Shown here piece by piece: positions 1 through 64,000 of a stretch of DNA of 64,000 nucleotides. A model generated the notes under the pieces. That model worked only from the letters and a program-made list of their open reading frames with translations. It had not been told where the DNA came from and did no database searches. Within the stretch, counting starts at the first letter, position 1; each line of letters starts with the position of its first letter. Both the position numbers and the translations under genes were made by a program. The DNA comes from Gavia stellata (Eukaryota). The stretch lies in NCBI RefSeq assembly GCF_030936135.1, contig NC_082627.1, positions 205,172 to 269,171 of the forward strand. The letters are read 5' to 3'.

Positions 1-1430
1 GCTCCAGTGCCTTGACCATCTTCGTGGCCCTTTGTTGGACTCTCCAGTATGTCCGTGTCTTTCCTGTACTGGGGAGCCCAGCACCGGACACAGCACTCCA
101 GGTGGGGCCTCACCAGTGCTGAGTCGAGGGGAAGGATCACCTCCCCCACCTGCTGGCAACACTCCTCCTAATGCAGCCCAGGACACCATTCGCCAGTTTT
201 TGGCAAGGGCACATTGCTGGCTCGTGGTCAACTTGGGGTCCACCAGGACCCCAGGTCCTTTTCTGCTGAGCTGCTTTCCACCTGTTCAGCCCCCAGCATA
301 TATCGGTGCCTGGGGTTGTCCCTCCCCAGGGGCAGGGCTTTGCGCTTCCCCTTGTTGATCTTCGTGACGTTCCTGTCAGCCCATTTCTCCAGCCTGTTGA
401 GGTCCCTCCGGACAGCAGCCCAACTCTCTGGTCTCTCAGCTACTCCTCCCAGTTTGGTGTCCTCTGCAAACTTGCTGAGGGTGCGCTCTGCCCCATCATC
501 CGGATCATTAATGATGATGTTAAACACTACTGGACCCAGTATTGATCCCTGGAGTACACTACTCGTTATTGGCCTCCAACTACACTTTGTGCTACTGTTC
601 ACCACACTCTGGGGCCTGTTGTTCAGCCAGTTTTCAGTCCACCTCACTGTTGGTTCCTCTAGCCCAGACTTCAGCTTCTCTATGAAGATCTTATGAGAGA
701 CACTGTCAAAGGCCTTCCTGAAGTCCAGGTAGACAATACCCACTGCTCTCCCCTCATCTCCCAGGCCAATCATTTCATCATAGACTTTTATCAAGTTGAT
801 CAAGTATGACACCCCCTTGGTGGAGCTATGCTGACTACTTCTGATGATTTTCTTGTCCTTCATGTGCGTGGAAATCCTTTCCAGGATGAGCTGCTTCATT
901 GCTGGGTCCTCCTTGCCCTTCTTGAAGGTTGGAGTAACATTTGCTTTTCTCCAGCCTTCAGGCACTTCTCCCAGTTGCCATGGTCAATCAAAGAGTATCG
1001 AGAGTGACCTTGCAATGACATCAGACAGTAGTTCCCTCAGCCTCAGCCCTCATGGGTGCATCCCACCTCGTCCCATGGACTTATGTACGTCCCATTTGCT
1101 TAAGTATTCCCTGGCCTGATCCTCCTCCACCAATGTTACGTCTGCCTTGCTCCAGACTTTCCCCCTGCTGTCTGGGACCTGGGGTTCCTGAAGGCCAGCC
1201 TTGCTTGCTGAGGCAAAGAAGGCATTCAGTGCCTCAGCCTTTTGCATATCTAGTGCAACCAAGTCCTCCATCTCATTCAGCTGCGGGGCCCGCATTTTCC
1301 CTAGCCTCACTTTGATCAGCCTTGGTACTTATAGAAGTACATCCCTTTTGCATTTATGGAAGCCCTTTTTGGTGTCTTTGACATCCCTGGTCAGATTCAA
1401 CCAGACTCAGCTTTCCTAACTTCATCCCTG
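1..1430 (-). mobile_element. CR1 LINE fragment (ORF2 reverse-transcriptase region), continues past window start
   Basis: Minus-strand ORFs 228-965 and 1050-1310 encode typical CR1 ORF2 motifs (EYLSKWDVHKSMG, PEGWRKANVTP, VYLDFRKAFDSVSH, FNIIINDPDDG, SKFAEDTKLGG). Nearly identical in inverted orientation to the CR1 copy at 33290-34850. Confidence 0.85.
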
Positions 1431-1435
1431 GATGC

Positions 1436-1620
1436 TCAGACAGCATCGCTGTATTCCTCCCAGGTTACCCGTCTTTGCTTTCACCCTCTGTCACACTTTT
1501 ATGACATTGTATTTCAGTAAAACCACTTTTGCTGATACCTTTGACAGTAGTTCTTTAAGCAATCTAAATTGCCCATTCGCAACCAAGTGGCGCAGTCAGC
1601 AGGATGGGAAGTGGTATCAC
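1436..1620. repeat. ~110-bp segment repeated again at 3960-4080, flanking an ERV-like insert
   Basis: ctgtcacacttttatgacattgtatttcagtaaaaccacttttgctgatacctttgacagtagttctttaagcaatctaaattgcccatt recurs almost identically at 3960-4075. Confidence 0.6.
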
Positions 1621-3960
1621 TGATTACTGACAGAAGCACGGAATAAGTCCAAGTCCCAAATTCTCGGAAGAATGGGCTTGCAATCACTGGCATGACTGGG
1701 ATGCTGTTGAAGAACAATTAAAATTAGCAAAAGGAAATATTAAAGATGGTAAAGGAAAAAGAAATTATTTGTAAGATGTTAGGTACCTGCCTAGAAGCTG
1801 CCTGTCAGGATAGGAAAAACTGTAATAGAGAGGGACAAGATCTGAGGGAGGAAATAGAAGTCAGGAAGGCAGCTGAGTTATTACTGTCCCTGCAAATTGA
1901 ACAGCTACAGAAGCAGTTACCAGAAGAAAAGCAGAAAAAACAAAAATTGGAAGAAAAGATCGAGATGATGCTCATGCGGGTCCCACACCCACCTAACCCC
2001 ATGCAAATTAGGAAACTAATAGCGTGCCCAGAGGATTGGGATGGTGCTATTTGGGGTGATCCTGACGACCATGATGAGGGAAATATGAACCGCTTGCCCT
2101 TTTTGGACTCCTCTGAATATAAGACTAGAGCCATCATTAAAGCAGAATACTCTGAAGGACCTTGGGGAGGTGGTCAGCGATAGACCATGTTATTGCATGA
2201 ACTAGCACGGCCACCCTTAAGGAATTTGGTTGCGTTCAATGAGAACTCTTACGGCTAGATTAATGAATAGTGTAGTTCATTAAAGCAACAGAATGCACAA
2301 GTTCTTTTGGATTCCCGGTGATAGAACTACTGCCCACAAAGCATGTGCACATACCAAGAACATGAGTAATATAGCCTGGCTACAAACACGTTAAATCACA
2401 AAACAGCTCTACAGAGGTTTCTTAATCTCCCAGGGAAACACTTAGTATAGCCAAGTGTTAATATGAGTAACATAGCCTGGCTACAAGCGCACTAAATCAC
2501 AAAACAACTCTACAGAGGTTTCTAAATCTGCCGGGGAAGCACTTGGTATAGCCAACTGTCCGAATCTTACCCAAAGGTGTCACTATTCGGGGGGAAGAGA
2601 GGTTCAGCCCGTCAACTAATCCCAGGTGTCAGAGCAGGTCTGCGATGGCATCTTCCCTAACACTCACCCTCTCTTAAGCCTTTTTGTACTATTTTTTACT
2701 TTACAGGTGGAGCTTGAGTGATTCTAGTCATGTATTTCTTTGTTGTAGTTGGTGTAAAAGTTTCTCGCTTTGCTTTTAAAGGTATAGACCAAGAAAAATT
2801 CACAGCGCAGGCTCAGTGAGGAGTGGACGCACCTTGGAGGTGGGTAGCTTTGGGATGGAGGTGTGTTTTTTAGTAGTATAATGAGATTATAATGAGTATT
2901 TTGTCAAAAAGGTGACAGACTGTGGGCCCATTCCCAGGTACTCCACTACACACCATTACACACACTAAATAGGTTATTGTATCTTTGTACAGTAGCATTG
3001 TCGTTGACCGGGTACATATCCTAGTTATCAGGGTGAGTCTCCATTTCATTGTTCCATAGTACCTTCCAGTTCCCCTCTTATTACAGAGCCTGACCGCGGT
3101 GTCTCCACTCCGTTCCACCCTCCGTACAGTTTCTCTTACGAGTCAGCACACCAAGCTCCCCTGGCATTGCCAACACCTAAGGTTGCCTAGGGAACCTTTG
3201 TGGGATAGAGCTCTTGCATGACCGCCACACTCCACCCTGAAAGCTTCTTCAATGCTGTACCTTTCCTAAAAATGCGAATATAGATTTAATTTCTAAGTCA
3301 CCTCCAGCAATAATTCCACAGTGGAGACGAAGGAAACAATTATTGTTTCCTTCTGGTCTGGGAGTTTTCTTAAATGTAGGACCCGACCCAGGTGATAAAG
3401 CCCATTCTATCACCAGTACGGTAGCCTACCGGGCTGGGGGAACAGATCCCTTGGATCGAGGTGAACCTCGTATGATTCCCATCCATTCCCTAAGTGAACT
3501 CTCCACTGCCATCACCAAAGCAGCCTGCATACAAGCGATGCACAAACATGGAGAGTCGGGTGATACTCTGCTATCTGCTACTGTAGCTTATACTATGTTA
3601 AAGCCACTCATTAGCCCCGGTATTGTAAACCATGGCCATGCAACGGGGTGGGACAATCTGTCGACTGAGACATCAGACCCAAGACCCTGAGTGGAAAACC
3701 ACCAGGTGCGACCCATAACACAAACGCTCCCACAAGGATTGGGAGGCAGACAAGTGGAACATAAAACCAAAGACCTGTGAGTAGAGTTTTGAGAAAGAAG
3801 AAAGGAGTTATGGAGAAAAGTATTTGCGTTAGGTGTTCCAAAGATGACAAAGCAGGGACAACCAACAAGTACAATACTAAGTTTAATAAAAGCATTCCAA
3901 AAATTGAGTGGAAATGGGGAAACTAACTGGCCCCCTAATGTCCCACCACCGACACCGACT
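1620..3960 (+). mobile_element. ERV/LTR-retroelement-derived segment (gag-like ORF, internal ~100-bp tandem duplication)
   Basis: ORF 1746-2183 is a charged coiled-coil gag-like ORF. A direct ~100-bp duplication at 2360-2560 (atagcctggctacaa…ctacagaggtttct…) resembles LTR U3 enhancer repeats. Segment 2925-3060 is homologous to 13096-13240, which follows the downstream LTR pair. Confidence 0.4.
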
Positions 3961-4120
3961 CCACATCGAACTTTGTTAAGTCACACTTTTATAACATCGT
4001 ATTTCAGTGAAACCACTTTTGCTGATACATTTGGCAGTGGTTCTTTAAGCAAGCTAAATTGCCCATTAGCAACAATACCCCACCCTTCCATGCCTCCAAC
4101 CCAAGCCATTCCATGATTCT
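3960..4120. repeat. Second copy of the ~110-bp repeat; ends in a CR1-like ATTCTATG tail motif
   Basis: Matches 1436-1620 and ends …gccattccatgattctatgg. Confidence 0.55.
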
Positions 4121-5350
4121 ATGGCTCTAAGTCCATGGATTGTGGTAAGTGTATTCTCCAGTATTCTCCTGGAGAAGCTGGCAGCCCGTGGTTTAGACAG
4201 GTACACTCTTCGCTGGGTAAAAAACTGGCTGGTTGGCCGAGCCCAGAGAGTTGTGGTGAATGGGGTGAAATCCAGCTGGCGGCCGGTCACAAGCGGAGTC
4301 CCCCAGGGCTCAGTTTTGGGACCGGTCTTGTTTAATGTCTTCATTGATGATCTGGATGAGGGGATAGAGTGCACCCTCAGCAAGTTTGCAGACGAGACCA
4401 AGTTGGGAGGGAGTGTTGATCTGCTTGAGGGAAGGAAGGCTCTGCAGAGGGATCTGGACAGGCTGGATCGATGGGCTGAGGCCAACCGGATGAAGTTCAA
4501 TAAGGCCAAGTGCTGGGTTCTACACTTTGGCCACAACAACCCCAGGCAACGCTACAGGCTTGGGGACGAGTGGCTGGAAAGCTCCCCCGCAGAAAAGGAC
4601 CTGGGGGTGTTGATTGACAGCCGGCTGAATATGAGCCAGCAGTGTGCCCAGGTGGCCAAGAAGGCCAACGGCATCCTGGCTTGTATCAGAAATGGTGTGG
4701 CCAGCAGGAGCAGGGAGGTGATCATGCCTCTGTACTCGGCTCGGGTGAGGCCGCACCTCGAATACTGTGTTCAGTTTTGGGCCCCTCACTACGAGACAGA
4801 CATTGAGGTGCTGGAGCATGCCCAGAGAAGGGCGATGAAGCTGGTGAGGGGTCTGGAACACAAGTCTTATGAGGAGCGGCTGAGGGAGCTGGGGTTGTTT
4901 AGCCTGGAGAAGAGGAGGCTGAGGGGAGACCTTATCGCTCTCTACAACTACCTGAAAGGGGGTTGCAGAGAGGTGGGTGTTGGTCTCTTCTCCCAAGTGA
5001 CTAGTGACAGGACTAGAGGAAATGGCCTCAAGTTGCGCCAGGGGAGGTTCAGGCTAGATATTAGGAAAAAGTTCTTTACTGAGAGAGTAGTGAAACATTG
5101 GAATAGGCCGCCCAGGGAGGTGGTAGAGTCACCCTCCCTGGAGGTATTCAAGGAGCGTGTGGATGTGGCATTGTGGGATGTGGCTTGATGGGCATGGTGC
5201 TGTGTGGTGTTGGGTGGGTTGGTTTTTGGTGTGTTGTGGTTTGTTTTTTGTGGTTTGGGTTTGTTTTTGGTTTTGTTTTTGTTTTTGTTTTTAAGGTTGG
5301 ACTTGGTGATCCTACAGGTCTTTTCCAACCTTAGTGATTCTGTGATTCTG
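4121..5350 (+). mobile_element. CR1 LINE, 5'-truncated, ORF2 C-terminal half plus 3' UTR
   Basis: ORF 4121-5188 encodes the CR1 RT C-terminus ([13 protein letters not shown]…[17 protein letters not shown]…[20 protein letters not shown]). It is followed by a (GTTTT/GGTTT)n tract and the canonical CR1 tail ggttggacttggtgatcctacaggtcttttccaaccttagtgattctgtgattctg at about 5300-5350. Confidence 0.9.
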
Positions 5351-5469
5351 AGAAGTGCTTCTGAGGTCACTCCTGCCCCAGTACTTGGTGGGCCAGCAGC
5401 AGGCAAAGGGGATGGGCAGGTGTCTCTCAGATGGTCTTGTCTTCTTGTAGGAAAACCCTAAAATAGCTC

Positions 5470-7850
5470 CAATGTCCAGAGTGGAGTAGGGGACCGTCCG
5501 TCGCAGTCACAGCACCGTTCCGTGCCTGCCATGGCCACAGCTGCAGGAGCCAGCCGTGCCCAGCACGGGGCAGCCCGTGGCCACCTCCAAAGTGTCATAA
5601 AACTGTTGTCCTTTGTCCTGTCACTACAGGCCTTGGTAAAAAGTCTCCATCTTATAAGCCCCCCTTAAGTATTGAAAGGCTGCAATAAGGTCTCCCCAGA
5701 GCCTTCTCTTCCCCAGGCTGAACAACCCCAACTCTCTCAGCCTGTCCTCATAGGAGAGGTGTTCCATCCCTCAGACCATTTTTGTGGCCCTCCTCTGGAC
5801 CCACTCCAACAGGTCCATGTCTTTCCTGCACTGAGGACTCCAGACCTGGACGCAGTGCTCCAGGTGGGGTCTCACCAGAGCGGAGCAGAGGGGCCTCGAC
5901 CTGCTGGCCATGTTTCTTTTGGTGCAGGATACAGTTGGCTTTCTGGGTTGCGAGTGCACATTGCCCGCTCACGTCCAGCTTTTCATCCACCAGTACCCCC
6001 AAGTCCTTCTCTGCAGGGCTGCTCTCAATCCCTTCATCCCCCAGCCTGTACTGATGCCAGGGTTGCTCCAACCCAGGTGCAGGACCTTGTACTTGGCCTT
6101 GTTGAACCTCACGAGGTTCACATGAGACCACTTCTTGAGCTTGTCCAGGTCCCTCTGAATGGCATCCGGTCCCACAGGCGTGTCAACTGCACCACTCAGC
6201 TTGGTGTCATCTGCAAATTTGCTGAGGGTGCACTTGGTATCACTGTCTATGTCATTGATGAAGATATTCAACAGTACTGGTCCCAGTACAGACCCCTGAG
6301 AGCCACCTACAGCCAACTGCCCAGGATCGTGTCCAAGGGGCTTTTGAATATCTGCAAGGACAGAGACTTTACCACCTCCCTGGGTAACCTATGCCAGTGC
6401 TCGGCCACCCTCACACTTCCCTGATGTTCAGAGGGAACCTTCTCTGTTCAGCGTGCGCCCGTTGCCTCCGGTCCTGTCACTGGACACCACTGAAAAGACC
6501 CTTGCTCCATCCTCTTTGCACTCAACCTTCAGGTATTTAAACACACTGATAAGATCCCCCTGAGCCTTTTCTTCCCCAGGTTGAATAGTCCCAGCTCTCT
6601 CAGCCTCTTCTCCTAGGAAAGATGCTCCAGTCTCTTGATCGTGTCAGCGCCCCTTAACGGGACTCCCTCCAGTATGGCCCATGTGTCCCTTGTACTGAGG
6701 AATTTGGTTTTCTTAGGCACATTAGAAGTTGCTCTCCTTCCCTTTAGCAAGCAACTTGGGAAGGGGAATGAAGGGCTCAGGCTTAAAGGCAGCCCAAGAC
6801 AGGGTAGGGAAACTTGAACAGTAGAAGGGGAAGAGTTTTAACTCCAGGCTTTTCCCTGTCTCTTCCCACTAATGTCCACAAGCAGCATCCCCTCCGCTTC
6901 CCCTCCCTTTGCCTCCCGCCTCTCTGCCTGTCTCGCATACTTGTGAGCCTCACAGACCAGACCCATTCTCATGTCTCCAGTGATGGACCAGTTTGGGCTC
7001 AACTGTGTGTCCAGCGTGCAGTTGTACCTGCATAGCCAGCTGTTGCAAATCCCTGTTGAATGACCCTGTGTGGAAAGCCTCAAACTGAGCCAGTGAGAAT
7101 GGATGGTTGCTGAAGGAATGAAGAACCCTGTGAGCACAGGTCTCTGCAGAGACCTCCAGGAAAGACAACGTGGAGCGGAGGTTTCCTGTGAGTTCCCTCA
7201 GCCGCTCCTGGTAGAACTTGCTCTCCAGACCCCTCATCAGTTTCGTCGCCCTTCTCTGGACACGCTCCAGCACCTCAATGTCTGTCTCGTAGTGAGGGGC
7301 CCAAAACTGAACACAGGATTCAAAGTGTGGCCTCGCCAGTGCTGAGTACAGGGGGACAATCACTTCCCTACTCCTGCTGGCCACACTATTTCTGATACAA
7401 GCCTGGATGCCGTTGGCCTTCTTGGCCACCTGGGCACGCTGCTGGCTTCTATTCAGCCGGCTGTCGATCAACACCCTCAGGTCCTTTTCCACTGGGCAGC
7501 TTTCCAGCCACTCATCCCCAGGCCTGTAGCTTTGCATGGGCTTTTTGTGACCCAAGTGCAGGACCTGGCACTTGGCCTTGTTGAATGGCATACAACTGTC
7601 CTCAGACCATTGATAGAAGACTTTCTTGTTGCCCTTCACATGCCTCACCAGATTCAACTCCAGTTGGGCTTTGGCTTTTAATCCCTGCACACTCGGACAG
7701 CATCTCTGTATTCTTCCCAAGCCACTTTCCCATGTTCCCACGTCCTGTATGGCTCCTTTTCATGTTTGAGTTTTGTCAGGGCTCCTTGTTCATCCATGTA
7801 AACCTCCTGCCACCTTCGCCTTTTTTCTCATTCATCAGGATTGATGGCTG
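5470..7850 (-). mobile_element. Cluster of nested CR1 LINE fragments (minus orientation)
   Basis: Minus-strand ORFs 5969-6316 ([13 protein letters not shown]…[12 protein letters not shown]), 5748-6131 and 6950-7741 ([12 protein letters not shown]…[25 protein letters not shown]) carry CR1 ORF2 motifs. The plus-strand ORF 5672-6424 is their antisense artifact. Confidence 0.8.
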
Positions 7851-7879
7851 TTGAGCTTGGAGGAGGTAAAAAAAAAGTT

Positions 7880-8800
7880 TTTTCCTACGCTTGCAAAGTT
7901 CTAAAGGGCAAAGTCCAGCACCTGGGGAGGTATAACCCCGTACACCAGTACATGCTGGGGGCAGGCCATTCGGAAAGCGGCATTTGAAGCCTCCTGCGAG
8001 GCTGCAGGCTGGGATGGGAGAAGTTGGGATTGCATCTCAGCTGGGGACTGGTCCTGGCACAGGGCTGCCCCACAGAGCGCTGCCCCTTTGGTGTCTCTGC
8101 CACCACAGAGCGCTGCCCCTTTGGTGTCTCTGCCACCACAGGTGGGTCAACAGAGAGGAGCAAATTCCTCCTCCTGCACTGCCTCTGCCACCGAGCGCAA
8201 GGCTTCTGTGTGTGTCACATCTGTCCCCAGCTGCAGCAGCAGGAGCAGGGAAGGGGCCAGGCAAGTGCCCTCCCTTGGGGTGCCTTGGTTCTCCGGGCTC
8301 GGAAGGCGGCGGGGGTAGTGGCGGGGACACGGGACGGGAAAGATGGGCTCCTGGGCTTGGAGTGCCTGCAAACCCTCACCCAGGCACGGGGCCTCCCCAT
8401 GCACCCCTCTGCCTGCCAGCACCCCCTGAGTGGGGTGAAGGATGGCATACCCTCTCCTGGGGGCTGGGGGTGGGGGCTGACTGAGGGACCCTCCCCCTCC
8501 CGCAGCACCAGGGACTGTCCCTGCACCTGCGCTGTGCCCCAGGACACCTCCACCCCAGGGCTCTGCAGCGCAGCAGGCGAGTGCACTCGGCCGACAAACG
8601 AAAGCTTGGTGGTTCAGCCCCCCGGGATGGGGCTGGGCTCTGGGCAGTGCGGCCAGCAGGGTTGTGCTGGCTGGTGGTCTGGATCTGTCCCAGCTGAGCA
8701 CCTGCTTGGGGCTGGGGGAACCAAAGCTGGACCACATTGACCGAGATCTCCTGGAGTGCGATGGTGGTTGAGAGGATGGACTGCTCATCTCTTCTGCTCT
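7880..8800. other. GC/CpG-rich island with a 35-bp perfect tandem duplication; no supported coding
   Basis: GC content is very high and ORFs overlap on both strands, typical of a composition artifact. cagagcgctgcccctttggtgtctctgccaccacag occurs twice in tandem at about 8073-8142. Confidence 0.4.
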
Positions 8801-9600
8801 GTGCATGCAGGTGCCAATGGCACCCTCACTAGTGACTCTTCTCTTTCTGCCTCAGAAACGACTTAGAAGGAGACTTCTGGAGCAGTGGCAGTCTTGCATT
8901 CACTATCCCTGCAGACATGCATCTTCAAGCCCGTTCTCAAGCTGGCAAGACAATAACCACACTGAGACGGACATGCCTGTCCTCTCCTCCCTCCTCGCTC
9001 TTGCGCTCATTGACAGAAAAAGCCAAACTTCTCCAGCAGTGTCTCCCTGGGGCAGTCAGCCATGGGACAGCAGGTCTGCCAGAGGCTGGGATGTGCATGT
9101 GGCTGTGGGACCCAGACTAGTCTGTGCATGTTCCTTGGTCTGATGGATTCACTGGGGAGGGAGAAGGGATGTCCTGGCTGACCATCCTGGTTGAGCTCCT
9201 GGTGGGAAAGCCACAGCACGATCCAGAGGAGGACCTGAGGATCTGCTCACGGCTGCATGAGCAGGACATTCTCCCACTGTGCACGGACAGGGGGCTGCAA
9301 GGGACTGTGGCTGGGATGGACAGTGCAGGCTGGTGGGTGGCTAGGTTATGGGTCTGGGGATGGTTGAGGTGCTTGTGCTGTGAACCCTTGGTCTTGTGTG
9401 GAGGTGGCAGAGAACACAGAAGTAAACTCTGGGTGCGATGTGCAGGAACGGCAAAGGAAGGTAAATTTGGAGAGGAAAAATGACTGCCAGTCTCTAAGCT
9501 GGGGATGCTCTGAAGTCATGATGTCATGGTGTGTAGCTGTCCCTGCTAGACCCTGGGGAGTCACTGCTGCCACCTCTATGCCACCTTGGAGATTCCCCAC

Positions 9601-10262
9601 TGTGCTGGTTTTGGCTGGGATAGAGTTAATTTTCTTCACAGTAGCTAGTATGGGGCTGAGTTTTGGATTTGTGCTGAAGACAGGGTTGATAATACAGAGA
9701 TGATTTCATTACTGCTGAGCAGTGCTTACACAGTGTCAAGGCCTTTTCTGCTTCTCGCACCACCCCACCAGTGAGTAGGCTGGGGGTGCACAAGAAGCTG
9801 GGAGGAGACACAGTTGGGACAGCGGAACCCAGCTGACCAAAGGGATATTCCATACCATATGACGTCATGCTCAGTATATAAAGTAGGGGAAAAGCTGGCC
9901 GGGAGACCGTTGCTTGGGGACAGGCTGGGCATCGGTTGGAGGGTGGTGAGCAGTTGTTTTCATTTGCATCACTTGTCTTTCTTGGGTTTTGTTTTGCTGT
10001 TGTTGTTGTTGTTGTTATTTTTTATTACAATTTTTAATTATAATTATTATTGTTATTATTACTATTATTATTATTTTTATTATCATTATTATTAGTAGTA
10101 GTAGTAACATTTTATTTTATTTCATTTATTAAACTGTTCTTATCTCAACCCACGAGCTTTCTCGCTTTTACTTTTTTTGATTCTCTCCCACATCCTGCTG
10201 GGGCAGAGGGGGAGTGAGTGAGCAGCTGTGTGGTGCTTAGTTGCCGGCTGGGGCGAAACCAC
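9601..10262 (+). mobile_element. LTR copy 1 of an avian LTR retroelement, carrying an internal microsatellite expansion
   Basis: Starts TGTGCTGGTTTTGGCTG and contains TATA-like gtatataaag. It is about 80% identical to 12518-13103 in the same orientation. Its U3-like part holds an inserted (GTT)n/(ATT)n/(AGT)n block at 9985-10125. Confidence 0.7.
9985..10125. repeat. Compound microsatellite (GTT)n (ATT)n (AGT)n inside LTR copy 1
   Basis: gttgttgttgttgtt…attattattgttattatt…agtagtagtagt is read directly from the sequence. Confidence 0.9.
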
Positions 10263-12517
10263 CACGCCCACCTTGGGGAAGGAGGTGATGCCCAGGGCTG
10301 TTCGCTGCAGGTCTGTCCATGCTGCTGCACTCCCTGCTGATGCCCAGAGAGGAGCATGTATGTATTTCATCCAACATTGCAGCGTGGAGCAAAGGGGTCA
10401 AAAAACTCTGCCTGGGAAAGCAGGTGGCTAAGCAAGGCTGGTGCTGTGGAGATGATCGTCCCCAACGGGAGCTGGGTCTGGGCACCCAGGCAGAGGTGAG
10501 GGAGTTGTGCAAGTGGGACAGCAGTGTGGGATGTCAAGGGATGTCAGGAGCTGCCACTGCCTCCAGCAGCTCTGGCCCAGGACCCCCCTGGGGGACCCAG
10601 GGTCTCTGCCCAGAATGAGGGACAGAGCTGCTGCTTTTCCCTTGGGAGGTTCAACCAGCAGCGAAGGTGAGCACGGTGTCCCAGAGACACACATGTACAG
10701 ACACAGGTGGTCACACAGCCTGCCACAGCCAAGACTCTGCAGCCGGCAGCACCCATGCACAGGACGCCCATCACACACCCGCACCCACAGACACGTCCCC
10801 TCCTCTTCTGGGGCTGGCAAAGACAGACGGTCACTCATGCAGGAACACACACACACTCAGGGTTCACGAACAAACACACACTCATGGGTCCCCCGAGCAT
10901 CAGTATGGCCCCTCTGTTTCCCGGGACCCCTGCCTGGACCTCAGCCCTCTGACCCACCCCAGGGGTCCCTGACTCACAGCTGGTCCAGCTCGGTGGTGGC
11001 TGCAAACATGCAGCACTTGCACACCCATCCCATGGGCACTCCACACTCACGGGTCCCCCCAGGTACCAGCACAGACCCCTGCTCACCTGATACCCCAGCC
11101 TGGGCCTGAGGTCCCCCTGCTGCCATCTGGTCCAGCCCGGTTTTCTGGTGAAAACCCACGCACGCCCCATGCACACCCCCTGATTTGGGGGGAATCAGAC
11201 CCTCCCCCTCCCAGCAGCCAGCACCAGGCACACGGGCCATGACCCATGGTCCTGCTCCAGCCACTGGCACGGAGCCCCTCACTCACCCTGTGAAGGGAAA
11301 ACCCAAATTGCAACTGTCCAGCACCTGGTGACCAAGGAGCGATCTGGCAGGGAGGCAGGAAGGGGTTAAGCTGGCAGGGAGCAGAGCCTCTCCAGGCCCC
11401 AGAGCTGGTGCAGGTTCCCTGGCTGGTGAGATGGGACATGCTGCAGGATGGACTCCTGAGGGTCCTGCAACGGGGTGCTCAGGGGCCACCCCCGGCAGCA
11501 GAGCTGGGCTGGGGATGGACCCACGGCCGGGCTGAGGGGCCCCGAGCCGCTGCTCACGGGCCAGGCGCTGGCCCCAGCATGGGGAAGGAACCGGCTCCTG
11601 CCCCATCCGTGTGAACCCTTGCAGAAGCCCTTGCGGCGGTAGGACTCTGCCCCATGTGTGGCCCGTCACATCTCTCTGTTTAAGCACAAATGTGTGTTCC
11701 ATTCGCATCAAAGGGTACAAGAAACAGTCCCCAACACCAGTCCCCCCGGTAGCTGGTTTTGGGGACACACACCGTTCCTGCCCCACTGGCTGGAGGCCCA
11801 GACCCCCACTGATCCTGGTCTGACTCCTGTTGCTGGCCCCAAATCCATTCATGACAGTCTCTCTCGGCAATAGCTGGCACCTAATCCTCGCAACACACAC
11901 CCACGCACACCCCCCGAACACCTCCTACACCCCAGTGTCAGTGCCACTGCTGAGGTGCACTCTCCCGATGTGGTCTCCTTACTGCCTCCTTTATCACTTG
12001 TTGGTCAGGTCAGTGTCTCTGCACCTTCTTGCACTGGAATCCTACTTGGTCTGATCTCCACCGGCAGAGAGGGTAAGACAGTCCGGGCAAGGCCTTATGG
12101 CAGTTCCATCTGGGTGGCCAAAAATCTTGTCCCTAAATCAGGGCTCTTCACCCCGTGTGCAAAATGCCAATCACCACACTGAGTCAAGATATTTGTCTTT
12201 ATTGCCAGTCTGCAGAGTGGGGTGCCGGGCATTTGAGATCAGCCAGCACACCGCTCACAAACATACAGGGGCTTTTATACAAACCAGTAACAAAGAAAGA
12301 ATCCCATTACAATAACTAATTGGTCACTAATAGGAAAGTTCATCTACGCATGTCTTATTTTAATGTAACTCATTATACTAAGGCGGACTTATATTTGCAT
12401 TTAAAATCTCCTCCTAGGGGTGTATTTTTTAGGATTAAAATCACCTGAGGTTAGCTTAGGATACAAGTCTTGATTAAATTCCAAAATACTTCTTTACAAC
12501 AAATCCATGTGCTGGTT

Positions 12518-13103
12518 TTGGCTGAGGTAGAGTTAATTTTCTTCATAGCAGCTAGTATGGGGCTCTATTTTGGATTTGGGCTGGAAACAATGTTGATAAA
12601 GCAGGGATGTTTTAGTTGCTGCTGAGCAGGGCTTATACACCATCAAGGCCTTTTCTGTTCCTCACACCACGCCACCAACGAGCAGGCTGGGGGTGCACAA
12701 AAGTTGGGAGGTGACACAGCTGGGACAGCTGACCCCAACTGACCAAAGGGATATTCCATACCATAGGACAGCATGCTTAGCATATAAAGCTGGGGGAAGA
12801 TGATGGAAGGGGGGGACATTCAGAGTAATGGCGTTTGTCTTCCCAAGTAACCGTTAACGCATGATGGAGCCCTGCTTTCCTGGAGATGGCTGAACACCTG
12901 CCTGCCGATGGGAAGTGGTGAATGAGTTCCTTGTTTTGCTTTGCTTGCCTGCGCAGCTTTTGCTTCACCTATTAAACTGTCTTTATCTCAACCCACGAGT
13001 TTTCTCACTTTTACTCTTCCGATTCTCTCCCCTATCCCACCTGGGGGGAGTAAGCGAGCGGCTATGTGGTGCTTAGTGTCTGGCTGGGACTAAACCACAG
13101 CAG
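12518..13103 (+). mobile_element. LTR copy 2
   Basis: Homologous to 9601-10262 (tgtgctggttttggctgaggtagagttaattttcttcatagcagctagtatgggg…catataaagctggggg…aaaccacagca). Confidence 0.7.
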
Positions 13104-15289
13104 TCCTATATCACTACACACCATTACACACACTAAATAGGTTATTGTCTACTTGAAAGGTGCTTATACAGTACCATTATCTTCACCAGGATGCATAGAT
13201 GCATATCTTAGTTATCAGGGTGAGTCTCCACCTCCGTCCTCAAGGATACCTGAATTCCGTTGCTATAATCTGATTCCATATACAGTAACAGCAGGTCACA
13301 GGCTAGCACAGATGAGGTGTGCTCCTCAAGGAGGTTTCTGTGGGGAAAAGCTGTCCCCAGCCCAGGCAGAGGGGAGGTGGCCTCTCCCTGCACTCCCCTG
13401 CCATGCTGAGCCCACCTCAACACCCCACCTCAGCCTACTGCTGGGAGGCTTCGCACAGCCCTCCAAGGCTGCTGGAGCTGCCTCTGGCTCAGGGGCTGCC
13501 TGGCAGTGGGACGATTCAGCATCCCTAGAGCCCCAGCGGTGCTGGGAGCAGGGGCAGGAGCTGGGACATCGGGGTGACACAGCAGGAGGAGTTGGGACAT
13601 CGGGGCAAGCAGCGTTGAGCCTCCAGCTTGCGCCCAGCCCGCCGGCTCACAGTCACGCTGGATGGAGCAGAAGGTCATATCAGAAGCTGCAAGGGTTAAA
13701 CAGCGAGGTTTGCCCAGCTGTGCCTAAGGGGGAGTCATGCAGGAGCAATTGGCAGTAAAGAAGAGTAAAGGGGCTTGATCACCGTGGAGTAGAGAGATGG
13801 GGAAGGCAGGCAGGCAAGAAAGTCAAAGTAAGCCAGTGAACGGGCATCAGGGGCCCAGACCCCCCCCACCCCTAGGCATAATTGTCCCTTTGCTCCACCA
13901 GAAAGCTGCTCTCTGTTCTCAGACAGTCATCGGCACCGGAATTCCCCCCAGGCTGTAACTGGGAAACTTCCAGATGCCAGGGGAGACCTTTCTGGGGGGG
14001 GCGTCCTGGGGAGGTGGGCCTGTTGGGTGAAATCGACAGCTGCCAGATTTATAAAGGACTGGCTGAAGGCAAGATTCCTTGTCTGGAGTAGGAATCCCGT
14101 TTCACCAGCCAGTGTTTTTGAGGGGCCCTATAACAAAATACGTGTGCTTGTACATACACGCTCCTGCATGTTATTTTCTGTCACATAAGACTCTGATTTT
14201 ATGAATATCGTGACCTGTGTGTGCATCTTATTGGGAACTTGACCCTTAGCCTGTGCGTTCACTGCCTTTGGCTGTAGCGAGCCCAAGTGTGTGGGCACCA
14301 TTTGAACTGATTCCCACAAACTGCTTTCCTTTTTGCACTTTTTACTGCTTGCTTGGTGGAGTAGATTTTTTTCTTCTTTTTTTTTCCCTTTTGTGTTGGT
14401 CTGAGCTTATCCAGGGTTGGCCAGATTGCTGGATATGTGTCTCAAGAAATATTTCTGTGACAGGAAAACTGTCAATTACCTGGCTAGGTCTGTGGGGTTT
14501 GAGTATTTGCCTTAACCCTTCAGCCGCTGGTGTCTTTGAAACCAACTACACACTGCCCTGGGTGGCATCTGGCTGTCCCGGGTCTGGGTCACTGGTTGCT
14601 TTATAGCGCCTGGACTGATGGCAGAAAGTCTGTAGAGTGGACTCCCCTGCCCCCATGCTGTACAGGAACCGCACTAGGTGCTGTGTGTTGGACTGAAGGC
14701 AGCCCTTGCTCCTCCACGCAGACCCTGTTTGACAAATCAACCAATTTTATTCTGCTGCCCCACACCTGGGAGACAAGCCCTGCAGCAAAAGTGGAAGGCT
14801 TTTGAGGGAGGGCGGTCACTGCAAGGACTAGAAATGCATCTGACAGTCTGGCTCTCTGGGGGCTCAGAAGCAACTGAGCTCGGAAAGAAAGGAAATGTGG
14901 AATTAGTTCTTACAAAAAACACATTTAAAACTCCTTCTAAGTCAGCCTGTTGGAGCAACCAAATTCTTGGTAGTGTGTGGGAAGTGCACAAAGCAAAACA
15001 GACCAGCAGCTCCCACTAGCAGGATGCTGCTAAATGCCACAAGTGGGTGATTGTGAAATGTGTTCATCTGATTCGTGTCAATATGGAACAATGCTAGGGC
15101 CGCATGATGAAATGCGACTTTCTGTCCTACATACCCTTTTTAACCATAAGCCTAAGAAACACAGAGTGGTTAATGTATATAGTTCTTGTATCTTGCAAGG
15201 GTTGCCTGACAAATATTCCAAAACTGGTTTTGTTGCTAACCGCATAGTATTAAGCAAAAGAAGTCTAATGTGAGGGATACCCCCAAAAG

Positions 15290-16400
15290 CGATTTTATGC
15301 GAGTGTGATTTGGATTTCGATCCGAGTGACTATAGTCACGGGGTGGATAATGTGGAATTTGGATAATGAGGTGGGATTCCTGTGCACAAAGAGCTGTTAA
15401 GACTGCCCTTGCTATCTCTTGTGCGACCCGGGGGAGTGGAGACTCGCCCGGCTAACACAGGATGCAGATAAGGAGGGGGCCCTGTGGAGGCAGGATAGCC
15501 CTGCTTGTGGTCAGCAAAGACAGTAAGATAACAGGAATGTGAGAGGTCCTTTGTTTCTTTGAAAAGGCTTCATGTCCGATAACTGACCTTTGCTTCATTA
15601 CCTGTGAAATGCATATTACAACTCACACCCCTGCATATGCTAATGAAGATTATAGAGGTCATGCTAAACATATATGACTATAGCACTCGTCTCTCCACCC
15701 AAATCATGCTACACGTCACATATGGGGGGGGGGGAACCTAATTCATTTACAAAGACCAACCTTTCCTATGAATATGTAGCAGCAGGAGAAATATAAACCA
15801 AAAACAAGAACTGTACAGTGTGCGTCTTGGTGGAGCAGAGACTCCCGGCGCACCCAGCGCTGTTTGCTTGCCTCTATTCATTTAATAAATTGTAAACTTT
15901 AATTGCAATCCTATTTGGGGTTGAGTCATTTATCACAGTGATTAAACAGGGGAAAAAACCCTGGAGGGCTGGCTGCTCTAAAGGAGCAGATCCCATTTCT
16001 GCAGGCTGTGAGGCTTATGTCAGTCGCTGCAAATGGGCAAAATTGAAAGGCAGTAAAAAGGCAGCTTGTGCCATTTGCACCCTGTGCTATGCCTTACGGG
16101 AGTCACGGGGTCTGCTAACAAAAAAAGATGGGGAGGTAAAGAAGTGGGCAAAAGAAATGCAGAGACTAGAGGAGGAGGAAATTCCCAAATTAGCAGCACA
16201 AAACACCATCTTAATCATAAGAGCGGAAGATCTTCCGGCCCACAGACAGAGCCTCAGCTTACAAATGTACAAATTACACAACTAGAGACTGAAGCTGGAA
16301 AAGTACAAGATTTAGAAATAGATTATTTTAGAACGAGCTAGAGACAGCTAGCACAGCAGCTCACCTTTTAGCAGAGCAACATAAAGCCACTAAGATAAGT
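15290..16400 (+). mobile_element. Probable ERV fragment: LTR-like block with AATAAA, then a leader and short retrovirus-like ORF
   Basis: An AT-rich U3-like block with aataaattgtaaactttaattgcaatcc at about 15880 is followed by ORF 15938-16285 (cysteine and lysine-rich, MIKQGKKPWRAGCSKG…CAICTLCYALRE). No cellular homology was recognised. Confidence 0.35.
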
Positions 16401-17554
16401 CAGGATCAAGGGAACGCAATCATTGCAGATAGAGGAGAAAAACTTCACTTGCACAAAGGGTTAATAGCTGCTGTGAAGGCGGAAGAAATTCCTGATGTTT
16501 TCCTAAACCCTGAACCTTCCTGCATGAGAATTTATTCTGAAACTTGCAAAGATACACTGCCAAAAGTTCCTTTCCATCTTTAACTGGAGGGATTCCACCC
16601 TGTTAACCCAACAGTAACCTGAAAGGCTGAAAGGACAGGGAATAGAGGAGCAAATGTTCAGGAACAGTAAGGGCAAGAGTTGGGTGGAAGCCCTGTGAGG
16701 CTGAGGCCATTGCAGACCAGTTAGGTCCCTTAAATAGAAGTGTTCTAACAAACTGGTGCACTTGCCCGTGAAGCATACATCCAAGCTTCAGTGGAGTGCA
16801 CTTAACCCAGCTGGCTCATGCAAGCCCGTCTGATACAGATGTGCATATGTTTGGGGAAGATTTAAGAACTTTAGAAAATCAGACATGAACTTTAACAGAT
16901 GATTGCAAGAGGTTTAACCCTGTTTTTTCCTGGGGAAGAGTCTTAATGCTCTGTTTAAGAATCTCGGAGCCCAAATGAAGATCCTGAAGCTTATATAGCC
17001 AGAAAGAAGCTTTCAGGCATCCTCTCTGGTAAAGCTCCTCTCCATGCTGGGACCCCTAATTATGACAGAAATTAATTTATGGCTTCTGTCCACAGAGGAC
17101 TGAGTTCCTTGATGAAATTAAGCTCAGGACTTTTTGACCCCACACAGAGCACGTGGGAGGAATTTTCCACCGGTTTGCACAGAGTGGCTGCACTGCTGCA
17201 GGATACTGGGACCAGCAGGAGACCCAGTCGATTGCAAGGGAGAAACTCCTCTGAACCCATTCAAACTGTAATTTATTCTGATCATGGCCCTCACTCCACT
17301 TCAGCACCAGGGCAGAAAACCTCACAAAACCGGAATTTCAATATTCCTTCAAGAAGTAAGTCTGAGCTCTAGTCAGACACCATTCCTTCATCAAAACCAC
17401 TTTGTCAAAGAAAGCCAAAGCCATGCAAAGGTGCAACTCAGCTCATCCTCTACTCAGAATCCCTGTCCAAAATCGCGTACATTCACACAAGATCCATCCA
17501 GAAACTGACTCTGGAAGGAACTGAGTGATTTGAAGAAGATATGACAACCTATCA

Positions 17555-18060
17555 CAGAATCACACAGAATTACAGAATCATTAAGGTAGGAAAAGACCTG
17601 TAAGATCATCAAGTTCAACCATCAACCCAACACCACCATGCCCACTAAACCATGTCCCGCAGTGCCATGTCTACATGTTTTTTGAACACCTCCAGTCATG
17701 GTGACTCCACCACCTCCCTGGGCAGCTTATTCCAGTGTCTCACCACTCTCTCAGTAATAAAATTTTTCCTAGTATCCAGTCTAAACCTTCCCTGGCGCAA
17801 CTTGAGGCCATTTCCTCTTGTCCTGTCACTCGTCACTTGGGAGAAGAGGCCAACACCCATCTCACCACAACCCCCTTTCAGGTAATTGTAGAGAGCGATA
17901 AGGACTCCCCTCAGCCTCCTCTTCTCCAGACTATCATAACCAGTCTGATATCCAGGGTCTCTACTCTGCTGCTCTCCTTCCGTGCTCCGCTGAACTCCAC
18001 TATTTCACGTTGCCTGAAGTCAAGGTAGTCACTGAATGTCTTTGCCCCAACTCTACTGGT
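17555..18060 (-). mobile_element. CR1 LINE 3' fragment
   Basis: Reverse complement of the CR1 tail (gaaaagacctgtaagatcatcaagttcaaccatcaacccaacaccaccatgcccactaaaccatgtccc) plus the antisense ORF2 C-terminus. Confidence 0.8.
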
Positions 18061-21000
18061 TATGAGATTCCCCTTCTTGCCACTGGGATCCACATTTTTG
18101 CCTTCACACCCTCAAAACTCCAGCACCAAAACCACCCACGAGAGTAGAGGGTCACCTCCCATCATGCAGCCAGGACCAGGCCCAAGAAGTGAGGCCCAGG
18201 CTCAACACCTTCTCTGCCTGGGAGGTCTAAACCAGCTCTTCCCTCCTCTCCCAAGAGGCAGGGATGGCAGTCACCTGTACCTCTCCTTCCAGCCCATCAG
18301 ATGGCTCTTCTCCCCACAGCTAAGGAAACAGAAGAAAGATGCAGAGTGCAAGGCACGGGGAGAAAGGCAGAGAAATACTGCGGACTATTTCAGGCCACAC
18401 ATTTTTGGATATGCCTCCAATGGCCCTTCCATGCTTGCCATGATGTGACATAGGCTCCTGTGTCCAAAGAGAGTCCCATGTGCAGCCTGAGACTGAGACT
18501 GGTGGGAACAAGGCTGGGGGTGAGCCAGAATTCACTGAGAGGTTTGAAGAGGGGCAAATAAACATTGGAGGGATCCTTTTGCATTCAGCTGCTCAGGGCT
18601 TCTATGTCCCATATTTTTATCCTATTCTGAGTGCCCGACAGTGACCACGTGGATGGGAGGGGTGTCTGAACCAAGGCCAGTGTGGCTTGCTGACAGGGAA
18701 ACATGGCTGCAGTAGCAATGACACCTCCTCTCTCTCACCTCCTGCCTCTCCCCTCCCTCAGCCCCTCCATGCCTGCCCCCAGTTGCAGCCACAGCCTCTT
18801 CAGCTCCAAACAAGTGTTGGGCATTGGCCTGCTATAGAGAACTGCTTGGTGCTAGGTTCTAACCCAGGTCAACCCCTTGTCAAAAAAAGTCACAGGATGT
18901 CACATCCCACCCAGTGCCTCTGGGACTGGGATTCTGAAATCTCAGCGTGACATGGCCACTTAACTGTCCCCAGCTTCTCCTGGACCTGGCACACACTTAC
19001 TCAGTCTGTCGTGTCCCCATCCTCTTGGCTGCTCTTTTCTCCTCCTCATTTGTGCAAAGGAAGTTAACTTACACTGCCACAGTCCTAATCTGATAATCTG
19101 ATGCCTGGTGGTACTCAAGGACTTTCTGAACACTTGGATTTTCCTCTGCCAGCTTCTCACCAGCCTTTTCTTCCCCAGCTGGGGGTAGGAATGAGAGTGA
19201 CCAACACAAGTGGTTGGGTTTCAGTACTTCACTGAACCTGCACGGCAATTTGACATATTTTAGCCATGCTTCCAACTCACTCAGGTGATCTGAATATGCA
19301 CCACTAGGGCAGCCAGAGCCTAAAGACACTGTGCTGTCACCAGCCCCTTTGATCTGGTGTGGCCTCAGGTACCACTGACAGGGACCCCAGAGCCCCAGCT
19401 GGAGAACCAGAAGAGCCACTTTAGCACAGCCCCAAGGGCATGTCCCAGCCTCACAAATGAGGCATCAAAAATGAGTGGAGGGACTGTCCTCAAGCTTGAC
19501 TCCCTTCTGAGCAACTCCTCCAACAGAAGAGCCATTTGCAGTACCTGCCGGGGCATGGAGCATTCAGAAATACCAGCTGTATCTGGGACTGTTGGACTGC
19601 CCTGAGACTTTCTTACCCCAAGAGTTACTGGAGATTTCCCATCATAGGGAAGCAGTGTCACATCTTGTGTCTCGTGCTGCCTGAGGCATTGCACGGTAGC
19701 CTTGGCTCCAGTCCCCTAACAAGGAGGACAGAAGGAGAAGGCACACACCCCTGCCTGTGGTCAGCTCTTCCACTACCTATCTTGTCCAGGCATCATCTTC
19801 TCCCCGCTCCTCTTCCCAGGTGGGCTTCACAGGTCCTATAGGCCTCACAAATGGCTTTCCAGCTGCTATCTCAAACATGCACATGGAAGGCACTACATTT
19901 CCTTTGCATCTTGCATTAATAATTGGGACACGGGGACACTTGGGAGTTACTGTGCCATCCATCCTTTTCCAAAGTAGAAGCAGCATTAGGAAGCTGAGTG
20001 AAGACCTCCAGTGCCTGGAGGGGCAGAAAATTCCTCATCAGGCTGTCCTTCCTGTGAGAAAGCTTATTCTAACCCAAAGCCTCTGTGTTGCCATTGGAGA
20101 TCATCTTCCATCACACTCCTGTTCACACTCATGTCCAGGCAGAACAGAATAGTCTCCTTTCCTCCAGCTCTCCAGCACCATTTCTAATTCCAGTCTTGAC
20201 TTCCAAGAAATCTAATGGGAAAGAATACACAAGACCCATCCTTTTCTTTGCACTTTTCCCTGAGCATTCGGGGGTGGGATCCCAGGCTGGATGGGTCTTT
20301 CATTGAATCCAGTACAGCTATACCCAAGTCATCTGAATTCTAGAGAAGAAGCAGTGCAGGGAGCTGACTTTACCAGGATTGTTCACGTGCCTAGAAAGGT
20401 CGTGGCAGGCCAATAGAAATCCTTTCACTTGTACTTTGCTAGGGTTTTGAAAGAACAAGAAATACCGCTGGAGAAAAGAAAAACTTATCCCAAGAAGAGC
20501 TTCTGCCAGCTGTTCAGTCTCATTCAGCCTTTGCAGAAACTATTTGTAAAATCTTATTTTCACATCTTTTCCTAGAATAACCAGTGTGCCAATTGTCCTT
20601 CAAAATAAGGGCAACCCTCTTCCCACTCTGGAGGCAGTGAAAGAATAGGTCCATGGTCCCTCCTACGCAAAGCCTCCACTGTGTTCTGATAAACCGTGAT
20701 GTTCCAGGCTACCCAAGCATACTTCATGGACTCAGCTTGCTTCTGACCTAGGAAGAAGCAACAGAGGACCAAAGTCACTAACAGAGAAGTTCAGCAGGCT
20801 AAAAGAGAGAGCCAGGAGCTTTGAGGTCTTCCAGCAAGGCAGTTCTACAGAGCTATCGTCTTCAACCCTCCAGTAAAGTTTATGAAGGTGGTTGATGTCA
20901 TCTCTCCCTAGGAGAAGTTCAAGGCACTCTGTAACCTGATGCAGTGCCAAGTATACAGCAATGCTTTTTTTCCCAACAGAAATAGAAAAAAAAAAAAAAA

Positions 21001-21689
21001 GGTCCTAGTCATCTGGTATGAACATGAGGCAGGATGGCAGGACAAGAAGCGGGGGAAGAGGGTCAGTTCCCATGAGAACGGAGCAGGTGCAGGTCAACGT
21101 AATTGTGTCCACACTCAGGGCACTCCAGGTTTGAAGAAACTTAGCTGTGCCACATCACATGGATGCAATGATGAAGGAGAACACAAGGACTCCACAACAG
21201 CCCTTTAAGATCCTGCTGGCCAGTGCCAGGACCCTCAGAATTGGTCAGCAAACACCCTGCACTGCCAGAGGCCTGTCCCTGAGGGATGCCAAGCTGATGT
21301 TCATATCACAGATCAATGGAGTCATTTGAAAGACAGACTCCAAGCACAGCTCTAAGCTCCTGGTGAGCCCCACAGGACCACCGATGTCACATTACAGCTG
21401 CAGTGCTGGCAGCGCTGGCCAGCAATCACAGCACACCCGGACTCTGATGGGTTTTCCCATACCCTGCTGTTCCCATCTCCATTTCAAGGCTCTCTACAGC
21501 TGGCTTCAACCCTCTTCTAAGTAGAAGAATACTGAGAGCCAGCATGAATGACGGTGTTTGCCTTTACAAGGTCTGGCGAGGCATAAACATAGGCAAACAG
21601 TTTGAACTAATCTGACTAGAAGCAGCAGCCCCAACACAGCTGGTATGTAGGCACCTATTAAAGCAAGGGATGGGGCAGGGGGAGAAAGA

Positions 21690-22420
21690 ATCACAGAATC
21701 ATTAAGGTTGGAAAAGACCTGTAAGATCATCAAGTCCAACCATCAACTAACACCACCATGCCCACTAAACCATGTCCCACAATGCCACATCCACACGCTC
21801 CTTGAATACCTCCAGGGAGGGTGACTCCACTACCTCCCTGGGCAGCCTGGTCCAATGTTTCACCACTCTCTCAGTAATGAAGTTTTTCCTAGTATCCAGT
21901 CTGAACCACCCCTGGCGCAACTTGAGGCCATTTCCTCTTGTCCTGTCACTCGTCACTTGGTCGAAGAGACCAACACCCACCTCTCTGCAACCTCCTTTCA
22001 GGTAATTGTAGAGAGCGATGAGGTCTCCCCTCAGCCTCCTCTGCTCCAGGCTGAACAACCCCAGCTCCCTCAGCCACTCCTCATAAGACTTGTGCTCCAG
22101 ACCGCTCACCAGCTTCGTCGCCCTTCTCTGGACGCGCTCCAGCACCTCAATCTCCTTCTTGTAGTGAGGGGCCCAAAACTGAACACAGCATTCGAGGTGC
22201 GGCCTCACCAGCGCCGAGTACAGGGGCACGATCACCTCCCTGCTCCTGCTGGCCACACTATTTCTGATACAGGCCAGGATGCTACTGGCCTTCTTGGCCA
22301 CCTGGGCACACTGCTGGCTCTTCTTCAGGCGGCTGTCAACCAACACCCCTAGGTCCTTTTCTGCGGGGGAGCTTTCCAGCCACTCCTCCCCAAGCCTGTA
22401 GCATTGCATGGGGTTGAGAG
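21690..22420 (-). mobile_element. CR1 LINE 3' fragment (ORF2 C-terminus plus tail)
   Basis: Minus-strand ORF 21765-22409 encodes the CR1 ORF2 C-terminus (…[25 protein letters not shown]…[17 protein letters not shown]…[20 protein letters not shown]). The reverse-complemented tail lies at 21690-21765. Confidence 0.9.
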
Positions 22421-24289
22421 TATAATTTTATTTTGCATTAAGAAGTCATGATAATTAAAATCAAACCCTGAAGCTGGTCTCAGGACCTGATGAAGGAGTT
22501 CTAGATTTCTACGAGTCACTGCTAAACAGCAATTATCCACAGCCCAGAGGCATCACAAGGGAAAGCAGAAGTTTCAGTGTATTCCTACCAGTAACCTGGT
22601 AAGAACACATTCTTAGCCTACAACTGCTGAGGCCATGAACCTCTACCATATACATGGAAAGACAAAATGTGGGTCTGCAGACAGTCAGAAAACCCTACTT
22701 ATTCTCTTACAACACTGAAGATCCCGAGTTGAATAATTCTGACATCTTGAAAATAGGAAAGCACGACTAGTCTGTTTGATGGACAAAAACTGATTACTTG
22801 GAGCACAGGGATGGTGCTCTGGGCCCTGTCCATTCCTGACCTATGAAGGGGCAAGACAGACCACTCTGGAGAAGCCGTGGAGAAGCCTTGGAGAAGTCCT
22901 TTCGAAGAGCATTCCAGATGTTTTCTGCCCCTTCTTCTTCATCCTCTCAAAAATGCATGTAAAACTGGAAAAATCATCCCTCAAATACATAAGATCATAA
23001 GAAGGGTTTCCAAGAACGAAGGTAACCTCAGAAAAATGCGCCAAGCTCTGTATTTGATCTTTCTACTCTGACAGGTGGGTCTAGAGAAGGCCGTGAAAGC
23101 ATCCATCACAACCAATTTAGGGAGAGCTGGTCCATTGCACATGCAATCTGCAGTGTCATTTTGAAGGGGTTTTCTTTTGTTTTCTAAGGAGGGGAAAAAC
23201 AATTGCACACATGGCACAGGGGTGTCAGGACTGCTGAAACCATCGGAGTAGGAGGGGAGGGACAGGACAACGACCCACCTTGCTCAGCACTAGCTGCTCT
23301 ATGTCAAACACTCCTCCCCAGATAGCAAGGGTCTTTGGAAAGCAAGTGAAAGGCACATCATGCTCCAGGTTGGCCAGCTGACAACCATTCAGCACATGCC
23401 TAACCAAGATGACAAACGCAGGTGTAATCAAATGGCAAGCCCCTCTCCAAACTTGACCTCATCCATGACAGGGGCTGCAAAGCTGAGCTGGGTAAGGCCT
23501 TCAGGCTATAACTTTTAATATCACCCCAGGAGAGGTCTGGAGCTGAAGCAGAGGCATTGAGACATGGTTATCCTGCCACCCAACAGCCACGAGCACCTCA
23601 GGCACGTTAGAATGTAGTCACTCTCCTGCTATGACATCACTCTTGTTTGTCATCACGTTTCAACGCGCTGGAGGTGTAGGTTGTGAGGAGGGACAGTTCT
23701 GAGCAAGTAGTCATGTGTAATTAAACTGTGAACTTAAAATGTTTTAGGCCCAAGAGGGAACATCCCACCACTGAGATGGTCTGTCTCTGGGGATACTTGG
23801 TGCTAACCCACATGCAGAGGAGGAACTCAGGGCTCATCAGAGGTGACAGAATCACTCAACCACCCAGGTGGGAAGGGACCTTGGGTGGTCTCCAGCCCAC
23901 ACTCCTGCTCACATCAGGATCAACACTGAAGCCACCCCAAGTTCCTCAGGGCTTTGTCCAACAGAGTTCTAAACCCCTTGAAGAACACAGTCCATAACCT
24001 CTCTGGACCTGTTCAAATGCTTCGTCATCCTTACTGACTTCGTTCCTTCACATCCAGTCTGACTTGCGCTTGTTTCATGACGATCACCTATTATTCACCG
24101 CAAATCTTGTAAAGACTGCTATCCTTTTGCCCCAATGGAAAGTGAATGTGCACCATCAACACTGGGTCAGGATCCTGTGTGTATGTGAAGCACGTGTCTG
24201 TATTCACGCTACAGGAAGGATGTATAGTCTGGGGAGAGGTGTCTGTGTGCTGTGGTCACACGTGTGGGTGTGTTATGTGTGTGTGTGTT

Positions 24290-24945
24290 TGTATGTGCCC
24301 TGGGCATGCTGGTGGACACCAAGTTGACCACGAGCCAGCAATGTGCCCCCGTGGCAAAGAAGGCTGAGGATATCCTGGGCTGCATTAGGAGTGCTGCTCA
24401 GGGGAGGTGATCCTGCCCCTCAGCACTGGTGAGGCCCCACCTGGAGTGCTGTGTCCGGTGCTGGGCTCCCCAGTACAGGAAAGACACGGACATACTGGAG
24501 AGTCCAACAAAGGGCCACGAAGATGGTCAAGGCACTGGAGCATCTCCCCTAGGAGGAAAAGCTGAGAGAGCTGGGACTGTTCAGCCTGGAGAAGAGAAGG
24601 CTCAGGGGGACCTCATCAATACGTGTAAATACCTGAAGGGAGGGTGCAGAGAGGACGGAGCCAGGCTCTTTCCAGTGGTGCCCTGTGCCAGGACCAGAGG
24701 CAACGGGCACCAACTGTGAGACAGGCGGTTCCCTCTGAACATCAGCAAACACTTTTTCACTGTGAGGGTGACCGACACTGGCACAGGTTGCCCAGGGAGG
24801 TGGTGGAGTCTCCATCCTTGCCGGTATTTGAAACCCGACTAGACACGGCCATGGGCAACCAGCTCTAGGTGGCCCTGCTTGAGCAGGGCGGCTTGGGCCA
24901 GATGATCTCAAGACATCCTTTCCAGCCTAAACGACTCTGGCTCAT
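24290..24945 (+). mobile_element. CR1 LINE 3' fragment, near-identical to the copies at 1-1000 and 33290-34850
   Basis: Same sequence as 34240-34850 (…gacaccaagttgaccacgagccagcaatgtgcc…ggtgaggccccacctggagtgctgtgtccggtgctgggctccccagtacaggaaagacacggacatactggag…). It ends right at the CpG island. Confidence 0.85.
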
Positions 24946-24949
24946 GCCC

Positions 24950-26300
24950 AATTTACCCAGGCGACCGAGCAACCCAGCCCCCCGGGGCCACCTCCTGCGT
25001 GACCCCCTCAGTTCCTGAGGGACCCAGGCGCCCAGGTGCCCCCTGCCCTCCAAACCCCCTCGGCTTGTGTCTCGAATACTCACCGGTCCCCATCTCACTC
25101 CCCACCGTCTCCCCACAGCCTCCCCAGCTCCTGCGTCCCACCGTCCCCGTCCCACCTCGCCACGTCACCCCCACCAGCGGCAGGGGAGCGGCGGCGCATG
25201 CGTGCTGCCAGGGCGCGGCAGGCAAGATGGCGGCGCCGGTTGCCGAGCAACGGGGCCGGGCCTGGGGCGGTGGGTGCCGGCCTGCGCCCTGCGGGGCTGT
25301 GGCTCCCGCGGGAGCCTGGGCCGGTCTCCATCCCGGCCCCGCCGCCGGCGCCGGCCCCGACCCCTCTGCCCCCTTCCGCCCCGCCGCGGCGGGACCGGCC
25401 GCGCCCGCTTCGTCCCGTCCTGTGGCCCGGCCCAGCTGGGAGACCTCTGGCCCTGGGGCGGGGCAAACCGTGCCCTGGGGGGGGGTTAAACCCAGAGGCG
25501 GGCGGGGGAGGATGGGGGTAAATACCGCCCTGGAGGGGTCTGATTGTGCCCTTGGGGGGGGGTAGGTCCTGCCGGGGGCGGGGGGGGCACGGAGGGGCTG
25601 TAACCACGGGCCCGTGGGGCGGGCCCCGATGGGATGGGCCCTGCCTGCCCCCTGGGCTGGGCCTGGGCAAAGGCTTTTCCGGGCTCCCCTGCCCCACAGG
25701 GAAGTGCCCAGCCCCACAGCGAGTATCCTGCCCCACGGCGAGGTGGTCTCCTGCCGACGACGGTGAGGTCTCCTTCCCGCCCCCCCTGCACCCTCCCTCA
25801 GCCCCGTGGCAAGCTGGTCTGCCCCACAGCAAGCTTCCCTACCCCAGGCATCCCACCCTGCGGTGAGCTCCTCTGCCCCATGCTGAGCTCTTCTGCCCTC
25901 CCCCCGTGACCCATCTGCCCCACAGCAAGCTTTTCCCATCCCCTGCCAAGGTCTCCTACCCCATGAGCCCTATGGTGAGGTCTTCTGCCCCACTCCAGCA
26001 AGCTTATCTGCCCCACAGTGACATCATCTGCAGCTTTTCCACCCTGTGGCGAGGTCTCCCACCCCACCATGAGCCCCATGGGGAAGTCTTCTGCCTTTGT
26101 GTCGTTCCCCCCCACCCCCCCACCCCCCCCCAAATGAGCCCATCCATCCCACAGCAATCTCGTCAGCACCATAGCAAGCTTTTCCACCTTGTGGCAAGGT
26201 CTCCCACCCCACAGTGAGCCACAACAAGCTGTTCTGTCCCGCAGCAAGCTCATCTACACTCCGGGAAGGTCTCCTGCCCCACAGTGAAGACGCCTGCCCC
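24950..26300 (+). promoter_or_regulatory. MVP: CpG island, probable MVP promoter and 5' UTR region
   Basis: GC content is extreme and CpG is dense (ccgccgccggcgccggcccc…). It sits immediately upstream of the MVP start codon at 26301 and contains poly-C tracts at about 26105-26135. TSS not determinable from sequence. Confidence 0.6.
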
Positions 26301-26419
26301 ATGGGGGACCCTGTGATCCGCATACCCCCCTACCACTATGTCCATGTGCTGGACCTCAACAGCAACATCACTCGCGTGGAGGTTGGGCCCCACACCTACA
26401 TCCGGCAGGATCACGAGAG
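26301..26419 (+). CDS. MVP: MVP coding exon 1 ([39 protein letters not shown]-)
   Basis: The ATG is followed by a sequence matching the human MVP N-terminus ([36 protein letters not shown]). Donor gag|gtgggt. Confidence 0.9.
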
Positions 26420-26679
26420 GTGGGTGCTATGGGGCAGGGAGGCACCTATCAGTTCAGGGCGTCTGGTTCCTACCTCTGGCAGGACCAAAAAAGGTGACTG
26501 CTGTGGAACGGGGGGATCTATAGGATGATGGGTCCCACCCAGGACTGGCAGGACCTGTAGTCTGGCAGGACTACAAAATGTGGGTGCTACAGGACAGGGA
26601 GTAGATTTATGTGGCTGTAGGGTGATCTAGATTTATAGTTGTGGGGTCTCTGTAGGGCTGGGGGGGGCGGTGGTTGGGG

Positions 26680-26960
26680 GGCTCTACAGGGCCACGAGGG
26701 GGTTGAGAGGATCTGTAGGACCGTTGGTGCTATTTAGGGCTGTGGGGGATGCTGGGGGGCTGTTTAGGACTATGGGGGCTCTATGGGCCCTGAGAAGCAT
26801 TGCGGTTATATAGGGCCATGGGAGTGTTTGTGGGCTCTGTAGGGCCATAGGGGCTCTGTAGGGTTCTAAGGATTCCATAAAGCTGTAGAAGGCCATAGGA
26901 GGGCTGTGGGGCTCTATAGGACTGGGAGACTTGATGGGCTCTATAGGGCCTTGCGGGCTC
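26680..26960. repeat. Intronic minisatellite of CTATAGGGC-type units (MVP intron 1), reverse complement of the array at 27200-27440
   Basis: ctgtagggccataggggctctgtagggttct… units are repeated more than 20 times. Confidence 0.85.
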
Positions 26961-26997
26961 CATAGGGCCGAGGGGAGCAATGCGGGGCCACCCGCAG

Positions 26998-27193
26998 GGT
27001 GCTGTTCGCCCCCCAGCGCATGGTGATGGTGCCCCCCCGGCACTACTGTGTGGTGCTCAACCCCGTGGCCCGGGGCCCTGCGGGGTCCGTGCTGGTGGAT
27101 GGAGCGGGGCAGGCCCGTCTGCGGCACGCCGACCTCGATATCCGCCTGGCCCAGGAGCCCTTCCCCCTATACCCTGGCGAGGAGATCCAGCAG
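26998..27193 (+). CDS. MVP: MVP exon 2 ([66 protein letters not shown])
   Basis: Acceptor cccgcag|g and donor cag|gtacct. Phase is continuous and the protein matches human MVP residues about 40-105. Confidence 0.9.
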
Positions 27194-27199
27194 GTACCT

Positions 27200-27440
27200 G
27201 TCGCCCCCTATAGCAGCCCCAGGGCTCCCTATAGCTCCTCTAGACCTCCATGGTCCCCTATAGGCTCCATAACCCCTCTCTGTAACCCATCACTATAGCC
27301 TTCTGTGGCCACCCATAGCCCCTATAGCTCCTCTAATCCCTCTGTCATCTCTCAGTTCCTGTAGCCCATATAGCTTCCTATGCCCGCTCCTATAGCTGCC
27401 TCATCTCCTCCCACATTGCTCCTATAGCCCCTCCACAGCC
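27200..27440. repeat. Intronic minisatellite CCTATAGC(T/C)CC units (MVP intron 2)
   Basis: ccctatagcagccccagggctccctatagctcctctagacc…cctatagctcctctaatcc is read directly. Confidence 0.85.
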
Positions 27441-27449
27441 TCCTATACC

Positions 27450-27900
27450 CCCAGCGTGTCATCCCTGTCCCTTCTCTGAACCTGTGTACCTGTCCCCAGG
27501 GTGTCCCTGCGGTGTCCTCTCTTCCCAGGGTATCACCTATGTCCCCCACAGCGTCCCCCCATCCCCAGGCTGTCCCCCACATCCCCTGCAGTGAAAACCT
27601 GTGTCCCAGTCCCCAGGGTTTCACCCTTGTGTCCCCCGCCATTACCCCTGTGTCCCCCTTACCCCCACAACCCTGTCATGACCCCCATGTCCCCACATGC
27701 CCCATGTTGACGCCCCAGATACATCCCCACGTCCTCTGCAGTGACCCCCGCCATGGTCCCCATGTCTTCCGCCATGCAGACTGTGTTCCCAGAGTGTACC
27801 CAGAGCATCTCCCAAAGTTCCCCCCGCGCCCCTCGTCCCCATGTCCTCCACATCTCTGCTGTGACACCCATGTCCCCAGGAATTCTCCCTCAACCCCACA
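27450..27900. repeat. Pyrimidine-rich degenerate tandem array (gtccccc…ccatgtcccc units) in MVP intron 2
   Basis: ccccatgtcctc, cccatgtcccca and gtgtccccc recur. Confidence 0.6.
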
Positions 27901-27915
27901 TCCATGTGTCCCCAG

Positions 27916-28039
27916 GGCATCACCCCACTACAGGTGGTGCTGGCTGACACCGCCCTGCGCCTGCGGGCCCTGCTTGACTTCAAGGACGAGGACGGGAACA
28001 AGTTCGTGGCAGGAGACGAGTGGCTCTTCGAAGGGCCTG
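27916..28039 (+). CDS. MVP: MVP exon 3 ([42 protein letters not shown])
   Basis: Acceptor ccccag|g and donor ctg|gtgagc. Matches human [41 protein letters not shown]. Confidence 0.9.
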
Positions 28040-28112
28040 GTGAGCAGGGGGGTCACCCCCTTTTGGAGTCACCCTGGGGGACCCGTGGCCTGATGGTGCT
28101 ACCTGCCCGCAG

Positions 28113-28244
28113 GCACCTACATCCCCCGCAAGGAGGTGGAGGTGGCTGAGACGCTGCAGGCCACTGTCATTGGGCACAACCAGGCCATCCGCCTGCGAGC
28201 ACGCAAGGAGTGCCTCGACCGCTATGGCACCCGCCGTGTCACAG
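28113..28244 (+). CDS. MVP: MVP exon 4 ([44 protein letters not shown])
   Basis: Acceptor cccgcag|g and donor acag|gtagca. 132 nt, phase-consistent. Confidence 0.9.
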
Positions 28245-28329
28245 GTAGCACCCGGTAACACCCCCGTGGCCTCCTGACTTCAGCCCTCGCTCAGCGGCCT
28301 TGGTGTCAACTGGCACGATATCACCCTGT

Positions 28330-29060
28330 ACCATTGGTGCTACCCTTCGGCACACATGGGACCCCTCTGTTGCCTGAAGGCACCCCTGGGACACCCTGGG
28401 ACACCCCACCCCGTGCCTCTGGGACCCTTTTCTCACCCTCCAGCACCTCTGAGACCCCTGTGTCACCCTCCAGCACCCACGGGAACTCCATGTCATCTGA
28501 CAGCACCCCTGGGGCCTCCAGCACCCCCATCCCATCCCTCAGGACCCCTGGGACCCCCAGCACCCCCTTCCTACCCCACAGCATTCCCAGGACCCCTGTC
28601 CCATCTCTCAGTGCCCCTGGGATCCCCAGCATTCCCATCTCACCCCCTATACCCCCCCTCTGACCCCACAGCACCCCTGGTATCCCCAACTCGCTCATCC
28701 CACCCCTCATAAACCCCATCCTGCCCCACAGCACCCGTGGGACCCCATCTTATCCCCCAGCACCCATAGCACCAGTACCTCCAGGACTCCATCCCGGCAC
28801 CCTTAAGTATCCTCCCATCCCACCCTTAGGACCTCCCAACACCCTCAGGGCTGCCATCCCACCCATAGGACCCCTTGCCCACAGCACCCCTAGGATGCTT
28901 GAGATCCATAGGACCCTCAGCACCCCTAGGACCTCTGTGGCACCCCATGCTGCATGTTCCCCAGCATCCTCACAACCCACGTCTCACCCCAGTGCCCCTG
29001 GGACTCCTGGTCCCCTCCTCCCCAAAGCACCCCAGAGTTCTCAGCTCCCCCAGCACCCAT
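28330..29060. repeat. Intronic tandem array of ~24-27-bp units (cagcacccctgggaccccc variants) in MVP intron 4
   Basis: agcacccctgggatcccc, cagcacccctaggac and ccagcacccat recur about 25 times. Confidence 0.8.
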
Positions 29061-29074
29061 CACCCTGCTACCAG

Positions 29075-29169
29075 GTGAGGAGTGGCTGGTGAAGCAGGTG
29101 GGCGCTTACCTGCCCGGTGTCTACGAGGAGGTGGTTGACGTTGTGGACGCCTACATCCTCACTGACAAG
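29075..29169 (+). CDS. MVP: MVP exon 5 ([31 protein letters not shown])
   Basis: Acceptor ctaccag|gt and donor aag|gtactg. Matches human [32 protein letters not shown]. Confidence 0.9.
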
Positions 29170-29873
29170 GTACTGGGCAACCTAACCCTCGCCTCCTTGG
29201 TACCCACGGGTGACGAGGTCCCTCTGGGCTGGATTTGGGTGTCCTGTGTCCCTATTGCACTGCACCCATGGGTGACAGGAGCCCTCCAGAATGGGTGAAG
29301 GGTCCCATCACCCCTTCATCCACCACAGCCCTGACCCCTTGCGCCCACGGGGGACGAGGACCTTCCAGGGGGACCTGAGGATCCCTCCAAGCCACCGTGT
29401 TCCTGTGGCCCCTGCACCCATGACTGATGAGGACTCTCCAGGAGGTCCCAGCCCATGGTGTGCTTGTTATCCCTGCCTCAGTGTGTGATGAAAACCCTCC
29501 TGACCCACCACAGCCCACCATGACCCCTTTCCTGATGCACCCATGGGTGATGAAGACCCCCTGGGAGAGGTTTGGGCATCCCTGTTCCCTGTACCCCCTG
29601 CATCCATAGGTGATAAGGATGCCCAGGATGGGTTTGGGTGTCCCACGTACCAGTTCTCCTGCACTCATGGGTGACAAGGACCCTCCCGGGGGTTGTGCCC
29701 CCTCCACCCACTCCATCCCTGTCCCCCTGCACTCACAGGCAATGAGGTCCCTCAGGGGTAGGTTTGGGGGTCCCATCACCCTGTCTCCCTGCACCTGTGG
29801 GTGACAAGGCCTGTCGGGTCCAGTTTTGCATGTCCCATCACCCACCATGTCCCTGTGTGTGTCCCCCCTGCAG

Positions 29874-30110
29874 AAAGCCCTGCACCTGCGGGCAACGCGG
29901 ACCTTTGAGGACGAGCAAGGCCGGGTGCGGCGCACCGGTGAGGAGTGGCTGGTGACCCAGGCACAGAGTGAGGCCTACATCCCAGAGGTGTTCGAAGAGG
30001 TGGTGGCTGAGGTGGCGGTGACGACACTGGGCCCCCGGCAGTACTGCGTGGTGCTCGACCCTGTGGGGCCCAACGGGCAGCCCCAGCTGGGCCAGCAGCG
30101 CGTTGTCAAG
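29874..30110 (+). CDS. MVP: MVP exon 6 ([79 protein letters not shown])
   Basis: Acceptor ccctgcag|a and donor aag|gtgggc. 237 nt, 79 codons. Confidence 0.9.
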
Positions 30111-30119
30111 GTGGGCACC

Positions 30120-30720
30120 CGAAGGTGGCCCCTGGGGACCTGCAGGTGGCCCCAAAGGACCTTATGTAGCCTTAGCTTGCCCATAGGTATCAAAGGTGGT
30201 CCTGAGGGACCCTAAGACATGTGATGTAGTGCCATTGTGTCACCGGGGGACCCGCCTGAGAGACTCAAGAGTGGCTCCCAGGACCCAAGGGTGGTCCCAA
30301 GGGACATCAGGTGGCTCTGAGGGAACCTTGTGTATGCACAGGTGTCCACAAAAGTCTCAAAGGTGGCCCCAAGGGACCTCAATGTAGCCCTGAGGTGTCC
30401 CTGAAAGTCCCTAAGGCATACCTGAACATACCTTTGAGGTGTCCCCAAGGTGACCTGAGGGCCCCAGGGACCACAGGTGGCCCTGACGGACCCAAACGCA
30501 TCCCCAAAGGTTGCAAAGATAGTCTCAAGGGGCCCTAACTCACCTACATTAGCCCTGATGTCTTGCTGAAGGACCCTAACCTTCCATAGGAACCCATGTG
30601 TGGCCACCAGAAACCAGAAGCTGGCCCTGACATACCTGTAGACAGCCCTGAAGGTCTTGAAGGTGGCCCACAGGGATCCTAAGACATCCTTGAGGGACCC
30701 TAATGCACCTGTGTCCCTGC
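30120..30720. repeat. Intronic tandem array of ~30-bp units (aggtggccc[ct]gagggaccctaag…) in MVP intron 6
   Basis: ggtggcccctggggacc, ggtggtcctgagggaccctaag and aggtggccccaagggacctcaatgtagccctgaggtgtccc recur. Confidence 0.8.
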
Positions 30721-30875
30721 CCTGTGTCCCACCATGACCTGATGTCCTTCCCCTCTGTCCCACCACGTGCCCGTGCCCCTACTTCATGTCCCACCGTGTC
30801 CCAATGCCCCTGCCCCATATCCCCACCGCTTTGCTACTTCCCTGTCCTGCTGGTGACATGTCCTCACATCCCCAG

Positions 30876-31001
30876 GGGGAGAAGTCCTTCTTTCTGCAAC
30901 CGGGTGAGCGGCTCCAGGCTGGCATCCAGGATGTCTATGTGCTCTCTGAGGATGAGGGGCTGCTGCTCCAGGCGCTCCAGACCATCAAGGACACCAATGA
31001 G
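30876..31001 (+). CDS. MVP: MVP exon 7 ([42 protein letters not shown])
   Basis: Acceptor ccccag|g and donor gag|gtggcc. Matches human [41 protein letters not shown]. Confidence 0.9.
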
Positions 31002-31421
31002 GTGGCCCAGGGGACACCTGGGGTTTCAGGATCCCCCAGGGACACCTGGGGAGAAACTGAGGGAGGTCCAAGGAGGCTGGGATGACTGGGGCAACCAGGA
31101 GTGGTTGGGGGACAAAGGGGACCACTGAGGGGGGGGGGATCCAGGAATGGCTAGAGGCCCCAGGGGACACCTGGGGGGACTCATGTCTTCATCCCTGTGT
31201 CCCCAGGCCAGGCGAGTAGCAGAGGGACATGGGAGGAGTCCCTTCCACACTGTCCCCAAGCTGAGCAGCTCTGGGGAGGTTGTCCCTGTCTCCATGTCTT
31301 CAGGCTAGCCGGGTGGCAGAGGGCTGTGGGGGAATGTCTGTGTCCCCGTGTCCCCATCCAGGGGGTGGTGGGGGTCCCTGCATCCCCAGGCTGGTCACTG
31401 ATGCCATTCCCACATTCCCAG

Positions 31422-31580
31422 GAGGGGACGGAGGTGATGCGGCGGGCGGGTGACCGCTGGCTGGCCCGGGGCCCCCTCGAGTACGTGCCACCAGCCGAGG
31501 TGGCTGTGCTGGAGCGACGCCGGGCTGTGGCCCTTGCTGACAATGAGGGCATCTACGTGCGTGACATCCGCACTGGCAAG
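31422..31580 (+). CDS. MVP: MVP exon 8 ([53 protein letters not shown])
   Basis: Acceptor ttcccag|g and donor aag|gtgccc. Matches human [44 protein letters not shown]. Confidence 0.9.
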
Positions 31581-31589
31581 GTGCCCGCC

Positions 31590-32520
31590 CTGGCGCCACG
31601 GCTCCTATAACCCCTAGAGCTCCTTGTAGCCCCCTATAGCTCCCTGTTGGCCCTTATAGCTTCCTATAGCTCCTTTATAGCCTCCTTGGTGGCTTTCCAT
31701 AGCCCCATTACTGCTCCCTATAGCTCCCCATAGTCTTCTAGAGCTCCCCTACAATGCTCTGTAGCTCTCTATAGCTCCTTATAGCCCCCTGTAATCCTCC
31801 ATAGCCTCCCCAAACCCCTACAGCTCACCCATAGCCCTCTATAGCATCCTGCAGCCCCTGCCCCCCCCCGACCCCTGTAGCTTCCCCATAACACCTATAG
31901 CTCCCCAACTCCACAAGAGCTCCTTATAGCTTCCCATAACCCACATAGCCCACCATGGTTCCCCATAATACTTATGTAACCCCTATAGCCCACCGTAATC
32001 GTGCAAGCCCATATAGGCTCCCATACCCCTTCCCAGTGCCCCCAGTTCCCCTGCCAGTATTCTGCATTCCCCTAGTGCCCCCCATACCCTCTCCTAGTGC
32101 CACCAGCTGCCTCCCAGTGCTCCCAGTAACCGTATACCCCATCCCAGTATCCCCCCCCACTGCCTCCCAGTGCTCCCAGTTTTCCGTGTATCTCATCCCA
32201 GTGCCCCCAAACACAGTTCCAGTCTCTCAGCCCCCCTCTCAGTGCCCCCAGATATGCCCCCACCTCGTCCCAGTGCTCCCAGTACCCCATATACCTGCTC
32301 CCAATGCCTCCTAACCTCATCCCCATTCCCTCAAAGCCTCCCAGTGCCCCCAGTACCCCTCCACCACAACCTAGTGCTCCTGGTACCCCTTATACCTCTC
32401 CCAGTGCCTCCACACACCCCGTCCCAGTGCTCCTATCACCCCCCAATCCCCTCCCACTGCCCCCAGGCACCCCCTTCCAGTGCTCCCACCCCCACCCCCG
32501 CCCCCAGCAGCCATCCCAGC
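31590..32520. repeat. Two adjacent intronic arrays in MVP intron 8: CCTATAGC-type units (31590-31990), then cccagtgc[ct]cc units (31990-32520)
   Basis: ctcctataacccctagagctccttgtagccccctatagctccctgttggcccttatagc…, then ctcccagtgctcccagt…cccagtgcccccagtacccc. Confidence 0.85.
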
Positions 32521-32552
32521 CTGGCAGCACCCTGAGGTGGCTCTGGGTGCAG

Positions 32553-32803
32553 GTGCGGGTGGTGACGGGCCAGACCTACATGCTGACGGAGGCCGAGGAG
32601 CTGTGGGAGAAGGAGCTGGCCCCCGGGGTGGAGGCACTGCTGGCCGAAGCCCATGGAGACACCAGCGGCATGGATGCCTGGGTCCACTCCTCCTCCAGCC
32701 CGGATACTGGGGTCCACCAACGCGACCGCACCCGTGCCGTCACCTACCAGGTGCCCCACAATGCCGCTGTGCAGGTCTACGACTACCGGGAGCGGCGGGC
32801 ACG
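32553..32803 (+). CDS. MVP: MVP exon 9 ([30 protein letters not shown]…[18 protein letters not shown])
   Basis: Acceptor gtgcag|g and donor cacg|gtgagc. 251 nt, matches human [30 protein letters not shown]…[18 protein letters not shown]. Confidence 0.9.
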
Positions 32804-33289
32804 GTGAGCACCCGTGGTTCTGGGCATGGGGGAGAAGGGACATGGCGGGGAATGGAGGATGTGGGGGATTGGGGGTGGCGTAGGGGGAATACATGGGGAT
32901 GGAAGGGGCACAGAGGAGGATGCTGGGCACGAGGGTGCGAGTGATGTTGCTGCGACCCCTGTGCCGTGGTGTGTTCCTTGGGGTATCCTTGGAGTGACCA
33001 GTGTCCTTGGCATGACTGTGGCCAGGTGATGCTGGGCCCAGCGCTGGTGGTGCTGGGCCTGGGGGAGCAGGTGACGGTATGGGGACTGGTGTGTTCTTGG
33101 CACGTTACCCATGTCCTTCACATGTTTTTGGCATGTCACAGAGTGGTGCTGGGTACAGACCTGGTCATGTAGGGCCCTGCGGAGCAAATGACAGTGCAGG
33201 GACTCCTGTGTGACAGCACATTCTTGGCTTCAGTCTGTACGAGTCACACCCAGGGGTCCTCGGCTCTGGAGACCGGAGTGGAAGTCTGG

Positions 33290-34850
33290 TGCAAGGAAGA
33301 CCACCCTTGGTAGAAGAGGTTCAGGTTAAAGAATACTTAAGCAAATATATAGGTCCATGAGCCCTAATGGGATGCAGCTACAAGCGCTGAAGGAGCTGCC
33401 TGATGTCATTGAGAGGCCACTTTCGATAATCTTTTATCAATAATGGCGACTGGGAGAAGTGTCCAAAGACTGGAAACATCACCCTCATCTTCCAGAAGGA
33501 CAAGAAGGAGGACCCAGGGAACTACAGGCTGCTCAGCCTCAGCTCGATACCTGGGAAGGTGATGGAGCAGCTCATCCTGGAAACCATTTCCAGGCACGTG
33601 AGTGACAAGAAGATAATCAGGAGTAATCATCATGAATTCATCCAGGGGGAAATCATGCTCGACCAACCTGATAAACATCTCTGATGAAATGGCTGGGTTT
33701 GTAGATGAGAGGAGAGCAGTGGGTATTGTCTACCTGGACTTCAGGAAGGCCTTCGACACTTGCCTTGTCTCCCACAAGATCCTCATAGTGAAGCTGATGA
33801 AGTCTGGGCTGGATGAGCAGTGAGGTGGACGGAAAACTGGCTGAATGGCCAGGCCCAGAGCATGGTCATCAGTGGCACGAGGTCTAGTTGGAGGACAGTA
33901 ACTAGTGGTGTGACCCAGGGATCAATACTGGATCCAGTGCTGTTTAACGTCATTATTAATGATCCGGATGATGGGGCAGAGCGCACCCTCAGCAAGTTTG
34001 CAGAGGACACCAAACTGGGAGGAGTAGCTGAGAGACCAGAGAGTTGGGCTGCTGTCCGGAGGGACCTCAACAGGCTGGAGAAATGGGCTGACAGGAACGT
34101 CACGAAGATCAACAAGGGGAAGCGCAAAGCCCTGCCCCTGGGGAGGGACAACCCCAGGCACCGATATATGCTGGGGGCTGAACAGGTGGAAAGCAGCTCA
34201 GCAGAAAAGGACCTGGGGTCCTGGTGGACCCCAAGTTGACCACGAGCCAGCAATGTGCCCTTGCCAAAAACTGGCGAATGGTGTCCTGGGCTGCATTAGG
34301 AGGAGTGTTGCCAGCAGGTGGGGGAGGTGATCCTTCCCCTCGACTCAGCACTGGTGAGGCCCCACCTGGAGTGCTGTGTCCGGTGCTGGGCTCCCCAGTA
34401 CAGGAAAGACACGGACATACTGGAGAGTCCAACAAAGGGCCACGAAGATGGTCAAGGCACTGGAGCTTCTCCCCTAGGAGGAAAAGCTGAGAGAGCTGGG
34501 ACTGTTCAGCCTGGAGAAGAGAAGGCTCAGGGGGACCTCATCAATATGTGTAAATACCTGAAGGGAGGGTGCAGAGAGGACGGAGCCAGGCTCTTTCCAG
34601 TGGTGCCCAGTGCCAGGACCAGAGGCAACGGGCACCAACTGTGAGACAGGAGGTTCCCTCTGAACGTCAGCAAACGCTTTTTCACTGTGAGGGTGACCGA
34701 CACTGGCACAGGTTGCCCAGGGAGGTGGTGGAGTCTCCATCCTTGCCAGTATTTGAAACCTGACTAGACACGGCCATGGGCAACCAGCTCTAGGTGGCCC
34801 TGCTTGAGCAGGGCGGGTTGGGCCAGATGATCTTCAGGGGTCCCTCCACA
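33290..34850 (+). mobile_element. CR1 LINE (ORF2 RT and C-terminus, then tail) inserted in MVP intron 9
   Basis: ORF 33820-34239 carries CR1 ORF2 motifs (DPVLFNVIINDPDDG…SKFAEDTKLGG…KINKGKRKALPLG), and the tail gggttgggccagatgatct lies at about 34820. The antisense ORF 34109-34435 is 108/108 identical to ORF 32-358. Confidence 0.9.
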
Positions 34851-35135
34851 CTTCAGCCATGCTGTGACCCCATCATCCTGTGGTCCTGTGATATCTCCTT
34901 AGTGTGTCCTTGTCTTGTGACCTTTGTCCTTGGTATGTCACAGGGTGGTGTTGGGCACCCACATGTCACTGCGTGTCCTTGGTCCAGCAGGGTGGCACTG
35001 GGCCCTGGGAAGCAGCTGACAGTCCTGGGCCCAGCGTGTGTTGGCTTGTCCTTGGTGTGCTCTGGGCCCCTCCTGTGCAGGGTGGTGCCCCCAGCATGTC
35101 ACCTGTACCCTTGATGCGCTCCTGCCCTGTCACAG

Positions 35136-35333
35136 GGTGGTGCTGGGCCCCGAGCTGGTGGTGCTGGGTCCCGGAGAGCAGCTGACGGTCCTGTCACTCT
35201 CGGCGGGGCGCCCCAAGCGTCCCCATGCCCGCCGCAGCCTCTGCCTCCGCCTCGGCCCTGACTTCTGCGCTGACATCGTCACCATCGAGACGGCTGACCA
35301 CGCCCGCCTCCAGCTCCAGCTGGCCTATAACTG
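35136..35333 (+). CDS. MVP: MVP exon 10 ([66 protein letters not shown])
   Basis: Acceptor tcacag|g and donor ctg|gtgtgtg. Near-identical to human [66 protein letters not shown]. Confidence 0.92.
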
Positions 35334-35850
35334 GTGTGTGGGACTTCAGGGGGCCGGGTGTGAGCCTTGGGGGCGGGGCTAGGGCTGGGGACAGGGACAG
35401 CTTTGGGACTGGGGGCCCTGGGGCAGGACTTGGGCCATGGGGACATGGTCAAGCTGGGGGTGGGGCCTGGGACTTAGGGGTGGAGTCTGGTGGTATGGGT
35501 GGGGCTAGGCAAGGGGGAGGGGCCTCGGTCTTGGGGCGGGGCCAGAATGGGCAGGAGCCTGCAAGGGGGTGTGGCCTCGTGTGGGGTGTGGTGTGGTCTT
35601 GTGAGTGGGGTCAGGCAGTATGGGCAGGGCTGGGTCTTTGGGGTGGGGCACTGTGGGGGCAGGGCCTCTAGTGAAAGGGCGTGGTCTAGAGTGAGGAGGC
35701 GGGGCTTGGCAGCCAGGTAGAGCCAGACGCCAAATGGCCTTGGGGTGGGGGTGGCTCTGGGACAGGGTGGGGGCACGGCAGTGGGCGGGACCAGGGTGGG
35801 AGCAGCCCATGGTGGGCGAGGCATGAGGGCAGATCCCCCCTGTCCCGCAG

Positions 35851-35989
35851 GCACTTCGAGGTGCCGGAGGACCCCAAGGCCCTGGGGCGCCTCTTCAGCG
35901 TCCCCGACTTCGTGGGCGACGCCTGCAAGGCCCTGGCCTCCCGCGTGCGTGGCGCTGTGGCGGCTGTCACCTTCGACGACTTCCACAAG
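35851..35989 (+). CDS. MVP: MVP exon 11 ([46 protein letters not shown])
   Basis: Acceptor cccgcag|g and donor aag|gtctcc. Confidence 0.9.
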
Positions 35990-36343
35990 GTCTCCTCAGC
36001 TGCCCCCATGTCCCCCCCACCGCATCCCCTCGGTCATGCAAGCGTGCCCCCACTTTCACCCGCCTCACCCACAACCCCCACTGTTGCCCTGGGTCACCTT
36101 GTGACCTCCTCCATGTCTCCCTGGGTCCCTGATATCCCCTTGAGTCCTTGATGTCCCCAAGTGTCTTGCGTATCACCGGTGTCCCAAGAACTCAAAGATG
36201 TTGAACTACTCAGCCATGTTTGGCTTTAATGAAGCCCCATGTGTTCCCTGCTGCCTCCTCATGTCCCCAGTACCCCAACATCCTCAGTGTCCCCAGGTGA
36301 CCCTGACGTCCCCACGTGTCTCACATGTCTCTGCTGTCCCCAG

Positions 36344-36555
36344 AACTCCAATCGTCTTATCTGCTCGGCTGTATTTGGCTTCGATGAGGGCGGGCGGCTG
36401 CGAGAGCAGCTCTGCTTCGCTCCCAACGGGCTGGTGGTGACAAGCGTCGACATCCAGAGCGTGGAGCCCGTGGACCAGCGCACCCGTGATGCCCTGCAGC
36501 GCAGTGTCCAGCTGGCCATCGAGATCGCCACCAACTCCCAGGAGGCTGCCGCCAG
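36344..36555 (+). CDS. MVP: MVP exon 12 ([70 protein letters not shown]-)
   Basis: Acceptor tcccccag|a and donor gccag|gtcccc. Matches human NSARIIRTAVFGFE…[45 protein letters not shown]. Confidence 0.9.
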
Positions 36556-36612
36556 GTCCCCACGTCCCTCTGTGTCACCTCATGTCCCACCAGGTTCCTC
36601 CTGTGTCCCCCT

Positions 36613-36675
36613 GTGTCCCTCCAGCGCGCCTTCCAGCTGGAGATCAAGATCAGCACTAACTCCCAAGAGGCTGCT
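36613..36675 (+). repeat. MVP: Partial tandem duplicate of the 3' end of MVP exon 12, including a GT donor
   Basis: ccag|cgcgccttccagctggagatcaagatcagcactaactcccaagaggctgctgccag|gtttctg encodes [20 protein letters not shown]. The genuine exon end 57 nt upstream is cagcgcagtgtccagctggccatcgagatcgccaccaactcccaggaggctgccgccag|gtcccc, encoding [19 protein letters not shown]. Confidence 0.75.
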
Positions 36676-37029
36676 GCCAGGTTTCTGTGTCCCTTGTGCC
36701 CCCAAATGTCCCCCCATGCCCCACTACATCCCCCATATCCGTTAAGTCCCCCTATATCTTCCAATGTTTTGTCTTCCTATATGCCCCATGTTACTACATC
36801 CCCCTGTGTCCCTCAATATCCCTCGTGTCCCTAAATGTCCCCCGCATCACCCATGTTCTCCCTACCAATCGTGTCCCCCATACCCCCTACATCCCCCATA
36901 TCCTCAACATGCCCAGTTCTCCCCCCGTGTCCCCAATGTGCCCCACATCCTCAGTGTCTCCCCACACCCCCAACATCCCCTGCATCCCCCGCGCCTCCCC
37001 ACCTCTTGGTCCCTGTCCCCTGTCCCCAG

Positions 37030-37146
37030 GCACGAGGCAGAGCGGCTGGCACAGGAGGCCCGGGGACGCCTGGAGCGGCAGCGCATCCTGGACCAGGCGG
37101 AGGCCGAGCGGGCGCGCAGAGAACTGCTGGAGCTCGAGGCCCTCAG
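37030..37146 (+). CDS. MVP: MVP exon 13 ([38 protein letters not shown]-)
   Basis: Acceptor ccccag|g and donor ctcag|gtcggc. Matches human [39 protein letters not shown]. Confidence 0.9.
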
Positions 37147-37369
37147 GTCGGCCATCTTCCCAGCATGCACTGCAGGGGGGGGCCCCCCCGCAGGTCCTCT
37201 GCCTGTTTGGGGGCACCGGGGTCCTCCACCTTCCCAGGGAGCACCGGGGGTCCCTGCTTTCCCAGCATGCCCCAGGGTCCTCCACCTTCCCATGGGGCAT
37301 GGGGCAGGGTTTGCAGTGGGTGGGGCCCATGGTAGGCGGGCCAAGTGACTCTGCTTCCCCGCCCCCCAG

Positions 37370-37496
37370 CGTGGCAGTGGAGAGCACAGGGGCGGCCCGG
37401 GCGGAGGCGCAGGCTCGGGCAGAGGCCGCCCGCATCGAGGGCGAAGCTGCCATCCTGCAGGCCAAGCTGAAGGCTGAGGCCATCGCCATAGAGACG
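37370..37496 (+). CDS. MVP: MVP exon 14 ([43 protein letters not shown])
   Basis: Acceptor gccccccag|c and donor acg|gtgcgt. Confidence 0.9.
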
Positions 37497-37604
37497 GTGC
37501 GTGGGGGGCGGGGCCTGCCCTGGGGAGGTGCCCCGTGCCAGCTCTGCCTCTGGGAGGCGGAGCTGAGGGGTGGGGGCATGTCCCAATGGAGTCCCCGCCC
37601 ACAG

Positions 37605-37793
37605 GAGGCAGAGCTGTCACGGCTGGAGCGGGTGCAGGCCCAGGAGGTGCAGGCCCAGCGGGCGCGGGGGGAGGCAGAGGCGGCACGGGCCCAGGCGCTG
37701 GCAGCCGTGGAGGCCTCGCGGGTGCGGGAGGTAGCGGCCGCCCTGGGGCCCGACACCATCCGAGACATCGCCCGGGCCGGGCCCGAGCTCCAG
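37605..37793 (+). CDS. MVP: MVP exon 15 ([63 protein letters not shown])
   Basis: Acceptor cccacag|g and donor ccag|gtgagg. 189 nt, 63 codons. Confidence 0.9.
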
Positions 37794-38115
37794 GTGAGGG
37801 GGCGGGGCCTGGTGGGGTGGGGCCACAGAGGGCTGTGGGTGGAGCTAACTGGAGGGGTGGTGCCTGAAGGAGGCGTGGCCACCTGTAGGGGTGGAGCCTG
37901 CAGAGGGGTGCAGAGGCAGGGCCTTGGCTGGAGGTGGGGTCTCTATGGAGTGGGAGGGGCTTTGCTGGGCATGGCACCTCTGCACTGCCAGCAGGTGGTG
38001 CTGTCTTCATGGGGTGGGGTCTGTCGTGGTGGGGGAGTGGCTCACAGGTGCAGGGCTGGGGTTTGCTGAGGGGGCCCAGCCTGCCAGGAGTGGCCAGCAC
38101 CACACCCACCCCCAG

Positions 38116-38259
38116 GTGAAGCTGCTGCAGAGCCTGGGGCTGCAGTCCACCCTCATCACCGATGGCACCGCCCCCCTCAACCTCTTCACCACCGCCCGGG
38201 GGCTGCTGGGGCTGGCACCTCCCCCGGAAAGCTCTGCCCCCCAGGGCCCCACCCCCTGA
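38116..38259 (+). CDS. MVP: MVP terminal coding exon ([47 protein letters not shown], then stop)
   Basis: Acceptor cccccag|g, TGA at 38257-38259. Matches human [37 protein letters not shown]. Confidence 0.9.
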
Positions 38260-38320
38260 GGACCCAGGCATCCAGGCTCCCCAGGCTCCCCTCCTTTCCC
38301 GGAGCAGCCAGAAGCAGCCC

Positions 38321-38326
38321 AATAAA
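38321..38326 (+). terminator. MVP: MVP polyadenylation signal AATAAA
   Basis: aataaagtgagcagg lies 62 nt downstream of the stop codon. Confidence 0.7.
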
Positions 38327-41300
38327 GTGAGCAGGTGCCAGTGGTCATGTCTGCATGATGGTGTGATGTCATAGTGATGTAGGGCCTGGGGCAGTGATGT
38401 CAGACTGGGCAGTGCTTGCAATTATGGCTGCATAACTGTTAACTCCCCAGTGCTCATGGGGCTGGGGGCTGTGATGTCAGCGATGATGACAGCAGGGGCA
38501 ATACCATCATAGCTCCTGGGGTATCGGGAACTGTGAGGTCATCAGCAGTTGGGTACTGGGACAAGCAGTGTCACTGTGATGCCAGGGGACTGTAAGGTCA
38601 GGGCTAGGTTGGTACAGGGCGGGGGGCACAGGCTGTGATGTCACAGTGGCACAGCAACACACATATCACATAATCGGGTAGAAATGACCTCATAATACCC
38701 AGCCTCATGCACTTGCCTCTGGCCTATCTCGTACTGGGGTGGGTGCTGCCAGGGGAGCATCAGGCCCGACCCAGCAGCCCACAGGAGTCTCTGGCCCCTC
38801 TCCCACGTGGTTTCGCTCGCTTGTCTCCCCAGTCACTGCCCCAGGGACCCCCAAGGACCCAGGGTCTGGCTCTGGGCCCTGCACTCCTTAGGACGTCCAT
38901 CGCAGGATGGACTGTGCTGGTCACGCCTAGGGCAGGGCATGACCAACCAGCAAGCTGTTTTCACATGATAGATCCTTTTTATCCCTCTATTTTCCCCTAC
39001 TTATTCCTCCCTAAATCCTCTGGATCCTTCCTTTCGGTTCCTCCCCAAAACATCTCTCATGGTGCCCAGACATTCAGCCCCAGCACGCCCTGAGGCGTCC
39101 CTTGGGCATGCTGGCATCACGATAGGTTTCATACCTGGACCACAGGGCTCACGCTTTTTCCAGGACAGCCGTGGCAGGAGGCCGGGGGGGCTGCACCTTC
39201 CTTTGAGTCTGTAATTATTGTTTTGGGGGTGCATGTAGGGGTGTTTCCTCCACCTGCCATGCTCCATAGCGGATGTGCAGACAGGATTTCTCACACAAGC
39301 TGACACCCACCCTGCAATTCCAGGTATAACTTCCAGTCTGTCTCCCCGCACAGCCCTTCCCAGCTGTCCCTTCCACGCTGAGGGACATGCTCCTGGCGCA
39401 GGGGGCTCAGCCCTGCCCTGGCTGCCTCCCTAAAGAATTTGTAGGTCCCTGTTGTGCAGCCAGCCCGAATTGTACATTAAATGTGAACAGCAAAGAGGCT
39501 GCTGCTCCTGGACTCAGTGAATTACCACGTGTGTCAATGAAGCACTTTTTACACGGTAGCACCTGCCCCCGTATCACGGAGGTTTCCATCCCTACAAACC
39601 TGGCGTCCCCAGGTAAGCCGCTCTGCAGCACAATGGTGCGCAGTGCTCTGCTGCTTGCAGGGCTGTCCTTCCCCCTGGTTCCCTGCACCAACCCTTATTT
39701 CTTGATCGCAGCAAAGGGGTCCTGCCCTCCAATTTGAAATCCCCTACCACCCCCCCCACCGTGCCTACCAGGTCACACAAATCAAAATATGTACAGACTG
39801 TGCAAACCCAATTACTAAATTTTAACGACCACAGCTTGGCAGCCACAGGGGCTGTCATTCCCCTTGATTCCCTGCTCTGATATGTATTTCCTCATATCAG
39901 TAAATTTTTGCATTCCAAACCCCACACCTCCACATGTGCTACCCACTCCCATACGTAACCTCCTCACACCTCTTGATCCACAGCATACTGATGAAGCTGT
40001 GGAAACAAATGCAGCTCCAGCTATACATATAGGTATAATCTATACATCACAGACCACGTCCCTTGCACAGTGCAGGTGCTAATTTTACCATTTGTCTCCC
40101 CAAAGTTGCCTGCAGCATATTAGTAGCTTTCACAGCAGATCCTGAGCCGCTCGCAATCGGGGACAGCAAGTGCAGGCAGAGCTGCCTGTTGCTTCCACCG
40201 ACAAACCACACTGCCAGCATGCCGCAGGGAGCAGACAACGGGGCATGGGACAGCTTGCCCCCGATCCCTCGGGGCCACTGGCCGCAACTGCAGTCAGGTC
40301 AGGCTTCGGCTGCCTGGGCAGTTTTAGCACAATTAAAGCAGGAGCAGCAGGTGAGCTACAGCCCCACTCTGAACAGGGCACAGCAATGGGAAGGGGTGTG
40401 TTGGGTGCCATGAGAGGTCCCTGTGCCTGCACGGGTGGCCAGGTGGGGTGTACCAGCCCTGTTAGCCAAGCTAGCCCCACACCCTTGGCCCCAAGCTGGT
40501 ATCGACCCGTGGAGTCAGGGTCAGCCCCAGCCTGGCCCCTGTGCTGGGGACTGGCCTTGCAGAGTGACTGGAGGTGTTGGAAAGGGCCTGGGGGAGGTAG
40601 TTGAGGCAAGAGGACACATTTCAGGCATACCTGACATGACCTCTCCCCCATGCACAAGAAGGGGAACAGGATGAGCTCCAGCTGGGCAAAGATGCATGCG
40701 GGAGGCACCCAAGCAACAGCATTTGTTGGAAGAAAGACTGGAGAAGCACGAGGGACTGAAAATATGCAGGACATCCTCCCAAACACAAGACCAGGAGTCC
40801 GGCAAAACCTAAACAATGGTTATGCATAAGAGGAGGAGAAGAGCCTGCCAGCCCTTTTTTGACAGCAGGGGGACAACAGCATCAAAACGTCAAGGATGGA
40901 GGAGATGTAGAAAAAAGAAAAACAGCCCACTTCAGTGTGGCCTTCTCTTGCCAAAAAGCTCTCTGGCTCCATCACCTTCACTGCTGCAGCTACGAGCCAC
41001 CAATGACCACAGCCATTGGTGTGAACCAAGGGGCACCAGCTCCATGGGAGCATGTGCTTGCAGCAAAGTTAGAAGTGTTAATGGCTTGCACATTGGTACA
41101 GCCCTTGGTAAGACAGGACACAGAGCAGCCTGCAGCTCCTGGAGGAATGGCCCTTGCAGGCTGGGAGCTCACTCAGCCGCAAGAAGCTGGAGGAACTGCA
41201 GCCTTGCCGGCAGCACCAGCAGAATGAGCGCTGGGATCTGGTGGCGAAGAATGTATTGTATGAGTGAATTGTATTAATACTCTCAAGTTTTTAGTTTGCA

Positions 41301-44300
41301 CACAAACCTCCTCTCCATTAATCCCTAAATCTTATGAGGAGATGTTTAAAAACCACAGCTGACTTCAAAAATGAAGGTAAGCAGCTCCCGTGCAAAGAAA
41401 AACTCCAATAATATTAATAGGACTTCAACCCACCGTGGTCTGCATGGCAGGTACATTCCCAGGGTGTCTCAGTCTATGCTAGACCAGAGATTCTGAAAAG
41501 GTTTGGGTTTTTTTTTTTTTGATGTCTACACAATGTGGAAAAAATATGGCAAATCCCTTCTTGTCAAGGGAATCGCATTCAGTACACAGAAGTGGCACTT
41601 GCAAAGGTAACCTGAAATTAAAAAAAAACTTTTTAAAAGTTTCTCTTTATAGATAAAGAACACCTGACCACTGCTCTCATTCCCTGGCACACAAAGCCCA
41701 CCATAACTTTTTTTTTAAGCCTTGAAAAAGAAATTAATTCCAGGCTTTGAGCAGAGAACTCATCAGGCAACCGGACAGCCGAGTCATCACTTGACCTCAT
41801 CTAATAGCCTTTAGAGAAATAAAGGCTTAAAAAATTTGTTAGAGGCATTTGAGCATTCAAATACACATTCTCTCTTTGAAATTCCCTACAAGAAGAGGTC
41901 TACCAACACATATTGTGTCCAGGTCTATCTTACTCACCACTAACATGAATAGGTTGGACAAAACTAACCTGCCTGCTTTTAAAACTGTTTGAAACAACTT
42001 CAGACTTTCCTTAAGCAGAAGTACAGAGATTACTAAAGACTTCTTCCCCTTTGCAATTATCATTTACTGTGTCTTTGAACTGAAATACCACCCAGTCTCA
42101 ACCAGCGGGAGATGTAAAGTAAGAGGCAATTTTAGGGCTCCTGTGAAGGCAGGACTTCATCCTGCAGAAAACAAGTGTTTTCCATGGCTAGTTTTATCCT
42201 TAATTGCCAACACTTTACTACATGTAATTATGGTCTTAAAAGCTATGACAGCAGGATTTACACCCAGCAAATACAGGATCAACACAACAACAGCAGCTCA
42301 CTGTCCTGTAGAGACTTTCTCTAGAGCACTTAATGGTAGCAAGTTTCACTCGTATATACACACACTCAAGGTATGCTTTGTTCAAAATATCGGTGAAATC
42401 TTGTCTAAGGGACTTTACAATAAATGAAGATATTTATATATACTTAATGAAACCGTAATTTTTTTCGCTGGTATCAAGTACTATCAGAAGAAAAAGCTTG
42501 TGTCTCAGTATGTTAAAGTGATGTCAAGCATGAACAGGAAGAAGACACAAGTGTGTGGCATTAAGTGCCTAGCCTAAGTAGGGCTTTTTTCATATTATTT
42601 TGAAGTACACTGATGTACTATGTACATCATCAAAACATGTTTGTATAAAGACAGACAATGGCTAATAGTTGATATCACGGGAATACAACAATTATGCTAT
42701 TCACATTCCTGCTTTGACTTGAATATTCAGAAAAAATCTAAAGACCCATACGTTTAGATACAGCTCTTTCTACACCTCTTCTATACAACCAAAGAACACG
42801 TTACGCTCAGATTATTAGAACAAGTCTGTTCTATACAACTCACGAGATGACAAAGCCCATGGTAAAACTATTGTTCTACTATAGCAATGTAAACACACTT
42901 CAAAGAAGAATATGCTAATGGTTTCACAGATGACTTTCTAGCAGTAAAACCAAAGCAACAGGGCCTATCAACCTCTTCTGTCTACGAGATGGTTCAAGGC
43001 TGTACATTTATTCTTGGAGGACATCTTCTGGCATACAAAAGGCAGGACTGATGGCCTTCGTTTGTTCTTCTCCTAATATAGTCCAGCAATTCCAAATGAG
43101 GTGTGAAATAGAACCACCTGGGAGAAGAAAGAAAGTTTGTGTTCATCTCCAAAAGCCACCCAGCTTTCATTTGTACGGGATGGAGCTTTTGCTTGTTAGC
43201 AAGAGAACTGCAAGCCTCCATGGCTGAAGATGATGCTGCAACCGAATAAGCTTTTATCTTGCTTGTCAACACCTATCAGGGCAATTTCCGCAGCATGCAT
43301 TTGCAGCACTATGATTTACTTGGGAGATGCTTTTAGATCTCTTCCTGCTCAGACAATGTTCATCTCTGCATTCAGCAGGAAGCACTCGTGTGTCCCCAGT
43401 AACACGTAATGGCATCACACAGCGGAAACAAAGATAACAAAGACCGAAAAGGTAAATTTGATCATCTCCAAGTGCTTCTTCCTTAAATTCCCCATTTGCT
43501 CTGCAGCAACAGTGTAATGCTCTTTAATGGTCTCTGAATACAGAGCTTTGCTGTAAAATCTTAAGAGGGGAGCAGCAACCTACCGTGCTTTCAAACTGAA
43601 AGGAAAGGAAGAAAAAAACCCCAAAGAGACAGCAGCAGTTGTCTGGTACCCGAGTATTCCTTCACTGCGTGAATGTTCCCCAGAAGCATCTATCATCACA
43701 CAACTGCAAGAGGCTATTTAAAGTCTCATGACATGAGCATCCCATCAGTGGAGTTAATTAGTCACTCTACAAAGTCCTACCCAAAATTTCCCATGGGGTC
43801 CAGTGCAGGCTACATCCTGCTGTTTGTATAAGGGGAACTTCTGGATCTTATCACAAAGGTGGTATGTTGCAGCAAACTGCAGGGAATTATCGGGTTATAA
43901 CCGTACATAGGAGCCCCAACCATTGATCACAGCCTAGAAGGTTAAAGCTACACCAGCATAACAAATCCTGCTCCTCAGTGGTTTGCGAAACACATAACAG
44001 GTAGGACCAAGGCACACAGACGTGTATGTTTACTTGCTCCTTCTCAGAACCAGTACATGGCCATTAGAGGAGGGGTAAAATAAGTACATAACAAAATAAC
44101 AATTAAAAAACCAGAACACTTTAGGAACAGCAAGACAAGCTTCCCTCCTACAGGCAGGCATGCTCAGAACAGGGAATGTTCCCCCCTGGCAAGTGGGCAA
44201 GTGAAGTTACTCACTGCAGACTCCGCCTCTAGATGAACAGGATGTATTTTCAGAGAAGCCCGAATGCCTAGAAGATGTATCTGCTGCCATGTCATCCTCT

Positions 44301-45562
44301 GCTCCTCTCTGCAATTCTTCTTTAAAAGCAAATACAAAAGGAAAAACCTGCTAATAAGCACAACCCCTATATTAGGTTCCAAGCAACTAGTTCCTGATAA
44401 CTTCAGAAAAAGAGTCAAGTGGTTTATAGTCAAGTGGTTCAAAACCTGAAATACAAATCACAACGTCACATCAAAAGACTACAATCTAAAACTAATTTAT
44501 AAAACAAAACTAACAGGGGATCTGTTAGGAGTTTCTGCAGGAACAAAGCAAAGACTTGTAAGCACCAATGTTTCTACGGCTGTGCCCACTCTTCCACAAA
44601 AGGCAAGATCGGCAGAAGTAACATGCCATGACTGCTAATATAACATGTAAACACCCCCAAAGGCAACTAACTGCATTAGGCATAGAAGGACTCTGCAAAC
44701 TTGGTCGTCGAGCAGGGCAGAAATAGCTCAAGTTTAATCCCAAGACCAGAAAAGCATTAGGACTTTAAATGTTAAGCTTTTCTTGGGGCATTTTGAAGAG
44801 AAAAAGGTCTTTCTGTGAGCTCCTTAGGAATTAAAAAAACTTTTCCATTTTAACAGCCCCAAAACACTTTCCAAGTGACAGAGCAGAACAAAGACATTCC
44901 CTACCCCACCAGTGCAAAGAATGCGAAGGATGTATCGGCTTACAAAGGAACAGAAAGCTACAGTCCTTAACACATCTGTGGAGAAAGGAAAAGACACGGA
45001 CAGCTGTAATAAAAATAGCTACCATCTCCCCCGACCCTTGACAAAGAGGCAGCCAAGTGTTCTACAGGAGTTGCACTGAGGTCTCGTAAGACTTAATTTT
45101 ATCTGACCAGTGCCCTTGAAAGACATCTTAATTTGCCACTTTACTTGGACAATCTCAGTTCTTTCCAGTTGAAACTGGACAGAACAGACCAGCTAAATAA
45201 ACCGTAACATGCTCTCAGCCACAGGGAAAATCCATACTGCCAGCCTCTTCATAATGGTACCGCAAAATCTTCTTCCACCTTTACCTAGACAATGCCAGTG
45301 AGAGGATTTGTTCAGCATGTGGGCCGGCACAGAACAGACATTGGGGTGTAGGGATTCTTAACAGTAATTTCTGACTCGTTTAGATCAGGCAAAAGCACCA
45401 AGAGGTGAAGACTAATTAACCCGCGGTGGTCTCTAGAGGCTTGCAAATTGCTGCGCTTTTTTGAAATAGTATTTTTACAGAGTTCTTCTACATGGTCTTG
45501 GGAGAAATAATTCACATGGTCTTTGTTTTGGGAACCACAATTCTGTAAGGAACACCAACTGA

Positions 45563-45643
45563 CTACAGCGCGGGATGTCGCAGTACAAGCGCAATGTAAG
45601 ATATCATGGGCTCCCCAAGTAAGCCTTCTAAAGCAACTCCACC
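45563..45643 (-). CDS. RABGGTB: RABGGTB candidate terminal coding segment (GGVALEGLLGEPMISYIALVLRHPAL, then TAG); splice phase unresolved
   Basis: Matches human RABGGTB GIAGLSLLGEEQIKPV. No in-phase acceptor joins it to the upstream exon, and the preceding HTLF motif is absent. Confidence 0.4.
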   Translation of the reverse strand, partial: GGVALEGLLGEPMISYIALVLRHPAL

Positions 45644-45780
45644 TTATTCTTTCCCTCTAATTAAACTGCAGCTCTGCAAAACGCTTACATCTGGGTCACA
45701 AGTTACACTCAGATGAGAAAAAACACTTTTTCAGTTGAAGATTTCCATTAAGGAAACTTTATTTCGTTAAGGGTTATTTA

Positions 45781-45930
45781 CTGTGTCTCCTGGCCTGTCA
45801 GCAAATCCTCCACTCTCCCCATCCCAGCAAGCCACAATAAAGCAGCACAGTTTCCCCCCATCGATCCAGTGCAACCTGCCAATCGCCTCCAGAGAGGCTA
45901 GCACCCACCATGAATAACACACATCAGGGA
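45781..45930 (-). CDS. RABGGTB: RABGGTB exon ([50 protein letters not shown])
   Basis: Acceptor ttggcag|TTCCCT and donor ACA|gtaaat on the minus strand. 37/50 identical to human [50 protein letters not shown]. Confidence 0.85.
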
Positions 45931-46638
45931 ACTGCCAACAGAGAAGCAGAACATTATCTGGTTTTCTTTTAAACACGACGTTGTCAACTGTATTGGTGAT
46001 CCTGCAAACTACTAGCTGTGCTACTGTAATACTGTTGCAGAGAAACAACAAGAAAGTTCGTGGATGCAGTCTCTTTTTAGATGACCTCTTCCCTTCAAGA
46101 AACAAAAATGCACGAACACTGATTTTGAAACAGCCTTCACCGCCTACAGGAGAGGCTAGAAATCCACAGCACCTTTTTCACAAGTTATCTTTCAACTTAT
46201 TTTTTTTTTTTTAAGAAGAATCTGTTGGTTGATTATCCATTTGTCAGAGGAGTTTATTCCAGGTTACACAATTTCCTACTGTGACACAAAACACTATTAT
46301 GCCTGCGATTAACATCCAGTAAAACAGTAATTTTCCTACAAATCCTAAAGAAGAGATAATTCCCAACGACAAAAATATTCAGGCCCTGATTTAACAGGCT
46401 ACTGGTTCAAGTGGTCAGCAAGACATACTGCGGCACACATACTTGCCTAAAGCGAGGCCTCAAATGAAGAGTAGCTAAAGACTGGGTGGCAAGTGTTAAC
46501 GACAAAATGAAGAAGCAGAATGAAAGCCAGTTTACAAAGCATTTCATAAAAGTCTCAACATTTTCCAGGGATTCTTCAAATATAGAAAAAATAATATCTA
46601 CTGAGCTCTGAACAAACAAAAGCAACCCAAAAGCATAC

Positions 46639-46727
46639 CTCCGGTCACCCGTTGAGTCCTCCAGCAGGTACCTGATGTTCACAAAGCCATCAACCCAGCA
46701 AGCCAACATCCACTTGATGCAACCGGT
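46639..46727 (-). pseudogene. RABGGTB: RABGGTB exon homolog ([27 protein letters not shown]) with two in-frame TGA codons
   Basis: Acceptor ctgtaacag|AC and donor GAG|gtatgc. The phase agrees with both neighbouring exons. It aligns to human [29 protein letters not shown]. TGA replaces W at 46690-46692 and R at 46645-46647. Confidence 0.7.
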
Positions 46728-46893
46728 CTGTTACAGCCAGTAATCCTGTGAATCCATAGATCCAAAATTACAGAAATAAGCTTGTATTGAAAAACTAAGT
46801 ATAGTTTAACAGAGTAAATGCAGGAACACAGTCCTGCACGCACGATGCAAAAGGAGCACACATCCCTCCCTTTTAGTTCCTAGTGAGTTTTAC

Positions 46894-46957
46894 CGACTGG
46901 GATGTGCCTTTCCAAGACTACTGCACAGCAGACATAATATTCCCAGATAGTTTTGAA
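46894..46957 (-). CDS. RABGGTB: RABGGTB exon (FKTIWEYYVCCAVVLERHIPV-)
   Basis: Acceptor cccagcag|TTC and donor GTCG|gtaaaac. It ends in phase 1, matching the 2-nt start of the next exon. It is similar to human IYCCTGFLAITSQ but longer. Confidence 0.55.
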
Positions 46958-47094
46958 CTGCTGGGCAGGCAAAGCAGTTGCCATTGCCAGCATTTTAAGG
47001 AGTACATGAATACGCATAACAAATTTAACCCTTCCAGGAAACGCCAACTGAAAAGGCAAAAAGGAATGTACAACCCTAACAGGAAAAAAAAAAT

Positions 47095-47160
47095 CGCGGT
47101 TCCCCCTACACAGCAAATCTGAAAACATGACTGTTCACTGCGATCAAACAGTTAGGTAAT
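47095..47160 (-). ncRNA. Candidate SNORD45-like box C/D snoRNA (copy A) in a RABGGTB intron
   Basis: The minus strand reads …ctaactgtTTGATCGcagtgaacagtcatgttttCAGAtttgctgtgtagggggaacc… A 45-nt core is shared with copy B. The core resembles, as far as I recall, human SNORD45B (…CAGAACAGTCATTTGTTCTGATTTGCTC…). Human RABGGTB hosts SNORD45A/B/C. Confidence 0.45.
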
Positions 47161-47413
47161 AGGAAAAAGCCTGGCGCACTGCTAGAAAACTCTGTGTAGC
47201 AGTAAGCTTTCTAGAATAATAAAGCTCAAAGTGTAACTACAACCCTGTGGCCCCTTCTCCTTCTGCCAAGGAGCCATAACGTAACATCAAGAGCCTGACT
47301 GTCCCCAGAGCATCGGGTAGTGTCGGGTGACACAGATGTTAGAAAGACACTTCTATAGGCACTATGTGATGCTGGCTAACTTAAAAACATCTCCGTATCA
47401 AGAAAAACCTCAC

Positions 47414-47513
47414 CTGTCCTGCACGTGACTCAGAACCAAACCCTCCATACCACCTCACATGGGGAAAAACCAAATCCTCCTGCTTTCCCCACATCAAGAG
47501 CATCCAGTTTTCC
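47414..47513 (-). pseudogene. RABGGTB: RABGGTB exon homolog with an apparent frameshift (GKLDALDVGKA in one frame, …VRWYGGFGSESRAGQ in the next)
   Basis: Acceptor cttgcag|G and donor CAG|gtgagg. Human [37 protein letters not shown] aligns to frame 1 for the first 11 residues and to frame 2 from EDLVFPHVRWYGGFGSESRAGQ onward. Only frame 2 stays open across the exon. Confidence 0.6.
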
Positions 47514-48500
47514 CTGCAAGGCACACAACAGCAACTAAGGCACCGTACCTATCCTAACCAAGCTCCCCACTCCAGAGGCTTCAGCAGCGCTCATGAGAAG
47601 GGCCTGTACTTGCGCAAGCAATGATATAGGTCTTACCAGAAGAGCCAGGGTTGCTGCAGCACAGAGGGAGAACCCGGTCGCTAGTCCTCCTAGGATGCAG
47701 GGGGGGCAGGAAACGCAGTAATTTTTTTCTTTTTAAACGACAACAAAAATACATTCAAATCACCACTGAAAGTATGGAACAAAATGCTAAAGCCCCAGGT
47801 TTTATACTGAACAAAAACCAACCTAACTAAAAAGTGCCCCCGTACTGTTTCCTTTTCTATCCCACAGATAATGTCCTCAACAACCGACATGTGCACACCA
47901 CCCCACCAGTGATCTGTGTGTTTACTGCCCATAAAAGAAAGCAAATCCTTTTCAGCTGGTCTATCTATCCAGACAGAGATCCAAATAAACTCAAATAGCA
48001 TCACTTGCAGAGAGCTGTCTGACCTTAAGCTTTATCTGTAGCGCCCTACTGGGTAACTGCAGAGCTGCGGACTCGCGGAAACACTGGGGCACAACTCCTG
48101 GCCTGCCCGAAATGCTCCTGGCTCTCTCGGGTGCCTGGGCAGAAGTGGAAACTGTTCTTGGGTTTAGAGCAAGACTGACTAGACTTGCAAGTTTTCTTTT
48201 GCATACTCACACCTGGAAGCAAAACCAAAACAAGGCACACCTGCGGATGAGTGACTGCAGGGCATCTCCACACCAACAGACCTCTCCCAACACACACTTT
48301 CAGCAATTAACCCCCCAAGCCAACATCTGAAGTTGAACCTGGCCACCAGTTTTAAAACAATGGAATCTGGGGGTCAACCTGATGCCACGCCTTTCCTTCT
48401 CAAAAAATCCACAAACTGAAACAAAGAAAACACACACTCTTCTCCGCTCCATCGGGTATCGCGCTCCTTCAGTTCAGCTTTTACTGCATTTCACAAATAA

Positions 48501-48618
48501 CGTAACGAACCCCCGCAGAAAAGCTATAACCACAGCACGTTCCCTACGCAGCAAATCTGAAAACATGACTGTTCACTGCCATCAAAGGACGATGTCACAC
48601 GACCCTTCCAGCATTACG
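48501..48618 (-). ncRNA. Candidate SNORD45-like box C/D snoRNA (copy B) in a RABGGTB intron, with terminal stem
   Basis: The minus strand reads CGTAATGctggaagggtcgtgtgacatcgtccTTTGATGGcagtgaacagtcatgttttCAGAtttgctgcgtagggaacgtgctgtggttatagcttttCTGCgggggttCGTTACG. It has a 6-7 bp terminal inverted stem (cgtaa…ttacg), a C-like box TGATGG and degenerate D' and D boxes (CAGA, CTGC). Confidence 0.45.
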
Positions 48619-49476
48619 GATGCGTAGCTGGGACTAAACAGCCTTTGCGCATGAAGAACCTGCACGTGCAGGTTAAGTTTGCCACCAAATCTCTGCATCA
48701 GCATTTGCTAACGCTGTTCAGCTCTGGGTATCCAGAGCTGCATTCGCTTAACACGAACAGCCAGAATTTTACTCCTAGTAATGTTACTCCCAGCAACAGC
48801 CAGAATTAAGCCCGGAACTACACCTCCCTAACGCGTAAACGGAAGAAAAAGCAAAACGGTGCCCCCTGCGCCTTACGCTGGGTTACAGCCTGTGACAACT
48901 ATTTGATGCCACAGTTCGGAAAAGCTCCAAGGTCGCAGCCAAAAGAAACTGGACTTTCCTGGGTCTCAGAGTAATTCTAGAGCTAAACTGGTCATAGACA
49001 TCAACTCTAGATCAGATAATACATGCCAACACTCATCACGGACCCAAGGCGGCAACCTCCCCCTGTCCTACCCAAGGCTTTCAAATGCAACACGCCTTCT
49101 TCCTAAAACAGAACGCTACCCTATTTATTTGTAACACCGTTAACATACTTCTTCCTTGAGATGGGACTAGAGATACGTTACGCAAGCGATCAAGCACTGG
49201 CGCCTTTCGGGCATTGTTCTTCACCTCAGCTGGCGCGACAAGGAAAATAAAAGACAGAACCGACGGTGAGAAATTCAACCTACAATGCAACTAGCTACGG
49301 TGAACAAATAAGATTGAGACCAAGTCCTTTTCCTCAGGGGAGAAGTACACACCAAATCAATCACTGCTGAGAAGACCGCTAGGATTCTGAGAGAAAAACC
49401 AACCCCTAACCCTCAACAAGGGAGGGTTATTACTCTCAATAAAAGCACAGCTGCGCTGAAATAAGTCGATACTTAC

Positions 49477-49549
49477 GCAGCCGCCTTCCCTTGTCCCATA
49501 CGAAGTTACACGGGCCACGTGGTTCTCCAAAAGTAACGGGCTCAGGCAT
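49477..49549 (-). CDS. RABGGTB: Candidate first coding exon of the minus-strand gene from the CpG island (putative RABGGTB exon 1; ATG and reading frame uncertain)
   Basis: Minus strand: aaaaccTGATGCCTGAGCCC…GGCGGCTGC|gtaagt. The phase of the first ATG matches a downstream acceptor (tcgcgccag|CTGAGGTGAAG…) that gives EVKNNARKAPVLDRLRN, weakly similar to human DVIIKSDAPDTLLLEKHAD. The N-terminus MPEPVTFGEP… does not resemble human MGTPQKDV. Confidence 0.3.
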
Positions 49550-50300
49550 CAGGTTTTCTTATCGCGTCCCGTCGCGGCGTCACCTGTAAAAAGCACCAAC
49601 AAAACGTCGGTGGTGGTGGTGTCAGCTCGGGGGCCTTCCGTGCCCGGGGCTGACTCGGCCAACTCCGCAGCAGCCAGCGCCTGTGTGACACAGACCTTTC
49701 TCCGTCCACCCTGACCGCCGGCACATCGCCCGCCTCGCTTCCCGGCCTGGCAAAACCCTCTCCGGGGAAACCCCGCAACCAGGCCGAGGCGAACCACCAG
49801 CTCGCCGCTGACCGCCCCGACCAGTCGGAGGCCGAGACTCTGCCGATCACTCCGCCGCCGCCGCCCCCCTCCCCTCCTTCCCACGGGCGTCTCGTGGGGG
49901 CCTGCCGCCGCCAGGCCCGGCCCAAGCAGGCTCAGCCGCCGTGCCATTTCCCACCGCACCGCTGGATCTGGAGTGAGTGGGGCCGCAGCCCCCGCGGCGG
50001 GGCCGGGCCCTTTCCCCGCCACGCGGCGCGCAGCACCCACCTCCCCCGCCGCCCGCACCGGAAAGAGCGTCAGCTTCCGGGGCGGGGCATGAAATAGTTC
50101 TGTGCAGGACCCCGCTATAGCTGCCCGGCGTTCGCCTGACCCGCCCTGGCGCACTGAGGTGGCGCCGCGGCCGTGCAGCGCCCGGCGGTCAGGAGGACGC
50201 CCTGCGGCGGGGAAGGACCCCGCCCCGGCGGCGGGTGTCCAGGGGGGGTTGTGTGGAGAGCCCGGTCCTAGAGCTCAGCCCCGGAGGTGGTGAGGGCAAC
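49550..50300 (-). promoter_or_regulatory. RABGGTB: CpG island, probable RABGGTB promoter
   Basis: Extreme GC and CpG density with GC boxes (ggggcgggg). It lies just upstream, in minus sense, of the candidate first exon. The RABGGTB exons and the 3' end of ACADM flank it, as at the human ACADM-RABGGTB locus. Confidence 0.6.
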
Positions 50301-52393
50301 TGCGCTTCCCTCAGAAATAAACCCCTTCCCTTCCTCTTTAGAACTGGGTACTCTGATGCGCTGTTAATTACTAGCGTTGGAGTCTGGCCTGCGTGATCCG
50401 TGCCGGGCGGGAACACCGTTTCGAGACTATAAATATAAAAAACACAGACGATGCTGGCTGGCATAGAGCATAAGGTCTCTTCTTCGGGGTGGGTGGGTGT
50501 TTTGGGGGGGTCTGGGGGCTTATGGGGCGCCTTGGGTGTTTGGAGGGGTTTTGAGGCCGCTCCAGGCCTCACCAGCGCTGAGCGATTTCCCCAAGAAGTG
50601 GGGGGAAGGTGCGTTCTGCCAGCGCTGAAGGAAGGGCCTATCCAGGTAAAAAGAAAACCTCACAAAAATTCCTCCTTCTCAGCTGTTCTTGCTGCAAATG
50701 TACTTAAGTGTATAACTGATGGAAAGGAATAATGGGTTTAAATGCATTTGAAATAAACATGATGCTGTAAGTCATTCTTAAGGAAAAGCTACACACTTGA
50801 ATCATCCTAATTGAACGTTTACTTGCTTAGGAAGTGTAGTAGTGAAAGAGGCCACGCTGTCTGAAGCGGATATTCTGTTCCTGCTGGACAGTATCTAAAT
50901 CCTTAAGACAGACGCACATGCAGACAACAGCAGCGCAGGCCTTGGGCTGGAAGGGCCGTGCAGCTGCTGAGTGCTGTATCATGGCGAGAACCACAGTTAC
51001 AGCTGTAACGTACTTCAGACAGCGGACGACTTACCTGAAATACAATTTAAATGACGTGACAAGCAAAGCAAATAAAAGCAACCACACTTCTTCGCTTGTA
51101 AATAGGTTTTCATTAGAATGCAGCAATGCCTGTCAGAAATAATTAAAATTAGATGATCAAAATGTTCAGTGAAAAAACAATGTGTTGTCAGGTTCCCATT
51201 TCTTGCCCCTTATTGTATGTGGGCTTTTGGGGTAATATCCAAGTTTAGAACAGCGTTGTTGTAACTGAAAAAAAGGCAGCTTCCTACAGGTTCTTTCACA
51301 TGAGATCAGTTCAAATGAAAACATGTATAAAATTGAATGATAATACTTTTGTCCCACTATGACAAAAACACATATGTGTATTTCTCAAGAGCTGTACTTA
51401 ACACTCATCCATAAAGAAGTCGTCTTGCTTAAGGCACAAGAAAATAAACATTTTCTTCATAAATGTTACAGGTTTCTTTGAGGCACAGAGATAAACGCAT
51501 TGAATGACAATTTCTGCCTGCTTGAATCAAGTGAATAAGATGGTTAAGTCACAGAAAAGAAACCCTATTATGCTACATCTTTTGAAAGCAAAAACTAGTT
51601 TTTGTTCGTGCTGACTCACGGATGAGTGTAAAATATAGATAATCTGCAAGTAGTAATCCAGGCACCATTTGAGAAAAATAGCACCTCTCCGTGTAGTATT
51701 TTATGAGCATGTATGTTTCTGAAAGGTCCAGGAGTCAATATGTATTCCCTTTCAATTTTTTTAAAAGATGCAAGATTCTAAAGGCCACAAAACCACAGTG
51801 TTAGCATCTTTATTTGAGCAAGTGGTAACCTAGAGACCATGTGCTGCAACACGGTATTCCTGAGGAAACAGAATTGCTTTTTTAAATTTCCCTGAGATTT
51901 GTTATTTTGATATCCACCCAAACTCCAGTGCTAAAACAGTGGGAGCAAATCTGTGTCATTATAGACAATACAGAAACGCCTGAAAACCAATTCCGTGTTA
52001 CATGCTGAATGCCTTCACAGACCAAAAAAAAATTTAAAAATCTGAATTTTGTTCACTTTTTTGATCATATCAATTTTACAGGACGGTGTTTACCTCTTCT
52101 CCCACCAAAAGCCAAAGATTTGAGTGAAAGAGAGCGAGTGGGGAAAGACAACAGCCAATCACATTGGAATTCAGAAAAGTTTAGAAAACACCAAGTTTGT
52201 TAGTCAGAAGGAATGAAGTGAGGGAATGGATGGGGAGTACAGAAGTAGTGCTTAATCGTGTATGCAATAAAAAGATTTCGAAGGAAAAGGGTTTTTTCCA
52301 CACCTTTCTAACTGTATTGAGAAATGCACTAAAATCCTCTTCCATGAGAGCACAGAACACTGCAGCAGCACCAGACGTGCTTGATACGTTTCT

Positions 52394-52465
52394 TTAAGCC
52401 TTATATTTGCCAACGTGTTCACGAGCTATGATCATCCTTTGAATCTGAGCAGTTCCCTCATAAAT
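52394..52465 (-). CDS. ACADM: ACADM terminal coding exon ([23 protein letters not shown], then TAA)
   Basis: Acceptor cttttcag|ATT on the minus strand. Matches human [23 protein letters not shown]. Confidence 0.9.
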
Positions 52466-55332
52466 CTGAAAAGAAGAATGGCAATAACGTTAGCTGATCA
52501 TTTTTTAACATATTTTAACAGATCTTTCTACGCATGTAAACCTTCACAGCACTAATCCAGTGTGGATTAGGATGTGCAGAAAGACAGAGAAAACTGAAAA
52601 AATTCCAGTGTGACTTGAGTAACTACAGTGGGCTAAATGCAATAAAGCACATACAAGATATTGAGAGACAGTCTTGTTCTCTTAGATGCTCACATCAAAA
52701 CTCAGTAAGGTTCTCATGAAATTAACAGACACAGTGGGTGAAGAAGGAGGGGGAAATGTCTTATCTGGGGAAGAAAATATGTAATTTAGGTTTTACGAAG
52801 TAGGCTTTGAAACAGTGGGTGGAGGGGAGGAGGTGGCCTATGCTGGAAGTGTTGTATTTTCTTTGACTAGCCTTTTGAGGCCATAGCAAGTGTTCCCTTT
52901 CATCCATTTATTCCCTTCAACACACTATTTCCTTTCTTTTTTCTTTTTTTTTTTTTTTCTTTATTTTACCCACATATTCTTGCATTTTCCTCTAGAAACA
53001 TTCTGCATCTTACCTCTGTTCTGTTTGGCTTGCTGGCAGCAAAGCCAGAGATACACAGCAAAACACCTATGTAGGTCTAACGCAGAAAGAAGGCCATATA
53101 CTCCACAGGCACAGTGCAACGTGATTTGAGGGCAATATAGTGTAGGGGTACAAGTGTTTCAGCTCCCAGTTCTGCCAAAACTTGCTTTGGCAAATTGCTC
53201 AAACACATACAAATTCACTTTCTCTGTAGTCATAAAATAGGGAAAATCTTCCCAAAAACCTTACAAAGCTGTTCAAAAATACAGGCACTATAACCTGTGG
53301 TCATGTAAGTTTTTTTGATTCAGAGGCAACCGTTCATTCTCAAAGTGGATTCTCCGACTGCTGCTGCTTACCCCGTATAGATCCAGCCCATGGAGCAGAC
53401 TTCGCTTTGTCAATACTAGGTGCCCTCTGGAGTAAACAGCACTGGAATCTCTCCTCTCTACCTACACCCAACACCCTCCAAACCCTAACGAAGACGTCAT
53501 GGTCCAAGCCTACAGCTGGACCCTTACAACGATGCGCATAGTGGGGTCATTCAGCCCAAACAGGCCTGCCGTGAACTCGGCCTCCCCCAGCCACCTGCGG
53601 TAGATGCGGGGGCCTTGGCAGCTCCTCCTGCCTTCTGCCCCTCTGTTTCTGCTGCACTAAATGACTTGCTGATGAAGACAGCCATGAAACTCATGTGTAA
53701 GGACAAGCCACAGTTTTCTGAAGTAACCACGAGAAAGCTTTTGGTTTGTAAGCCAACGGGAGCAGTTTCAAGAATCCTTGACGATTCAAGAAGGGAAGTT
53801 TTCGAATTTGAGAAACTAAGTTACCAGTTTCTGTCATAGTAGCCTGGATTTGTAGCCAGATAGAAACCCAGAGCAAAGTGTGAACATATAAGAATGTTAC
53901 CAGTAAACAGAGTAGCAGAATCGTGTCATACTGAGAAATACCAAACATGTGGAACAAAAGAACAGGTGGAAAACAAAGTTTCTGTACGTGAAACGTAAGG
54001 CCAAGAGCATATACCACCTGGAATTGGGCAGTAATACAGTGAAGCGTAACCAGAGACATGGATGAAGTAATTATAAAGAGAAGAGCCTTTCCTGTATTCT
54101 TTTGGGGATGAAGGGGAGCAGAAAAACACCAAAAATGTAATACTAAATCAGATTAATTTGAGCAATTTAAAAAAAAAAGTCTACCTAGCCCCGCATTCGT
54201 GATGGATCAGTGTAATGGAAAATCTAAATAACTGGGATCCTGTAAAATCAATCATCTCAACTGTCAAATAAACTGCTAACCCTCCCACCCTCTTTCTCTA
54301 GAAACACATGGAACCTGACAGGAAAAAGGCCGAATTATAACAAAGTTCAACTACTCATTCATTTCCTCGCTTGCAGGAGTGCAATTCATACTAAGAACCT
54401 TTAGATTCCAAGACAGCAGTTTTCTGTCCTTAGACTGAGAAAAATTCTTGGCTGGTAAGAATACTTTTAATTTTAAAGTCTGCTGTAAGAGAAATTTAAA
54501 CTACCTAGAATTTTAAGAATGACAGCTCTTATATCCAACATTACAGGTCACGGTAAGCATGCATTTCTTGATATCATCTCTTCCGATATGTTTTATCTAG
54601 TCATTATTAATGTCAGCAAGAGGTGACAAGATAAAGATTACTGGGTTTCCTGAACATAATTAAGTCATTCTTGCTGAATAAAGAACTGTAGCGTAGTATA
54701 TGCTAAGAGAAGAATTATCACATGGAAAAATTTCTTGGTAATAATACTGCAGAAAAAGATCTGAAGATTATAGGTGACTACGGGCTAAACACGAGTAAAT
54801 ATAAGCATGTTCTGTTGTTGTTGTTTTCTTTTTTTTTTTTTTTAAAACAAAAGACTAATCACTCCAGGTTGTGTCACGCTTCTGTTAACACAACATATGC
54901 AAGTTAATTAATCCATGATACTCAGTGCTGGTGATATGTCAGCTGAAGTAATCTGCCCAGCTTATGACACCAAAGTTTCAGACAGAAGGTTTAGAGCAAG
55001 AAGCGAAGGAGAGAACAGCGTTATACGCAAACCATCTCTACTTACAGAATACCCAAGCAAGCATTGGTATTTTGATCAGTGTGGTTTTTTCTGAGAGTTC
55101 AAAAGCTTCAATGAAGAGTCCAAGAATTTCAAAGAGCTACCTCATCAGAAAAACAAAACACCACCACTGACTTTACGTCTCTTTTGTAGGTTAAGTTGTT
55201 GTTAAGAGTTTTGTATGCAAGAATTTGCCTGATTTGAATGCCCTTTCTTTAAAGGGAAGGATTATTGCTGTCACACTCAAAACTTTTTTTGTATGTGCAC
55301 ATCATGATTTCAAATAAGTAGCCCTTAGTTTA

Positions 55333-55635
<303 letters not shown>

Positions 55636-56329
55636 CTATGAAAGATGAAATAGCCTGGGTTAACATTGCCTGCTTAAAATTCTGTGACATCTAAGAAGAA
55701 CACAGTCTTCTTAATTTCTTAATTTGTGACTTCAACACACTCAGGAAATTGCACTTGAGGAGTGCTACAGAATTTGGATCAGGTTTTCATAACCATATGT
55801 TGAATTAGACTTTTAGGTTTTTAATTGTGAAATCCACTTACTCACAGTGATTAAGTATTGAATTATGAAGTTGTGCTTTACTTCTTATGAGATCTGTATT
55901 TAGTTTGATGTTTACTGAGATTTCTTTAAGCATAGTAAGCAGTGTGATTGGCAACATATTCTATTAGTATTAATACTTGCAAGTCTTGTTTCACGTACCT
56001 CAGGGAGGTATTTTCCTTCCCCGAAAATCCCTGTTTATTAGAATTGAAGAACTTAAGTACGTCCTGATTGTATGTGAGTTTCAGGGTTTGGGGCAGTGTT
56101 TTCTTTGTGATTTTACTACTATCATCAACAAGTTCTTGAAGAATCACAGGAGTTACTGTATAGCTAGATTTACTTAGATAGTGCTGACCTATATACTTGA
56201 AGAGCCAAGCAACGGCAGAGATATAACAAATTACACATCCTAAATATCAAGGAACAACCTTGAAAATTCACTAGTAGTGCACCTGGTATGAAAACACAGC
56301 TTTTTGATATATTTATTTTTATATATTTA

Positions 56330-56485
<156 letters not shown>

Positions 56486-56507
56486 CTAACTTATTTCTGA
56501 TACTTAC

Positions 56508-56648
56508 GGGTGGTCTGGTCTTATCAAAAGCTCCCATTGCAATTTTAAAGCCAGCTCCCTCAGCTATTAATACATTTTCTTTTGGAACTCTCACATCTTC
56601 AAAGACAATACCTCTTGTATCAGAGCAACGCTGACCCATATTCATCTC
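56508..56648 (-). CDS. ACADM: ACADM exon 9 ([47 protein letters not shown])
   Basis: Acceptor ttttcag|GAG and donor CCC|gtaagt. Matches human [47 protein letters not shown]. Confidence 0.95.
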
Positions 56649-57539
56649 CTGAAAAGGGAATTTTACAGAGGTGCAACTAAGTTGGATTCTTCCAAGGTAC
56701 AACACATTTTCATTCTTTAGTTTACTCAAAGCATAAAAAAAGCTTTTCTTTTCCCTCCAAACACTTTAGTTTTACCTAAAAATCACCATATACACAACAA
56801 ATACTAGTTTTGCATTTACAGACCAGTATGCCCTTAATTTGTCAAAGCTGGGCAGTTTACTTCCTCCATATGTGAAATTAATTCTGTAGCTGTAATCACT
56901 CATTTGTCTTTTTCTAGTTCAATTATATCCTTTGAGATGGGAGAGGAAAAAGTCAAGAACCTATAATGCAGGCAGAAGTAAAATATGGCTGTACTACAAA
57001 CAAACAAATAAATAAATGAGATTTTCAAGTTTTCCAATTCCTTTCCTAATGTTCAATGTCCAATTTTACCTGCTACTGAAAATAGTACTTCCTTTGGTTT
57101 GGGTTTTTTTGTTTGGTTGGGTTTTTTTTTCCCAAAAAAGACAACTATCCTTGAGCAGAGTAGCTAAAATGAAAGCACACCGTGTGTTTATGGTTAAAGT
57201 TGTCCACCTTGCTTCTTACACTTCTAAGGCATGCTACTTCACATTAATTGGAGCTTGTCAATTAAACGGTTCTCAAAGATTCTTTTGCAGCTGTGCACAG
57301 TCATCTTACATTAGACCATCCTGAATAATTCCTTATCTGAATTAATAAAATCATAATTATCAAGTAAGTCTTAATAATAGTTTCTGTATGCTGTGAAAAT
57401 GAAGAGATCATTGTACATGAGCACACGAAAATGTTCAGTTGCTTAACAGTCTCTTTTCTTTAATGGCAATATGTTGCATTATTGGTTTAGAAGCGAGTAA
57501 TAATTCCTGGCTTGTCAAATTAAGAGATACGCTGTTCAC

Positions 57540-57648
57540 CTTTCTCCCAATTTGGATTCCAGGGCTATTTGCTTCCACAATGAATCCAGTAAAGGCTTTG
57601 CTTGCAGGAGCTTTTGGATCTGGGTTGGTACGAGCTAGCAAAAAATAC
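57540..57648 (-). CDS. ACADM: ACADM exon 8 ([36 protein letters not shown])
   Basis: Acceptor cactag|G and donor AAG|gtgaac. Matches human [37 protein letters not shown]. Confidence 0.95.
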
Positions 57649-58068
57649 CTAGTGTAAAACAAAGAAGAGGGGAGTCAGTTTATCCTCACAATTAACAATC
57701 AGGTACTTTTTTAGCTAACGTGTGAAATGTTTTTATGTGTTTGTACCGTGTAATAAATCTATCTGTAAGTTAACAGCCCTTTTTTCTTGGCCCTTCCAAA
57801 AATAAACTGGGAGGGGGTGAGGGAGGGGAAGTGTCAGTGCACTTCTTACTGCAAAAGTCAAGATTTAATAAAATTACTGCAGAACAGGATGCAAAGGTTC
57901 TCCATCATTTCCATGTATTGTACATCTTAATATTACAATCAGCTTCATGAATAGTACAAAAGAAACCTATTCACAGCACATACGTAAAAATTATTGCTTA
58001 GGAAATACAGTATTGCATGCAAAATGTTGTGTTATCCTCTTGATTTCAAATATCTTAATTTTATTCTT

Positions 58069-58510
58069 GTAAGTTTAAGTTGTAAGTTTAAGTTGTAAGT
58101 TTAAGTTGTAAGTTTAAGTTGTAAGTTTAAGTTGTAAGTTTAAGTTGTAAGTTTAAGTTGTAAGTTTAAGTTGTAAGTTTAAGTTGTAAGTTTAAGTTGT
58201 AAGTTTAAGTTGTAAGTTTAAGTTGTAAGTTTAAGTTGTAAGTTTAAGTTGTAAGTTTAAGTTGTAAGTTTAAGTTGTAAGTTTAAGTTGTAAGTTTAAG
58301 TTGTAAGTTTAAGTTGTAAGTTTAAGTTGTAAGTTTAAGTTGTAAGTTTAAGTTGTAAGTTTAAGTTGTAAGTTTAAGTTGTAAGTTTAAGTTGTAAGTT
58401 TAAGTTGTAAGTTTAAGTTGTAAGTTTAAGTTGTAAGTTTAAGTTGTAAGTTTAAGTTGTAAGTTTAAGTTGTAAGTTTAAGTTGTAAGTTTAAGTTGTA
58501 AGTATAAGTT
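58069..58510. repeat. 13-bp tandem array (GTAAGTTTAAGTT) of about 33 units in ACADM intron 7
   Basis: A near-perfect array gtaagtttaagttgtaagtttaagtt… is read directly. On the minus, ACADM-sense strand the unit reads AACTTAAACTTAC. Confidence 0.95.
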
Positions 58511-59272
58511 TTTTCTGTTAGAAATCGAACAGTTGTAAATCACATTTATGGCTTTCAGTAACATCAAAAGATAGCCAGTAGATTCTCTTTGATGGTTCTG
58601 CCTTGAACAAGGAAATAAATAATGAGAAAATTCAACTTTATACCTACATGTATAAAGTTTTTCCTCTTGAATTAAAAAGGATGTATGTGTTGGGATGAGC
58701 ATGATCTTATGTGAGACATGATGAAAGAGGTCTATATTGTAAAGCATGTTCCGTAGACACCACAGCAAAATCTAGATTCTTTGACACTTGGAAAATGCCT
58801 TGCCTTAAGAAATTAAAATGTAACACCACAATCCTAGAATTTTTCCATCTTCACTAAAAGCAAGATATGTTTCCAGTAGAATCAGAAGCAACTGAGCTGG
58901 ATCCCCACACCCCAAAGCAAGGTCCCTTGTAACATGAGCCTCTGGAGTACTTTGCACGTTAACTCCTACTGTTGCTGCCCCTCCCTGAAGAGAAAGAAGA
59001 ATTAATTTTGTTTGATAGCAGCAAAATTTGAGAGGCATTCTTGAATGGAGCTGCCGTGTCATCGCCCAGTTTCCTTTTTAGGCATTGCACAGCACTGAGA
59101 CTGCTTTCTTATGCCTTCTCTTGAAAAACTGTTCGCAGGTTGAAGTGCAGTGTGGCGAAACATAATGAACGTTCAGATTTGCAACAGAGCTTTAAAGAAA
59201 CACTGGTGCCTAACCTGGGGGGGATGGACAGGTCAGTTTAGAACAGAATAACAGAAAATGTAACATGAGTCA

Positions 59273-59416
<144 letters not shown>

Positions 59417-60216
59417 CTAAAAGAAAATAAAATGCAAAATCTCGAGCAATAAAATTCTGTTTTTAAGCAACCACAACTATTGGAGAATTATGTGCACCAA
59501 GCTGATCTGTAAAAGTTTTAAGTGAACTGCATGGAAAACCCAAAAATATTACAACCAAAAACTCCAACAACTCTCTGAGCGAGAATCCAAACATATAGAG
59601 TTAATTTTCCTTATAAATCCATAATAATACTTAAAATTGTCTTTTAGTTTAAATAAACAGAACCATTCTGTAACTTTTACTAAGTCATCGCTTAGTCATC
59701 ATGCTTCACAAACTCTGATATGAAAGCTGAGGATCTTTAAAATCTGAAAATAAAAGCACAGAGTAACATTCTGTGGTTACTGTGCTTTTCATTTTATGAG
59801 GCTTAGTTGTTCAGATTTTAACGCGTTGCACATGACTCTTTACTTCTCCCTATGTAACAAGCACTGCTTAGATAATATTTAAGACTCGTAAATGCAGTTT
59901 AATGCCCGTCTGAGTTGAGTTTGTGCTCATATAAACCTTGCATTTTTCTTAAACTCCTACACCTTCTTTTGAAAGTGAATTAAAAGGTGTTAATTTTCAG
60001 TAAGTGACTTAGGATGGTTTTCCAGGTAACGTCTCCTGATTGCTTGCTGAATACATCTAATTCAGTATTCCTTGACTTGCCATAAATGCCCACTGTTTAT
60101 TTACAAACTAAAACGGGCTAAGTTGTGAGCAGATATCGGTGTTTTAAACAAACAAATGAACAAAGCTGATTAATATGATTTACAAACAGTCTACAGCGTT
60201 CTTAGGATATACTTAC

Positions 60217-60297
60217 ACACATCATTGGTTCCTCTGTCATTCTTCCTAAGTATTTTTTCTGCTGCTGCTCATTTCCTGCAATGATTACTGGCATTTG
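60217..60297 (-). CDS. ACADM: ACADM exon 6 ([27 protein letters not shown])
   Basis: Acceptor ctttcag|CAA and donor TGT|gtaagt. Matches human [27 protein letters not shown]. Confidence 0.95.
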
Positions 60298-60383
60298 CTG
60301 AAAGAAAATATTTAGACCATTAATCCATCTTTTTAAAGGGCACAGAATCTAGTTTAAAGGAGGTAAGAAACAAAGGAACTTAC

Positions 60384-60484
60384 CCCTAGGGAGTTTGCCT
60401 CAATGGCAGTTTGAACCCCTGTACATCCATAAGCTAACTCTTCCGTAATAAGGCAGGCTTCAAAACTGCCAAGGCCAAGACCAC
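60384..60484 (-). CDS. ACADM: ACADM exon 5 ([33 protein letters not shown])
   Basis: Acceptor cggtag|GT and donor GGG|gtaagt. Matches human [34 protein letters not shown]. Confidence 0.95.
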
Positions 60485-62699
60485 CTACCGTTGAAATATT
60501 TGACTAAATTTAGTTTAAAGTGGAACATACTAGTGATGTACAAAAGTTACTTACCAAAAACATATTCCCCCACATACATTTGATTGTGCACTGTGTTTGA
60601 TTAGACATTCCCGTGCAAGATTTTTAAATAAAGTTCTGTCAGATTAGTAACAGGTGAGTTAAAAAGGACACTTCGCAGTTCCAGGGTGATTGTGTGCTTG
60701 ATGTGGGATAAGTTGCACAAAATGGCAAGAATACAACACTAGAACCTTTGGACTACTTTGCATCTGAGAATTTCCTTAAGAGATCTTAAGAAGCAGAGAA
60801 AGGGCCCCAAGGGCTCCTGAGCTACCACAGCACTTAGGAATAAAAAAAAAGTGTCCGTATCTGTCAGAAAACCAACCTAGTAACCTGTTTCTGACAGAAG
60901 CCAACACTTTGGAAAGCAAATAAAAATACAGTAACAATACAGCAACACTTCCTCAACGTATTTTCCCCAGCCTTCAGGTGACTTCCTCAGCCAAAAGCAT
61001 CTTTGGTATCTTTGTTAGCTAACCCTTGACAGACGTTTCTTCTCTGAATTTGCCCAGTCTCTTTTTGAACCTATGTACAGTTTTAACATCAATATCTCCA
61101 GGGGCAATGAGTTTCACAAATTAACTAGGCACTCTACTGAGCGTAGAACCATCTCCTTTCATTTATTCTGAACCCACTGTCTGCTGACTTCATTTGATGC
61201 CTTCTATTGTATTGAAGGGGACAATAAATCCCTTTTCACACACTCCACGACACTGGCATTTTAGGCGTTTCTCACACAGAAGCTGTTCTGTAACTTTTAT
61301 TATCTTTGCCACCTTTTTAGGAACCTCCTCTATTTCCCCAACACCCTTTTGAGCAAATTACAGAGGCAAGTGCAATTTGGATTTGAGAAGCAGCATAATT
61401 ATAGCTTCTGCTTTTTTCTTCATTCCCTTCTTAATTTCTGACCTTAAATTTATGGTTTTGACCACTTCTGGGCCTTATGCTGACATCTTCACAAAGCCAT
61501 ATATTATAACCCCCCCAAATATCTTTTCTTTTCAGAGGTAGCAACTTGTTCAGAAGACACCATTTTATCTGGGAAGTCTGGATTGCTTCTTTCCTTTCTT
61601 GTGTGCATAATTTTTCCTGTTTTGAATTTCATCTGCCATTTTAACAGTTACCCAGTTTCACGACCTTCTCCTATAGCTCTTCGCACCAGCCTCATCTTTT
61701 CTGTACTGAATAACTTGGTATTATCAGTAAACTCTATGACCTCACTATTAACATCCTTTTCCAGATTATTTCTAGATATCCCAAACAGCACAAGTGCCAG
61801 CAAGACCATGCTGCTGATTTTTCCGCTACGAAACCTGATTTTTCAAATCCATTTTGGAAGGTGGAGAATTTTATACCAACCAGGCATCCCTTGTTCACAC
61901 ACTTATTAGCTACTTCAGAGAACTCCAGTTATTTTTTGTGCCATGACTTCCTTTTACAAAAACCCTTCTCTAGCACATCATGTTTATGTGTGCCTACTCT
62001 ATCTGTACTTCATCTTATTTGCTCTTAGTTTACACGGTATATCAGGCTTACTGGTATGTGTTTTCCCAGCTTTCCCTTGGAGACCTTGTAAAGGAATGGT
62101 GTCCAATTTGTCACTTGGAAGTTTTAATTTAATAACTGAGTGATTACACATTGCAATAGTCCTGCTATTTCAGCCTTACATTTCCCTACAATTTGTGGCT
62201 GAATAAATGTTATCCCCACAATTTCTCCTTTTCTCTCTTTGTTCCTTAACATTTGACACAAGATATACCCTCTGATGAGTCTCAAAAAGAAAAAACAACC
62301 AGGTCTGCTATGGACATTTCCCCAACTTCTTTTTCAAGTAATATAAATACAAAAAAAAAGAAAATCTAAAATTTAACATTTTTCCTGTGGTTAGTTGTAC
62401 AATTGAGCACCGCCAAAGCACTGCTGTACTGCCCTCATCTAAACTGGAAAACTGTCCTTCTGGAATAAACTCTTAAATTGCTCCAGCCTGTGTCAGAGAC
62501 TAGATCAAAATACGACCTAATTTCTCTGCCTCATCAGCTGACACAGTGCACCAGGAGAACGTTAGGCAGTTGTAATCATGGTATAAAATCTGGTTGTAAA
62601 TTTCTAAATCGTGATCTAATTTGCTGCCTGATTACATCCACCCCTCGTAACACTTCTATGCATCAGCCTGCCTACTGTTTAAATTTAGAATATTCAAGT

Positions 62700-62815
62700 G
62701 GCATTGGGGGACGTGGTTTAGTGGGCACGGTGGTGTTGGGTTGACGGTTGGACTTGATGATCTTACAGGTCTTTTCCAACCTTAGTGATTCCGTGATTCT
62801 GATTCTGTGAAGTAT
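62700..62815 (+). mobile_element. CR1 3' tail fragment in ACADM intron 4
   Basis: ggcattgggggacgtggtttagtgggcacggtggtgttgggttgacggttggacttgatgatcttacaggtcttttccaaccttagtgattccgtgattctgattctgtg is the canonical CR1 3' end. Confidence 0.85.
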
Positions 62816-62916
62816 CCAATTGTTGATTTTATACAGAATCCATAATTACACATACGAATCTCCTCGAAGGCCTTTTCTTTGTTTTATTTTACAGATTAAA
62901 AAGAATGTTTACTTAC

Positions 62917-62986
62917 CACAGCTTTCTGGTATGTGTGAATTTATAAGACCAAGTTCCCAAGCTCGTTTTATGAGCGGAAGAGGATA
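62917..62986 (-). CDS. ACADM: ACADM exon 4 ([23 protein letters not shown]-)
   Basis: Acceptor tttcag|TAT and donor G|gtaagt. Matches human [24 protein letters not shown]. Confidence 0.92.
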
Positions 62987-63094
62987 CTGAAATAAACAGG
63001 GAGAATCACTTCTGATTCATCACAGTTAACATTTTCAATTTTACGCAGGTTGAGATAAAAATCCATTTTTTTCCCTACTGTATAGTAGATTTAC

Positions 63095-63192
63095 CTCTCC
63101 AGTTTTGTCATATTGTGCAGCAACAGGAATAATTTCCTCTACAGCAAATTTACGAGCAGTAGCTTGAAACTCTTTCTGTTCATCAGTAAGCT
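63095..63192 (-). CDS. ACADM: ACADM exon 3 ([32 protein letters not shown])
   Basis: Acceptor ttttaatag|AG and donor GAG|gtaaat. Matches human [32 protein letters not shown]. Confidence 0.92.
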
Positions 63193-63820
63193 CTATTAAA
63201 AAAAGAAAGTGAAAAATAAAGTAATTAATTCTGTACTCTCCTTAATTTTGCCAGTTATCAGACTATGAGAAGAGAAAAAATGAGTCTCAGTTCCTTCCAG
63301 GACAATGCAAACCAGCAGGACCCACCTTCCTTGCCCTCTCCAGAAACCAAAGCAGCTCTCTCTAGAGAAAACCTCCACTGATCGCTAACAAACGCCTACA
63401 ATGCACTTATCTACTTCTGACAAAATTATCCACAAAACATTGAAAATGGAGTAGGAAGTACCACATAACACAAAATGTATTACCAAAAGAAACGAGAAGC
63501 AGGCTGTGCTAATTAAACGGAGGGGGAGATGGAGGCAGATAAATGTTTCTTATTTGACAATTCTGGCTACTCAGTTTCAAACATGTAGCTGCTGACCCAC
63601 TAGATTTGCTTTCATGTAGAAAATATGCCAAGATGAGGGTGAATTTCTTTGTAACATTTGTTTATAACCACGTTCAGCTAAGACTACATACAGTTATTTT
63701 AACATTTTAAAAGTCAGTGTGAGATAATTATTCAAAGCTAAGGCAACTAAGGCAATAAAAAAGCTCAAGACAGACATTAGTTAAAAAAAGAAGAAAATCT
63801 CATAAATATCACACACATAC

Positions 63821-63866
63821 CTGGCTTTCCTGAGCTGGAGGAGAAAGTAATTTTGTTTTTTGAATA
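63821..63866 (-). CDS. ACADM: Candidate ACADM exon 2 (YSKNKITFSSSSGKP-); diverged presequence and mature N-terminus region
   Basis: Acceptor aaaaag|TAT and donor CAG|gtatgt. The phase links correctly to exon 3 to give …[12 protein letters not shown]. Similarity to human …[22 protein letters not shown] is weak. Exon 1 lies beyond the window end. Confidence 0.35.
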
Positions 63867-64000
63867 CTTTTTAAAAAAAGAACAGAAAGCTATTTGGAAT
63901 GAACACCTTCATTGTAAATTCATACTGAACTGCAATACCGTTGGTTTAGGGTTTTTTTTTTTTTCCAAACTCTGCAATTTATCCTTAACTGTTCTGTTTC

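Follow-up and report, generated by a model that had tools for sequence, protein, structure and literature searches.

The MVP gene of Gavia stellata has introns filled with tandem arrays, and two of these, in introns 1 and 2, lie in opposite orientation on either side of exon 2. The locus raises two questions: what the arrays are, and whether the pair around exon 2 acts in the RNA. We analysed a window of 64,000 nt (GCF_030936135.1 NC_082627.1:205172-269171), in which all positions are counted from the first letter. MVP exons were placed by tblastn and splice sites, and the gene and exon coordinates given by a previous sequence-only reading of this DNA were borne out, including those of exon 2, intron 1 (26420-26997) and the end of intron 8 (32552). 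The spliced 854-aa product is an exact match to XP_059688440.1 (RefSeq MVP, Gavia stellata), with the Pfam domains Vault, Vault_2/3/4 and MVP_shoulder. All 15 introns are GT-AG and the reading frame is intact.

Repetition of 8-mers exceeded that of dinucleotide shuffles in nine introns (1, 2, 4, 5, 6, 7, 8, 12 and 13; z 4.7-9.2). By the same measure the window flanks were mostly below z 3, with three exceptions at 5-10.7 kb (z 4.5-9.8), where Tandem Repeats Finder (TRF) calls short arrays. The arrays that the sequence-only reading had described in introns 1, 2, 4, 6 and 8 are thus real, but its description of them as long tandem arrays is overstated, as the units are degenerate (60-80% alike in the repeat search; blocks of 20-69 nt with 60-87% identity, TRF rows included). 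Within introns 1 and 2, TRF called no array. Introns 5, 7, 12 and 13 also carry arrays that were absent from the earlier list, as does the region just upstream of the ATG (25680-26290), which is probably a 5'UTR intron. One family gives way to another at exon boundaries; no block extends beyond its own intron, and the coding exons are intact. The arrays had been called unrelated, which holds only in part: the family in the 3' half of intron 2 is also found in introns 11 and 12 (direct 7-mer sharing of 8.9 and 11.5, respectively), and introns 10 and 15 have a G-rich family in common. As had been noted, such a density of intron-specific arrays in one gene is unusual.

Array periods cluster at 9-11 nt and its multiples, with autocorrelation peaks at 9-11, 19-21, 29-31 and 60-62 and TRF periods of 10, 20, 21, 30, 31, 39, 53, 60, 69 and 103. 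The MVP introns contain 35 G4 motifs, 10 on the coding and 25 on the template strand; each intron has them solely on its G-rich strand, which alternates from intron to intron.

Many array units resemble donors or acceptors, and the genuine donor is itself part of the units of introns 6 and 7. In intron 6, which has seven AGGTGG donor-like sites, the units repeat the end of exon 6 together with its donor, so that the TCAAG/GTGGGC junction becomes CAAAGGTGGCC; the reference copy of the intron 7 array crosses the exon 7/intron 7 junction (TGAG then GTGGCCCAGGGGACACCTGGGG). Copies of the start of exon 10 and the end of exon 12 lie in introns 9 and 12 (Table 1). Both begin at the exon border and exceed the shuffled-intron maximum of 31.9 bits as well as the 42.1-bit threshold of Hron et al. 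(PMC12954441). The exon 12 copy was also matched by tblastn, and a weaker copy of the exon 10 start is present at 34991-35027. In ostrich and emu, a 155-nt unit with the exon 2 tail and donor occurs in 22 and 17 copies, respectively.

Table 1. Features of the MVP locus in the loon window (D labels, repeat families; z, 8-mer repetition against dinucleotide shuffles)
Feature	Position	Strand	Details
MVP complete coding region	26301-38259	+	16 coding exons, 854 aa, Gavia stellata
5' degenerate array, just upstream of ATG	25680-26290	+	Units carry acceptor-like CTGCCCCACAG; D1-D4, 7 copies, 63-90% identity; TRF period 19 at 25687-25742
Intron 1 array, CTRTAGGG family, G-form (GGGCTCTRTAGGGCCATAGGGG)	26657-26986	+	D6, D12; 8 copies of 35 nt, 63-74% identity; z 8.9; GC skew +0.39
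Exon 2	26998-27193	+	196 nt, not a multiple of 3
Intron 2 array A, C-form of CTRTAGGG family (CCCCTATAGCYCC)	27200-27456	+	D11, D2, D8
Intron 2 array B, TGTCCCCA(GG) family, also in introns 11 and 12	27457-27915	+	Top 8-mers TGTCCCCA, GTCCCCAG
Intron 4 array, CAGCACCCCTGGGACCCC family	28337-29060	+	Periods 30/39/60/69; D1, D15, D16, D19, D20; TRF rows 28416-28747, 75-87% matches; z 8.7; 7 template-strand G4 motifs
Intron 5 array, period ~62 (CCTGCACCCATGGGTGACAAGGACCC)	29227-29818	+	D13, D17; lag-62 autocorrelation peak; z 7.1
Intron 6 array, period ~21	30111-30708	+	D3, D9: 9 copies, 61-81%; lag-21 peak
Intron 7 array	30998-31176	+	D14; z 4.7
Intron 8 array A, C-form CCTATAGCTC units	31584-31990	+	D2, D4, D5, D8; same family and orientation as intron 2 array A; TRF period 10, 18.3 copies, 58% matches
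Intron 8 array B, CTCCCAGTGCCCCCAGT family	32002-32490	+	Periods 22/53/103; TRF rows 32107-32486; D7, D10, D18
Copy of exon 10 nt 1-54 within intron 9	33025-33078	+	blastn 85% identity, 62.6 bits, proximal
Intron 12 array, (C/A)TGTCCCC family	36556-37029	+	z 4.8; TRF 36802-36914; GC skew -0.54
Copy of exon 12 nt 149-212 (last 64 nt, including CCAG/GT) in intron 12	36617-36680	+	blastn 80%, 58.1 bits, proximal
Intron 13 array, period 28	37209-37299	+	TRF 3.2 copies; z 6.0

The inverted pair at exon 2 is one family, CTRTAGGG / CCCTAYAG, of which intron 1 carries the G-form and introns 2 and 8 the C-form. The motif CT[AG]TAGGG occurs five times in intron 1 and nowhere else in MVP, and its complement CCCTAYAG four times in intron 2, four times in intron 8 and at no other MVP site; intron 1 has no C-form and intron 2 no G-form. 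Neither form was found in the 52 kb of the loon window outside MVP. The earlier statement that the intron 1 and intron 2 arrays are reverse complements is therefore correct at the level of the motif (five G-forms against four C-forms) but not of the arrays as wholes, as intron 1 aligns with the reverse complement of intron 2 at 61% over 237 nt (26657-26872 vs 27226-27455; 32.6 bits, shuffle maximum 29.7). The reported recurrence of the unit in intron 8 was confirmed, and intron 1 is in fact more complementary to intron 8 than to intron 2 (60% over 334 nt, 48.3 bits; shuffle maximum 28.3). G-form and C-form arrays are 57-66% identical, even in the young palaeognath arrays. Terrapin MVP, used as a positive control, carries a 57-62-nt unit whose orientation in intron 4 is opposite to that in intron 7, and these arrays align at 78-87% over 167-340 nt (E 3e-77).

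The folding analyses gave no support to the long intron 1:intron 2 stem that had been proposed. Between the two introns the longest uninterrupted helix measures 11 bp, or 13 when G-U pairs are allowed, no more than shuffled partners give; across the seven birds compared its length is 9-15 nt, in no case exceeding that of shuffles. The best inverted arm pair (I7) is 23 nt at 78%, with many G-U pairs. A duplex dG near zero had been named as a finding against pairing; the energies are far from zero (cofold ddG -59.9 kcal/mol; duplexfold -215), but a dinucleotide-shuffled partner gives nearly the same values (-48.5±7.4, z about -1.5, for cofold; -189±8 for duplexfold). Folded together, intron 1, exon 2 and intron 2 form 259 intron 1:intron 2 pairs in the MFE structure, compared with 250±38 when intron 2 is shuffled (MFE -633.7 vs -610.7±8.4). 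Because shuffling intron 2 leaves the pair count unchanged, the prediction comes from the opposite skew of a G-rich intron 1 (+0.39) and a C-rich intron 2 (-0.48), and the predicted pairing is a by-product of this skew rather than of array complementarity. In these models exon 2 is not enclosed by a long RNA stem, and only short helices of at most 11 bp are expected.

Loon MVP was compared with that of gull, merganser, ptarmigan, cuckoo, ostrich and emu, making seven birds, with terrapin and lizard as outgroups. Unit families, strand and GC-skew sign of the loon introns are the same in the orthologous introns of the six other birds. By 7-mer spectra, the same-numbered intron is the best match for loon introns in gull, merganser, ptarmigan, cuckoo and ostrich, which was not found in terrapin; emu introns have the loon's unit families, and emu intron 13 carries the CTTCCCAG family of the loon intron 13 array. 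Since the arrays are kept in related birds, the refutation that the sequence-only reading had foreseen, their absence from related species, fails. Families common to neognath and palaeognath birds must be older than the last common ancestor of living birds, which dates back more than about 100 Myr. Per-intron GC skew correlates among the seven birds with r 0.93-0.99, its sign being nearly invariant, and between birds and terrapin with r 0.68 (permutation p 0.007), while the lizard ortholog has neither GC skew nor arrays. The opposite orientation of the CTRTAGGG family across exon 2 is kept from ostrich to loon. A purely neutral DNA process does not explain the conserved alternation of skew and the G-form/C-form orientation.

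Intron lengths differ between species (270-4647 nt for intron 1 and 82-904 nt for intron 5), and the 270-nt intron 1 of ptarmigan has no motif of the CTRTAGGG family. The introns of loon, gull and merganser are colinear, and the differences are confined to the size of the arrays and their higher-order structure. Between loon and gull, introns 1-9 are 0.78-0.87 identical over >90% of length, with four-fold sites at 0.82; loon-merganser identity is 0.70-0.76 (introns 1-8; 0.57-0.76 overall), with four-fold sites at 0.73. Because intron identity equals four-fold-site identity in both comparisons, the MVP intron arrays evolve neutrally.

Classical vertebrate minisatellites are GC-rich, strand-skewed and located in subtelomeric or high-recombination regions, with units of 10-60 nt and higher-order periods, and they grow by unequal exchange or conversion. 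The MVP arrays are likewise GC-rich and strand-skewed, with units of that size and higher-order periods; what sets them apart is that many different families sit side by side in successive introns of a single 12-kb gene, with exons on both sides of each. Hron et al. (2026, Genome Biol Evol, PMC12954441) described 'sequence stuttering' of GC-rich avian genes, both intronic and exonic, which is tied to dot chromosomes, has intraspecific length variation as one of three defining features and leaves expansions of differing sequence in the orthologous introns of related species. MVP resembles these genes in having one to a few imperfect local families per intron, in blocks of tens of bases with the exons spared, in the copying of the exon 10 start and exon 12 end to the neighbouring intron, and in its GC-rich, G4-prone sequence. 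Unlike the large and polymorphic expansions of stuttering, however, the loon arrays measure 0.2-0.7 kb, are 60-80% alike and have been static over tens of Myr, and the repeat families are common to the orthologous introns of all birds sampled. MVP is not among the 115 exon-stuttering genes listed by Hron et al. (PMC12954441). According to a zebra finch T2T preprint (10.1101/2025.10.17.683159), >70% of the introns on dot chromosomes are minisatellites, and their units are multiples of 10-11 bp. MVP introns are similarly filled, with units of ~10-11 bp multiples that overlap G4 motifs, although the intronic G4 motifs of that survey are mostly on the coding strand, whereas those of MVP alternate and include the 25 on the template.

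Taken together, we consider it likely that the MVP arrays are what remains, in decayed form, of minisatellite expansions of the stuttering type (PMC12954441) that were confined to introns. Each long intron has its own imperfect tandem family, with a unit often of ~10 nt or a multiple, and some units are copied from the adjacent exon edge along with its splice site. The arrays would have originated in the DNA itself, through slippage, unequal exchange or gene conversion, where the sequence was G4-prone, strand-skewed and GC-rich. In the loon lineage they are static, colinear with those of gull and merganser and diverging at the synonymous-site rate, and they would leave with the spliced introns, having no sequence-specific role in RNA.

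Loon MVP adjoins a RABGGTB-like (prenyltransferase) gene that hosts SNORD45 and an ACADM-like acyl-CoA dehydrogenase gene. The DNA beside it is AT-richer (36-45% GC) and without arrays; unlike the genes of the stuttering study (PMC12954441), loon MVP has no evident dot-chromosome setting. The sequence that bears it spans 3.49 Mb. In ostrich and emu, MVP has kept kinesin/TLCD3B-type neighbours and lies on 3.3-4.8-Mb chromosomes, and chicken MVP is reported on chromosome 24 (PMC13064311). We conclude that loon MVP is a decayed example of stuttering in a non-ancestral neighbourhood, not obviously on a dot chromosome.

Other explanations of the arrays were weighed against the same data. In birds, tandem repeats of high GC content are difficult to sequence (PMC9021737), but we give next to no credence to an assembly artefact, such as collapsed or chimeric repeats: the same families are present in seven independent assemblies, loon introns 1-9 are colinear with the independent gull assembly at neutral identity, and splice sites and reading frame are all intact. 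It is also unlikely that the CTRTAGGG family comes from a dispersed repeat or satellite, not from the locus itself, which entered introns 1, 2 and 8 in differing orientations and was then amplified. One family in three introns and two orientations would fit such an origin, as would the terrapin unit in introns 4 and 7, but the motif is absent from the 52-kb loon flank and occurs at most four times in any 6-20 kb flank of the six other bird MVP loci, no transposon-like ends or coding remnants were seen, and the two forms are already dissimilar in young palaeognath arrays. G-run-rich introns could recruit hnRNP H/F-type proteins and C-rich introns PCBP/PTB-type proteins. The arrays or their skew might accordingly be splicing signals, acting through such recruitment or through non-specific pairing of G-rich with C-rich introns that helps to define the small exons of a GC-rich gene. 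The nearly invariant sign of the skew in birds, shared in part by terrapin, the many donor- or acceptor-like units, and the alternation between introns, which transcription-coupled mutation bias would not yield, are consistent with this proposal. Nevertheless, we find it improbable, as inheritance of the same arrays is enough to explain why birds share the skew, with no need for selection, divergence is neutral, the gene is retained despite the wide length range of introns 1 and 5, the lizard ortholog lacks both skew and arrays, and the skew of the short terrapin introns may stem from the polypyrimidine tract alone.

More improbable still is the proposal that exon 2 is looped out by pre-mRNA pairing between the arrays of introns 1 and 2, resulting in skipping or an exon 2 circular RNA. 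As in systems of inverted-repeat circularization or skipping (PMC4201285), exon 2 is flanked by related, opposite repeats near its splice sites. Their orientation is conserved, folding does predict intron 1:intron 2 pairs with a favourable cofold energy, and the intron 2 array begins 7 nt past the donor and would thus be transcribed right after exon 2. However, circularization of minigenes needs well-paired repeats of roughly 30-40 nt, and G-U wobbles as well as cryptic donors hinder it (Liang and Wilusz 2014, PMC4201285), and Alu pairs that drive circularization are 82% identical over 287 nt (PMC4201285). The MVP helices and best arms fall short of this, the overall identity is lower, and neither pair counts nor energies clearly exceed those of shuffled partners. 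Furthermore, intron 8 is a better match for intron 1 than intron 2 is, the arrays diverge as fast as neutral sites, and ptarmigan intron 1 has shrunk and is motif-free. Skipping of exon 2 would cause a frameshift with a stop at codon 131, and all 13 annotated bird MVP products, from Gavia and 12 other birds, keep the exon, in a check that covers protein products only, as frameshifted or circular products are not annotated as proteins. The human MVP circular RNA derives from exon 8, not exon 2 (PMC11667818).

Using a human MVP sequence as the query, we found that human MVP aligns exon by exon with 26.3-38.3 kb of the window on the + strand. The resulting model has 16 exons, GT-AG introns throughout and 854 open codons; Pfam recognizes Vault repeats and the MVP shoulder domain in the product. 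The spliced product is identical to XP_059688440.1 ('major vault protein [Gavia stellata]'), and our model coincides with the one in RefSeq. The gene boundaries used in the sequence-only reading (intron 1 at 26420-26997, exon 2 at 26998-27193, the end of intron 8 at 32552) were correct. No tRNAs were found in the window, and Rfam at gathering thresholds gave no structured RNA in the MVP introns, its sole match being a SNORD45 outside the gene.

The tandem arrays previously described for introns 1, 2, 4, 6 and 8 are real, yet degenerate, and that list was incomplete, having missed introns 5, 7, 12 and 13 as well as the 5' region. Recurrence of 8-mers exceeded dinucleotide-preserving shuffles in introns 1, 2, 4, 5, 6, 7, 8, 12 and 13 (z 4.7-9.2). 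Samples of 700 nt from the flanks mostly gave z<3; the exceptions were three at 5-10.7 kb (z 4.5-9.8), where Tandem Repeats Finder (TRF) also reports short arrays. Inside MVP, TRF detects only the better-preserved parts (introns 4, 6 and 8), and at a score threshold of 40 it found no array inside introns 1 and 2. Recovering the repeats of introns 1 and 2 required K-mer and shuffle statistics together with gapless repeat families, which in the MVP introns have 6-12 copies at 60-82% identity. Array periods concentrate near 9-11 nt and multiples thereof. The description of the arrays as unrelated was partly wrong: introns 11 and 12 share the TGTCCCCA family with the 3' half of intron 2, and a G-rich family links introns 10 and 15. 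The repeat-filled introns end at the gene ends, and MVP forms a sharply bounded GC-rich island (24900-41000, 0.56-0.73 GC) between a left flank of 0.44-0.53 and a right flank of 0.35-0.46 GC. Within 26420-38115, the sign of the G/C skew alternates: introns 1, 7, 9, 10, 14 and 15 have positive values, introns 2, 4, 8, 11 and 12 negative ones. Each of the 35 G4 motifs in the MVP introns lies on the locally G-rich strand.

The sequence-only reading had proposed that inverted arrays in introns 1 and 2 could pair into a long stem, looping out exon 2 and promoting its skipping or circularization. At the motif level the inverted pair was borne out: intron 1 has five copies of CT[AG]TAGGG, and introns 2 and 8 have four apiece of its complement, CCCTA[CT]AG, with neither form found in the 52 kb outside MVP. 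However, the complementarity is weak: when intron 1 is aligned with intron 2 in reverse complement, 61% of positions agree over 237 nt (32.6 bits; shuffle maximum 29.7). Intron 1 is more complementary to intron 8 (60% over 334 nt, 48.3 bits; shuffle maximum 28.3). Without interruption, introns 1 and 2 can form a helix of at most 11 bp, or 13 bp when G-U pairs are allowed, and shuffled partners reach the same length. Cofolding of 26680-26960 with 27200-27440 in ViennaRNA gave a strong energy of -59.9 kcal/mol relative to the separate folds, but one nearly equalled by a shuffled partner (-48.5±7.4); for the same two segments duplexfold gave -215, compared with -189±8 for a dinucleotide-shuffled partner. 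In the MFE fold of intron 1-exon 2-intron 2 (1496 nt), 259 pairs joined the two introns, compared with 250±38 when intron 2 was shuffled, and shuffling shifted the energy by only 23 of 634 kcal/mol. Because the shuffles perform almost equally and the introns have opposite GC skews (intron 1 +0.39, G-rich; intron 2 -0.48, C-rich), we conclude that the predicted pairing is a composition effect. In such folding calculations a G-rich RNA will 'pair' with whatever C/U-rich RNA it is given, and 'pairing' of this kind derived from thermodynamics is to be treated as a composition artefact unless checked against shuffles.

As a positive control for the pairing method, we used introns 4 and 7 of terrapin MVP, which hold a genuine inverted pair. 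The two terrapin arrays are reverse complements at 78-87% over 167-340 nt (E 3e-77), making these introns far more plausible partners for intron-intron pairing than any in loon MVP; intron arrays are therefore not limited to birds. In minigene experiments, circularization was supported by inverted repeats of ~30-40 nt with good complementarity and inhibited by G-U wobbles and cryptic donors (PMC4201285).

Because exon 2 is 196 nt long, skipping it would yield a stop at codon 131. The single MVP product annotated in Gavia includes exon 2, and no skipping of this exon was found among 12 other annotated bird products, all of which contain it. Isoform X3 of Nyctibius grandis MVP (P0019) is without residues 548-663, corresponding to exons 11 and 12 (351 nt, in frame). 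A link to the human circular MVP RNA, circMVP, was rejected because circMVP comes from exon 8. Judged by sequence, no feature sets exon 2 apart. What the sequence-only reading observed was largely correct; the exon 2 mechanism that it proposed is not supported by the controls, though skipping or circularization may occur at a low level.

We compared the MVP loci of gull, cuckoo, merganser, ptarmigan, ostrich, emu, terrapin and wall lizard, with all exons mapped. Absence of the arrays from relatives, which the sequence-only reading had named as part of a refutation, was not what we found: introns are repetitive in every bird sampled. In five of five birds tested, ostrich included, the best match to the 7-mer spectrum of a loon intron was the same-numbered intron, and no match was seen among terrapin introns. 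Emu introns share the loon families CTATAGGG (intron 1), CCTATAGC (intron 2), GGTGGCCC (intron 6), CTCCCAGT (intron 8) and CTTCCCAG (intron 13). Wherever the CTRTAGGG family survives, the orientation of its G-form (CT[AG]TAGGG) and C-form (the complement) is identical; G-form/C-form counts in introns 1, 2 and 8 are 99/3, 0/91 and 0/22 in ostrich and 49/14, 4/38 and 0/26 in emu. The per-intron GC skew pattern hardly differs among seven birds (r 0.93-0.99) and is shared in part by terrapin (r 0.68, p 0.007); for lizard r is 0.60, though lizard skews are near zero. Lizard MVP introns are unskewed, have 45% GC and showed no arrays. Because ostrich and emu carry the same families, orientation and skew, we infer that the families predate the palaeognath-neognath split.

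Several other origins for these patterns were considered. A dispersed-repeat origin of the CTRTAGGG family was not supported, the motif being essentially limited to MVP across seven loci. That introns 1 and 2 once held a perfect inverted repeat that later decayed is likewise unsupported, as the young palaeognath arrays are just 57-66% complementary; no sampled bird had intron 1:intron 2 complementarity above 57-66% identity or a perfect stretch >15 nt, and the pair was therefore never a good inverted repeat in the sampled lineages. An assembly artefact was rejected because orthologous introns align colinearly. Between loon and gull, introns 1-9 are colinear over >90% of their length with an identity of 0.78-0.87, four-fold sites giving 0.82; between loon and merganser, identity is 0.70-0.76 in introns 1-8 (0.57-0.76 over all introns) and 0.73 at four-fold sites. 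Because intron identity is close to that of four-fold sites, the loon-lineage arrays are neither conserved beyond neutrality nor being homogenized; they are fossils. Ostrich and emu MVP extend over 28-32 kb; their arrays measure 1-5 kb, and identity among the units is 91-97%. In both, a 155-nt unit contains the last ~85 nt of exon 2, the GT donor and CCCCTATAG repeats, and its tandem array puts many decoy exon 2 donors into intron 2.

In chicken, local expansion of a single imperfect motif, or of a few, can fill an intron in exon-bounded blocks, and an exon edge with its splice site is sometimes copied into the intron (Hron et al., Genome Biol Evol 2026, PMC12954441). This 'sequence stuttering' has been linked with dot chromosomes, with a high GC content and with the potential to form G-quadruplexes, and was deemed recent and polymorphic (PMC12954441). 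According to a zebra finch T2T preprint, minisatellites make up >70% of the intron sequence on dot chromosomes, and their unit lengths are multiples of 10-11 bp (10.1101/2025.10.17.683159). Repeating Hron's exon-stuttering screen on loon MVP, we obtained three matches above shuffled controls, all three proximal. The two strong matches both begin exactly at an exon border, and the units of introns 6 and 7 contain real donor sequence. These sequence features lead us to place loon MVP, as a probable decayed instance, in the sequence-stuttering class. In contrast to the stuttering described by Hron et al., the loon arrays are decayed and static, their families are conserved among orthologous introns of birds, and the setting is not evidently a dot chromosome; MVP is not listed in the supplement of that study. 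On this placement, the loon arrays would be explained as a decayed case of a bird repeat phenomenon described in 2026 rather than as a novel splicing device, and sequence stuttering would also reach a gene that is not evidently in a dot-chromosome setting. Repeat families can, moreover, be conserved between corresponding introns of all living bird lineages, unlike the independent, recent expansions that publications so far suggest.

Downstream of loon MVP, where the flanks have 36-45% GC and are without arrays, lie a RABGGTB-like and an ACADM-like gene, a pair that we take to be the RABGGTB-ACADM arrangement of human 1p31. The host gene of SNORD45 is RABGGTB, and the SNORD45 found here presumably lies in an intron of the RABGGTB-like gene. 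This gene has a CpG-rich 5' end near 49.5-50.2 kb. The merganser neighbourhood is colinear with that of loon over the RABGGTB-like/ACADM-like region (window 41000-64000, - strand; comparison locus L007, 31852-34152). The neighbours of MVP are Robl_LC7 and GGT in cuckoo, a G2E3-like gene in ptarmigan, and kinesin and TLCD3B-type genes in ostrich and emu, the last representing 16p11.2-type synteny. PPP4C and ALDOA are 16p11.2 neighbours of MVP in human. Both genes, on chicken chromosome 38, are in the supplement of Hron et al. (PMC12954441), and chicken MVP is reported on chromosome 24 (PMC13064311). MVP has apparently changed its surroundings several times within birds. The different settings suggest, but do not prove, that turnover continues where MVP kept its ancestral small-chromosome context and stopped where it moved.

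Tentatively, and with slightly more doubt than conviction, we propose that bird MVP may offer a natural experiment on the drivers of stuttering, in which the same old families are active only in the ancestral small-chromosome neighbourhood (ostrich, emu) and frozen elsewhere (loon, gull, merganser). If so, repeat turnover would be set by chromosomal context, such as the recombination or replication environment, and not by repeat sequence, and the seeds would far predate the 'evolutionarily recent' events described to date. The frozen and active arrays of the same families offer a handle on whether chromosomal context drives the instability. More speculatively, the conserved pattern in which G-rich introns alternate with C-rich ones might play a part in pre-mRNA folding or exon definition.

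Features in the loon window and in the comparison loci
Locus	Feature	Position	Strand	Remarks
Loon	CR1-like reverse-transcriptase fragment	228-965	-	upstream of MVP
Loon	CR1-like reverse-transcriptase fragment	4121-5188	+	upstream of MVP; Pfam RVT_1 confirmed for the ORF
Loon	CR1-like reverse-transcriptase fragment	5748-6316	-	upstream of MVP
Loon	CR1-like reverse-transcriptase fragment	6950-7741	-	
Loon	CR1-like reverse-transcriptase fragment	21765-22409	-	
Loon	CR1-like reverse-transcriptase fragment	24429-24719	+	
Loon	101-nt unit x2	2362-2559		87% matches; outside MVP
Loon	33-nt unit x2.4	8065-8141		97%; outside MVP
Loon	(ATT)19	10037-10094		outside MVP
Loon	5' array	600 nt upstream of ATG		absent from the sequence-only list
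Loon	Intron 5 array			period 62; absent from the sequence-only list
Loon	Copy of exon 10 first 54 nt	33025-33078		exon-stuttering screen, strong
Loon	CR1-type LINE fragment with reverse-transcriptase reading-frame pieces	33250-34850	+	inside MVP intron 9
Loon	Copy of exon 12 last 64 nt	36617-36680		exon-stuttering screen, strong
Loon	Prenyltransferase exon (RABGGTB-like gene)	45767-46105	-	downstream of MVP
Loon	SNORD45 C/D-box snoRNA	48960-49044	-	62.3 bits, gathering score 42
Loon	Acyl-CoA dehydrogenase exon (ACADM-like gene)	55330-55626	-	downstream of MVP
Loon	13-nt satellite TTGTAAGTTTAAG	58067-58510		34 copies, 99% matches; AT-rich, near/within ACADM-like gene
Ostrich (L005)	155-nt unit	8201-12263		~22 tandem copies, 91% matches
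Emu (L011)	155-nt unit	6046-8679		17 tandem copies, 95%
Terrapin (L006)	Inverted arrays, intron 4/intron 7	3880-4495, 6689-7056		57-62-nt units, exons 5-7 between

The 25 kb upstream of MVP are dense in CR1-like fragments in both orientations. Within the gene, degenerate copies of the exon 10 start flank the CR1 fragment of intron 9 (~33027, 33147, 34943, 34991 and 35080). Annotated bird MVP products range from 821 to 922 aa, and we attribute these differences among automated annotations to decoy splice sites and exon-edge copies. Several of the annotations carry N-terminal extensions of 31-70 aa, which probably read into the 5' array.

Follow-up and report, generated by a model that had tools for sequence, protein, structure and literature searches.

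The MVP gene and a second exon-12 end

The window, meaning the whole 64,000-nucleotide stretch of Gavia stellata DNA that was analysed, contains the whole gene for the major vault protein (MVP), on its + strand. The exon model, built from tblastn with MVP and a splice-junction search, comprises 16 coding exons between 26301 and 38259. Its 854-aa translation is 90–93% identical to annotated bird MVPs. The features described here lie around coding exon 12.

35990..36343, + strand: intron 11, a sense-strand minisatellite of degenerate GTCCCC-type units
36344..36555, + strand: MVP coding exon 12, 212 nt, encoding NSNRLICS...NSQEAAA and two bases of an Arg codon
36556..37029, + strand: intron 12, 474 nt, a degenerate GTCCCC-type minisatellite that houses the downstream copy
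37030..37146, + strand: MVP coding exon 13, which starts with G, ends with ELEAL and is the usual splice partner of exon 12

Exon 12 of the window is 88–94% identical to exon 12 of five birds. It is bounded by the acceptor ctgtccccag/ and the donor CAG/gtcccc (the slash marks the splice boundary), with the donor GT at 36556. The donor, CAG/GTCCCC, carries GTCC in all birds examined (also in loci L004–L010) and GTAC in a turtle, and is far from the GTRAGT consensus. With a score of -0.1 on a rough, heuristic matrix, it is tied with the donor of exon 11 for the weakest in the gene. The position of intron 12 is the same in turtle and in all birds compared; its length is 73 nt in turtle versus 409–1767 nt in birds.

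The end of exon 12 occurs a second time in intron 12, in head-to-tail orientation and at an offset of 125 nt. A blastn comparison against a 3.5-kb local database aligned 36608–36709 with 36483–36585 at 73.8% identity over 103 nt (E 8.9e-16); in the core of the copy, 49 of 61 bases match the parent. A tblastn search with MVP also detects the copy, at 36616–36681 (E 0.001). A sequence-only reading of this DNA had reported a tandem duplicate of the exon-12 3′ end and its donor in the next intron, and the alignment bears this out. The duplication has the following parts.

36483..36585, + strand: parent segment, made up of the final 73 nt of exon 12 with the donor and ~30 nt of intron 12, from repeat finding and blastn self-comparison
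36556..36624, + strand: pyrimidine-rich spacer of 69 nt between the genuine donor and the AG of the copy, from alignments
36608..36709, + strand: downstream copy of the exon-12 3′ end, donor and intron start, from blastn, with orthologous copies in hoatzin, gull and merganser
36625..36680, + strand: candidate pseudo-exon between AG and GT, 56 nt, a frameshift if included
36654..36671, + strand: best-conserved core of the downstream copy, CACTAACTCCCAAGAGGC in the window sequence

The copy has its own AG-preceded start, with AG at 36623–24 (ccctccag/CGCGCC), and its own donor, with GT at 36681–82 (GCCAG/gtttct). The sequence-only reading had noticed both signals, although the junction coordinates that it gave, 36613 and 36675, are off by 12 and 5 nt. 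It had also assigned a peptide to the copy, and this assignment holds when the copy is read from the CAG at 36622: the frame is open and yields a recognisable 19-residue peptide, with (R) next.

Copies of exon-12 boundaries in other birds

Genomic loci were compared from kiwi, hoatzin, ostrich, emu, merganser, ptarmigan, black-headed gull and a turtle. For hoatzin, the set held the assembly itself and two metagenome contigs that are 99.8% identical to it. An orthologous downstream copy sits at the same place in hoatzin (L002, L003 and L009), gull (L007) and merganser (L005), so that four neognath lineages, counting the window, carry it. Searches with each species' own exon as probe, together with a fuzzy search for the core, did not find the downstream copy in ptarmigan, ostrich, emu or turtle. 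The kiwi contig stops 74 nt past the exon-12 donor and is uninformative on this point. The read-through ORF of the window, used as a query, matched in only two bird loci, and a scan of metagenome DNA with a bird-specific exon-12 pattern returned one contig, which is hoatzin.

The presence of the copy in hoatzin, gull and merganser points to an origin before the split between Neoaves and waterfowl. The downstream copy is thus at least as old as the last ancestor that Neoaves share with waterfowl (Anseriformes), which lived ~85–90 million years ago, and the ptarmigan lineage, if no other, has since lost or erased it. The sequence-only reading had proposed comparing the orthologous region in other birds, with absence or decay of the duplicate as the outcome that would count against its use. 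The outcome is mixed, in that four neognath lineages still carry the copy but it has decayed as coding sequence.

The other end of exon 12 has been duplicated as well, into intron 11. This upstream copy, which the sequence-only reading overlooked, matches its parent at 68% over 72 nt (E 9.5e-7, local blastn). Across species, the upstream unit ends at one recurrent novel junction, ...GAxGAG/GCCCCxTGTCC.

36161..36232, + strand: upstream copy of the exon-12 acceptor and the first ~44–46 nt of the exon, at an offset of 155 nt, ending in ...GAAG/CCCCATGTG
Upstream copy number, neognaths and emu: one in the window, gull and merganser, two in hoatzin, six in emu
Upstream copy number, remaining loci: at least nine in kiwi, none in ostrich, ptarmigan and turtle

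The breakpoint is common to palaeognaths (kiwi and emu) and neognaths, which makes the upstream duplication at least as old as the last ancestor shared by all living birds. In kiwi (L001, Apteryx rowi PTFB01002646.1, 2245–3830), intron 11 holds at least nine tandem units of ~150–180 bp, with an assembly gap in their midst. In every unit an intact 'gtccccag' acceptor is followed by the first 46 nt of exon 12, and the match to kiwi's real exon start covers 51–56 of 56 positions. Such similarity implies recent amplification or concerted evolution of the kiwi array. The six emu units (L010, 25794–26320) are more diverged than those of kiwi. These arrays pose the question of how the spliceosome ignores near-perfect decoy acceptors that adjoin the real one.

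Both introns that flank exon 12 are rich in GTCCCC, with six occurrences against 0.4 expected in intron 11 and nine against 0.7 expected in intron 12. This strand-specific minisatellite is 13–15x enriched in introns 2 (27194–27915), 11 and 12 only. TRF finds arrays with periods of 10, 18 and 19 in intron 12. Several minisatellite units read TGTCCCCAG and resemble MVP's own acceptor sites, and the beginning of intron 12 likewise has the look of a minisatellite unit.

Exon ends have been copied into introns repeatedly in the MVP gene. The 5′ end of exon 10 (35134–35334) has three partial copies in intron 9.

33025–33078: partial copy of the exon-10 5′ end, 85% over 54 nt
33140–33205: partial copy of the exon-10 5′ end, 70% over 66 nt
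34991–35027: partial copy of the exon-10 5′ end, 81% over 37 nt

Reading frame and divergence of the downstream copy

The piece between the AG and the GT of the downstream copy, 36625–36680, is 56 nt long, and 56 mod 3 is 2. When it is included in silico as a cassette, the frame is shifted up to a stop within exon 14, at 37468, which lies 215 nt upstream of the final exon junction. A stop in this position is the signature of an NMD substrate and not of an isoform. Extending exon 12 to the donor at 36680 adds 125 nt, which is likewise 2 mod 3 and out of frame, and leads to a premature stop in exon 14. The 19-residue peptide cannot be spliced in frame because its Q codon, the CAG, provides the acceptor AG. 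Besides this AG, only two others restore the frame. The first, at 36592–93, delimits an 87-nt piece and was rejected as its upstream intron would span only 38 nt, too short for vertebrate splicing. The second, at 36652–53, delimits a 27-nt piece and was rejected for its poor, purine-rich acceptor context.

The other species tell the same story. From AG to GT, the copies of the window, hoatzin and merganser measure 56 nt and that of gull 53 nt, so that no species has a multiple of 3. The offset from parent to copy takes the values 125, 126, 147 and 124 nt in the four species, a range of 124–147 nt, and in hoatzin a read-through past the genuine donor meets a stop after three codons. The four downstream copies have no frame relationship in common.

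Between-species identity of the downstream copy is 0.71–0.91, a comparison of four species with low power. The corresponding values are 0.74–0.91 for the 69-nt spacer (0.88–0.91 within Neoaves and 0.74–0.79 to merganser), 0.70–0.81 for the next 60 nt of intron 12 downstream, and 0.90–0.95 for the real end of exon 12. By this measure the downstream copy diverges at the intron rate, in a neutral-like manner. The peptide is not conserved, reading QCTSQFAVRITTNSQEAND in merganser and QRTFQLETKTSTNSQEATA in hoatzin. Between copy and parent, nine of the 12 differing bases fall in five codons in which the amino acid is changed, and three are silent. The window and hoatzin copies differ by four non-synonymous changes, two synonymous changes and one donor change. 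The encoded peptide thus shows no purifying selection: its identity resembles that of the flanking intron, and the changes are mostly non-synonymous. Two adjacent changes specific to the window's copy (GCC ACT to GCT GCT) go towards the window's own parent. Gene conversion that keeps the copy similar to its parent was considered and set aside, two sites being too few for support.

Some parts of the copy have changed less. Its AG and GT are kept in all four species and the G at -1 in three, the hoatzin donor reading CAC/GT in place of CAG/GT. Overall identity of the copy equals that of its flanks; an 18-nt core within it and a ~40-nt pyrimidine block just ahead of its AG, the acceptor tract, are nearly invariant and have changed less than the remaining intron, which is weak evidence given four species and blocks chosen afterwards. 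The core reads CACTAACTCCCAGGAGGC, invariant, in hoatzin, gull and merganser. Some 36–41 nt before the AG of the copy are nearly invariant among window, hoatzin and gull, and 36 nt are identical between window and hoatzin. A structured RNA (snoRNA, miRNA or mirtron) behind the conserved spacer was sought, with no Rfam match above noise and a fold z-score of 0.11.

Where the parent exon has CACCAAC..., all four orthologous copies have CACTAAC through a C-to-T change (36654–36660 in the window). This heptamer is a perfect branch-point consensus; in the downstream copy it stands without an acceptor at a suitable distance downstream.

Annotated proteins were surveyed in a set of 126 full-length MVP models that includes Gnomon isoforms of at least eight birds, among them hoatzin, kittiwake, swift, crane, ptarmigan and guineafowl. 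None of the 126 has an insertion between ...NSQEAAAR and HEAER, the sole exception at this junction being a prairie-chicken isoform that retains intron 12 (Tympanuchus isoform X2, P0237). A protein search with the hypothetical in-frame insert gave no match that spans the insert. Proteins from NMD-targeted isoforms are not normally annotated, and for this reason absence from protein sets is weak evidence on the use of such an isoform.

Annotated variation around exon 12 occurs in Nyctibius grandis isoform X3 (P0231), the same Tympanuchus isoform X2 and Grus americana isoform X2 (P0221). Among these isoforms, one is without exons 11 and 12 (AYNWH/EAERL), one retains intron 12 and one swaps exon 11. 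In birds, the splicing of this part of the transcript may be prone to error.

Origin of the downstream copy

Taken together, we consider it likely that the downstream copy is a non-coding pseudo-exon, the relic of an old tandem duplication at the exon 12/intron 12 boundary of MVP. Slippage or unequal exchange within the GTCCCC-type repeats would have duplicated each boundary of exon 12 along with adjacent repeat units. In one event, a segment of ~125 bp that spans the exon 12/intron 12 boundary would have been duplicated, placing the last ~73 nt of exon 12 and the donor into intron 12. In a separate event, intron 11 would have received the acceptor together with the initial ~46 nt of exon 12. 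The genuine donor (36555) would still be joined to exon 13 (37030), with the copy removed as part of the intron, and the copy, once in place, has drifted at the intron rate. It is unable to add protein, since the 56-nt cassette and the 125-nt extension both shift the frame. The sequence-only reading had left a dead pseudo-exon open as one of three options, and it is this option that intron-rate divergence, mostly non-synonymous change, the failure to find the copy in ptarmigan, ostrich and emu, and its absence from the MVP models favour.

The alternative that survives best is a conserved poison or decoy pseudo-exon, which would tune MVP output either by being spliced in occasionally and sending the transcript to NMD, or by binding splicing factors non-productively and thereby altering how the weak genuine donor is used. 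We regard this as unlikely, and occasional inclusion of the copy, scored by itself, as similarly improbable. The copy is bounded by AG and GT, as poison exons are, and its inclusion produces in silico a stop well over the ~50 nt upstream of the last junction at which a poison exon is recognised. Both splice signals are retained in every carrier, and none of the four lengths (56, 56, 53 and 56 nt) is a multiple of 3. However, the retention of four splice-site bases over this tree has a chance of ~1 in 5 by a rough estimate, and in hoatzin the -1 position of the donor is C instead of G. The signals themselves look serviceable: the acceptor has a pyrimidine fraction of 0.82, the donor of the copy (CAG/gtttct) reaches 1.6 on the same rough heuristic matrix, where the genuine donor has -0.1, and the 69-nt upstream intron is near the workable limit, comparable to MVP intron 3 with its 73 nt. 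The invariant core in three of the four species and the 36 nt before the AG that window and hoatzin share would also fit a function, but these blocks were picked after inspection among only four species, and the overall divergence of the copy is that of the neighbouring intron. Established poison exons usually stand out from their flanks by much higher conservation and are represented in transcripts, whereas the MVP copy as a whole is conserved no better than its flanks and appears in no transcript or protein model. That the copy was not found in ptarmigan, ostrich and emu further suggests that it is dispensable.

A bolder version holds that Neognathae have retained the copy for ~90 million years in a regulatory role, as a poison or decoy pseudo-exon that competes with the weak exon-12 donor and tunes MVP (vault) expression, with the decoy acceptors of kiwi and emu as a related phenomenon. 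We think this distinctly unlikely. If poison-exon use were true, it would offer a handle on MVP regulation in birds.

The two coding options of the sequence-only reading fare worse. It had proposed that the donor of the copy lies in the same phase as the genuine donor, so that a cassette micro-exon could insert a second 19-residue copy in frame, or that the copy could serve as an alternative end of exon 12; either would give a second segment of ~19 residues at the start of the vault cap helix. The open frame with its recognisable peptide is compatible with this, as is the in-frame 87-nt cassette that the AG at 36592–93 would yield. Yet the piece that begins at the cited AG shifts the frame in all four species, the 87-nt cassette requires the 38-nt upstream intron, and the longer exon end is out of frame at an offset that varies between species. 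The peptide has diverged, and the insertion is missing from every MVP model. Alignment to solved vault structures puts the exon 12/13 junction at about residue 674 of human MVP, which we take, from the rat vault structure, to lie within the long cap helix. An insert of 19–29 residues at this junction would probably disturb the 39-fold helix bundle. In frame, in selection on the peptide and in protein models, the downstream copy does not behave as a coding alternative exon, and we consider a coding role highly improbable. An assembly artefact, in which wrongly joined reads or haplotypes created the duplicate in a microchromosome region rich in repeats and in GC, has a precedent of sorts in the gapped repeat array of the kiwi contig but is exceedingly improbable, as the two copies match at only 74%, which is not what collapsed or duplicated reads would give, and the same copy recurs at the same place with species-specific substitutions in four independent assemblies and two metagenome contigs.

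Returning to a non-coding relic, the downstream copy can be set beside several known systems. Its closest likeness is to other pseudo-exon relics of partial tandem duplication, in which a diverged head-to-tail copy of an exon end, with a splice site, likewise lies in the adjacent intron, evolves like intron and remains outside the annotated mRNA. Compared with these, the MVP copy is unusually old (Neoaves and Anseriformes) and is paired with a duplication at the other end of the exon, and this upstream partner has grown to arrays of six to at least nine units in emu and kiwi. Tandem exon duplication reportedly gives rise to mutually exclusive or cassette alternative exons, as Kondrashov and Koonin in 2001 and Letunic, Copley and Bork in 2002 are said to have described. 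The MVP copy likewise adjoins its parent and has its own splice signals; in contrast to such exons, it reproduces only about one third of its parent, has a length not divisible by 3, and encodes a peptide free of purifying selection.

A further parallel is intron gain by tandem duplication of an exonic segment that contains an AG/GT proto-splice site (PMC2891723; PMC3265369, PMC4974935). In this process, divisibility of the length by 3 decides between viability and degradation of the unspliced or alternatively spliced forms (PMC2891723). That introns grow through tandem duplications which take exon boundaries with them is likewise known (PMC2891723), and in a repeat-mediated form this is the simplest account of the MVP copies. 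The common feature is a short tandem duplication that doubles the splice signals. In MVP, by contrast, the unit spans a pre-existing boundary instead of lying within an exon, and no new intron was gained: the old one was lengthened. Our literature search found nothing on MVP pseudo-exons or on the splicing of bird MVP.

The downstream copy is ordinary in kind, and it alters nothing in what is known of vaults. It provides a datable example of minisatellite-rich, GC-rich avian introns that grow by engulfing copies of exon boundaries. It also carries a caution for sequence annotation: a duplicated exon end with an AG and a GT should be taken for a micro-exon only where both the frame arithmetic and cross-species conservation speak for it, which is not the case here.

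The same exon end may have been duplicated elsewhere. P0116, a read-through ORF of 120 aa in the JGI metagenome data, from a non-bird, fish-like vertebrate, contains the homologous MVP exon end twice, separated by a 35-aa CA-repeat spacer. It is apparently an independent, recent duplication of this exon end, or else an assembly artefact.

Follow-up and report, generated by a model that had tools for sequence, protein, structure and literature searches.

The 64,000-nucleotide stretch of Gavia stellata DNA analysed here (the window) carries the remains of a RABGGTB gene between two intact neighbours, as the first-pass annotation had recognised. On the plus strand MVP (26,301-38,316) has 16 coding exons, all with GT-AG introns, and an intact ORF of 853 residues; its best match is Podargus, at 95.3% identity. 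On the minus strand ACADM (52,400-63,202) reads cleanly through the exons for residues 37-420 with an omega of 0.044-0.050. It is intact and under strong purifying selection; its 5′ end was not found within the window. Between the two lies the minus-strand RABGGTB copy, at 42,994-50,043. RABGGTB is an essential gene, and in vertebrates it is also the protein-coding host of SNORD45 (SNORD45A, B and C in human).

Compared with intact bird RABGGTB, the copy has lost its initiator codon and two coding exons, three exons are frameshifted, three in-frame TGA codons are present and one splice acceptor is destroyed. Comparison with intact bird loci confirms that the lesions first suspected are real, and their extent goes beyond what was reported. 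The human protein sequence used for that first reading is correct, being identical to PDB 6O60_B.

At the end of the first exon (remnant at 50,039-50,043, minus strand like all exons of the copy) the initiator ATG of Amazona has become GAG at 50,041-50,043, with the donor GT kept at 50,039-50,040. The aligned exon ends read GGCGGCGAAGATG in Amazona versus GGCGGCGGGGGAG in the window, each followed by GTGGGT. E1 (49,477-49,583), which is the first of the large coding exons and corresponds to true exon 2, has a -1 and a +1 indel and a TGA at 49,542-49,544, and keeps both its acceptor AG and its donor GTAAGT. The junction of a first deletion lies at 49,381-49,440 (window 49,440 corresponds to L001 10,151, and window 49,381 to L001 11,959). 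Around 1.5-1.8 kb was lost here, including the intron-1 (type-1) SNORD45 and exon E2 (residues 39-104), which has no match in the whole 64-kb window. A second deletion, with its junction at 48,495-48,505 (L006 2,870 and 5,282, respectively), removed about 2.4 kb including coding exon E3 (residues 105-140), for which no match was found in the window. The altered initiator codon, the E1 indels and TGA, and both deletions had gone unnoticed earlier.

E4 (47,637-47,689) is without indel and keeps its AG and GT, and its conserved EIDTRF now reads GLATGF. The frame shift deduced earlier in E5 (47,414-47,513) is a +1 insertion, accompanied by a 12-nt deletion, and the net result is a frameshift between a retained AG and GT. 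E6 (46,639-46,761) carries two TGA codons exactly where they had been placed, at 46,690-46,692 (from TGG) and 46,645-46,647 (from CGA). Its donor has a 3-nt deletion. At 46,762-46,763 the AG of the ancestral acceptor is now GG, and the site at 46,728 that had earlier been taken for the acceptor is a cryptic one. E7 is the exon that had been called clean, and it is indeed real and open, although its limits are 45,782-45,931, one base from the 45,781-45,930 first given. Its 150 nt are free of indels and stops, AG and GT are kept, nucleotide divergence from Amazona is about 18% and the Zn-ligand motif DVCYSWW is still there. The terminal coding exon, E8 (42,994-43,117), keeps its acceptor and has deletions of 4, 1 and 7 nt, the 1-nt deletion being common to the window and Podargus. 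The VDPFHTLF motif thought to be absent is present in this exon in decayed form, as VVLFHTSFGIAGL. The segment 45,563-45,643, taken for the end of the gene, is intron-7 sequence, and the span of 45,563-49,549 was wrong in that it left the true last exon outside. The 3′ flank (41,276-42,993, minus strand) is homologous to sequence downstream of intact RABGGTB, and collinearity with Amazona and Antrostomus ends at 41,276. Across the locus 10/11 splice dinucleotides are kept, a survival that is only slightly improbable under neutrality.

Does any other choice of exons or frames restore the protein? We used a frameshift-aware spliced aligner that returns the exact protein from the intact Amazona RABGGTB, with a score of 1633. 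On the window the same protein-to-genome alignment reaches 514 and contains five frameshifts as well as in-frame stops, and it gave no uninterrupted RABGGTB ORF in the window under any exon or frame choice. A functional Rab geranylgeranyltransferase beta subunit has PF00432 repeats in an uninterrupted alpha-alpha barrel ORF; here about 100 residues are deleted and frameshifts and stops interrupt the rest. Pairwise dN/dS is 0.43-0.49 for the window copy versus 0.05-0.07 between intact bird RABGGTB genes, and dN is 0.18 versus 0.02-0.03. The former exons are approximately 18-27% diverged, and a three-taxon decomposition gives the window branch a dN/dS of about 0.7-1.2. The coding capacity of this copy is gone, and its exons are evolving almost neutrally.

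The wider block retains the organization of the ancestral region. Window 41,276-62,800 is collinear with the Amazona ACADM-RABGGTB region, introns too, and blastn finds 66-80% identity to Amazona, Penelope, Phainopepla and Antrostomus over introns, spacer and 3′ flank. The homology runs through introns and flanks, therefore the copy is no retrocopy. Together with lesions that cannot be bypassed and a relaxed substitution pattern, this homology characterizes an unprocessed pseudogene. The block meets the MVP block in the interval 40,014-41,276, where GC-rich sequence turns AT-rich (GC 0.64 to 0.37), and the same MVP junction is found in Podargus, Nyctibius and a gull. The RABGGTB-like copy stands tail-to-tail with MVP, which replaces MSH4, the neighbour of the intact gene. 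The gull MVP block is on a 9.6-Mb chromosome, and there the block runs on into a dead MSH4 exon fragment.

SNORD45-like elements, in the plural, had been reported; the locus holds one bona fide SNORD45, a box C/D snoRNA of the intron-2 (type-2) isoform at 48,960-49,044 on the minus strand. It matches Rfam RF00279 with 62.3 bits (gathering threshold 42) over model positions 1-72. The C, D′, C′ and D boxes (GUGAUGA, CUGA, UGAUGU and CUGA), the terminal stem (GGGUC...GACCC) and the isoform-specific core GAUCUAGAGUUGAUGUCUAUGACCAG are all present. Both 18S antisense elements, UUAGCUCUAGAAUUAC and GGCAUGUAUUA, are intact and the same as in intact bird copies. They are complementary to the 18S rRNA segment GGUAAUUCUAGAGCUAAUACAUGCC. 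In chicken the SNORD45 targets in 18S rRNA are A158 and U171 (PMC2653536). The window snoRNA is identical to Penelope copy 3 at 86/94 positions. Its identity to a galliform copy is 77/84 (92%), versus 196/304 (64%) for the flanks (Fisher p = 3e-7).

The chicken snoRNA (U45, GGgCD5) has two isoforms, located in RABGGTB introns 1 and 2 (PMC2653536). In the intact RABGGTB genes of three neoavian birds, Amazona, Phainopepla and Antrostomus, the intron-2 isoform is dead and the intron-1 isoform is kept. The window copy has the complementary pattern, with the intron-1 isoform lost and the intron-2 isoform kept, and on these sequences the two isoforms appear to be partitioned between the paralogues.

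The promoter of the unit is also recognizable. A CpG island at 49,550-50,350 (minus strand) has a GC content of 0.71 and a CpG o/e of 0.86, compared with 0.71 and 0.82 for the intact Amazona promoter and an o/e of 0.35 for the rest of the window locus. Aligned locally with the sequence upstream of the Amazona gene, the island shows conserved boxes, the Sp1-like CCGCCCC and the ETS-like, pyrimidine-rich CTCTTTCCGG. A conserved CTCTTTCC tract in the same alignment is a candidate 5′-terminal oligopyrimidine start. In keeping with a snoRNA host, the exons are without coding potential and the intronic snoRNA is conserved while they diverge. We consider the locus a probable non-coding snoRNA host, retained as a transcription unit, it seems, only because its intron still has a well-preserved SNORD45. 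The drift towards such a host raised in the first-pass annotation is thereby upheld by inference, from a SNORD45 that has diverged far less than its flanks and from the survival of the CpG island and most splice sites.

The explanation we favour, with somewhat better than even confidence, is that this is an old unprocessed RABGGTB pseudogene, with an intact copy elsewhere, that survives as a transcribed non-coding host of SNORD45. The block would have reached its site beside MVP through copying or translocation of the ancestral ACADM-RABGGTB-MSH4 region. An intact RABGGTB at another place in the genome would provide the protein, presumably from a chromosome-8-like macrochromosome of the kind that carries it in related birds, and the two SNORD45 isoforms would have been divided between the paralogues. 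Conservation of the CpG-island promoter and of the splice sites suggests that the dead copy may still be transcribed and spliced, and its useful product would be the intronic SNORD45, guiding 2′-O-methylation of 18S rRNA at A158 and U171.

The strongest competitor, which we nonetheless regard as unlikely, is a dead duplicate without any function. Its SNORD45, CpG island and splice sites would then be remnants in the course of decay, or would be maintained for reasons unconnected with this transcription unit. The pseudogene status of the locus fits this, as does the acceptor already gone, and a working intron-1 SNORD45 from the intact gene would make the window copy formally redundant. Against it, the snoRNA has stayed close to a galliform copy (77/84, against 196/304 in the flanks) while the exons drifted near-neutrally, and the same isoform has wholly decayed in three intact genes. 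A CpG o/e of 0.86 held over tens of millions of years would moreover imply germline hypomethylation.

A further possibility, less probable again, is that the window holds the ancestral orthologous RABGGTB locus and that the coding role moved to a retrocopy or a staggered-breakpoint copy, leaving ACADM as a single original. Unbroken collinearity through ACADM and the spacer between it and RABGGTB, an intact ACADM (omega 0.045) and a synteny break just 1.75 kb past the stop codon are all compatible with this, and a retrocopy lacking the snoRNA would account for the persistence of the host. What do the relationships among the copies say? Podargus, an independent assembly, has a decayed RABGGTB copy at the same genomic position beside MVP, and its E8 shares with the window two substitutions as well as the 1-nt deletion. 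In the gene tree the window and Podargus copies cluster with 100% bootstrap, and the intact genes of Antrostomus, Amazona and Phainopepla exclude these decayed copies, with 98%. This topology argues against an ancestral locus, but with the outgroup removed the sequences form a star in which the window lineage simply sits on a long branch, so that, taken by itself, the tree might be a product of long-branch attraction.

The case for paralogy instead leans on inactivating changes that the snoRNAs of the intact genes have in common, and on the chromosomes to which RABGGTB is assigned in related species. In each of the three intact genes the dead intron-2 SNORD45 carries an 8-10 nt insertion and a D′-box mutation, both absent from the window and Penelope intron-2 SNORD45. 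The gene tree and these shared changes, with Antrostomus representing Strisores, show that the window locus split from the intact-gene lineage ahead of the Strisores/Telluraves divergence. Intact RABGGTB, an ordinary multi-exon gene in these relatives, is annotated on chromosomes of 30-86 Mb in Alca, Aegotheles, Nyctibius and Calypte, with the MVP-side block on other sequences. With the intact gene on large chromosomes in related orders, the window copy is therefore best read as an old unprocessed paralogue. The decaying duplicate proposed as one alternative in the first reading is thus sharpened to a paralogue common to several bird orders, and the premise that RABGGTB is single-copy fails for these birds. 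ACADM adjoins intact RABGGTB in Amazona and Phainopepla, and so occurs in both lineages of the locus, which also speaks against a single original ACADM. The intact ACADM of the window block nevertheless counts against the explanation we favour, since it would call for a pair of functional ACADM genes or else for reciprocal loss.

It is very improbable that the locus still encodes a RABGGTB-related protein in shortened or alternatively spliced form. E7 is open and includes the Zn-ligand motif, but its substitutions are without synonymous bias and every exon flanking it is frameshifted, while the start codon is lost, a stop falls at codon 14 of the first large coding exon, about 100 alpha-alpha barrel residues are deleted and no ORF could be built. 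Sequencing or assembly error in a functional gene, also proposed at first, has only the prior expectation of an essential RABGGTB in its favour and is refuted by more than 100 substitutions at a dN/dS near 0.45, kilobase deletions in a window without Ns and lesions shared with the Podargus assembly.

The paralogous snoRNA host that we favour can be compared with several known systems. It resembles the vertebrate RABGGTB host in gene lineage, retained exon-intron layout, promoter type, snoRNA family and the pair of 18S antisense elements. Unlike that host, it cannot encode the enzyme, has lost two exons and the intron-1 snoRNA, and stands beside MVP and not MSH4. Like GAS5, UHG, U17HG, U19HG and the SNHG family, it combines a conserved intronic box C/D snoRNA with non-coding, poorly conserved exons, and has a pyrimidine-rich start region by a CpG-island promoter. 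It differs from them in its visible origin, as relic exons of a duplicated enzyme gene, in having a predicted parent copy elsewhere and in that its transcription is putative. A gas5-like gene is the sole non-protein-coding snoRNA host reported in chicken (PMC2653536). It shares with unprocessed pseudogenes of segmental duplications its copied introns and flanks, its disabling mutations, its near-neutral evolution and a duplication edge marked by a truncated neighbour, the gull MSH4 fragment. The window copy departs from these in being unusually old and spread across bird orders, with a selected element inside it and a functional ACADM in the block. Finally, the complementary losses, with the intron-1 isoform surviving in the intact gene and its intron-2 counterpart in the dead copy, recall duplication-degeneration-complementation. 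Here it is same-guide snoRNA isoforms that would be partitioned, not protein or regulatory subfunctions, and one partner is without any protein.

The MVP junction and the shared lesions were absent beside MVP in a cuckoo and are present in the gull and Strisores. We tentatively suggest, at somewhat less than even odds, that the ACADM-RABGGTB-MSH4′ copy predates the main neoavian radiation, and that a dead RABGGTB has been kept for some 60 million years or more as host of the only intact intron-2 SNORD45. If true, the block beside MVP would have been kept in several orders, namely Strisores, Charadriiformes and that of the window's species, and its junction and shared lesions would be a rare genomic change of use for deep bird phylogeny. 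For ACADM this would mean either two functional copies of long standing or reciprocal sorting among lineages. The locus would also be an instance of duplication-degeneration-complementation acting on intronic snoRNAs, with the intact gene having reciprocally lost the intron-2 isoform.

The RABGGTB-like gene of Gavia stellata has lost all of its coding capacity. It lies on the minus strand, from about 50,100 to 42,994, downstream of ACADM (about 52,400-63,202 and beyond, minus strand) and tail-to-tail with MVP (26,301-38,316, plus strand), in a window that contains 0 Ns. The exon structures of intact RABGGTB loci from four birds (Amazona guildingii, Penelope pileata, Phainopepla nitens and Antrostomus carolinensis) were solved exactly, and each of their exons was aligned to the window together with its splice sites. 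In the tiny upstream exon (50,041-50,043), which holds the ATG alone, the initiator has become GAG, with the neighbouring donor GT and the promoter boxes kept. The first of the eight large coding exons, E1 (49,583-49,477), carries a -1 and a +1 indel and a TGA at 49,542-49,544. E2 and E3 (amino acids 39-140) are absent, following two deletions with junctions at 49,381-49,440 and about 48,495-48,505. E4 (47,689-47,637) is free of indels and has substitutions at conserved residues; E5 (47,513-47,414) has a +1 insertion and a -12 deletion; E6 (46,761-46,639) has an acceptor changed from AG to GG, two TGAs and a -3 deletion; E7 (45,931-45,782) has neither an indel nor a stop; and E8 (43,117-42,994) has -4, -1 and -7 deletions, all of these exons being on the minus strand. 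Splice dinucleotides survive at 10 of 11 sites in the retained exons, which is only weakly unlikely by chance.

Much of this had been anticipated by the first-pass annotation, which claimed coding lesions in RABGGTB at 45,563-49,549. Its two in-frame TGAs were recovered by tblastn and direct translation at exactly 46,690-46,692 and 46,645-46,647, and its frame-breaking indel in E5 and its clean exon (E7) both agree with the alignment to intact bird exons. The human RABGGTB sequence that it used is identical to PDB 6O60_B and 6J6X_B, so the comparison was sound. What it took for a terminal segment (45,563-45,643) is intron-7 sequence, and the real last exon falls outside the span that it gave. 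It had also proposed a protein-to-genome alignment listing stops and frameshifts. Our purpose-written spliced, frameshift-aware aligner recovered the Amazona gene without error (score 1633); the RABGGTB-like copy scored 514, with five frameshifts and in-frame stops. The aligner also placed 47,700-47,964 on amino acids 54-140. We reject this stretch as an exon remnant and regard it as aligner filler, because it is homologous to Amazona intron 3.

The flanking genes are intact, as had been claimed. ACADM is clean for amino acids 37-420 and strongly constrained (dN/dS 0.044-0.050); exons for amino acids 1-36 were not found within the 64-kb window. MVP has 16 GT-AG exons and an 853-residue open reading frame, and among the matches listed its nearest homologues are 92-95% identical, the top one being from Podargus (95.3%). 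Some side observations concern this neighbourhood. Within the MVP intron that follows exon 36,344-36,555, the sequence 36,616-36,681 (plus strand) repeats the end of that exon in diverged form, as if part of the exon had undergone a small tandem duplication. No MVP from a passerine, parrot, falcon, hawk or owl is found among the best 120 matches and the 15 of 69 largest-cluster members listed, in which waterbirds, Strisores, cuckoos, Galloanserae and paleognaths are all represented. On the strength of these listed matches, Telluraves may lack MVP or have it unassembled. The window also contains CR1-type reverse-transcriptase relics, which together with the best protein matches identify it as DNA of a neognath bird. 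A CR1-related inverted repeat of 649 nt, 96% complementary, has arms at 1-649 and 33,818-34,466, the latter within the long MVP intron 32,804-35,135, and three more CR1 inverted pairs lie at 4.5-22.4 kb.

Of the explanations offered by the first-pass annotation, that of a decaying duplicate or unprocessed pseudogene is upheld by the lesions, by near-neutral exons and by markers of paralogy. Over 211 shared codons, dN/dS between the RABGGTB-like copy and intact birds is 0.43-0.49 (dN about 0.18), compared with 0.05-0.07 among intact birds (dN 0.02-0.03). A three-taxon decomposition gives about 0.7-1.2 for the window branch, and therefore neutral evolution over most of the history of the copy. 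The decay is not confined to this species. In Podargus strigoides (GCA_028020825.1, CM051638.1), collinearity with the window extends past MVP into the 3' end of the RABGGTB-like gene, whose terminal exon is likewise decayed. This exon has a 1-nt deletion and the changes GAT to GTT and AAT to AGT in common with the window, as well as additional deletions that are absent from it. Since these lesions are common to both species, the inactivation is older than their split.

Collinearity between the window and the Amazona ACADM-RABGGTB locus runs from 62,800 down to 41,276, a point 1.75 kb past the stop codon, and that with Antrostomus breaks off at the same base. The cuckoo MVP locus is collinear only up to 39,076 and has a GGT-family gene after MVP. 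At the junction between MVP and the RABGGTB-like gene, GC content drops from 0.64 on the MVP side to 0.37, and the same junction is present in Nyctibius bracteatus and the gull Chroicocephalus ridibundus (GCA_963924245.1, OZ001751.1). Beyond the RABGGTB-like part, the gull block takes in the RABGGTB-MSH4 spacer and reaches the first MSH4 exon. A dead fragment of this coding exon (27,568-28,620 of the gull locus, minus strand), disabled by -3, +5 and -7 indels, separates MVP from the RABGGTB-like block, and only about 4 kb is left up to MVP. It follows that ACADM-RABGGTB-MSH4' was copied to form the MVP-side block, one edge of which falls inside MSH4. This edge of the old duplication is marked by the MSH4 fragment, which the window lacks, the block having since been trimmed in the window's lineage. 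In Phainopepla the gene 3' of intact RABGGTB (23,465-27,601 of that locus) encodes a GNAT-type acetyltransferase and is not MSH4; the RABGGTB-MSH4 adjacency is therefore not universal in birds. ACADM adjoins intact RABGGTB in Amazona and Phainopepla and stands beside the dead copy here, so the duplication seems to include ACADM. Some birds would then have two functional ACADM genes, or the copies would have been lost reciprocally between lineages.

Three types of evidence bear on whether the copy is an orthologue or a paralogue. In a neighbour-joining tree of 738 ungapped columns from intron 7 and E8, the two decayed copies (window and Podargus) cluster with 100% bootstrap support, and Antrostomus, Amazona and Phainopepla cluster without them (98%). 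Podargus and Antrostomus are both Strisores, so this grouping conflicts with orthology. A quartet without an outgroup is a star, and regional distance ratios give the window lineage a long branch in both the ACADM and the RABGGTB parts; the tree alone could therefore reflect long-branch attraction. The second line comes from the intronic snoRNAs. In chicken, introns 1 and 2 of RABGGTB each carry an isoform of the U45 homologue, and these guide modification at 18S-A158 and 18S-U171 (PMC2653536). An alignment of all SNORD45 copies resolves the same two types, type 1 in intron 1 and type 2 in intron 2. Type 2 is intact in Penelope and the window (86/94 identical) and dead in Amazona, Phainopepla and Antrostomus. 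An insertion of 8-10 nt ahead of the D box and a D' change from CTGA to CTGC are common to the three dead copies, and those of Antrostomus and Amazona also have C-box and C'-box changes in common; none of these is found in the window or Penelope. Thirdly, intact multi-exon RABGGTB is annotated on chromosomes of 30-86 Mb in Alca, Aegotheles, Nyctibius grandis, Calypte and many others; the gull MVP block occupies the end of a 9.6-Mb chromosome and Nyctibius grandis MVP is on a 642-kb contig. The tree, the snoRNA-inactivating changes and the chromosome placement point to a paralogue, and we conclude that the RABGGTB-like copy is an ancient unprocessed paralogue of RABGGTB. An intact RABGGTB would be expected elsewhere in this particular genome.

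The first-pass annotation had also raised the idea of a snoRNA host, on the basis of SNORD45-like elements in the introns. Rfam gives a single SNORD45 in the window (48,960-49,044; 62.3 bits against a gathering threshold of 42). This type-2 copy, with the core GAUCUAGAGUUGAUGUCUAUGACCAG, keeps its C, D', C' and D boxes, its terminal stem and both antisense elements. A comparison with Penelope gives identity at 77/84 positions of the snoRNA and 196/304 of its flanks (Fisher p = 3e-7). The promoter (49,550-50,350) has kept its CpG island (GC 0.71, o/e 0.86), compared with 0.71 and 0.82 for the intact Amazona promoter and an o/e of 0.35 in the gene body; its Sp1-like and ETS-like/pyrimidine boxes can be aligned with Amazona, as can the exon-1 donor. 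Judged on this pattern of conservation, the copy most likely persists as a non-coding SNORD45 host. Selective conservation of the snoRNA and the promoter favours the host idea; the copy would be transcribed and spliced, with SNORD45 released from the intron. Penelope (two copies), Amazona, Phainopepla and Antrostomus all have an intact type 1; it is gone from the window, lost in the deletion that removed E2. The SNORD45 isoforms have been reciprocally lost between paralogous hosts. The remaining alternative, sequencing or assembly error, is excluded by the near-neutral substitution pattern and by the decayed Podargus copy with its common lesions.

Other elements of these introns were considered as snoRNAs and rejected. 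A 45-nt repeat at 47,104-47,148 (intron after E5) and 48,542-48,586 (former intron 2), both on the minus strand and 43/45 identical, is without box structure or folding signal (z = +0.3 and -0.9). The copy at 48,542-48,586 is the original; in intact loci the collinear site in intron 2 resembles it at background level only (29-32 of 45), and the repeat is ordinary intron sequence with one local duplicate. A C/D-like element at 44,396-44,483 (minus strand; snoZ182, 27.7 bits against a gathering threshold of 80) contains a short tandem duplication (AACCACTTGACT), and its C and D boxes are missing in the Amazona homologue. The Penelope locus has three intact SNORD45 copies (10,256-10,338, 11,646-11,728 and 13,590-13,673), a tandem intron-1-type pair among them. 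The window promoter segment 50,001-50,148 matches 10,687-10,834 of that locus, between the tandem copies and downstream of the annotated first exon, which suggests that a unit of promoter, exon and snoRNA was duplicated locally in Penelope.

Non-coding hosts of snoRNAs are familiar from examples such as GAS5 and UHG, and duplicated pseudogenes are commonplace. Compared with these, the RABGGTB-like copy has a visible origin from the duplicate of an essential enzyme gene; it is also old and common to several orders, and the snoRNA isoforms are partitioned between the paralogues in a complementary manner. The only non-coding snoRNA host gene reported in chicken is gas5-like (PMC2653536). Our literature searches found no paper on a bird RABGGTB pseudogene or duplication.

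For the annotation of bird genomes, a syntenic RABGGTB-like copy beside ACADM can mislead both orthology assignment and the rescue of 'low-quality proteins'. As discrete characters, the common MVP junction and frameshift could be used across bird genomes to test disputed deep relationships within Neoaves, and the intact ACADM in the block raises a further question. Do some birds have two functional ACADM genes? The RABGGTB-like copy would show in detail a route from a duplicated protein-coding gene to a non-coding snoRNA host, in which an 85-nt intronic RNA may maintain selection on a promoter and on splice sites well after the loss of the protein.
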